This document shows, piece after piece, positions 1-64,000 of a stretch of DNA of 64,000 bases (the first letter of the stretch is position 1; every line of letters starts with the position of its first letter). Source of the DNA: Anthoceros angustus (Eukaryota; Plantae; Anthocerotophyta). The stretch lies in contig MU008162.1 of assembly GCA_010909165.1 (NCBI GenBank), positions 1,426,001 through 1,490,000 of the forward strand. Direction: 5' to 3'. Below the pieces are notes generated by a model that was not told the origin of the DNA, did not search any database, and saw nothing but the letters and a program-made list of their open reading frames with translations. Both the position numbers and the translations under genes were made by a program.

Positions 1-678
1 TCCAAGCAGATGCTGAATGCGCACTTGCCTTCCAGGCTGGTGGCGTAGTTCCTCTTCCCAGGATCATCCGGAGGCGTGTGGACGACGACCTGGCATATCC
101 GACCGTTAATTTTGTTAGTTTGATTCATCCCCCTCATGCATGCCGATACTCCGGTTTGTGTGAATCCAATTACTGTATAAATGCTTGTGAGTAGGATTTC
201 AACTCTTAATCATCTATTCAGACCTTGTTACTTGTAGTCACACATGTGGAGAAAGCGCACACGCCAAGTCTGGCTGGCTACATAGACTACTATGTACTTT
301 GTGTCTCCCATATGGGACGAAGATATGTGGTGTGGAAGTGTCACACTTTTTCTACTTCTTCAGATCGGATGCCACTTCTTGCCTTGCCTTGCCTTGCCTC
401 CAAGCAACATCCTAATTCCTGGCGTGTGCTTTGTGAAAGGCGGCACAGGCGCATACATGCCATAAAGAAGAGATCTCTATCCTTCTTCTTTGTGAACTGG
501 TCTGATCGGCCCCACCTCCTGGCGATGTGGAATCCCCGTGTGTTCCCAGAACTGTGGCTGTGTCCGGGGAGCTTGCTTCGACTAGGAGTGTTTGACTTTC
601 ACCTTTCAACCATTCCACCAGCCAACAGCTAGTTTCTGAGTTTGGCACTCTTCTGATCCATCTGCTGCTTGCTTCAGC

Positions 679-708
679 AGGGCTAGGGCTAGGGCTAGGG
701 CTAGGGCT
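679..708. repeat. (AGGGCT)5 microsatellite
   Basis: Five perfect AGGGCT hexamers read directly. Confidence 0.9.
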
Positions 709-2529
709 TCAGATGAGGGGAACTGGCAAGATGTGTTTGTGGGCAATACTGATTATTTGCCCGAGTTCATGCTTAGGCTGCCTAGAGTAGTGTTGCACAA
801 GCGTGGACGAGCTGGCATGAGATGGTCTGGCATGAATGAGATGGTCTGGTATGAGTTGAGATGGTCTGAGATGGTCCTGGCCATGAGTTGGCGAGGCTGT
901 CCGTTACCTCCGACATATAGCACCTCCAGAGATCAGGAAGAATTCAGTACTGGCACGGCGCGGATACTGTGAAGGTCAGGATATGGACGTGATGTGTTAC
1001 AGCATAGGGTCCAGTGACCTAGCTTTCCAGTGAATGCGATGTGTGTCTGGTTTGCTGGGAGGTAACAAAACAAAGCTTGATGACATGGTCTCGTAGTTTA
1101 CCGACAGTTGTCTTGACCCTGTGTTGGCTGAAGGTTCCCAACTGTTGGGGAATTCAACCAGAAAGCCAAAGCCAGCTCAAGCCTTTCAAAAGGCCGTGTC
1201 TCGGCAGCAAAAAGTTCAACGGTTGTCTTCAACCTCTCCACCGGGTTACTGTCCCCGTGACATGACAACCCCAGAATTGTCTGAACCAATTTTCAGGATT
1301 AAAAAATGGGGCCAAGTCTGCTCTGTACGTCTGAGAGACTCTTGGAATAAGATATCCGGAGTGTCACTCTCCTAGCGCTGAACCCACCATGGTTGCAAGC
1401 TGCAAGCTCTCCATCCTTCCACCATGTGGGGCATGATACAGCGCATGCGTCTGTGCCTGTGCCTGTTAGTTAGGCAGATGTGAACGTGGAGTGGTTGCAC
1501 TCCCACTCCCCACTTCCATCACCCACGTCTTCCATCAAGTGAGCTGGTTAACAGGTCTACCTCCATCCCCACAGCAGAAGACGATGCTCTGCCGGCCCAG
1601 AAAAGGATCTTGTCCGAGCAAAACAAGCTCCATCTCCATCGGCATCTGCCCCTGCATCCATCCCATCCACTCTGCTGCAGCAGTGCAGAAGCTGCTAACC
1701 CACCTCCTCGTCACATGAGCACCAACGTACACTCCCAGTACATACCCCAGGCTTCCAGGCTTCCAGCCTCCAGTTCCCGCATCAGATGCTTCCCCGAAGC
1801 TGCCGCTCCAGAAGAGAAGCCACGATAAAGCTGCCGCGGTTCGAACCCGAGTTCATTCTGGAAAGCCACGAAATCCGCCGACAAAGATCCACTTACCCCC
1901 CCGATTTACCCTGCCATTACGTTGAGCTTACCGCGTCGTCCCAAAAGATTAGTAAAACCCGGGAGCCCTAACGCGGGATGGAGCGGGCCGCCGGGGCCGG
2001 GGTGTCACATGGAGTTGGGTGCCGCACATTAGCGACAGGCTGGCCCACGCAATGCGGCCCAGACAACATGGGCTGATGCCGCCGATGGGCTTGGGAACAG
2101 CTCGCCTTGTGCGCTAGAATGGCATCGCGGGGCCCACCTTCCGAGCCCCTTGCTTCGAAATTGCTTCTCTGCTTGTTGCCTTGACCCTTTGTCGCAACCG
2201 AGTCGTTACGAAACGTGCTCGGGCACCGTTAGCCGGAAGAAACGTTTCGCAGCTGGCAGATGCGTCGTTCTTGCCAGGCCTGCTCCTGGCAGCCTTCCGC
2301 ACCCAAATTGCAAGCACCAAAAGGTGGATGCTTTGGATCTTGAAATGCGTGGTGCCGGCTGCCCCGGAAAGAAGACTCGAGACGCTTCGTCTGCATTATA
2401 TGCGTCTACATATATTTGTGTGTTTCGTTCTCCGACTTGCAAGATATGTTAGCCAATTTGTGATTGTTCCAATCCTCCAATGTTTGGATGTTCTAATTTT
2501 TCAAGTTAAGCATCCACTATGGTGGGGAA

Positions 2530-3085
2530 AAGAAGATTTTATTATAAAAAAAGATGGGAAAAATTCATCCACCCCGAAAACAAAGAGGGATAAACCCAAT
2601 GAAGGGCACCATGCCAGGGGGCACGATCATGCATTTCAAAACTACCAACCGCCCGAAGAACTTCGTGGTTAGGGATTTGAAAAGGCCTACTTACCACCGG
2701 TGTCGAAAAAGCTGCATTTCCTGCGCTCGCTGTCGTTCTGTACACTGCATTGGCCAATGCTCTCTGCAGAGCAATGGAAACCCTCTACCGGAAGAAAGCA
2801 ACAATACAAGAAAGGGGGAGGCCAACCCCATTCTTGCGGCTATGATAAGCCTTGGCGCAAGCCTTGACAAACCTAGAGAAATCCTTGCCCATGGCTCCGT
2901 GAGTCTTAATGGCAAGGGGGACGAAGGCGTGGCCATCCTGCATAGGACAATATTTGTGGAGCTTAGCCGTCGCGCATCCCTCCGCCGCCCAACCTAGAGG
3001 GTTAAGAATAACATGTTCGCAGACACTGTCCCAGGTGGGATCGGTTACAACCACATCAGCAACCGAAACCCGCTATGGTTGGACG
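2530..3085 (-). mobile_element. 5'-truncated non-LTR retrotransposon fragment: restriction-like endonuclease C-terminus (CRE/R2-group-like) plus 3' end
   Basis: Minus translation ADVVVTDP...AKLHKY...GHAFVPLAIKTHGAMG..FSRFVK...FFR*RVSIALQRALANAV matches the DV.V..P / K..KY / F.PLA.E..G / QR.S.ALQR pattern of RLE-type non-LTR elements. One in-frame stop. AATAAA on the minus strand near 2539-2544. Confidence 0.7.
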
Positions 3086-5926
3086 CTTATTTCCTCTTAC
3101 AGTACGCTGTACATCAGGGAGATAGAATGAGAAGAAGAATTCTACTTTAAGCCCATCCGCTTTTATCATAGACTTTTAATATTAGACATAGACTTTTTAT
3201 ATTAGACATCTACTTTGTGGCGATGCAAGTATATCTTTTTTAGGCAATATCTAGATATCAACCTAAGAATTGGGAGCTTGATAACAGTAGCTTGTTTTCC
3301 CTTCTTGGCACTTGATTTAGGTACTAGTCCAAGAATAGGGAGCCTGGATATGTGACACCATTAGCAATTGAATGCGATACATTACCAGCATATTTTGGAA
3401 ATGGATATCTAATAGGAGTTATTTATTCATGTACTACTTCCCTTACATAGGAAAGAGGCATACATCGTAACATAATATTCCATATGCAAATCACAAGTTC
3501 ATGGTCATTTGCCAAGAGCCATTGATGGAAATAATAGATTTTACAAGCAACAATATATATAGGGTCACTCTCCCTAATAGGTCATATGCACATTGCATGG
3601 GAGCATCGCACTAAGTGTGTATATCAATTTGCTTCTCAATGCATTGTACCTAATACACTTTCAATGTTCCATTACGGCAATGTCTGTAGACGCTAGCGCA
3701 TCAAAACTCCAAGATTAAGCATTTTCCTTTTCCGATCAGGTCTTAGATGAGGAATCTATTACTCGCTTTTGATGCTAAATATTGTATCCTACACAATTCT
3801 ATCTTCACTCTTTCGCGAGAGATGACATGGCTCAGATGTGGCCAAGGCATGCACCGCCGGCAACATAAAGCTTGCACTTTGGAAAAGAGAGAGAGTAAAT
3901 GACAAAGCAACATTATACCCCAGACGAACTTTAGTGATCGGCGAAAAAATCCTGATAAATTTCTCAAAATAATAAATATTGGCTGTCTTGGAATATATTA
4001 TTAGAAGCCTCGGGAACTAGCTTGTTCAATAACCAATCTGTTAGGGTAATGTATCCTACTTGTAATTAATGTAGACTTGTTGGAAGCATAAGGCGGCGGG
4101 AAAAGACATTTATTAGTCTCAAATACAACAAATCGTTTTCAATATGCTCAACAATTGATGCATTACTGTCCTCGAAAAGCTCGAAAGAGTAATGTGGATT
4201 ACGCATTGAGGAATGTAGCTAGTTAGTTGGTTAGCTAAACCTTTGATCAGTATATGCGAGAAAAACACTATTCTTTAGAAGGTTACAATAGACAAAAAAA
4301 GTTTGGATACATTACCCCGACGAATCGGTCATTGGACAAGCTGGTTCGCAAGACTCCTAACGATGTATTCCAATGTGACTGATATTTATCATTTCAAGAA
4401 ATGATCAAGAATTATGTTGCTTCGTTGCAAAAATGTATGAGAGAAGTAGACCGCGTCGTGCTTATGGTTCTTGTTAGACCAGAAATCTCAGTGCACAAAT
4501 ACATAAAAACAGGTTTGACAAATTCTTTACATTGCGTTTGCTTTTGATGGTGATCCAATGGGTAGGTTCTTAAGTCCTTACTTGCAAAATTTATCTTTTG
4601 AATTGATACGATAAAGGATAGAAATCTTAAAATAACACTTTTGTTCCTTGAGTGGTTGTCTCCCATAGGTAGACTCTAGTATGTAGTTTGGAAGGTAAAA
4701 GTAGGTTCTTTTTTATGTTATTCATTTACAGCGGGAAGGATTATGCTTCTATATCATCAAAATGGGATTCGGACGATTAGATGGGAATGCTCTCCGAACA
4801 ACTAGTGGAGCATGGGTTACAAAATATTTTTTTTTTTGCAGAAAATAGAGGAGAAAACTACAAATCTGTAAAATATTTTACTTCTTCGGTACATGTCTAC
4901 CTACTTGTATGGAGAAGCTTATTGATAACAAGCGCTTGGGGGTTAATGACGCCTTGCTCCCTCTTGTCTTGGTAACTATATTGTTTAGGAAATTGAATTT
5001 GAGATGGCGGATTGTGATGCTATGCTTTGAACTTGAGAAATTTTTGTCTTGGTTAGGATATCATGACACCACATGTTGTTGTGAAGATTTTTCAATAGGT
5101 TGAAAGCAGGTTGTTTCCCGAGATTCTGGCTTTGAAAGAAGCTTGGCAGACTTTGAAAGAAGCTTGGCAAAAAACGTATTAATTATGTCTTTTTGCCTTG
5201 AGTCAGATGATCAACTTAAGGTTATGAAAACAAGGTCCGCACTACATACAACTAAATCGTATATCAGCTTGATTTTTTCTGGGCAAGCGAATATGCAAAT
5301 TGGATTTGATGTTTATAATTGAATAATTAAAAATAATTATTTTAATAAATGGTTATTATTAAAAGAAATAGAAATTCATGTAAATATAAATATGAATGTG
5401 AATATGTATGTATACTTATAGGTTCTTGTAAATATTGTCCAAATGGCTTAGGTCAAATGAACACATACTTACAAGAACGTTGCTCGTTAACCATCCTTCG
5501 CTCTGATCAGTACTCTAATGAGGTGCGCAAAGGGAGTGGATGCCCTTGGTGCTAGTAGATGAGGCACACCATGGTACAAGTTGTTAAATACCCAGTCCCA
5601 TAATACGAAAATTCCATCCAAGTGGACTCTAATACAATGCTTCTTTTTCTTCTTCTATGCTCATATCATGTAAAAATTTTATAAAATTAGTTAAGTCGAA
5701 GGATCATATCAACTACGGTAGTACTTTATTTTCATCTAGTTTGATTGAACTTTTGAGATCTACCATAATAAATAGATAAATATTAAGTTCTCACAAATAA
5801 TTTGAAGGAAAAGTGCCCTCTTCTCTTTTCACAAGTATCCCCTCACTTTGTCTTATAACTTTGTTCCATTTCTTATGGTTATTTCTCATTTGTGTAAACA
5901 CTACGAAAATTTCCCAAGTACTCTTA

Positions 5927-6358
5927 ACAACCTAGTCCTAGAATATGTAAGTTCGACACTCAAAACCATCCACTAGTTCTCCTTTCACTATAGGGTACCA
6001 AACCCAAGTAATTGCGGGCATGAACTATGTGGTAAGTATTTTTTACTTCAACCTAGTTAAGAACATGTAAGTACGACACTTACAACTACCCATTAACTCC
6101 TTCTGCCTAAGGGTACCAAACCCACCCGATTGCGTGCATGAACTCGGCGGTCAGTAAGTTTTCTCCTTCAACCTACATATGTATTCAAGGACGCGTAAGT
6201 CGGACACTTACAACTACCCATGGCACCAACTCTTTCCACTAAGGAGTACCAAACCCACGGGATTGCTTGCCTGAATGGGTAAGTCTGACACTTACAACTA
6301 CCCACCAACTCTTTCCACTAAGAGGTACCAAACCCATGTGGTTGCGTGCATGAACTAG
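5927..6358. repeat. Diverged tandem repeat, 4 units (about 80-130 bp)
   Basis: Recurring blocks GTAAGTnnGACACTyA, GGTACCAAACCCA and TTGCGnGCATGAACT at about 5947, 6067, 6196 and 6279. Confidence 0.8.
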
Positions 6359-6384
6359 TGCTCAAGTCACACAACCATGTCAAA

Positions 6385-6957
6385 CGCACTCACATTGTCC
6401 TTTCATTGTTTTAAGAATCTTCTCGGGCCAAAACATCTAAGTACTCGCACTCACTTTGTCCTTTCATTGTTTTAAGAATCTCCGTAGGCCAAAACGTCTA
6501 AGTACTCGCACTCACTTTGTCCTTTCACTGTTGTAAGAATCTCCATGGGCCAAAACGTCTAATACTCTCTTTGTGCGCCGCTATGAGGAGCCCCACAGTT
6601 CGTGTGACACTCACTTTGTCCTTCATTATAAGAATCACCAATGTTCGCAACCCACTCAAGGCAAGTTCACTGATGAGACGCACTCATTTTATCCCTCCGT
6701 TCTAAGGATCCACGTACGAAACACACTCATTCTATCCCTTCATTCTAAGAGGAGTCCACGGCTCAAAAGATACTCATTTTATCCGTTCATCTAAGGCTCC
6801 ACATCTCCAACGCACTCATTATATCCTTTCATTCTAAGGATTCCAAGACGGAAACATTGTCCATACTCATTTTATCCGTTCATCTAAGGCTCCACATCTC
6901 CAACGCACTCATTATATCCTTTCATTCTAAGGATTCCAAGACGGAAACATTGTCCAT
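6385..6957. repeat. Minisatellite built on a CACTCAyTTTrTCCyTTCATTyTAAGrA core, with 61-bp x3 and 93-bp x2 higher-order units
   Basis: Core at about 6387, 6448, 6509, 6608, 6681, 6724, 6771, 6813, 6864 and 6906. 6385-6567 is 3x61 bp. 6770-6957 is 2x93 bp. Confidence 0.85.
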
Positions 6958-8720
6958 TCTCTTGTACCACTGTTTCTATTGTGGAGCACTCAAATTCTTA
7001 CACAAGCCATTTTTGTCTTTAGAGAATGTTACACAAGCCATTTTGTACCAATGAAAAACAGATGTTTATTTTAATTTCTATTATCTTGTCATCTTATCAC
7101 CCACTTCCTTGTTTCTATTGCTGTCTGAATTTATGTCAAGGTGGATGGACTAGGATTAAGAGGAAGATGGTCGTGGTTGATTGTGAAGTCAAAGTGGCCA
7201 CCCACTCTCCATCAGAACTGCGCCACTCACGAAAAGGAAACTGCAGGAATAGCAAAGCCGCGTACCCAAGTCGTTCACGGCCCGCGTTGCCGCATAGGAA
7301 ACTGCAAGTAAGAGACTGCATATGTCCCTTCCTAGATGGACTTGTAAAAGTGTAGACGAGTGAAAGAAGCCGACTAGAAAATATTCTCACCCCGAGGGAG
7401 GTCGGTACTTACGGTTGCCGCCGGAATCGGATTACAGTACGCTGTTAACCCCAAAGTGGTGAGATCTGGAGGCGGATCTGCGAGGGGATTGAATCATGCA
7501 AGCACGGCTGGAGGTAACCCGGGGTCCGAAATTCTGACGCCGGGTCGTGTAAGTGCAACTGGCAGAGCGGAAGGATGGTGGGGCCGCGGGCCTGCCGGTG
7601 CAGGATCGAGACCCGTACGCGCGCATTCAAATGTAGTTGTACATAATAGTATTGAATTATGGCAGGAGCGGGTCACGGTAACCCTAGCTGGAGTAAATGG
7701 CGGAAGCGCGTGGACCGTGCGGGTCTCACGGCAGGAGCTAACCCGGGGTTAAAAGAGGCAATGTGCCTCTGCAGCCGCGCCATGTGGTGCCGTGACTAGG
7801 GTTGCCAGGGCTTAACCAGACAGCTGGAACAACTGCCTCTCTCTCTCTGCTGCCTGCCTGCCTGGCAGGCCGCGCTGCGTGCACTGCGCTCGCCTGTGGT
7901 TGCCAGATCTGCACCCTGATTGCAGCCCGGATGCGGGCAATGTTGGGGGAAGGGAGCGAGGATCGTGTGCGCTCGTCTGCGCGCTGCAATTTTGTGCGGG
8001 TAGCTACCGGCTGCGGCCGCAGGTGCTGCGGGAGGCGGGAGATTGAGGAGGCCGCTGGCCGGGCGGGGTCGGGGATCCGGCGAGTTACTGCGTGTTGGTG
8101 TTGCGATTCTGCGCGCAGCTCGATTGGTGCAGGCGGGATTGAGTAGGCGGAATGCGGCTCAGAGTGATCTGCTTTGCCTAGGACGAGGAGGAGGAAGAAG
8201 GAAGGAGTGAGGAGGAAGAAAGGAGGAGGAGGAAGGAATCAGGAGGAAGGTTTTGAGGAGTGGAGTGGAGTGGAATAGAGTCCTTGGAGTAGAAGGAGTG
8301 GGAACAGGAGAACTGTGAGGTTTGCTGTTTTCTTCTCAGTTTGGAGCGGGCTGGTGTTGGTGTATGCGTTGTCCATCCTTCGGTTGTATATGAGACAGCG
8401 AGCGGGGAGTAAGCTGCGCGATTTGAGCGCCGATAGCGCGTTCAGGGAGCGGGGGACGGGAGAGGATGCAGTTGCGCGGCTTGGAGAGTCGGCAGAGCTG
8501 AATTGGAGGCACTGCAGGTTCCGTGGCCGGGGGGAGGGGAGCTGAGGTTGAGGAGGAGGCGGAGCGGAAGCTGAGGCGGAAGCTTCGTCGACTGGCTGAG
8601 GTCCGGTTTGGGAGGAGGAGGAGGTGGTGGAAGCCTCCGGCTCTGTTGATCCTGGCATCGCGTGTTTTGTTCAGGCGCAAGTCGGCCTTGCTGATACGGC
8701 ACAGGGAGAGGTTGGATATA

Positions 8721-9839
8721 ATGGTGTGGACGCTGCGGCTATGGGGGATGGCTTCCGCAATTATTATGTCCGTCATGCTGTTGCCGTCGATGCAGTCCTG
8801 GTCCCCCGCCGAGGCCAGGTCCACACGGTTTGGGAGTGATGACTTTGCGTCTTTGCTCCATGATCCGGCTCTAGGATCGGCGGGGGACATTCCTGTGTTC
8901 CGCGAGGCTCCGTCTTTTCGCAACGGCAAGGAGTGTTTTATTCTGAAGCAGTCCAATGAGCTGGCCGGTGTTTGTGACATCAGTGCGGTGCATATTGCTA
9001 TGACGCTTGATGTGGCTTACTTGCGGGGGTCCATGGCTGCCATTCTGTCCATCTTGCAGCACGCAGGGTGTCCGGAGAACTTTGTCTTCCACTTTTTGGT
9101 GTCGGACAGGGATGCGGAGCTGCGGACTGTTGTGCGCTCTACTTTCCCGTTTCTCCGCTTCAAGCTGTATCATTTTGATGAGGATCTGGTGAAGTCGCGT
9201 ATCTCGTCTTCGGTGCGGGAGGCCCTGGAGCAGCCGCTCAACTATGCGCGGAACTACCTAGCGGACATCCTGGAGCCTTGCGTGCAGAGAGTGATCTATT
9301 TGGACTCGGATTTGGTTGTGGTGGATGACATTGCGAAGCTTTGGGGAACTAGTTTGGGCTCGTACGCTCTCGGTGCGCCCGAGTACTGCCACGCCAACTT
9401 CAGCAAGTATTTCACTGCGGCGTTCTGGGCGGACGAGAACCTGGCCCGGGCTTTCAACGGGCGCACCCCTTGCTACTTCAACACGGGAGTGATGGTTATT
9501 GACTTGGCCAAGTGGCGACGGGAGAGTTACACCAAGTTGATTGAGGTTTGGATGGACATTCAAAAGGAGAAGCGCATCTACGACCTGGGGTCATTGCCCC
9601 CGTTTTTGCTTGTATTTGCTGGCAGTGTAGAGCCCATTGAGCACAGGTGGAACCAGCACGGACTTGGGGGAGACAATCTAGAAGGCCGCTGCCGTGCGCT
9701 ACATCCGGGCCCGGTCAGCTTGCTGCATTGGAGCGGGAAGGGGAAGCCTTGGATGCGACTGGACGCCAATAGACCCTGCCCGTTGGATAGCCTGTGGGCA
9801 CCCTATGATCTGTTATTGACTGCCGTGGCCTACCAGTGA
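8721..9839 (+). CDS. GATL: Galacturonosyltransferase-like protein (GT8, GATL family), intronless, 372 aa
   Basis: Motifs [48 protein letters not shown] (DxD), [45 protein letters not shown]. The ORF track starts at GTG 8523. The first ATG, 8721 (MVWTLRLWG... hydrophobic anchor), fits GATL N-termini. Confidence 0.95.
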
Positions 9840-11203
9840 GAGAGGTGACTTCAGGTCCGCCGGGGGGCCAGGTCGCAATAACCGCAGGTGTTGGAAATCT
9901 GGAGGTGCAAGAAGCATGGGCACCGGTAAATTCCCCTTTATCCTGAAACAGGGGTCTGGAATCCAATTATCTGGGCCGCTGATTAATTCTTTACAGCCAA
10001 CAGAATAAGCCATCCAGGATCTGGCACCTGAGTCAGGCCCTCGATGTGCAGCTCACCCCTATAGGAACCCGTCCACCACTTTGGCCAACCCTTCCTGTGT
10101 CCCACATTAGCAACCACATGCATGGATCGCGTGCATGTGTTTCCGATCGGCAGTGGATGTTTTTGGATTGCAGGACGTTTTGGCAAGCAGGTGCCGGTAA
10201 CATGAATCCGACCATGTTCCCGGAAGGCCTCAGGCTCTGCAGTGCAGCTGTTAACGCCGAAAGACTGACGGTGATGAGGATTTTGAAGAAGGTGGAATGA
10301 AGCCCGCTGGTCACTTTCTCGTGCCCTTGTGCATGCAGTACCCTGCCGCAGTGTTGCTGAGGGCCTGCAGGTGACTTCAAATTTTCCCTTATGGGAGCAG
10401 TGGTAATTAGACTGGGTTCGGGGCCATTTCCCAAGCTGTCTTGCTGAAGAGCGTCTTCATCTTGACCTGGATGGCTTGCACGCCGTACCATGATTGTATG
10501 CGCACATGCCTTAAGTATTCATGAAAACATAAAGAGTTTGTCTCAACTCCTGTTGCGTGTATGCATCTCCTGTTGTAGTATAAACGTTTAATTCTAGCGT
10601 CTTATCACCACCTGTGGCTGGCGGAACGCCCTCATTGTAAGGTGGAGGTGGAGACGCCTATGCACCGTGTCACCGACATCACCTCACAGGCTCTCTTCGG
10701 CAGTCATTGCGCATTGCCAAACGAACCGCAATCAAATGCAATGTATCATGGTATGACTACATTATGTAGTGGCATCCAATCCAGATTGGTTTTGCTATGT
10801 TATACATTTGTCACAAATTGCGGAGGATATTTTAAGCTCCACACGGGCAAAAGTATGGCCCACAAGAAAAACAGAAGTTCCTGGAGCTCTCTCACAGGTC
10901 CAGGTCAAACGTCAAACCATTCACAAGCTGTAGTGACCGCCAGGCTGCGCGGACACGCTTACCAGCTGGCTCCCGCTCCCGACTCTTCGGCATCTCAATT
11001 TTGTTTCTGGCATCCACACATGCTATATCTAAGGTGGCCCCTGGAACACTACAACTTGAATTCCAAAGTTCACCTGACCTGTAGGGTGTAGCACCAGGAG
11101 GGTTTCGGTTTCGGTTTCGCTCTGAAGTAAAACAGCTGCCAAAACTTGTAGCCTCGCCAACACCATGATTGGTCCCGAAGTCCATGTATTCACAGCTGCA
11201 ATC

Positions 11204-14200
11204 TCAGCTGGCACATTCGCTGTTTCGCCTCCTGGCACGCACATGCGTCCAAATGGTTGCTGCCGACAATTGCTCCCAAGGGGCCCCACCTTCGGCAGGC
11301 GAAGGTGCTCCTATCTCGTAAAGAGCTTGAGAGCTGTGGTCGTAAAAGAATCTGCACATGTAGGTCAGGGTGGCATGTCCTGAACAAGGTACGGTGCCAC
11401 AGGAGTGGTCAGGTTGCTGCATCCAGTGGTTGCTAGAGTAGGTCTGATTGCCAGCCTCTAACATGACGTTGACTTTCCTCAAAAGACAGCTGATCTGCAT
11501 GGGGTACCACGATTTCAAACCTGTTAGTGAGAAACTCGCACCTGATCGACCATTTGGACAAGTAGTAGGACGCGGCATTACCGGCAAATCTCTGAAGTCA
11601 TTTGACGCAAACAGTGCTCTTTTTTGGTCGCAACGGTACTTTGTTTCAGATGGCCAGAAAAACTTCCTGCATCTCATGTGAATTGGACTACAAACGGAAC
11701 TCGAAGAACCACCATTTCCCGCTCTGGTCATCACCTCCGACCACAAAGATTCAATGCGCACCACCTGCGACATTGCTTCTCGGTCTTCAGACAGACACAC
11801 CTGCGACGATGCAAAATTCTTAGAAATTTTGGCTGTGGCTGGTCGATCCTTGGAAGTTCACAGTCAGCAGCCAAAGCGCAAGATGAAATATCCACAACTT
11901 GCCACAAAGAAATCAAAATTGCAGCATTCAATCCGAGCTTTCCGGAACTCTAGCCAAGCCTTTCATACCTCCACAATATCACCGACGTAATACTCCACAA
12001 CATCCAATCTGCATGCTTCATAGAACAAGCTGTTCTTAAGAGATTCTCGACAAGTGTATGCATCTGAAAAGAAGCCTGCAATCTCCTGCATAAACTGTGG
12101 TACAGGGGCAGGTGAACTAAAACAACTTCCTATCCCCACACAGTGTGGCCTTTGAAGAGGCTGTGCAGAGACAGCATCAGTGACCGTGTTTTCTGCAACG
12201 ATGCGTTTGGATCTTTTCTTCCTCACCACAAGAAAATCAGTAGAGCATGCCACATCACGCAACTGCAGTGGATCACCCTTTGACTCTGGCAAGGGGAGAA
12301 GCCTGTGCGAGAGCAAACTTTGCACTAACCACTCTGCAGGCTGCACAACATAGCCTTGAGTAAGCTGTCTAGAGCCTTTGACATGTTTAGATTGCTTGGA
12401 CTGGGACACATTTAGCAAAGACTAGCATCACAAGGGTTGCAGAAGGGGAGCACAAACCACAATCGGCATGTTGAACTTCAAGGCCAAGGTTCTGTGTCTC
12501 TGAGGCAAGTCCTTAAGATCCTCAGCAATGAGGACATCCAACAAAATAGGTGCACTTCTGCTTGCTTGCTTTAAGCTCGTCAGAGTCTTCAGCACTCGTC
12601 CTCCACCATGCTGAACCAAGAGTCCATTCGACATTGTTATCTACCGCAGAAAAAACTCCCAATGCATGCCTGTTTGACTAACGGCGTACCTCAAGTAAAG
12701 CTGAGAGCCTCAAACGGAAGGACAATTGGCCATACAAGACAGCCCGCAGACCTTCAAGCATCGGTTTTCCAGATCTGTTAATGAGATTGCTCTTGCTTGG
12801 CAGGTTGAATCTGTGCTCATATCTGTCAACCGATTTAAGATGTTTTTCAATGACTCGGAATGTGCAAGCTCCCTAGCACAAGGATGCCACTGACCTGGTC
12901 CTTCCAAACACAAGGCAAAACAGTATTGAATGCAATTGAAGGTGAGGGGCTTACTCACTGTACGGCAGGCATTGACTTTTAGCTATTGAGGAAGATATCC
13001 AATCAGGCTTTAGAGGCGGGAAACCTACTGCACAGCCATACAAAAACTTGGATGTGCGGACCTGAGCCACACACGATATGACCCTGTTATTTAAGCCAGA
13101 TTGCGGGAGAGGATGATTAGGATTGAGAGAGGAGTTGAACCTGTTGCGGGGCAATCACAATTGGTGACCGGTTTTGGGCCCTTGATGTTAGCCTCAGCAT
13201 CTTTACTTGCAAAAAAGATGGTGGAGGAATTTCTTGTAGGACTGAACCGCCATGATCTTCAATCATTTGTTCAACCTCACTTTTTTCCTGAGGCTTGTAT
13301 CCCGTGAGGAGAAATTGAAGGCCTCTGAAAAGGTATCTAGACGAAACTGTATTGTTGAGCGTTCTTCTTGAAGAATCTTCAGGGCAAACTCCAGCTGCTC
13401 GGCCCTCTTGAGCTGAGAAATGCTTATCTAACCTTTCATACAACCGGTGAGCTCCATGCCATTTTTTTCGCCTCTGATCTTCTAGTCAGGAAACATACGA
13501 AACTTTGTCAGCTGCAACTTTATTATGAAAAGCTCTAGTCCATTCCCTGGGTTTGATTTCTATTAGTCAATAACTTCGACTTCCACAAAGACACTGATCA
13601 CCACGCTACTTCAACAAAGTCCACAAGTAGATTCATGCATCTGCTAAGATCAAAGATTCCTCAGCATACTCACAGGTTTTGACCTTCACTGCCATACAAG
13701 GCGGTGCCTGTCCAGGGGCCTGACTAGCTGGCAGATGTGCAGATGCAAGGTGATTTGCGCCTGAACATCCTGCATTGCAAACTGACTCAGAGTTGTTGTC
13801 AGTTGGGGAGTGTGTAGTCTGAGAATCCACAACTCTGCGAGAACGCAGATGAGCTATATTTTTGCCCAGCCATAGCAAAGGTGGAGAATCTGCACAGTTA
13901 TCATGCTGTGAGGAAGAACGACCCTCAGCTTCCTCCGTGCAGCCCATATTGGCTGGTCCTCCACTGAGCATGGTTGGACGCCTATTTTCACCCGAGGTAA
14001 GCTGTACAGTAGAGACAGATGCCTAGATGATTGAAAGTTGTAAGGCGAAGTGATCGAATTCTCTTTCTCTTGACCCCATTAACGCTACTATCTTTCTCTT
14101 TGCATTCTCTTGGGGACTGCATGGCCTGGGGAAAAACCATATCATGAGTGCAGGCAACGTTGGCAGCAGCAGTAGAATCCGAGCCATACTCGTAATTTGG

Positions 14201-17119
14201 GACACATCCGTGAAGTGTACTAATGGGATTGGCTATGCTGAAAGGCACAGAAGAACATACCAGATCTTTTGCACATATAGTGGGCGTGACACTGAGCATT
14301 CATGGAATGGTCGGAGATTCATCTCGGCACTAGAGTCGACCACATTTGGTCTCCTAGTTTCTGGAATCCCTGCCTTCTCTCCAGCCAATCCCCAGTCCAG
14401 ATCTCGTCCTGAAAATGTACCTCGACACACTATGTCACCTGACTCTGTTAGATTGCTGTATTCCAGCTGAACTTTCTTTGGAACTCGTCCTAGGACTCTT
14501 GGCATATCGCCTACTTGTCCCAGTTCCTGATAATAGCCAAAAGCGGCGGTTGCTCTTGTCAGATGGATGCGATGCATTAAAATGCTCCTGAACAGCTACA
14601 CAAAACTACAACATGGCAGAAGGCCTATCGGTAAAGTACAAGCCCTAGTATCGGTCTATGTACAAAATGGATTTAAGCTCCCATGGCCAATTATCCGCCG
14701 GTTACCTCAAGCAGAGTCTGCTTCCAGGGTATGGAGGATGCAGTGCCCTTCCCAGAAGCAGCCTGTTCACCCTACGAATTTGGTCCATCAGCAGATGGAT
14801 GCGATGCATAAAACGCTCCTGAACCGCTAGACAAAACTAGAACAAGCCAGAAGGCCCATCGGTAAAAAGTACAAGCCCTAGCATGAGCTATATTTTTGCC
14901 CAGCCATAGCAAAGGTGGAGAATCTGCACAGTTATCATGCTGTGAGGAAGAACGACCCTCAGCTTCCTCCGTGCAGCCCATATTGGCTGGTCCTCCACTG
15001 AGCATGGTTGGACGCCTATTTTCACCCGAGGTAAGCTGTACAGTAGAGAGACAGATGTCGAGATGATTGAAAGTTGTGCTGTAAGGCCGAAGTGATCGAA
15101 TTCTCTTTCTCTTGACCCCATTAACGCTACTATCTTTCTCTTTGCATTCTCTTGGGGACTGCATGGCCTGGGGAAAAACCATATCATGAGTGCAGGCAAC
15201 GTTGGCAGCAGCAGTAGAATCCGAGCCATACTCATGTAATTGGGACATCCGTGAAGTGTGCTAATGGGATTGGCTATGCTGAAAGGCACAGAAGAACATA
15301 CCAGATCTTTTGCACATATAGTGGAGCGTGACACTGAGCATTGCGATGGAATGGTCGGGAGATTCATCTCGGCACTAGAGTCGACCACATTTGGTCTCCT
15401 AGTTTCTGGAATCCCTGCCTTCTCTCCAGCCAATCCCCTACAGTCCAGATCTCGTCCTGAAAATGTACCTCGACACACTATGTCACCTGACTCTGTTAGA
15501 TTGCTGTATTCCAGCTGAACTTTCTTTGGAACTCGTCCTAGGACTCTTGGCATATCGCCTACTTGTCCCAGTTCCTGATAATAGCCAAAAGCGGCGGTTG
15601 CTCTTGTCAGATGGATGCGATGCATTAAAATGCTCCTGAACAGCTACACAAAACTACAACATGGCAGAAGGCCTATCGGTAAAGTACAAGCCCTAGTATC
15701 GGTCTATGTACAAATGGATTTACAAGCTCACAAGCGAATTATCCGGCCGGTTACCTCAAGCAGAGTCTGCTTCCAGGGTATGGAGGATGCAGTGCCCTTC
15801 CCAGAAGCAGCCTGTTCACCCCTACGAAGATTTGGTCCATCAGCAGATGGATGCGATGCATAAAAACGCTCCTGAACCGCTAGACAAAACTAGAACAAGC
15901 CAGAAGGCCCATCGGTAAAAGTACAAGCCCTAGTATCGGTCTATGTTCAATCGCATTACAAGCTCACAAGCGAATTATGTATCTGGCCGGTTACCTCAAG
16001 CAGAGTCTGCTTCCAGGGTATGGAGGATGCAGTGCCCTTCCCAGAAGCAGCCTGTTCACCCCTACGAAGGTTTGGTACATCAGCAGATGGATGCGGAGCA
16101 TAAAAACGTTCCTGAACAGCTAGACAAAACTACAACATGGCAGAAGGCCTATCGGTAAAAGTGCAAGCCCTATAAGGTATCGGTCTATGTTCAATTGAAT
16201 TCCAAGCTCACAAGCGAATTATCTGGCCAGTTACCTCAAGCAGAGTCTGCTTCCAGGATATGGAGGATGCAGTGCCCTTCCCAGAAGCAGCCTGTCCACC
16301 CCTACAAAGGTTTGGTCCATCAGCAACCGTATCGTTAAGACTAGGTTTGGACATCCGGCCACAGTCCTCCGGTGAGGGCCAACATAATCCTGCAGCAGAC
16401 CTAGCATGGAAGGTCTCAGTCTGACCTCTGGCATCCACAACACCGACAGAGACCTCAGGAGGAACAACAACCGAAGCCTCGACATCACCCAGCCGTTTCC
16501 TGTCTTCGTCCTCCCCGATCCCGCCAGCGACACAGAGTCCAACATCAACAACCGCTGCATTCGTAACAGAGTCTTCCAGATCCGCCATACAAGTCTCATC
16601 CTTCGAGCCAGGTGTGTCTTCCAACGTAAACAGAAACTTATCCAGACCAAGTTTTCTACGTGCACACTTCAGCTGATACGCGGCCTCCAGAATTGCAGCT
16701 CTCGAAAGCGTATTTTCCGTCAGCTCCGCGACCACAGCTCCATCTTCAGCAGCCACCAGAAAGTCCACTATAACCTCCTCCTCCAAAGCAAGCAGTTCAG
16801 AACTGGCCCTTGCCCTCTTGATCCTCACGATCTTACTCTCGGCTCTGGCAGCGCCATCAGATATCTCAGCAGCAAGGGTCTCATCTGAGGACAGAGGCCA
16901 CAGCCCCTGCTGAGATTTCACAGCCGAGGCGCCGCCACGGTGCCAGCTAGGCGGCACGTACGGTTCTGTAGAGGGCGTGTTGACAGAGTCCTTCATCTTC
17001 CCTGCAAGCGAGCAACTTCCGTAAGGCAAATTGAGACCCGAATTTGGGACTTGCTGTCCGAGACGATCATCAACCGCTGTCTCCATACGAAAATCACGTC
17101 CTCCCTGCACCACGTTCAT
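11204..17119 (-). CDS. Multi-exon gene: long disordered N-terminus, tandem BRCT repeats, C-terminal BAH-like domain
   Basis: 3' exons with consistent GT-AG phases: (>=13440)-13141, 13061-12955, 12822-12690, 12610-12458, 12340-11969, 11800-11582, 11494-11204. BRCT1: LFRGLQFLLTGY..IEDHGGSVL..RTSKFLYGCAVG..LKPDWISSS. BRCT2: LEGLRAVLYG..LLEHGGGRV..MPIVPAEWLVQSL. BAH: FYEACRLDVVEYYVGDIVEV..VVRIESLWSE..FFWPSET..LFASNDFRDLPISCLLRKVNV..YMCRFFYDH. 5' exon 17119-16235 and an exon from 15574. The middle is broken by duplications and indels. Confidence 0.8.
13849..15933. repeat. ~1.04 kb tandem duplication inside the BRCT-BAH gene (13849-14882 / 14883-15933)
   Basis: Both copies start ATGAGCTATATTTTTGCCCAGCC and end GTACAAGCCCTAG. 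They differ mainly by 1-6 nt indels. Confidence 0.9.
15608..16325. repeat. ~240-bp tandem repeat x3, each unit carrying an exon end and splice donor
   Basis: TTACCTCAAGCAGAGTCTGC at 15751, 15991 and 16231 (period 240). Copies differ largely by substitutions. Confidence 0.9.
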
Positions 17120-19655
17120 AGCTGTCTACGCGCTGGACAATAATTCACACACAACAACTCATATCCACGTCCATATCCCACTCAGCTATTGAGCCGCAAA
17201 GCACATACAGTCCAGGCCCGAATGATCTAAGCCTGAATCGATTCGTCACCTCTCGTAGGCTCGGGTTGCAAGCCCCTACTGCCGAGTCACTTCACAATCC
17301 AAAAAGGCGGGAACCTTCAACCAATGACCCTCGGATGACTTGGCACTCCAAGCGATTACATGCATCGAAACATACCTACGTCAGAAGCAGGGAGGTTCGT
17401 CCTATTTAACCCCAGAAGGCCGGCTGCCTTTTGCTCCATTTTGGCATTTTGCTGTTATTATGAATTACTAATTATAAGAAAATCTGACGCAATGTTCTTC
17501 ACACCACAATTACCGTGATGACCTCCTCTTTCCAACCATATGTTCAGAAAAAGCACCACCGCTCAGTGAACATGCACAAATTTCCATAGCCAGTGCGATC
17601 CACCTTGGGCACCAACATGAGGTGAGCATCTTTCTTTACCTACCAATGTGTACATATTTGCTCGTTGAGCAAACTACACTACCAGATTCCCACATTCGAA
17701 CAAGCTCATAAAATTTAGGATGAATCGAGTTTCTTTCATTGACCAAAACAATTTTCAACAATCAAATCCAACATCAAACGGTCCAAAACTAGTGAACCCC
17801 TTAGCGCCCAGATTCGGTGTGCAGCGTGCACCCGACCCGCGTCATCCCCCATTACCGGCCATCCGTTCGCAACCGCCTATAGCGCCCTCTCACCCACCCC
17901 AAAGCGGGTGGCGTCGTCCACCACCACCAGTTGCCTCTTCTCTCTGTCCTCCATTGCGGCCCCTCTCAATCCACGGACTCCGCCCGCCTTGCAAGCCGGA
18001 AACATAAAACGACTTGCCTTACCTCAATCTTGATGGATGCACGACTACGGAGGAAACAAAGCATGTGACCTTCCGCCAGCGCGCCCGCCCCATCGTGTGG
18101 CGCATGGTCGGACAATCAAGTCACACACCTCTAGAACTTGGAACACGCCCTCATCCGTCAGTTGAAATCCGAGATAGCACACAAAGTGCTCGATTCATTA
18201 TGAGCGAAGGCTTTGTCTTGGCATCAAGAAGTTTGCCCCATCGACATCCCTTACTGTGCTCATGTTTCCCACAAGATGGGAAGGAGTCACCACGGTGCCA
18301 GCTAGGCGGCACGTACGGTTCTGTAGAGGGCGTGTTGACAGAGTCCTTCATCTTCCCTGCAAGCGAGCAACTTCCGTAAGGCAAATTGAGACCCGAATTT
18401 GGGACTTGCTGTCCGAGACGATCATCAACCGCTGTCTCCATACGAAAATCACGTCCTCCCTGCACCACGTTCATAGCTGTCTACGCGCTGGACAATAATT
18501 CACACACAACAACTCATATCACGTCCACATATCCCACTCAGCTATTGAGCCGCAAAGCACGTACATACAGTCCAGGCCCGAATGATCTAAGCCTGAATCG
18601 ATTCGTCACCTCTCGTAGGCTCGGGTTGCAAGCCCCTACTGCCGAGTCACTTCACAATCCAAAAAGGCGGGAACCTTCAACCAATGACCCTCGGATGACT
18701 TGGCACTCCAAGCGATTACATGCATCGAAACATACCTACGTCAGAAGCAGGGAGGTTCGTCCTATTTAACCCCAGAAGGCCGGCTGCCTTTTTGCTCCAT
18801 TTTTGGCATTTTTGCTGTTATTATGAATTACTAATTATAAGAAAATCTGACCGCAATGTTCTTCACACCACAATTACCGTGATGACCTCCTCTTTCCAAC
18901 CATATGTTCAGAAAAAAGCACCACCCGCTCAGTGAACATGCACAAATTTCCATAGCCAGTGCGATCCACCTTGGGCACCAACATGAGGTGAGCATCTTTC
19001 TTTACCTACCAATGTGTACATATTTGCTCGTTGAGCAAACTACACTACCAGATTCCCCACATTCAGAACAACAAGCTCGCAAAATTTAGGATGAATCCGA
19101 GTTTCTTTCATTGACCAAAACAATTTTCAACAATCAAATCCAACATCAAACCAAACAAAACTAGTGAACCCCTTAGCAGGGCCCGTGGTGCACCCGACCC
19201 GCACGCATCTGTCTTGCGGCCATCCGTTCGCAACCGCCTATAGCGTGCCCTCTCACCCACCCCAAAGCGGTGGCCACCCACCACCACCAACGGCCTCTTC
19301 TCTCCTGTCCTCCATTGCGGCCCCTCTCAATCCACGGACTCCCCGCCTTGCAAGCCGGAAACATAAAAAGCGAGCCTTACCTCAATCTTGGATCGACACT
19401 ACGGAGGAAACAAACAAAGCATGTGACCTTCCGCCATACGCGCGCCCCCATCGTGTGGCATGGTCGGACAATCAAGTCACACACCTCTAGAACTTGGAAC
19501 ACGCCCTCATCCGTCAGGTTGAAATCCAGATAGCACACAAAGTGCTCGATTACATAGAGCGAAGGCTTTGTCTTGGCATCCAAAGAAGTTTGCCCCATCG
19601 ACATCCTTCTGCACAATGCTCATGTTTCCCAAGATGGGAAGGAGTCACCACCACG
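16934..19655. repeat. ~1.36 kb tandem duplication covering the start and upstream region of the BRCT-BAH gene
   Basis: CCACGGTGCCAGCTAGGCGGC at about 16935 and 18290. Both copies end ...GGGAAGGAGTCACCAC. CCACG microhomology at the junction. Homopolymer-length differences between copies. Confidence 0.9.
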
Positions 19656-21149
19656 TTCCTCGACACTTCCTGCGGACGATACAGATGCACATGTGAAAGG
19701 GCTCCCCACCACCCAACTGCATTAAAGTCCAATCCCCGAACCGCGGCGTAATTTAGCTCCCTCTCTATCACCCGGAGATTGCCAATTCTCCTTTCCTTCT
19801 CGGAAGAATTTCGTTACCAAATGCCGCCTTCTCACAACTACAATGTCGAGGCTCAAAGGCGAGGCTCAAAACCATGGTAGCCGGCATTCCAATCTCGATC
19901 AAGCTCGCCGTCGAAATCCTCCACGCTCCTTATCGCGGCGAGGACTATCGCGATGCTACCGGCTCGCTGCGCTCTAGCATCCCCCGCTGTGCATGGCATC
20001 CACCCCACCTCCTCCGATTCCCACCGCATGAGTCTCCTTCTCCTTCTCCCTCAAGGCATGCGGACCACCATCGTGATTGTCAAGCTTGCAAAAAACAAAT
20101 TCCTTGTGCATACCAACCAATCCTTCAACCTCTACTAGCTCGGTACCCACTTCCCATGCACCGGCCTCCAAAGAAGGCATACGCAACTGCCCATCCACGT
20201 ATGCTGACACGCCGAGTCCGTCTTTGTGGACGTGCAGGGCTCTCCACTCCCGGCCATCCCACTGGAGTCGCCCAGCCATCCTTGTTTCCGAGGCGCCCTC
20301 CTCCTTACCTCGTTCCTCAACCCCCCCGTGCGATGTCGATCGGCGGATGTCTCCCATCACGCGATGAGGCCATCATCATCGGTGTTGAGCGAGACACGGC
20401 CCCGCCTCCATGCGGGTCTCTTCTTTGGAGGCGGATGTCCGGTAAAGTGATCAAGCTCGCCGCCTGCATCGCTGTAGTCTGCCTCCGTCATCCTCCTCCA
20501 CCTCAGCGGGAAACCGGTCCCCACACTTGACCATCAAATTATGCCTGGCTCAATATCCAACAAGGCGGTGAGCGATCCCATACAAGCATTGAACAGGGCT
20601 GCACAACGAAGAACACCATATTCCGATGCACCCACAAGCTCTCTATTTTGCTGACTATTGTTGTTGGCCTGGGAGAATCCGCCACATCGTTCACACACTG
20701 ACACATAAAGAATAAAGTGCTCGAAACCACTCTTGGAAAGCACAAGCGAGAAGGAAAGCAAAATAGGCAGTTGTGAGGAGGAGGCCTCGGCGTTCTCCTC
20801 TTATGCTTGTGGGTGAGTCCCTTCCCGCCTCTCCCATGTCCAAATGCCCGCGCTTGCAATCAATTTTGACGCACTGCCCCATGCGTTCTACCCATATTCA
20901 GTGGGATTTTGGTCGCTCTGCGGTAGGTTACCATGATTGCTTCTTCCCAGAGCTTGTAGCAGATGTAGATGCCCTCCATCTGCCTTTGTGGGGATAGGTT
21001 GTTTTGGTGTTACCGTGCAAATCACGAGTGTAGACAGTTTCTGGAATTGTGAACAAAATTGCACCTAGAACATGCTCCATGCGCCACTCCGGGAGTGTAC
21101 ATTGGAGGGCTTGGGGGCTTGCAAAACAAGGAACTAGCTCAGAATCGCA

Positions 21150-21900
21150 CTATGTTTGTTGCTTGCGTCTTCCTCCGTGCAATTTCACAAAACAAGCGCC
21201 ATCACACACAGGAACCTCGCAAACAGGACACCACCGGCGCATCCTCTTGGAGCAAACTTTGCATCTACGTTGAGCGTTTTGCATACTGAAGCTGTAATGC
21301 ACTACCTTCGATTCGGCATCAGGTTGCAGAGTCTCGCTCCTGTTCTGCACACCGCCCCCACTTCTGCAAAGCATTCGCACTTCAGCTTGAAACGATCGAC
21401 AAATAAGCTTACGCATTCGACATTTCCTTGTACAAGTTATCTACGTCGTTCGCGAGCCGTGTCGTAAAGGAAGAATTGCAGCCTCTGATACCAACGATGG
21501 CTTTTCAATTGCGTGCTGTAAAACCCGCCTCGAAGCTAATCAGCAACGTCGACACCTCGCATGTCTTCTTGGTAGTGAGCCACTATCGCCGAAGTCTTCA
21601 CATTCACCCGCTTCTGGTCTGGTTGGGACCAACGCGAAATGACACAGGTCTCGCCATTTTCAGCTGTTGGTTGAACCCCGGTGGAAAGGAGGTTGACCAA
21701 ACGGTTGTCCCACCATGAGACAGTTGCAATTTTTCTCGATGCATGCACACGTCAATAGAGTTCTCCACGCACCCTATGCCATCGCAAAGCAGCTCCATTG
21801 TGTCCCAAAGATTCGGGCCATCCCTTACGATTTGTGCAACAAGTCCTGTGGCATAAATCTTGGAATCCAACAAGCGAAGTAGCAGGTTGGGCACCTTCCA
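21150..21900 (-). mobile_element. piggyBac transposase relic (C-terminal half)
   Basis: Fragments LLLRLLDSKIYATG, SWWDNRLVNLLST, IVAHYQEDMRGVDVAD(Q) (the GGVD..DQ third catalytic-Asp motif), KSHRWYQRL and the terminal Cys-rich domain CKVCSKRMRRWCPVCEVPVCDGACFVKLH. Frameshifted. The 5' half and TIRs were not found. Confidence 0.85.
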
Positions 21901-22218
21901 AGAGTCCGATGACGACGCGTTCTCACAACCCCGCTTGCGATGACTCGGCACCACCAGACTCTGAAGCCTCCACTAATGACCACCCGAAGAGAGAGTACGC
22001 TTGCTTGGTCGATGTTGTTGCCATCGCCGCGACCGATGGGGTTGAGGAACCGCTCCCTTGCCGCCCGACTTGGTGCTACTTCCTCCCTCACGATCCGTCA
22101 GTCTACCGTGCTTACCGGAGTTCTCACGTTGAGCCGTCGCCTCTCACGTGGCATAAATCTTGAATCCAACAAGCGGAAGTTGGTGTTGGGCAGTCCAGAG
22201 TAATGGCGTTACGCGTTA

Positions 22219-25200
22219 CGTGGCGTGACTTTGGGCGATGGCTGGCGCCTGCAAGTGTCGTTGTAGGAAGAAGTCCGTCTCAAGGGAATGATAGGCCCAC
22301 TGGCTTCGTGATTCTTACACTTAGCGCCTGGGCCTCAACTCACACATACTCCTAACTACTCACAACGTTTCACCGACAGTCTATGGCTAAACGCGGGACC
22401 CGTGCTCAGATCACATACATCCTTCACGATCCGCCCTTTCTCTCTCCTCTCACGCTACACTCTTGGTCTTAGAAAAGGCCTTGGGTTCTGTGATCGGACC
22501 TCCTCGTCGTTCAGGGCCTCTCCGTCCGCTCTACACCCTCCGAGTTCCTCGGCTCAGCGTTCGTCCGTTGATTCGGTGGGCTCGGGGCGGATCACCGATC
22601 ACCCTTCCACCGCACCACACAGCGTTAAGTCGTCACGGGACCTTGATCAATCTCCCGGGTCGTGCACCTTTCGGTGACTCGGGACTCACGTTAGCAGAAG
22701 ACTCACAAAGGTGCGGGCGGCATCAACACCAAGAAAGATGCTTTACTAGAGGCCCTCTTATCTGCGCCCAAGGCGTCTTTACCCCTATTACGGTGATGAC
22801 TCGGTATACCCTAATCGGCCGCCTACCACTATCCCCTATCTCCTGTATGTGGGAAGGTCACAGGCCCTCCTCGGAATGGGTGGTCAATCCCCGTCACGGT
22901 TGTGGTGCACCCAATCGGATGATCCGTGGCGGGGCCCCTCCTCTCCCGGAATCACATCGGGTTGGGCTCTTGGCGGTCGACAACCGCCGTTACCACGGCG
23001 TCATCCTCCTGGCCTCCACAGGTCCTTGGCGGTGGGGCCACGGCTACTCGGCTCCCCTAAGCGTAAGTCGAAGGGGCTCCTCCTTCTTGCCCTTGGCCGG
23101 TCCTCGAGGTCTGTCTCGACTCCTGAACTTGAGTCCAGGTCCGTAGGCTAGGTCAGGCCTTGTCTGCAGGGTCCGGACCTCGGTCGGTTGTCAGGACTTG
23201 GTCCGGACTTATTCGGTCGGGTCGGACTTATTCGGGGTCCGGACTTGGTGGCCTCCCCTCAGTCCGGACAAAGTCCGGACTCACGCCCACCGGGTTTCCT
23301 CCCTCAGGACTCCTCAGTGGCTCTCCCTCGAAGTCCTCCCGGTTCCGATCGCCCGGTGACTCCTTGGTTGGCCCCTCCTTCCATGGTGAGGTGCGGGTGC
23401 TTACCTCGATCGCATCAGCTCCCTCGTTCTGCTCCTCCGGTTGCTCCTCTCCGCTCCGTCATCTCCAAGCAGGGGCCACTAGGGTCCTGTCTTTCCCGTG
23501 GCCTTCATCTCCTTAGCCTTCCAGGGTCCGTCGTCTGCGGGGGTCGAGGCTTCTCGCCTTGAGCTCGGCGTGGTAATAGGCAAAGTCGATCGACTTGTTG
23601 AATTGCCTCTTCCACGTGTGCGGGCACCGATACTCCCTCCGCCATAAGTGTTAAATTTGCGGCTTGGGCCACCTCTCCTGCGGTTGTGGTGGGCGGGCGT
23701 ATCACGTGAGGCTACAAGGCGGCCTCGGTCACCTCCTGCATTTGCCATTGTTGCTCACCTCGGCTCCGTCGTTTCCTTTCCATGCCCGGCTTACCGCCGC
23801 CAGCGCGGCGTTCCCTTCCGCCTTTCTCGGTGGACGGCGGCTTCTTTTACGCTTCCGGTGCTCGCGCTCTCCCGTTCATTACGGCCTTTAGCTCATGACT
23901 CCCTCTCCGGGCGGTGGATACCTCCGTCAGGCTCGGACTTCCTCCGGCTCCTTGCACAGCAGCGTCCAACTCCTTGGATAGTCGCCGATTTTCCTCCGTC
24001 TTGAGACGGGAGGCTCTCTTTCGTGCTCGTCGTGGATTCTCGTTGAGAATCACTGCTGCTCAAGCATCTTGGGTTGTAGCTCCAGCGTGTCCTTCTTGTC
24101 CTCCATCTGCTGCCGCCTCCCTCTACCTCCTGCTGTGTACTGGAGATCCCCTATCTCCCGTCTTGGCCCACTCCATAGCCACTTTGCCTTGAGTTAGCCT
24201 CATGCTGGGCTCTCTCCACGGTTCCGATCACGTCTGTAGTGATCCCGGTCGCTCTTTACCCGGCTTGAGGCTCCTTCGCCTTTACAGGCCTCGCCCACTT
24301 GGCTCTGGCCGGGCCGCCTCCGGTCCCGAGCTCTCTGCTTGTGCCGGGCCTCTTCCGCCTCTGCTGCGCTTCCCTCTTCGCTGCAAGGTCCTCCGCCCGC
24401 TTGGGCCTCCAGGCTTGCTTGTTTGTGCGCAGTGAAGAACCTTAACCCGTCTGTGAACCGCGGGCCTCGCGCTCCGCCACCCGGCGTTTCCCTTCCTCGA
24501 TCCGGCGAGGGACTCCGCCTTTTCCTTTGCCTCGGGCCTTCACTTGCTCTTGGGTTCCACCATCCTCCTCGGGTGGCCTCCACTTCACAGGTCTTCTCCA
24601 TGTACCAGAGACCCCAAAGCATTCCGTCCATGGCGGTAGCAGGACTCGCCGTGTTTCTTCCACGGCTGAGTGAGGCCCCCAAAGTCCGTAGTGGGAGCCG
24701 GCATTTCTCGTCCGCCAAGGACCTCCATACCTTGATCGAGTCGGTGGGTTCTCGGAATAATCGGGACCCTCGGGTCTGAGTGGTGGTCCAGTCTCACCCT
24801 CTTGGCCCTCTTGGCCTCTAACTCCTTTGTGCCCTCTTTCTCCAGGGCTCGGAGGAGGTGAGGGGTCGGGAGCAAGCTCTTTGCCCCTTCACATCGGGGC
24901 AGGGGCCGGCTCGAGGTGTGGGCTGCGGTGACCTCCTGCTCCTTGGGCCACGTCCCCTACGCCCTCCTTACGCCTCTTGACCTCTTGCCACTCAGGTGGC
25001 GGGGTAAGAATGCCGGCACTCCGAGGTCTTTGCGTTGGTAAGCGGCACCGTCGCCTCTTGACTCCCGGAGTTCGTCGGGCTCGGCGTGGTCATGGTGTGG
25101 TTGTTGTTATCGGTGCGGGGCCAACGCCCTCGGCATCGGCTCCCTCCGTGCTCGGAGGGCACCAAAAGGAGGAAGGGGAATCGCCTCCCAAACTTCCCAG

Positions 25201-26467
25201 GTGGTGAGGGGTTCGCTCACGTATGGAGTCAGGAATCCTCCCGATCGTCCTCCTCCGAGTCGCTTGGTCTTGAAGGGGCGACCCCCACCTCAGGCGCCCT
25301 TGCACGCTCTACGGCGGGGCCTCCCGGCCCCGGGCGCCCGCTCAAGCTCTCCCTCCTTGAGAGCTCGAAATGTCCCCATACATGAATCGGGAGTCGGCCC
25401 CGATAGGGCTTCTCGCTCCTTAGCTTGCGTGCCTCTGGCCCAGGCAGGCGAAGATAATCCTTCCCGTCCGCTCTCTTCCCAGGGCGCATGCGAGAATACC
25501 AGCGGTTATCACCAAGGTGATCCACCTTGGTGGCGAGTTCAATGGACAATGATCCGGGCTACCGCCCTTACTCGGTATCCGGCCGGATCGGATATCAACC
25601 ATCCGTTGGTTGTCCGCTGCGTTCGAGCCTCAACGCCGCGGTGGCCCTATCTTCCCTTCGCCTTAAGGGGCTCGGCACCGCCCCTTCTTCCTCCTTGGCG
25701 GTTGTAGGCCATCCTCGGGACCTCAAGGTCCATCGCCTCAGTCCTCCGGAGGTTCTTGGATCGGACCTCCTTGTTGATCGCCCGCCCGGCATCTTCGGGC
25801 AAACTCCGGACTAGAGTAGCGTTGTCAAGGTCAGACCATTTGGCACTGCCTCTCCTCTTGTTCTGGCTGGCGGCGGTCCCGGGCAGCACGATGTTCCTCC
25901 TTCGGCTTGTTGCTCCAACCCGGCATGCTTCTCCGCTCTGTGGTGGGCGCCCAAGCGCCCGAGCGGATTGCGGGCGCAAGGGCTATGAGGTTATGCGGAG
26001 GCTGCACGGCCAATGACCTCCTCCTTGGCGCTTGTGGAAGTAACTGGGCGGAAGGCGCCTCTTGTGTCAGCGCGAGTGCGCTTACTCGACCCTCGCTTGG
26101 CTTACTGCGGCCTTACGCCGCGCGCGGCCAGGCGTGAATACTGCCTGCGGCCTCAGCAGGTTACGGTCCCGCCTCGCACCTCCACTCGGGGCCGTCCACG
26201 TGGCGCCGCTCGTCATCCTCACGCCTCCTCCTAGGTTACTTTCCACAGGCGTACTTATCCTATTTTGACACAGGTGGGTTCGGACTTATCCGTTACTCCG
26301 TGGTCCGGGCTTGCCATAGTGTGCAGGGGTCCGTTGTTCACTCAGTCCGGAGTATACTCAGCCTCTCGTCGCTACCCCAATTTATTCCTCCTTTTCCGCC
26401 TTATTTATCCTTCAATCCTAAAAAGCGAAACCCTACTTATTTCTTAACTCCCGGTGCATAGCCCACA
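22219..26467 (-). repeat. 3' LTR (~4.25 kb)
   Basis: Starts TGTGGGCTATGCAC (minus) at 26467, just after the integrase end. Collinear with 31906-36242. Lacks about 125 bp matching ~35511-35634. Confidence 0.85.
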
Positions 26468-26479
26468 TACTCATCATTG

Positions 26480-29400
26480 GCGTCTCGCCAACACTAAATA
26501 CTTCTTCACCCCGTTTCAGTGGGCAGCGACTCTCCATCTAGTCGTGGTAGACGGACCCGTTGTCATATACTTGCACCACTGCGGACCCATCCATCTCGGT
26601 GAAGTTTGCAGAAAATGCATGTCGACTATCATAAAGGAGGGCGGTCCCCTTCCTTTACATACTCGATTCATGATCGGATCGTGCCAAATCTTTTTGCACC
26701 AATTGCATCTTGTGAGCTTCTTCCATCCTCATGTCTTTGCAAACCCCAAGAGTCGCTCGGTGGCTTTCCTCTTCTCGGTCTCCCTTCCATCATTACTCGA
26801 AAAGTGGGCACTTCAAACTCTCACGGCATTACGGAGAGTGTAGGTCAAGTAAGGGTCCGTTGTGTGGTCACCTTCTGCTGTCCGGGCATACAGTGCGGAT
26901 GGCGGCTTGGTATCGATCATGGGCGTAGTTCACTTTGAGTTTATTCGAGATCCTGCGATGAGCCCATTTGTCTTCTCTGTCGGCCCATTGGCCTTAGGAT
27001 TGTAGGGTGCCGTCTTGCGATGATTGATGCGAAATACTCCGTCATGGCGGCCACCACATCATTAAGGAAATGGGTTCCCCTATCACTTACCAAGCGGACA
27101 TCCGTCCGGGTTATGATGTTCTCGTCATGCGGTTTGGCCACGGTTTGCAGTCCGCCTCTACCCACAGTGCGGTGGTCCGTTGCCACGGGATGTATCTCCT
27201 TGTGTGTGTCTTGTCGTGGGTATAGGTCCAACAAAGTCAATACCCCACTTTTCGAAGGTGCCGGTGCCAATATCGGTACTAGCGGCTTTGTCGTCGGGGT
27301 TGGCTTCCGATCCGCCGACAAGCATCACACTTCTTCTAAGCGGTGGGTGTCCCCATACATTGTTGGCCACGGTATCCGCTTCAAAATCTTTTGGTGGTGA
27401 CTGTCTTTGCGTAGTGTCCACCCCAATCCTTCGTGCATTCCCTTGACGACCGCTCCTGTCTGCGGTTGCAAGTACCTTCGTTCTACTCCGTCTAATTTGA
27501 ACACACACCCGTTGTACATTCTGAAGGGTCGAGCATAGTGCACGAATGCCTCCCTCTGTCCACGAGTCAGATTTTCGGGAAGCTCCATTCCCCAGAGGTA
27601 CCGCTCTATTTCTTCGTAGGTCGGACGACCGCGGCGGGCCCTCCCCTTCTCCGCTTCTGCTAAGGCTGCCAGTTCTCGTAGCTTGGGGTTCGGTCGGCTG
27701 GGCTCCTCCGGTTGTACTTTTACTGCGGCAACCAATGTCTCATCCGGGAACGCATCTTCCTGATCTCTCAACACCTGCTCTGTTTTCAATCGTGACAGGA
27801 AATCTGCGTTTTGGTGCTGCCTCCCTTGTCTTGTTTCCACTTCGAACGTGAACTCCTGCAGCAACAATATCCACCTTGCTATCCGGGACAGTCTCTTATT
27901 CACCGGATGCTTGACAAAGTGGTCTACATAGAACACAAACTCCAGGGTAGTAGGTAGTGTCGAATTTCTTGACGATATACCATACCCGGCTTGGCCTCTG
28001 TTGTGTATTTTCGTTCCATGGTGGTGTCGTCCGTAGTAGTATACGGGATAATCCGCTTGTCGTCCTTCGGCTCGGCACTACTCGATAGCAAAAGCGGACA
28101 CATACATACACATGAAATTTCTGCTCGATCCGGTCCTCTTAGAACGGTGCGCTTAAGGTGTTAGTAAATCCGAAGGCCTCCTCTCGCTCCGTGACCGGTC
28201 CAAACCTCCTCCTTCGCATGGATTACATCAACTTAGCCCTCTTCGCAAAGTCCTTAATAAACCGGTAGTATCCCACCATTCGAAACCTCTCGGCTCCTTT
28301 AGGTTCGGTGGCGGTGGATGGATGACCGGACCTTGTCGGTCCACCTCGATTCAGCGCCCGACACCGATGTCGACAAGATTCCCTCCGTCATTCCAAAGTA
28401 GCATTTCTCGGTGTAGGCTCAATTGAGTCTCCGGCGCTCAAGCACCTTCTTAGATGCCCAAGGTGTTTGTCCTGCTCCCCATGCACACAAAATCATCCAG
28501 AATATCTCCATGAAGTCCCTCGAAGTCACGGAAGGCGTTGGTCACCATACGCATGAGCGACCACAGCGCTCCGGTCATCCCAAAGGCACTTCTCTTGTGG
28601 CAAGCGTGCCACTCCGTAGTGAAGGTCGTCTTGTCGGTCAAACTCCCTTAGGTGCAATTGGTTATGTCCAGTAGCCATCCGGAAGGAGTAAGTAGTCCGT
28701 CCACCTTGTCCAAAATGTGTCTCACAATGGCATCGGAAGTGGTCCTTCTCCGTTCGTTGAGCTTCCTCCAATCTTGGCATACCCGAATTTGTCTGTTTCT
28801 TGGGAACCACCACAATCGTGACCCACTCATTTGATGGGGAAAATGATGTCGCCTCCGGTACTTATCAAGGACCTCCTTCACCTTGATCGAATACTTGGGG
28901 TTGAGCTTGTCGGATTGATTTGGCACGCTCCGGCTTCAAATCGATCTTATGCTCTCCCACTTCTTGAATGCCCTTCATGTCCGTGACCTTGAAGGCGAAC
29001 ATAAAACTCCCCAGCTTTAGTCCTTCCTTGGTCCGAGGCATGCCTTTCTTAAACTTGAATTTGCTGGCCGGACCTCCACTTCTTCCACGTCGTCCGGGTT
29101 CACCGTCTCCCGTTCCCGTCGCCTCAGCTGCGTCCAAACCCCTCGTCCTCCTCTATCGTCCTCTCGCATCCCCATTCTCGTCGGTGAATCGTGTTACTCC
29201 TTGATGTCCGCTTTTCCTTGACTCTTGTTGTCTCCCCTTGTCTTGGTCCGACCTCCTCTTCACTTCCTTCCTCCGTTGTGGCGTTTACTCGAAAACAATC
29301 AATCACTTCCGCCAAAGGCATCCGCGGTAGTCCATCTCCTCCTCGGACCGGATCTTGGCGAAAGTCGCCTCCTCGGAACTATCTTGTTCGCCCTGGAGTC

Positions 29401-31650
29401 CTCCATTGAGTATACCGGTAGTGCTCACAGTTTCCCCAATAGGTGTCCTTGCTCCGTGTGATAACCCTCCCTTCTCGCACCTTAGGGTCCCATCCACCCA
29501 AGTGAATCTCCTTCCTTCCAAAGTGTAGCTTTGCAGGCCAACCCGGCATGGCGCCAGCAACACCTCATACCCTAATGGTCCGGCGGTTTGATCACAACAA
29601 AATCCGGTTTGTAGGGTGCCGGCTATGGTGGCCAAGACTCGGTTAACTCCGGATCTCTTCTTGACATATACGCCATTCTCGAGTCTTCGTTGAGGGTTGA
29701 AGGATGTGAAGCCCAATTTTCGTCTTGGTGGCTTGATGATGAGGTTGACTCGGACCCGTGTCCAGTACATCCTTGATGATACATCCAATCTCCACTTGTA
29801 CCACTGGCGCCCACAGGTCCGTATGGGACACCACCCTCACTTCCATGTGCTACCCTTCACGGCTTTGGTGCTCATGGTGGGTTTCCTAACCCGACGGACC
29901 TCTTGTATTTGGGTTATCCCTCATCGAAAGGACACAAGGTGTCTTGATTCATCATCGTCGCCACATTAAAGGGAGGCTTCTACTCGAGGATCCTGCTGCT
30001 GCGTCCTCATCTCCCGGGTCACTTAGGTATTCTCCGGATGCTTGCGCATTTCCTCCGCAACATCTCGGTCACCTCCGGACTCGTCCTGGAAGCTAACGTC
30101 GGCGTCGCGGAGGCACCGTTCCCTCCACTGTCGGAGAACTTCCTTCGGGTAATCCTCCGGCGAGGCTGTCCAGCCCTCCTTCATCGGTCGGATCCTCTGT
30201 GGTATTTCCGTTTGATTGCCTTCCTCGGCGTCAGTGGCCTTCCTCGATCTTGTTCTTCTTCAAGCCTTTCTCGCTCCTTCCTTCACGAGTAGACACCTCC
30301 AAGATTTCCGACTCCCTTCCTTCGACACCCCACCGTACCTTCTTGTTCTTTTCCATCTCGCGTACCTCAATCTCTTCCCTCCATGAGCATCTTGACTTGC
30401 CGTGCAGTGCGGTCTTAGGAGGTGGCGTTGGTGGTCGGTTCTCCGCTTGGTGTGGCATATCGTCATCCTTGCGGGGTTGGGACATAGCGTCTGCCGCCCA
30501 CCCTGCGATCACGCAGCTCGAAGTCCCCATTACCACCTCGTTGGAGTGCGGACAGCGTTGGAGTAATGGATTCCGCGTTCCAGCGGACCACGGCCGTCGG
30601 AGGATACACGAAGGGGCTCCCATGCGGTCTTTGCATCGGTGGGGCCCGTTGTATTGGACCTCCGGTTGGCGGATACATGGTTTTGGGATATCGCGGCCCG
30701 GAGGGGGCTTCACATGCACGAGGCCTCTTCCCATTGCTCCTCGGCCTCCTCCTCGTATTCGTAGTCCACTTGATGCCGGCCTTGAGGCGGTTGGACTTCG
30801 AATGGCCGTGTTCTTGGCGGCACACGAGATGCGTTCGCCGTGGTCGGTGTTTTCCGCGCTCGGTCCTTAACTGGTTTATCGCGGTCCTCTACTCTCTTTA
30901 TCACTTTTTCCGGGTCCTCCCGCGGACACACCTCCTTTGAGGGAGTCGGGTCCGTGGAGCTCGGACCGTGGTGTCACCACCTCCTTCTTACCACCACTTC
31001 TTTTTAGGGGCTTCTTGCTCTTCTTGCGGGATACTCTTCCTCGCTAGAGACCTCCGTCTCTTCTTGACTGCTCCTCCTCCAAGACACCTCGATTGGTCTT
31101 CCTCCTCCTCACGAAGACTCTTCCTCCTCAGTCCCCCGTTTCTTCTTCTTCTTGCCTCCTTGAGCGGTTCTTTATCCTCGATGTAGCGATTCCTCGTAGT
31201 TTTTTCGGCCGCCTTGCCCCCGTCCTTCTCGGCGGCGGGCGTGCACAGGGTTTGGCTAGACGGCGCGAACCACCGTCGCTTGCATCGTGGTATGGGTTGG
31301 ATGCCGATCCTCGGGCATAGAACCGCTCGATGTCTGAGCCCGGCTTCTCCTTCTTCGCTTGATTTTCCAACTTTGATAATACATACCCTCTGGTCGATCC
31401 TCGAAACCGTTCTAAGAAGGCATTTTCAAAGCTTCAAGCGAGGCGGGTGGGGCATTCTCCGGTGGTCGGTACTTTCTCCGATACCATTGAGCGGTTCCCT
31501 CGGAGAACCCCTTGGAAAAATTTGGATGAGCGTCGACTCCCTCTCCGTTGAAGTTGGCTTTGGACACGAAGTCCTCCACAAAGGTCTCGCATCCGCTCCT
31601 TCTTCCCTCCGAATATGGAGTGCGCTTGTTTGGTCGGTAGGGGCCATGGC
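26480..31650 (-). pseudogene. gag-pol polyprotein (gag, protease, RT, RNase H, integrase), frameshifted throughout
   Basis: PR: VLDTG (~29760). RT: HKIDLKP, LNPKYSIKVKE, VVVPKK, IRVCQDWRKLN, DKTTFTTEW, FGMT, (L)DDF (~28495). RH: RIARWILLLQEFTFEV..G..HQNADFLSRL. INT: FEKWGIDFVGP, LVSDRGTHFLN, WMGP. No chromodomain before the LTR. Confidence 0.9.
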
Positions 31651-31887
31651 TGCGCCATCGATGGGTTAGGCGTGGGGCATCCTACCTTCTTCCGTTGGCG
31701 TCCCTCGTACGTCTCGTCTTGGTCACTTCACGTTCTCCCTCCTCGATCGTGCTCTCGTTGGGTTTGGCGTCTCTCCTCTCCAGCTCGGAGGAGCGTCAGG
31801 TCCTCCTGACAGTTCACTCTTGGCCGTCGCTCGGCCACGCATTCACTTACCTTCTCTTCCTGGGCGCACTGCGGCACCGGACCGATT

Positions 31888-31902
31888 TCATTCCCAGCGC
31901 CA
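31888..31902 (-). promoter_or_regulatory. Primer-binding site of the intact element (degenerate or noisy tRNA-Asp type)
   Basis: The minus strand reads CCACA-TTT-TGGCGCTGGGAATGA just inside the 5' LTR. The clean paralogous PBS is at 36595-36612. Confidence 0.7.
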
Positions 31903-31905
31903 AAA

Positions 31906-34900
31906 TGTGGCGTGACTTTTGATGGCGGTAGGCGCCAATCCGTGTCGTTGTAGGAAGAAGTCCGTTCCCAAGGGAATGATAGGCCCGTTTACGCGTTTGG
32001 TGATTCTTACCGTCCTTAGCGCTCGTTCGGTCTCAACACACACATACTCTAACTACTCTACGTTCACCCTGCGGGCCGGTATGGCCAAGCGTTTAAGGAC
32101 CCGTTCGTCCGTATCGTTCCACATCGCATCAGTCCTTTCCTCTCTCCTCTCACGCTACACTCTTGATCTTAGAAAAACAGTTTTCTGATCCGGACCTCCT
32201 CGTCGTTCGGGCCTCTCCGTCCGGCTCTACACACACCCTCCGGAGTTCCTCCGGCTCACGCGTTCAGTCGTTCGGTGTCGGACGCGGCTCGGCACGGTCA
32301 CCGATCACCCTTCCCCGCACACACCACAACGCGTTAAGTCAGTCCGCGGGACCTTGATCAATCTCCCGGGCGCCGTGCACCTTTCGGTGACTCGGGACTC
32401 ACGTTAGCAAGAAGACTCACAAAGGTGCAGAGCGGCATCAACACCAAGAGAAAGATGCTTTACTAGGCGACCTCGGCCCCTCTTATCTCTGCGCCCAAGG
32501 TGGCGTCTTTATTACACCCCTATTAGTGATAGCCCATTTCGGTATACCTAACCCCTATTCTCCCCTATCTCCCGCGTGGGGAAGGTCTGAGCCCACCTCG
32601 GAATGGGTGGTCCAATCCCGTCAGCGGTTGTGGTGCACCCAATCGGATGATCCGTGGCGGGGCCCCTCCTCTCCCGGAATCACAGCCGGGTTGGCGCGGT
32701 CGACAACCGTTACCACGCGTCATCCTCCCTGGCCTCACAGGTCCTTGGCGGTGGGGCCACCGGCTCGGCTCCCCTAAGCGTAAGTCGAAGGGGCTCCTCC
32801 TTCTTCTTGCCCGGTCCTCGAGGTCTGTCTCGACTCACGAACTTGAGTCGGCTTATTAGGTCCGGCCGGCTAGGTCCGACCTTGTCTGGGTCCGGACCTC
32901 GGTCGGATTTATTCGGTCCGGACTTGGTCCGGACTTATTCTGGTCCGGACTTGGTCCGGACTTATTCGAGTCCGGACTTGGTCGGCCTCCCTCGGGGGAC
33001 AAAGTCGGACTCCACCCGGGTTTCCTCCCTCACGGGACTCCTCGTGGCTCTCCTCAGTCCTCCGGCGATCGCCCGGACTCCCGTTGGCCCTCCTTCCATG
33101 GTGAGGTGCGGGTGCTTACCTCGATCGCATCCGCTCCCTCGTTCGCTCCTCGGTTGCTCCTCTCCGCGCTCCGTCATCTCAAGCAGGCCACTAGGGTCCT
33201 GTCTTTGTCCCCGTGGCCTTCATCTCCTTCGAGCCTTCCGGTCCGTCCGGCGTGAGTCGAGGCTTCTCGCCGGGAGCTCGGCGTGGTAATAGGCAAAGTC
33301 GAATCGACTTGTTGAATTGCCTCTTCCACGTGTGCGGAGCACCGATACTCCCTCCGCCATAAGTGTTAGGGCGTCTTTTCGGCTTGTTGGGCCACCTCTC
33401 ACCCGGTTGTGGTGGGCGTATCACGAGAGGCGGCCTCGGTCACCTCCTGCATGCCCTGTTGCTCACTGCTCGGCTCCGTCGTTTCCTTTCCATGACTTAC
33501 CGCCATAGCGCGGCGTTCCCCCGCCTTTCTCTGGACCGGCTTCTTTTACGCTTCCGGTGCTCGCTCCTCCCGTTCATTACGGCCTTTAGCTCAGACTCCC
33601 TCTCCCGGTGTCGGATACCTCAGGCTCGGACTTCCTCCGGCTCATGCAGCAGCGTCCAACTCCTTGGATAGTCGCCGATTTTCCTCCGTCTTGAGACGGG
33701 CTGCTCTTTCGTGCTCGGTCGTGGATTCTCGTTGAGAATCACTGCTGCTCAAGCGCATCTTGGGTTGTAGCTCCGGCGTGTCCTTCTGTCCTCCATCTGC
33801 GCCGCCTCCTTCTACCTCCTGCAGTATCTGGAGATCCCCTATCTCCCAGTCTTGGCCCATCTGCTCCATGGCCTTTGTAGCGGCCTTGAGTTAGCCTCAC
33901 TGCTGCTCTCCACCGGTTCGATCACGTCTGTAGTGATCCGGTCGCTCTTTGCGGCTTGACTCCTTCGCCGCCTTTACAGGCCTCGCCCCTTGCTCTGGCC
34001 GGGCCGCCTCCGCGGTCCGAGCTCTCTGCTTGTGCCCGGCCTCTTCCGCCTCTGCGCTTCCCTCTTAGCAGGTCCTCGCGCTTGCTTGGCCTCCCCAGCT
34101 TGCTTGGTGACCGGTGAAGAACCTTGGCCCGATCTGCTGAACCGCCGGGCCTCGCGCTCACCCGGCGTTTCCCTTCCTCGATCCGGAGGGACTCCGCCTT
34201 TTCCTTTGCCCCTCCGCCTTCACTTGCTCTTGGGTTCCACCATCCTCCTCGGGTGGCCTCCACTTCTGGGTCTTCTCCTGCAGAGACCCCAAAGCATTCC
34301 GTCCATGGCGGTAGCGGACTTCGCCGTGTTTCTTCCACGAGCCCAGTCCGTGGTGAGCCGGCATTTCTCGTCGCCAAGGACCTCCATACCGCACCGAGTA
34401 AGTCGGTGGGTTCTCGGACCTAATCGGGACCCTCGGTCACGGTGAGTCGAGTCTCACCCTCTTGGCCCTCTTGGCCTCTAACTCCTTTGTGCCCTCTTTC
34501 TCCACAGGGCTCGGAGGTGAGGGGTCAGCAAGCTCTTTGCCCCTTCACAGCCGGGGCAGGGCCGGCTCGAGGTGGGCTGCTGACCTCCTGCTCCTTGGGC
34601 CACGTCCCTACGCCCTCCTTACACTCTTGACCTCTTGCCACTCAGGTGGGCGGGGTAAGATCTGGCACAGGTCTTTGCGTTGGTAAGCGGCACCGTCTTC
34701 CGCCTCTTGGCTCCCGAGTTCGTCGGGGCTCGGCGGCCGTCGTGGTTGTTGGTACGTCGGTCGGAGCCGCCAACGCCTCCGGCATCGGCTCCCTCACTTG
34801 CTCGGAGGGGCACCAAAAGGAGGAAGGGGAATCGCCTCCCAAACTTCCACAGGTGGTGAGGGGTTCGCTCACGTATGGAGTCCGGAATCCCTCGATCGTC

Positions 34901-36242
34901 CTCCTCCCGAGTCGCTTGGTCTTGAAGGGCGACCCCCACCTCAGGCGCCCTTGCACGCTCTACTTGGCGGGGCCTCCGGCCTTCCGGGCGCCGCTCAAGC
35001 TCTCCCTCCTTGAGCTCGAAATGTCCCCATACATGAATCGTATGGGGTCACCGATGGCGAGGCTTCTCGCTCCTTAGCTTGCGTGCCTCTGGCCCGAGCC
35101 GGCGAAGATAATCCTTCCCAGTCGCTCTCTTCCCAGGGCGCATGCGAGAATACCAGGTTATCACCAAGGTGATCCACCTTGGTGGCGAGTTCAATGGACA
35201 ATGATCCGGCTACCGCCTTACTCGGATCGGCGGATCGGATATCAACCATCCGTTGGTTGTCGCTGCGTTCGAGCCTCGGCATCGCGCCGCTGGCCCTATC
35301 TTCCCTTCGCCTTAAGGGGCTCTGGCACCACCCCTTCTTCCTCCTTCGGGCGGTTGTAGGCCATCCTCAGGACCTCCAAGGTCCATCGCCTCGGGTCCTC
35401 CCGGAGGTTCTTGGATCGGACCTCCTTGTTGATCGCCGCCAGCATCTTCCGGGCAAACTCCCGGACTAGAGTGACGTTGTCAAAGGTCCAGACCATTTGG
35501 AACACGTCCAGATGCCACTCCTGCACCAATTCCCCTGCTTCCTCCAGCCAGGGCCCGAAGTCCGGATAGCGCCGGGTCACAATGTTGCGCTCCACGAGGG
35601 TCCATGGCTCCCAGACTTCCGTCGGCTTTTTGGGTGCCATTGCTTTCTCCTCCTCTTGTTCTTCTTGGGTCGTGCGATGTTCCTCCTTCGCGTTGTTGCT
35701 CCAACCTTGACGTCACGCTCTAAAAGTGGTAGCGCCCGGCGGGCGCCGAGCAGTTGCGGGCGCAAGGGTATGAAGTGGTAGGCCAGCCTCCTCCTTGGCG
35801 GCTTGTGGGGGAAGCTGCAAGGCGCCTCTTAGTAGCGCGAGTGCGGCTTACTCGACCCTACGCCCGCTTACTGCCTTACGCCGCGCGCGGCGGGCGTGAA
35901 TACCGCTATAACGGCCTGCAGCAGGTTCTGATCTGACCTCGCATGCCCGACCTCCACTGTGGCCGCCCACGTGGCGCCGCCTCGTCATCCTCACGCCTCC
36001 TAGGTTACTTTCCGCATTTATCCTATTTTGACTGGAGTGGGTTCCGGACTTATCCGTTACTCGTGATCAGGAGCTTGCCATAGTGGTACCGGGTCCGTTG
36101 TTCACTCCAGTCCGAGTATACTCCGAGCCTCGTCCAAGCGCTACCCCAATTTATTCCTCCTTTTCCGCCTTTATTTATCCTTCAATCCTAAAAACAGAAC
36201 CCTACTTATTTCTTAACTCCCCAGGGAAGTGCATAGCCCACA
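31906..36242 (-). repeat. 5' LTR (~4.34 kb)
   Basis: TGTGGGCTATGCAC at 36242 to CCACA at 31906 (minus), followed by the PBS. Confidence 0.85.
33000..35640 (-). CDS. LTR(U3)-embedded accessory ORF: globular N-terminal domain, low-complexity linker, coiled coil, conserved C-terminal motif. Frameshifted as assembled; end approximate
   Basis: ATG 35640, MAPKKPTEVWEPWTLVERNIV...DPRRWTLEVLRMAYN. Later pieces in shifted frames: NGWLISDP, PPRWITLVI, GRIIFA, IHVWGHFEL, RLKTEENRRLSKELDAA, HVEEAIQQVDSDFAYY. Second copy in the 3' LTR (~23300-25850) and a diverged homolog at ~38300-39420. Confidence 0.65.
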
Positions 36243-36594
36243 CGTTCTCACAACCCAACGCGATGACTCGGCACCACCGGACACAGGCCTCCCTTTAGCC
36301 CGGCCACCCAGCGTGCCTTGCTTGGTCGATGTTGTTGCCATCGCCGCGACCAAGAGGGGTTGAGGAACCGCTCCCCTTGCCGCCGCCTGACTTGGTGCTA
36401 CTTCTTCCTCACGATCCGACAAGTCTACCGTGCTTACCTGCCGGCTGGAGTTCTCACGTTGAGCCCGTCGCCTCTCACGTGCTCAAGGCCTGGAAGCGCC
36501 TCAAGGTCCCACCGTCCGGCTCACTCAAAGAACTGCTCTGACCACCTCTCGTCCTCCACGCATCCACACTTACTAGGCTACGGAATGATCTCAT

Positions 36595-36612
36595 TCCCCG
36601 GCAACGGCGCCA
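36595..36612 (-). promoter_or_regulatory. Primer-binding site, tRNA-Asp(GUC), of the older host element
   Basis: Minus TGGCGCCGTTGCCGGGGA is the 18-nt complement of the plant tRNA-Asp 3' end (TCCCCGGCAACGGCGCCA), 3 nt from the LTR end CCACA at 36616. Confidence 0.9.
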
Positions 36613-37205
36613 AAATGTGGCACGACTTTCGCTAATGGCCAGCCGGGCGCGCATAATCCTGCGTTGTAGTAAGGAGTCCACTCCCAAGAGAATCATAGGC
36701 CCGCTTGCCGCTTCAATCGATTCTCACTCACTTTGTAGACCGCTCACCAACACACACATTCGTCATTTTGCGCCTAACTACCGTAACGTCCATCGAATGT
36801 GCCCGGTGTGGCTAAACGCTTGAGGACCTGCTCGCGTCAGATCGCTCACGCCCGCCACTGCCTTTAGTCCGCCTCTCACCACTCTCACTACACTCATCAA
36901 TCTTGGGGAAAACGCGAGTGGCTACACTGCCTGACCTCTCGCCGCTGCCGCCTCCGCCATCTCTCCTCCGGCTCAGACGCCTTCCGGAGTTCCTCCGGCT
37001 CACGCTTTTGGCCTGCTCGACACCGCTGCCTGACGAACAAGGGTCCCTGGCCGCTTCCCCGCACACACCACCACACGTTAGGGGTCCGTCACGGGACCTT
37101 GATCGGCTGGCCGTGCTCGTTGCACCTGTGACTCACACGTTAGCAAGAAGACGACAAGGGTGCAAAGGCGGCATCAACACCAAGAGAAGATACTTTACTC
37201 GGCCC

Positions 37206-37212
37206 TCTTATA
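37206..37212 (-). promoter_or_regulatory. Putative LTR TATA box (TATAAGA)
   Basis: TATAAGA on minus about 590 bp from the LTR 3' end. Repeated at 37798-37804. Noisy equivalents near 22756 and 32481. Confidence 0.5.
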
Positions 37213-39549
37213 CTACGCCCAAGTCGGGCGTCTTTATTACACTCCCATTACGGTGGTGGCAGCTCAATATATAATCGACGCCTACCATCCTATTCCTTCC
37301 TCCTATTCTCGGTAAATGCGGTGGGCCTGGGAGGCACAGGTTCCGTCTCCTGGCCCAATCCCCTGCTTCCGATAGCCAGCACAATCGGATGATCCGGCGG
37401 GACCCCCTTCCTCTTCCGGAACTCATCGGTTGGGCTACTGCCGGCGGTCACCGCCCGTTACCACGACGCCTTCCTCCCCGGCCCCCGAGTGGGTCCCTCG
37501 GGCCACTGACCGCCTGGCCTCCCGGCGTGAGGGCTCCTCCTCACCTCCGAGTCCGACCTCGAGGTCCGGTCTCGACTCCGAGTCCGACCTCGAGGTCGGT
37601 CTCGGCTCGACTCCCGAGTCCGAACTTCGTGAGTCGGCCTTATTTCCAGTCCGGTCCGCCGGGTCCGGCCACTGTGACTGACCGCCTGGTCGCCGGCTCG
37701 CCAGCCGGACTCAGACTCACGTTAGCAAGAAGACGACAAGGGTCTGCGGAAAACGCTGATCATCACCAAGAGAAGATACTTTACTTAGAGCCTCACCTCT
37801 TATACTACGCCCAAGTCGGCTTTATTACACTTTATTCGAGGCTAGCCTCAATATGCCTTAATCGGGCCGCCTACCATCCTATTCCTTCCTCCTATCTCCG
37901 CTGCTGGCGGTGGGCCTGGGAGGGCCTGGTTCCCCTGAGACCGGTGGCCCAATCCCCTGCTCGATAGCTTGCGCACCTAACGGATGATCCGCGGTGACCC
38001 TTCCTCTTCCGGAACTCATCGGTTGGGCTACTGCCGGCGGTCACCGCCCGTTACCACGACGTCTTCCTCCCCTGGCCCCCGAGTGGGTCCTCCCTAGAGG
38101 GGCCACCGATCGACCGCCTCCCGGCGTAAGCCTGAGGGCTCCTCCTCACCTCGAGTCCGGACCTCGAGGTCCGGTCTCGACTCCCGAGTCCGGACCTCGA
38201 GGTCGGCTCGACTCCCGAGTCCGAACTTCGTGAGTCGGCCTTATTTCCAGAGTCCGGTCCGCCGGGTCCGGTCTCATCTCTGGGGGTCGGACCTCGTGGT
38301 CCGAACTTTACTGTGGTCCGTCCCTAAGCTCGGACCCTTTATCCGCGACCACCTTAGGGGCCCCATCCTCACCCACCGACCCTTGTCTTGGTTCGGTTTG
38401 GTTTCCTCCTTCCTCGCCCCCTTCGGGGCCCCATCTCTCTCCTCCCGGACAGGTTGCGGTTGACTTACCCCGAGATCCGTCGTATTGGCCGCGTCCTGCT
38501 CCTTCTGGGGCTCTTCTTCCCCGCTGCCGTCGTCCCCAAACAGGGCCACCAAGGTCCCCGTGCTGTCCCCATGTCCTTCTTCCCCTTCCACTCCCTCTGA
38601 GCCTTGGGTCCGTCTGCTAGCGGGGCCGAGAGGCTTCCAATGCCTTAAGGAGCCTGGGTGACAGTAATAGGCAAAATCCGAGTCAATTCTTTGGATTGCC
38701 TCTTCCACATGTGAGCACCCGGCACTCTTTTCGCCATAGGTGCTCATTTGCGTCTTTGTCAAACTTGGACCATCTCTCACCACCAGTTTGTGTTGGAGCC
38801 GGGCCGAATCTCGCGAGGCCACAAGGAAGCCTCGTCACCTCCGCAGCCCGTTGTTGCTCCACTGCAATTGAGCCCAAAGATCCTCCATCTCCTTGTTCCA
38901 TCGCCACCTCTTCTGCCCGCCATGACGCAGGCCCCTTCCGCCTTCCTTAGCGGACGGCGGCTTACTGCGTCAGGCCCTCGCTCCCGTTCATCCTCGGCCT
39001 TGCCTCCGCCATCTCCCTCCGTGACGGTCGCAACTCTGCGATGCGCTTCTGCCTGTGTCCTTCTCCATTTCGGCGACGTCCTGCTCCTTGTTCCATCGCC
39101 TCACCTCTTCTGTCCGCCAACAGAGCTGGAGCCGCTCTATCTCCCACTCGTGATCCGCGATCACGCCCTGCAGTTCCCCGTTCCGCTCAATTGTAACCTG
39201 GAGCTGCAGCTCCAAGGTCTCCTTGCGGTCTTCCATTTCCTCCCGCTGTTGCTCCACTTCGTGCAATTGAGCCCAAAGATCCTCCATCTCCTTGTCGCGG
39301 GCCTCCTTCTCCTCGGCATGGCTGGCCCCGCCTCCGCCGCCTCCGCCGCCTCCGCCGCCTCCGCCTTCGTGTTAGCTGTGGCTATCCTGCCTCCCTCCAC
39401 TGCTCGATCACGCCGATAGTGATCCCGACGACTGTGCTGGCTTCCGCCTCCTCGCCACCTTCACGAGCCTCGCTTGGTGCCGGGTCGGCCGCCTGTGTCA
39501 TGAGCCTTATATTTTAAAGTATACTTTGAAGTATTATCGCCACTAGAAT

Positions 39550-39900
39550 TTTGATCTAGAGTAGAAGAAGATGCCTACCTCGCAAAACCATGGGCAGTGC
39601 CAATATAAATACAAAAATATAAATGAAATTCTAGATTGGAATTTGTCTGCAAGAATTCAGAGGCATACTCAATAATACCTCAAAGTGGCTTTACCAACGG
39701 TCATGGCCAAGGCAATTACCAGGATGATCGAGATTAGAAGGCATAAATGGCAAAGTGTACTGGGCAAGGGACATATGCCAAGATGTGAAGGATTTGCCTG
39801 TGTTGCGACCTCAACGAAGTAGACGATGAAAGACGCGTCCTCTTCAACTATAATGCATTGACTGATGCTGGGCTAACCATCACATAGCTTTTCTAAAAGA
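39550..39900 (+). mobile_element. Decayed LINE 3' fragment (C-terminal Cys/His region)
   Basis: Translation RICLCCDLNEVDDERRVLFNYNALTD resembles the R.C..C....VEDE.H.LF.C..Y.D.R C-terminus of LINE ORF2 proteins. Stops and frameshifts are present. Confidence 0.55.
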
Positions 39901-40083
39901 TGTAGACTACAACATCCATTACCGTTGCATGCACCCCAACACCTCCTTGTCTCATTCTCATAGCAGCCAACAAGATAGACTATCGATGAATCAAATATCT
40001 CTATTAGGACAATACCCTCGGAGAACCTCCGGATATCATGACAAGGCTTGACAAGCACCACGTTGATGTGACTGCAAATCCCT

Positions 40084-40268
40084 AACAACTCCCAACCTAG
40101 GGTACAAGAGACAGTAACTGCCGACATCCGATAATGGACCCTCCCAAACAACTCCCAACCTAGGGTACAAGAGACAGTAACTGCCGACATCCGATAATGG
40201 ACCCTCCCAAACAACTCCCAACCTAGGGTACAAGAGACACTGATTGCCAACATCCGATAACGGACCCC
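40084..40268. repeat. 63-bp tandem repeat x3
   Basis: AACAACTCCCAACCTAGGGTACAAGAGACA at 40084, 40147 and 40210. Confidence 0.95.
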
Positions 40269-42999
40269 GAAGCCCATGATTATGATAGAATATATCAGCA
40301 TCAACTATATACAAGCAACTAATACTTGAGGGTTTTTTGTTTAGAGCCAAATAGTTTTCACCCAAAAAAAGTCTCTCAACCAGCAGACTCCCTCGAGTGA
40401 GTTCTTTAGTGCGAGACATTACGCCATAATCTTGAACTTGAGGCCATAGTTCAGGTGAGGGTTTAAGTTGGCAGCTTGATGGACGACCTTCTGCTTGCCT
40501 GTCACTTAGTCATTTAGTTTTTTAGTCTCCATCCACATTAGAAGTTTGTAGGACCTATTTTATGACTTGGAGCCTACCAAGAAACCAACGGATGCAAGGA
40601 GCAAAGCATCGTGACAACAACATGGCATACGGCAAGAGGGGGAACATCCCAACAAAGGTGAAAGATAAAGGAGGCATCCAAGGCTGAATTATTGCGACAG
40701 TTGAAGGAGGCAAGGGCGGAGCTTGCATGGGCAACTCGGCGGGAAGAAAGAACCAATGTGGACCGCTTGGTTACTGCCATTTATGAAACACATGATTCGT
40801 TGCTGCGCCCACACCTCGCCAGCTTCTACCCACACCCGATCACACATTGGTTTTAGAAGAGGAAGACCCAAGATGCGCTAAATTTTTGAGGCATGGGGCA
40901 CCACCATGGCGCCTTGATTGATAACCACTTTACCTAGTAGCCTAGACACACCTAGTAGCTTACTACCATGGCGTTACTCCATATCAAAACTTGGATATAT
41001 ACTTTGAAATATGTTTAAAGTCTATGAATCCACTAAAAGCAATCGGTGCACCATGCTCACATACGAATCAAAAGAAGACGTTATTACGAGCGGGCTTGGC
41101 TCGGCTGGTAGGATCCATAGGGTCTTGTAACAATCCCAGGTTGCGGTGCTGCAATATGATAGTTTACGTTCATAGCTTACAGAATATTTTCACTCTAAAA
41201 ATTAGTGGCCCGGCAACCCGTGATTCCCACCAGTGTAGTCGCTGTCGGAAAGGCGCGCAAATCTGCTGGATCCTGAGACTCACAGCCCGGTATGGGCCGC
41301 TGCCCGCAGGTAGCAACAGTACCATGGACGCCATCATGAAAGGGATCGGCCTATCATTTGCCCCGCCAACTTTTTCACCTCCATTCACCCACGAGAGTGA
41401 CTCTGCACGCCTGGCTCCACGTCACGCCAATGACAGGCGTGAAACCTTCCAGCTCAGCTGAGATGAGGCCGCGGTTGCAACCGCCACCCGTGACTCCACG
41501 CCCCCGAGTTACCGCAATCGTTTTACCCTGGGTGTCTCCTTGTCGGTTGTCGGTACAACATAAAGTGGAGCTTGCGCCCCGCTGCTCACTCGCTCTGCGG
41601 CTCTGCCACTCTGCCCTTGTCGTCAGCCACCGAGGATCCGTGCAGCGTGCGGCTGCGGGTTGTGCTATCGCTCTTGGTCGTGAGCTCCTTCCGACTGCCT
41701 TGGTCCCGACCACTAGCTGCATTTTGCGAGAGCTCGCGTAAGTCCTGCGGATCGACTTCCTGTCACAACGTTCCTTTCTTACAAGTGCGTGACGGAGCGA
41801 TGTGCGTAGATTTCGGTTGTGTGCTGGACTGTGTGTCTGTGCGTAATACATGAATGTCAGTGTCAGAGTCCGGAGGCTGCCAGCTGCATGCGTATGGTCA
41901 CGACTCGCGAGGTGAACTGGTAAGCGTGCCGTCCGCCGAACTTCGATTTTGATCGACACGACACCGCTGCTGCTTTGCTGGTTTAATTAGGAGGTCTGGA
42001 TCTGGCAGATGGCTACATCGCCGGCATCTCTGCCGCCTGGAGTAGTTCTCGCCTCTGAAGGAGATGAGTTTACTCGAGGATTCAATTCTTTGGCTGCGTC
42101 TGTGATCGTTGTCCTTTCTGTTCAGTGTCTGTGTGCCTGTTACGACGTCCAAAGCTGCGCGTTTCACCGAAATTTTGCATTCCTGGCTGAGTAGTTTGGT
42201 GACTTGCTTGTTCTCAAATTGAAAGTTCTGAACTGAGCTGACCGTAGGTTTGCCATGACTGGCAATTGAACGAACGATCTGTCTGCTTTCTAGGAGTTGT
42301 GGAATGATTTGCCAGTGCGTGGAGGTCAGATCGAGTCACGTCCATTTGAGAGAATGTTTGAATCCCTCTGGATCCATGGAAAGATCCATCCATGCAGTGT
42401 GGAAAGTTCCTGACGTCGTGTTTCAAGTTTTTCGGATTCCAGACTGAGTCCCTGCACATGAGAGACGGCCATTTGCAAGCTTCATTGCGCTTACTGTTGT
42501 CATCCCGGATGGTACAACTGTTGCGCAAGCTTGATTGTCCGTCTTTTAGATGCCTGTGCCTGCACGCTCTCTGAATCTTCGTGTCGCCTGGCCGGTATCG
42601 GTATAATGTGCTTCTTGATCCGGTAGATTTGAGCTGGCACAAGTTCTGGAACTGTGAGGATTGATGTGCAGGCTGGACTTCCGGCAATTCCTGCAATGGA
42701 TGATCCGCTACCTGTTCCGACCTGTCGTGTGTTATTGGCTGACCCTAGGAACGGATAATATTGGTGCGCTGCTGCAGGTCGAGTGATTTGTCAATTTAGG
42801 AAACTTTGTTGAACTATTCTGTCTGACGAACACTGGATTGAGTGCACAATGGCCAAAATCATCTGGCTGACTATCTTGAATGTGTAGTTGTATGCAGCTT
42901 GTGTGCTCATTTTGAGTTCCTTAAGTTGATCGCAGTACTGCTGTGTGTGCAGGTGCAGAGAAACTAGTTACGCGCGAGCTGGGAGCACCTCAGACGCTG

Positions 43000-45143
43000 A
43001 TGGATATGTCGAAGGCTCTGGCAGCAAACATGTACTCAGCCAACTGCAACTCAGCTATGCTGAATGACCTGCAGCAGCTTGGGTTTGCTCTGCAGTCCAA
43101 TCTTCTCAAGTCCGATTCTGCGAGCTATTGTGCCCGATGTGACCCGGAGATTCGAAGGCTTGAGGCCCAGCTGCATGAAAGCCTGGCTAATCAAGATGCT
43201 CTTGGGACAGAGCTCCGGTGGGCACTGGAGAGCAAGCTCGCAGCTGAGCTGTCTCTTGCCGAGCATCTGACACATACTAGGTCCCTTATTGACAGTTTGG
43301 GTAATGCGACTCCACGAGGGCCCCTTGGCTGGATGCCTGCAAATTCACCACCTGATCAGGACGAGGATTCTCTCAGCCTCTTTTCTCAGCCACTTATTTC
43401 CTCTCCAATGAAGGATGATCATCGCCATGAGAATGGGAAGCACTGCGATGAAGTAACCAAGGAGCTGGAGATGCAGCTGGCGAGAATGTCTTTTCAGTTT
43501 CAGACACTGGCGGAATGCTATAGCCTGACTGCCCATCGTTTGCAGCAGGCACAGACTGAAGTTTACAAGCTCAACCGTGAGAACCTTGAACTTCAAGCTG
43601 CAAATGGAGAGCTTATAAAGGGTTATCGCTTGAAGGAACGACAGCTGCAACAAATTCTGCTGGACAGGACTGCGTTCGACATGCCTGGGACAGAATTTAA
43701 CATGTCAGCTCTGCCCCTAAGTTATGGCAATACTCCACTGATGTGCGAGGAAACATTCAGCCATGTGATCTCGCCAGAGCTCAAACAGGGTATGTGCCAT
43801 TCAGATGCTGTCGACAATGCTCCGTCCAAAGTTGGGCCAGGCGCCTATTCTGGAGCTCGAGCTCGTGAGCACCAAGACCAGACAATGTCCTTGTCTCAGC
43901 TCTCCATCGCCGACAACTCTACTGCAGCTGATACCCCGACCTTGCCACCTGCTACACTCCAGCATGGGAGGGTTCTCTCTGAAAGAACGAACATATCCAA
44001 TCTGGTCATTCCAAAGCGAGACTTGAAGACATGGTATTTGCCGAGCAAGTTTCCTTCTCGTGACCATCAGCAGTTTGATTCTCCTGGTGTCGCAAGTGCA
44101 TGCGCCATGAAGGCCAACGCAGAATCTGCTCCAACGGTTGCAACGTTGCCAGCAAGATCCTTGTGTGAGGATTTGACACAGTCAACAGATTGCACAGTTG
44201 TGCTGGATACTGATCCACTGATCCTGAACGCGAAGTCTGCAACTATCAGCGAGGGGAGTGGCAGCAAGGTCCATGGATCCGTCATGTTGCCTAAAAGCAT
44301 CTCGATTCGTGCCAGTGGTACGTCTGTTGTGACAGTGATGGCCAATTTATCTTGTCAGACCAAGAAGAAGAGATCAGTCTCTCCTGAGAGTACTGACAGC
44401 ATCCAGAGTCTTGTTTTGTCACCAGTCTCTCCACTCCGACCTCATCGACTTCGGCTGTCGCCACTGATGGGCAGAGAAGTATGACGAAGTCATTACCTTC
44501 AATCAGGACTAGCCCAGGGCATGCACATTCATGACTGATGATGTCAGATCCTCAGTTAGGGATGCGTTAGTCCGGTCCACCCTGTTTGCGCTTGATCCTG
44601 TAGCCTCATAGACTTGCAGTCTGAACTCTCTGACAATGCTGGTAATGTTCATCGACTTGGTGCTGGCTTTTAGGTTTATCTTGGAGTCAGTCTGTATGGA
44701 TAGCAGGGACGGTTTATCACAAGGAGAACATCCAACCAACATAGGATGAGTCGGTTGTTCCAGCATGCACAAATTGTCTGGTCTGTATACTGGAGAGTCT
44801 GTGCGATTCTGACCTCAGGTGTATCATGTGAATGCAGGAACTGCTTACTTCAGATTCTGCAGGAAAGGAAGGAAGTGATAACGACCAAGTGGAGTGCGAT
44901 GTATTCGATCAGGGAATGTACAAAACAGAGCTGTGCAACAAGTGGCAGGAAGGTGGGCATTGTCCGTATGGAAATCGTTGTCAGTTTGCACACGGCGTCG
45001 ATGAGCTTCGTCCTGTCCTTCGCCATCCCCGATACAAGACAGAGCTGTGTCGTATGGTCGCTAATGGCGACAAGTGCCCCTATGGACATCGTTGTCATTT
45101 TCGGCATTCAATGACGAAAGAAGAGAAGGCCTCTCTGCTGTGA
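43000..45143 (+). CDS. Tandem CCCH zinc-finger RNA-binding protein, C3H14/C3H15 (TTP/ZFP36-like) family
   Basis: Last exon (44854 or 44863)-45143: [57 protein letters not shown]. Large exon 43000-44317 holds the family coiled coil ([26 protein letters not shown]) and LPKSISIR, ending at donor G|GTACGT. Possible middle exons 44426-44478 and 44620-44641. The start may lie in an upstream exon (acceptor near 42952). Confidence 0.85.
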
Positions 45144-45631
45144 GCCTGTGAGGAACAAGCAAGCATCTCTTATATATAATATTTCACCTCTATCTGAGTT
45201 AATAGTCTTCTATTTCTTTATAGGAAAATCTGTAGTTTGCCTCCGGAAATGGAGGTTTAATCTCTTTATGTTGTTGCCTACCTACCTACTCGGGAAAGGC
45301 CCCCCTTTAGAACTTCGGTAGTCTACCTATATAGTTGCTGTTTTATTGGCACATTCTCTAAGGCATTCCTCGAGATCCCAATCTGTAAAGGAAATCAGAG
45401 AGCACTTTATATGTATAGGATCTGTTTTAGGTAATGTCAGCCCTTGCTAATCGGCTTCGTTTCGTAGACATAAGCTGGGTAAACCTCCCACCTAGGGTTC
45501 TTCTGTACTTAAAGCCCCAGCGTGATGACATCGGTCTTTCTTGAGCTGTAGTCGCTGCCAGAGCCTCCGGCGGTAGCTTCCGGCGCATCGGTCTTTGAGA
45601 TCCTCAGGCGGGAAGTGAAGCTGGAGTAGCC

Positions 45632-46419
45632 ATGGTGCACGTTGCCTTTTACCGTAATTACGGGAAGACGTTCAAGAAGCCGCGGAGGCCGTTCGAGAAG
45701 GAGCGGTTGGATGCGGAGCTCAAGTTGGTCGGCGAGTATGGCCTGCGCAACAAGCGTGAGCTGTGGCGCGTTCAGTATGCCCTGAACCGCATCAGGAACA
45801 ATGCCCGCATGCTGCTAACTTTGGATGAGAAGAGCACGCGCCGCATCTTCGAAGGGGAGGCTCTGCTCCGGCGCATGAACAGGTAGACCTTTGATGGATA
45901 GGGTTTAGCAGTATCTACGGGAAGAAGCATTCTCCTTCAACTTAGCATCTTTGCGGACGCTTCCTGCTTGGTTCCGGCGATTAGGGTTTTCGTTTGTCAT
46001 AGACAGTGATTCAGAGATACAGGAGGGCTTCTTTTTGGAACTGAGCACAGCTTCTGATTGATTTCTTTTGCAGGTATGGCTTGCTGGATGAGAGCCAGAA
46101 CAAGCTCGATTACGTGCTGGCCCTGACGGTGGAGAACTTTTTGGAGCGACGGCTGCAGACCTTGGTGTTCAAGTCTGGTATGGCCAAGTCAATCCATCAT
46201 GCTCGTGTGTTGATCAAGCAGAGGCACATCAGAGTGGGCAAGCAGATTGTGGATGTGGCCTCGTTCCTTGTCCGGGTGGATTCCCAGAAGCACATCGATT
46301 TTGCCCTTTCAAGCCCCCTGGGTGGTGGGCGACCTGGGCGCGTGAGGAGGAAGAATATCAAGGCTGCCTCCAAGAAGGCCGCCGGTGGCGCCGGAGACGA
46401 GGAGGAAGATGATGAGTAG
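45632..46419 (+). CDS. RPS9: 40S ribosomal protein S9 (uS4), 198 aa; exons 45632-45882 and 46074-46419
   Basis: [39 protein letters not shown]...RRMNR|[15 protein letters not shown]...[11 protein letters not shown]...GGGRPGRV...DEEEDDE. Phase-2 GT-AG intron. Confidence 0.98.
45899..45989. promoter_or_regulatory. Two telo-box motifs (TAGGGTTT) in the RPS9 intron
   Basis: TAGGGTTT at 45899-45906 and 45982-45989. Telo-boxes are typical of plant ribosomal-protein genes. Confidence 0.45.
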
Positions 46420-59982: not shown

Positions 59983-60065
59983 GCGTGAAGTCCTTACAGC
60001 GTGTCGTCCTTAAGTCGGCGAGGCGTGAAGTTCTCACAGCGTGACGTTCTTACGTCGGCGAGGCG
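59983..60065. repeat. 40-bp tandem repeat x2
   Basis: GCGTGAAGTyCTyACAGCGTGwCGTyCTTAmGTCGGCGAG at 59983 and 60023. Confidence 0.9.
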
Positions 60066-60552
60066 CAAATTCTTTCAGTAGGGTCGTCCCTGCACATACC
60101 TGAAGGACAAGTGGTCTATCAAGTACATGAGGACCTGACCAGTGGTTTTACATAGTACTATGGCTTCCATTAGCAACCAAGCATCCAGACTGTCAAATAC
60201 GGCGCTGCAGGAATGGAAGTTCCATGGTGGGTTGCGGAAGGCCTTGATCGGGCTGTTCAAGCCGGGTATACCACACTGCCAGAGGCAGGTTTCTGCCAAC
60301 CATTCCATTTCATAGTAGCCCACTTCAGTTGTCCTGACAAGAAGTTGGCAAAGGCAAATTCGAGCCCACCTGGCTGGAACTTCTTGGGTGCTCCAGCAAA
60401 GAATATTTCGGTCTGCAACAGGTTATCACTCCAGGAAGTGATACATGACAGAGCAGAGTCCGGAATCCTGCATCATTTGGCAATCCGTCTGTGAATGCCA
60501 GAGTGGCAAGGGTTGTGGACGATGGTCTCTGTGAGGCTGCAGGAAGGTTCCC

Positions 60553-63062
60553 TCATGACACCTCATCATCAGACCAGGCCTTCGTGCTCCAGGGCTGGGC
60601 GCACATCTGTGAGGCAGAGTCATGCCGCCAGATCGGAGTCTGCCGCAGCGTGCCATTCAGCATGAGCTCCCCGCAGTCGACTGTGAAGCAAGTGGATGCT
60701 TTGCATTTCGTTATAGCTTCATGAGCTTGCTGTACGGAGGGCAATGGCGTCGAAGGGAAGAGGTTGGCATCCAGTGCAATGACATGCAAGCCATTGTCGT
60801 AGGCACAGCCTATGGTTTTAGACCACTTCTCCCCCTGCAGCCCACAAAGAATGGCATTCAGGCTCTCGTCTTCTGTGATGTTGGCTGCCACTGCAAAGTT
60901 CACCACAGCTTCCAGAGCTTGGATGGTGGCCCTTTCCGCCCTGGCGAAGAGAAAGCGGAGGTCGAACTGCCTGAGGGCATCCGATGGCGGGTCCTCTTCG
61001 TACAGCAAGCTTGCCAGAAGAGCACCACTGCCATACGAGAGGAGGAAGGGGCGGGGATCTCGGACCCAGTACAGCCCTGGATCGGTCACCACCACATGCC
61101 TCCCCTGCTTCAGCAGATGCAAAACTGCAGGCAACACAGGGAGAAGCTCCGGCTCGCAGAAAGGGTCAGTATCGCAGTTGATGTCGGCAAAGTTCTCCTC
61201 CTTCCTCACAGGCTCCATGTACACAGCCAGGCCCAGCGTGAAGGCATATCTGTACAGCTCTTCATCCAGAGCGGAAACAAGCAGGGTGATGTGCATCTCC
61301 TTCAACCTGCAAGCCAAGTTTGCCACCATCTCCTTCTGCCTCCCACTTCCCACAGCCAACACAACGGTGCCATTCTCATCCTCCACATGTGGAAGCAGGT
61401 CTTCCATCATCAGGGGAAAGCCAGGAGTACGCAACCCCCTCTCCTTGGGAATCAACTCCACTCCAACTTTGATCTCCTGAGGAACATTCCCACAATAAAT
61501 ACCCTTCCCATGCACCTCCATCCCACTCTGCGTCCGCTCAGCCCACACACTGTAACTGCAACGACAAGCACCCGCCTTCAAGTGATGCATCAAGCACAAC
61601 CGCCCTTCCGAGACCTCTGCACACGGCAGCACCTTCCAGGGCACATGCAACGACATGCCCATCTGCTCCCGAAACGACCCACTCAGCCTGGACAAAAAAA
61701 TATTAGCATCAGCTTCATAGTTGGTCCTCTTATTCGAGCTCCAGAAGTTCTTCACTCCCCTGGCCTCAGCAAACGAGGACGAAGAGATGTCATTGGCCTC
61801 AGTCAGATGGGCATAGGAATGCGAAACATGGATGGCAGTCAATGCTGTCGACGCATCCACCACCGTCCGGCTTCCATTATGCAGCATCTCATGCGTCATC
61901 CAATTATCATACCTCCCTCTCCCATACGCAAAGGGCGGCATCTGCGTCCGAAACAAAGGAGGACAATCCGGCCCTCCATTCCAAGCCCAAAAATCCAACC
62001 CACCATGAGTATGCAGCATCCCCTGCTCAGCCACAAACCGCCCAACATCCCCATCCGTCACCACCTCCTCGGTCTCCCTATGCTGCCACTGCCACTGCCA
62101 TTGCCACTGCCACTCCCAGGCTGCCGCAGCCCCAGCCTCCTCACCATCCCACCCCCCACCATCTCCTCCTGCAGAAACGTTTCTCTCCAATCCCCTCCCT
62201 TCCCTCTCCACCAGCGAGAACGGAAAATGGGCCACATCCCACCGGTTCCCCGTCACGACCCAATGCCGAAACCTGGAACCCACCTTCTGAAGAACAGGGA
62301 GAAAGTCATGGAGAAAGTAGATATCCGCATTGCTGAGCACATAAATCCCGGGGGAAGCAGCCCTTGCCGCAGCCGCCTGCACCCGGGCCACCACAGAATG
62401 AAACTGCGGGATTCCCAGAAAATTGTGATCAATATCAGGCTCCACGGACACCTTCCCGGGAGGAAAAAGCCGCGCAACTTCGTGGAAAGAGGGATGGTCT
62501 CCCAGCAGCACCACCTCCTTCACCGGCCTGAGCCGAACCCAGGACCGCAGCGCCTGCACCTGCCGCTCCCGCGCCTCGCCCACAAACGGCTTGGCGGCTG
62601 TGAAGAAGAAGATGGGCAGATCCCGATCCCCCGCCTTCCCCTGCGAGAGCCCGTCGCTGCCGCTGTCGCTGTCGCGCAACCTGCGGGCATAGGCATTTCT
62701 CGATCGGCCCTCCACATGGCCCCAGGGGCTCCAGAGGCAGAGGCCGCGGTCCGCGGCTGGCCGGCCATCCGAGCTCTGCACTGCCCAGAAGAGCAGCACC
62801 TGGATCCCTGCACCCACCGCAATCCGATCCCGTCACGACCCACAGAACCAAAGGCGGACGACCGGACTGGGCTCGATCGCATTCACACAGAAGGGGAGAG
62901 AAGAGAAGAAACCGAAGGCGGACATTTGCAGGCACCTGCGCAGAGGAAGAGGGCGAGCGCAACCGCAACGCCCACGCCCCGGGCCGGGGGGCGGCCGGAC
63001 CGGTGCTGTTCAGCCGCCTTGGCAGCTTCGTGGATCCTTCGCGCACCGTCCCCGGCAGCCAT
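60553..63062 (-). CDS. RAY1-like (GT77-related) two-domain type II membrane glycosyltransferase, 793 aa; exons 63062-62936 and 62807-60553
   Basis: ATG 63062, MAAGDG..VGVAVALALFLCA|GIQVLLFWAV (TM across a phase-1 intron). RAY1-like blocks IFFFTAAKPFVG..RQVQALRSW, VEPDIDHNFLGIPQFHSVVAR, PPFAYGRG, VVDAS, PLMMEDLL..DENGTVVLAVG, LVSALDEELY..GLAVY, LLKQGRHVVVTD..YWVRDPRPFL, LDANLFP. Confidence 0.88.
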
Positions 63063-63399
63063 GGGGCTCGCGCGCAGCAGCAGGATGCTGCATTTGCAAA
63101 ATGCAGCCTGTGGGCTCGGGGGTCAGGAATGTCCGGAGGCTCAACACACTGCGGTGCGTTGCCCGAGCTGCTTTGCACAAACGTCCGCTGCCATCGGCCT
63201 GGACTTCTGCTCTCGACTCCTCGAGATCCTCGCCCCTAAGCGATGGCAGGTGCCGCCTCCTGCCGACCGTACAACGGCGCTTGCATATTTTAAGCGCCGT
63301 CTAAGTTGCAGTCAAATCGACGTCCAATAGGTGTGAGGAGATCACCTACCATTTCACATGGTGAGACGTCTCGAGGCGTCCTGAGATTGGTGCGAGTCG

Positions 63400-63444
<45 letters not shown>
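63400..63444. repeat. (GGGCTC)7 microsatellite upstream of the RAY1-like gene
   Basis: Perfect hexamer run read directly. Confidence 0.9.
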
Positions 63445-63589
63445 GAGGTAATGGTGATGATTAAACGTGTCGGCAGCGTGCGCTACCTGCGTGTAGGAGA
63501 TCTACTTAGGATGGCGTGGTGGGTACAAAAGCGAGGGCTTTAGGACGGACTCGAGGGCCAACGTGATGCACGGATAAAGCTCACTACGT

Positions 63590-64000
63590 GTGCGCAGCAC
63601 AATACAAGAGGGGTTTACGACCCCAAAAGAATTATGGGAGGACTTCGGGGCACTTGCTTACAAAACGCTCCTACTCTCGGATTCTTCCACATGGCTCAAA
63701 ATGCGGCGGCGACCTGTGTGCCAGGAGGCTGCACTCCCATGGCTTCCGTCCACCCAGGGCTGGAGATGGAAGGGACCTCAATATTGGATAATAGTACATG
63801 CCTGGTCAAAGAGCGCCAGGCAAGAGACGCCAGGCCACCTTCTGCTGCGAGAGTGCTGTAGAGAAGGTGAGGCAGCCTCCGTGCATTCGTATGCCAGATT
63901 CTTGGAGTTGCAATATGGTGGGAGGGTGGTATACCCACTCCACGTCAAGTCCAGATGTTGTCTGGACGTGATGATGGTTTCCGCAGCAGGTTGATGCCTG
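63590..64000 (+). mobile_element. Possible highly decayed RLE-type non-LTR retrotransposon fragment, running off the window
   Basis: AALPWLPS..G.., GHLLLRECCREGE..VH and SRCCLDVMMVS loosely follow the AWL..PS / GH.L.C..GG..RH / R.D order that precedes the RLE domain. Weak similarity only. Confidence 0.25.

Follow-up and report, generated by a model that had tools for sequence, protein, structure and literature searches.

Athila elements often carry an extra ORF behind pol, and among retroviruses HIV nef is an ORF in U3. The retroviral U3 ORFs (MMTV sag, HIV nef) are much smaller than the 2.6-kb stretch described here. Large LTRs, of up to ~5 kb, are known among non-chromoviruses, according to the available part of one survey (PMC6317226). 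As far as the available portions of two sources describe it, the Athila lineage combines a tRNA-Asp/Asn primer site, an AT-rich spacer, the lack of an additional RNase H, and a sense ORF behind pol, in elements of 7.3-22.8 kb (PMC6317226; 10.64898/2026.03.20.713144); the 14-kb element reported here is alike in all of these respects. It differs in that the extra ORF lies past the purine tract, inside the LTR, and in that the LTR measures 4.3 kb rather than the 1-2 kb given as usual in those portions; nor did its pieces match ATHILA ORF-1 or Transposase_32, although its gag-pol pieces were unmatched too. Diaspora of soybean, in the part of its description available to us, is likewise of the Athila lineage, with an Asp primer site, a pol end near the purine tract, and an LTR of 2524 bp; there its authors found no long ORF in other reading frames, whereas the LTR here is 1.8 kb longer and has a coding signal (PMC1142308).

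The element is of the Ty3/gypsy type and occupies the minus strand from 36242 to ~22220 of the window (the whole 64-kb stretch of DNA analysed), flanked by two 4.3-kb direct repeats. Its main features, with those of a related neighbor, are:

31906..36242, minus strand: 5' LTR, 4337 bp, TGTGG...CCACA, delimited by repeat comparison and run X1 contig depth
22220..26467, minus strand: 3' LTR, ~4250 bp, noisier, without ~130 nt around the ORF start
31889..31905, minus strand: primer binding site of tRNA-Asp/Asn type, damaged, with a TTT spacer
36243..36247, minus strand: target-site flank GAACG; AACG again at 22214-22217, past the 3' LTR
26468..26480, minus strand: polypurine tract site, partial in the window; a 10-purine tract in a run X1 contig
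26480..31700, minus strand: gag-pol in pieces (gag, protease, RT, RNase H, integrase), from motifs, weak PDB matches, and stop depletion
36616..39494, minus strand: truncated LTR of family B, a related family (62-73% identity), carrying an intact primer site and, of the frame, the coiled-coil and C-terminal part

Both repeats start with TGTGG and end with CCACA (5' copy) or CCACG (3' copy), exactly as the first-pass annotation had described them. That annotation had further argued that the repeats are LTR throughout, one adjoining the primer site and the other the integrase end, and the evidence supports it: the primer site directly follows the 5' LTR, and integrase-like sequence stops just short of the 3' LTR. 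The 64-kb window itself contains no purine tract before the 3' LTR; in run X1, a single contig (n = 1, depth 170.6 of 594.3) has 7 extra letters at 26469, giving a 10-purine tract 2 nt before the TG. Because this tract lies at the integrase-LTR joint, the whole 4.3-kb repeat is very likely LTR. The target-site duplication is 4 or 5 nt long (5 bp in Athila), with AACG on both flanks and a noisy fifth base. An undamaged form of the primer site, at 36593-36612, matches the published Athila site. Rfam gave no match in 31500-40000.

Between the two LTR copies there are 329 gaps and 134 substitutions, a gap-rich pattern typical of uncorrected long reads. Errors of this type mean that no long open frame can be read and, since they dominate LTR divergence, that this divergence gives no age estimate. 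Several tandem duplicates differing mostly by gaps occur in the assembly, and a 240-bp flank is found on both sides of the element. Both observations would suit an alternative raised by the first-pass annotation, that the 4.3-kb repeat is a duplicate created in a noisy assembly or that a short LTR has the ORF internal to it, as would the lack of a purine tract at 26468 of the window and the unchecked 31 letters on either side of the X1 tract. This alternative is nevertheless unlikely: both copies share the TGTGG start, inverted to the CCACA end; the X1 tract stands just before the TG; and in family B, too, the reading frame precedes the LTR end and the primer site. Run X1 depth stays high as far as the 5' end of the repeat and falls beyond it, being mostly hundreds to thousands inside the 5' LTR and 0 at 36376-36542. 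At the LTR start it reaches 3454-6272, against 1024-1845 in the best-covered integrase bins, values that do not represent copy number.

The internal region contains what we take, from motifs, to be the domains gag-protease-RT-RNase H-integrase in that order. Matches to PDB were weak (RNase H end, E = 0.14; integrase, E = 0.018), and stops are depleted (z = -4.3 and -5.8); RT was recognized from motifs, the database searches with gag-pol pieces returning no match to it. TG...CA LTRs, a primer site, a purine tract (X1 contig only), a noisy target duplication, and the order RT, RNase H, integrase, with RT again placed by motifs, agree with a Ty3/gypsy element. The primer site, complementary to tRNA-Asp/Asn and accompanied by an AT-rich spacer, is as in Athila, intact in family B and damaged in the element. 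By spacing, rather than by profile, there is neither an additional RNase H nor a chromodomain: ~118 codons separate the RNase H end from integrase, integrase ends at the purine tract, and the leader is short. The same spacing has no room for the additional RNase H of Tat elements (Ogre, Retand, TatI-III), nor is there room behind integrase for an extra ORF before the 3' LTR. Phygy and Selgy, with a tRNA-Trp or tRNA-Ala primer and a size of 4.4-10 kb, do not fit a 14-kb element with an Asp/Asn-type primer. From its sequence, this is a Ty3/gypsy retrotransposon, likely of the Athila kind. Tat clades Z1 and Z2, which lack the additional RNase H, occur in Marchantia (PMC10508981), and membership in one of these is conceivable alongside the Athila-like placement.

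Within the LTRs, the following coding features were delimited:

33000..35640, minus strand: LTR-borne sense reading frame, ~880 codons if whole, in pieces, 3' end approximate
35299..35640, minus strand: N-terminal piece of 114 aa, open and rich in Trp; modeled as helical at low confidence (pLDDT 49)
23250..25850, minus strand: the reading frame again, fragmented, inside the 3' LTR

A sense ORF of ~2.6 kb starting at ATG 35640 had been proposed. The ATG and a coding signal are present, but a single open frame was not confirmed; the longest stop-free stretches on the sense strand are one of 114 codons beginning at the ATG and others of 123-197 codons beyond it, and the ~130 nt missing from the 3' LTR copy include the ATG. 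GC content by codon position on the sense strand of the 2.6-kb stretch is 0.62/0.39/0.80 (values listed also for the 114-aa piece), compared with 0.56/0.43/0.70 and 0.61/0.46/0.67 in host genes. The coding score of the whole stretch is z = 3.0 in the 5' copy and 0.6 in the 3' copy, with z = 4.1 for 35640-35000 and z = 3.0 for family B; as controls, gag, RT, and integrase score 1.3-2.1 and the LTR ends -1.5 and -1.8. Middle and end sub-regions score 1.3, 0.9, and -0.6, and one antisense sub-region scores 2.6. Sense stops number 59, 62, and 23 in the 5' copy, 3' copy, and family B LTR, against 74.3, 74.1, and 29.9 expected from shuffles (p = 0.024 for the 3' copy), and none of five flanking LTR parts tested shows such depletion. 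The minimum number of frame switches is 11 and 13, against 13 by chance.

Some of the data would also suit a relic: an extra ORF that came to lie in the LTR through a shift of the priming site and that most or all copies now carry in disrupted form. The codon-phase test of A against B does not reach significance (p = 0.12 and 0.81, as against 0.06 and 0.35 for the control), pN/pS, at 0.65-0.70, is not separated from the non-coding controls (0.66-1.21), the 3' copy is without a start, and no protein record was found. Contigs of run X1 contradict the open frame at four places in its first piece: four of the 12 best-supported indels, at 44-72% of local depth, fall inside the 114 codons and would break them. 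Five of the ten X1 deletions checked, however, lie in runs of at least three equal bases, against a background of 16%, so X1 may have long-read errors in common with the assembly. Moreover, families whose DNA is just 62-73% alike have kept peptides (KDTPELQ/KETLELQ, HVEEAIQ, and DFAYY are common to the element and family B). A relic is a less favored explanation, to which we assign a minor share of the probability. For family B, a 98-residue helix is predicted (pLDDT 85). A contig of run X2, guessed to be RNA, matches at three ordered anchors, and hand translation of their flanks gave similar charged peptides in the same frame. Both LTRs, the family B LTR, and the X1 and X2 contigs yielded no intact copy of the frame. 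Of the earlier claim that both LTRs carry a protein-coding gene, the coding statistics and the peptides common to two diverged relatives support the coding part; a protein-coding gene inside the LTR is, judging from these sequence data, likely.

Homology searches were blank for the reading frame and for controls alike. None of 51 candidates for the N-terminal piece, 318 for a two-piece alignment, or 2711 for an RNase H-integrase control piece passed in a word-index search. A phmmer search against 1.84 billion representatives gave no match, the gag-pol-type control being blank in the word-index search; two ESM Atlas searches gave chance-level matches or none, exact look-up found none of seven proteins, viral contigs yielded no relatives, and metagenome contigs gave no match by DNA word or by peptide. 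No ORF piece (0/9) reached the Pfam cut-off for PMD, Transposase_28, Transposase_32, or ATHILA ORF-1, and gag-pol did no better, with 0/13 pieces matching a retroelement family. Since the gag-pol and RNase H-integrase controls were likewise unmatched, these blanks do not show that the gene is an orphan. A Transposase_32-like reading of an LVREF word was dropped for want of Pfam support, and the best structural match of the N-terminal piece (Z 6.6, rmsd 3.4, 71 residues; fold pLDDT 49) is a common helical arrangement and uninformative.

Athila, Calypso, and Bagy-2 have had an env-like membrane protein proposed for them; for the frame here, such a protein is very improbable. In the accessible part of the literature, env-like ORFs typically lie behind pol in sense orientation and are expressed by splicing (PMC7264820). 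The pieces here, though, are highly charged and predicted to form coiled coils, and no segment of transmembrane strength occurs in any of nine sense frames of three copies (best 19-residue mean hydropathy 1.38), in which frame breaks could hide one.

Candidate regulatory signals lie in the LTR and the leader:

32480..32487, minus strand: TATA-like GATAAGAG, at a distance of 581 bp from the LTR end; the neighboring family B LTR reads TATAAG in the corresponding position
32890..32977, no strand assigned: six GTCCGGAC palindromes forming an array, past the ORF end and ahead of the TATA-like box
31845..31852, minus strand: putative splice-donor-like AG/GTAAGT in the leader, ~50 nt past the primer site; 1 observed, 0.2 expected per element
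26418..26430, minus strand: putative splice-acceptor-like T-rich tract ending in TTTTTAG/G, near the 3' LTR start; twin at 36187-36193

The TATA-like word at 32487 bears out the earlier placement of a putative TATA ~590 bp from the LTR end, and on this word rests the position of the gene, which is probably in U3. Five further GTCCGGAC copies lie at 23171-23280 and two at 38155-38195; all 13 copies in the window are inside the three LTRs, where 0.12 per LTR is expected. TTTTTAG occurs once per LTR and nowhere else in the element (0.15 expected), and three to four ATGs intervene between the putative acceptor and the ORF start.

We propose, with confidence and doubt about evenly balanced, that in this Athila-like element an accessory gene located in the LTR is expressed from the 3' copy by way of a spliced RNA, and that its product is a nuclear coiled-coil protein acting on the element's own LTR promoter. 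The parts with direct support are the LTR ends, the primer site, integrase at the purine tract, the sense coding signal, and the predicted family B helix. If the plus strand is primed at a tract immediately behind integrase, an extra ORF following pol would fall into U3, and reverse transcription would then copy it to both ends and into solo LTRs. A splice from the leader donor (31852) to the acceptor at 26418, close to the LTR start, could bypass gag-pol; alternatively, the first 600 nt might provide a promoter of their own. In the weakest step of the proposal, the protein would dimerize through its coiled coil, enter the nucleus by its basic KRAKRVRL stretch, and bind the GTCCGGAC array, which lies upstream of the TATA-like box, so as to activate transcription or counter silencing.

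A gene that is real and in the LTR could instead encode a protein acting on RNA, a Rev- or CERV-like exporter of unspliced genomic RNA. The strong donor just past the primer site would make genomic RNA resemble intron-containing RNA, and CERV of Cer1, an orphan protein made from a spliced mRNA and encoded partly behind pol, is needed for export, according to the available part of its description (PMC10309623). The pieces of the present frame, however, showed neither an RNA-binding domain nor an export signal, and splicing is putative; we hold RNA export to be improbable, if worth keeping in mind.

LTRs are usually annotated as non-coding, and solo LTRs are regarded as dead ends of element removal. 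A 2.6-kb gene in the LTR would outlive that removal and double its dose in every insertion, and it would be missed by pipelines that seek extra ORFs between LTRs or cap the LTR at 1-2 kb. A shifted plus-strand priming site would be a mechanism for giant LTRs, and the protein and its array would form a concrete protein-target pair for the question of what plant extra ORFs do. More tentatively, and with the balance tipping against it, there may be a plant Athila-like clade with a large accessory gene wholly in the LTR, in which solo LTRs are self-contained genes for a dimeric array-binding regulator and act as helpers in trans, in the layout of a complex retrovirus.

Known systems each offer part of this arrangement. 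As partial sources describe them, the extra ORFs of Retand, Grande, Ogre, and Tekay/Retrosat2 are also orphan, fast-evolving, and often predicted nuclear, with SMC-like coils, basic signals, and disordered parts; unlike the frame here they are internal, either ahead of gag or in the space from pol to the LTR, and often antisense, and none is placed in an LTR in the portions of that literature examined (PMC7264820, PMC11963269, PMC11728184, PMC3485330). CERV of the C. elegans element Cer1, also of Ty3/gypsy type, is similarly an orphan ORF located behind pol, with a spliced RNA and a nuclear role, but, in the same partial account, belongs to an animal element and is internal to short 492-bp LTRs (PMC10309623). 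A comparable layout is that of MMTV sag/naf, where, in the part of the source at hand, the ORF is in U3, is copied to both LTRs, and has a U3 promoter (PMC9412291); MMTV and HIV are retroviruses with no sequence relation to this element, and the analogy is one of layout only.

The minus-strand Ty3/gypsy element at 36242 to ~22220 has a giant LTR that is real and that likely carries a gene; the function of this gene stays a proposal. The two LTR copies agree at 84% over 3805 columns and at 78% over the first 614 in self-comparison, with 3795 matches, 134 substitutions and 329 gaps in a global alignment, and AACG is found on both flanks. Pfam put none of the 13 gag-pol pieces in a retroelement family. 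The integrase piece matched retroviral integrases (E=0.018) and the RNase H end a polyprotein chain of solved structure (8r0s, E=0.14); gag, protease and RT were assigned by their motifs.

Order of the element along the minus strand, with the neighbouring LTR
36242-31906, minus strand: 5' LTR
following it, minus strand, in order: TTT spacer, damaged primer site, short leader, gag-pol pieces
26467-~22220, minus strand: 3' LTR
35299-35640, minus strand: first piece of the LTR-borne reading frame
36616-39494, minus strand: LTR of family B, related and diverged

The family B LTR is truncated and shares 62-73% identity with that of the element. An intact TGGCGCCGTTGCC primer site stands at its end and equals the published Athila tRNA-Asp/Asn site, with which an AT-rich spacer is also described (excerpts of PMC6317226 and 10.64898/2026.03.20.713144). 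The promoter part of this LTR occurs in tandem at 37136-38271 (two copies, 82% alike, two TATA boxes). A 240-bp family B leader piece, around which a 70-bp piece is repeated, lies before the 5' LTR (36243-36481) and after the 3' LTR (21845-22210); its second copy shows an apparent empty target site, and the repeat is either a tandem duplicate or an assembly join of two alleles. Downstream of the element, a PiggyBac-like transposase in pieces with a Cys-rich tail was seen at 20900-21900 (minus strand; weak DDE_Tnp_1_7 match, E=0.2).

No purine tract precedes 26467 in the window sequence. A search found matching contigs of two sequencing runs, X1 and X2, with a quarter of the words in X1. At the integrase-LTR joint, X1 has seven extra letters at 26469, giving a 10-purine tract 2 nt before the TG, in one contig (depth 170.6 of 594.3) that falls outside the 8 of 414 pieces listed. 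X1 contig depth, which is not copy number and comes from a run that is possibly the source of the window, was 3454-6272 in four bins across 26368-26451, 1024-1845 in the five integrase bins with the highest coverage (other bins being far lower on both sides), and mostly hundreds to thousands across the 5' LTR, with 0 at 36376-36542. Because the purine tract, the inverted ends, the primer site and the same layout in family B agree, it is very likely that the whole 4.3-kb repeat is a true LTR, as the first-pass annotation had held. Giant size alone is already known, since LTRs of non-chromoviruses reach ~5 kb (Neumann et al., excerpts of PMC6317226).

Land-plant genes in the window (Pfam: glycosyltransferase-8, PPR with E motif, nucleotide-sugar transferase) are open across 445-759 codons, whereas its repeats have many small gaps, a pattern that fits long-read errors left in the repeats of the assembly. 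Tandem duplicates of ~1035, 240 and 1360 bp lie at 13849-16325 and 16927-19651; in the two larger ones the copies differ chiefly by gaps, and they are possibly uncollapsed reads. The 759-codon frame (60553-62832, minus strand) codes for a WQ repeat besides its nucleotide-diphospho-sugar transferase domain; on the other strand, 60613-63330 holds an open frame of 905 codons. Also seen were a 519-codon open frame with a coiled-coil-like start and no Pfam family above cut-off (42925-44484, plus strand), a weak BAH match below cut-off (11204-11857, minus strand; E=0.0003), and a tRNA-Met gene (59771-59842, plus strand) with an inverted 66-bp near-copy at 58467-58532.

A sense ORF of ~2.6 kb from ATG 35640 had been proposed within the LTR; a coding character is likely, but one continuous frame is not confirmed. 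The ORF stretch holds no long open frame: 114 codons follow the ATG, then pieces of 123-197 codons. GC content by codon position in the first piece (0.62/0.39/0.80) resembles that of host genes. A coding score that tolerates frameshifts was trained on the genes of the window and set against 40 shuffles per region. It gave z=4.1 for 35640-35000 and 3.0 for both the whole ORF stretch and family B; gag, RT and integrase reached 1.3-2.1, and the LTR ends -1.5 and -1.8. The score was weaker in later sub-regions (1.3, 0.9, -0.6) and in the 3' copy (0.6), and one antisense sub-region reached 2.6. Each of the three ORF stretches has fewer sense stops than its 500 shuffles (p=0.008, 0.024, 0.042), and none of the five LTR parts that flank them shows such a depletion. 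Tests of codon phase, pN/pS and minimum frame switches did not tell the ORF stretch from controls. Element and family B share the peptides KDTPELQ/KETLELQ, HVEEAIQ and DFAYY. A 1635-nt contig of X2 (a run guessed to be RNA) matches the ORF stretch at three anchors in the same order, separated by longer segments that differ; hand translation of its 30-letter flanks gave PSPMRRRAEK ahead of the anchor ELEAKRAK and VAGLKKELEE behind the coiled-coil one, peptides of a kind similar to those of the window. X1 depth is ~3000 across 35374-35707, so the family normally has the ATG region that the 3' copy lacks.

The frame may have decayed in many copies. X1 shows 101 indel rows against a 5-kb stretch, and four of the 12 shown rows fall in the first ORF piece and would break its frame; however, five of 10 checked X1 deletions lie in runs of at least three equal bases (16% background), so long-read errors may be present in X1 as well. 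We consider an LTR-borne gene probable, at least ancestrally, and lean slightly towards an open frame in young copies.

Read from the pieces, the predicted protein begins with a helical N-terminal part rich in Trp, which is followed by a linker rich in Pro and Thr, the basic stretch KRAKRVRL and a long coiled coil of charged character; the conserved motif HVEEAIQ...DFAYY and then an acidic tail come last. The family B piece 39371-38991 is predicted to fold as a single 98-residue helix with heptad spacing, and no transmembrane-strength segment was found in the sense frames scanned. Word-index, Pfam, phmmer, ESM Atlas and metagenome searches returned no homologue, the pol control being likewise unmatched, and a structure search with the modelled N-terminal piece gave no informative match.

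Genomic RNA would start near a TATA-like box at 32487 (TATAAG at the matching place in family B), which would make the ORF part of U3 and place it at the 3' end of that RNA; an AATAAA upstream of the box makes the U3/R border uncertain. The simplest route to expression would be a spliced RNA without gag-pol, from a donor-like AG/GTAAGT 50 nt after the primer site (one seen, 0.2 expected) to an acceptor-like TTTTTAG ~50 nt into each LTR (otherwise absent from the element; 0.15 expected). The three to four ATGs that precede the ORF start speak for a further splice or a promoter of the ORF's own. The window has 13 GTCCGGAC palindromes, every one of them in the three LTRs and there between the end of the ORF and the TATA-like box (6, 5 and 2; ~0.1 per LTR expected by chance). 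Our committed guess is that the ORF product is a dimeric nuclear protein that would bind this array. The main rival, drawn by analogy, would have it act in RNA export, for which CERV, the orphan protein of C. elegans Cer1, is a precedent (excerpts of PMC10309623). As to the origin of the ORF's placement in the LTR, plus-strand priming may have shifted to a tract directly behind the integrase.

In layout, HIV nef, a U3 ORF, can be set beside MMTV. The likeness of the element to MMTV is likewise one of layout, an ORF in U3 (excerpts of PMC9412291). Plant extra ORFs are placed in the internal region in excerpts of PMC7264820, PMC11963269, PMC11728184 and PMC3485330, and a literature search of titles and abstract starts found no paper on a plant retrotransposon with an ORF inside its LTR. 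Excerpts of PMC6317226 list an extra ORF in the 3' part for 47% of Athila elements (Additional file 5, column shifted) and ATHILA ORF-1 matches as 3' forward (Additional file 4). The element resembles Athila in primer site and spacing, a likeness that rests on these and not on a tree. In Diaspora pol lies near the purine tract and the LTR measures 2524 bp, but a long ORF is absent; from the excerpted description (PMC1142308), it is the nearest published structure that we have seen.
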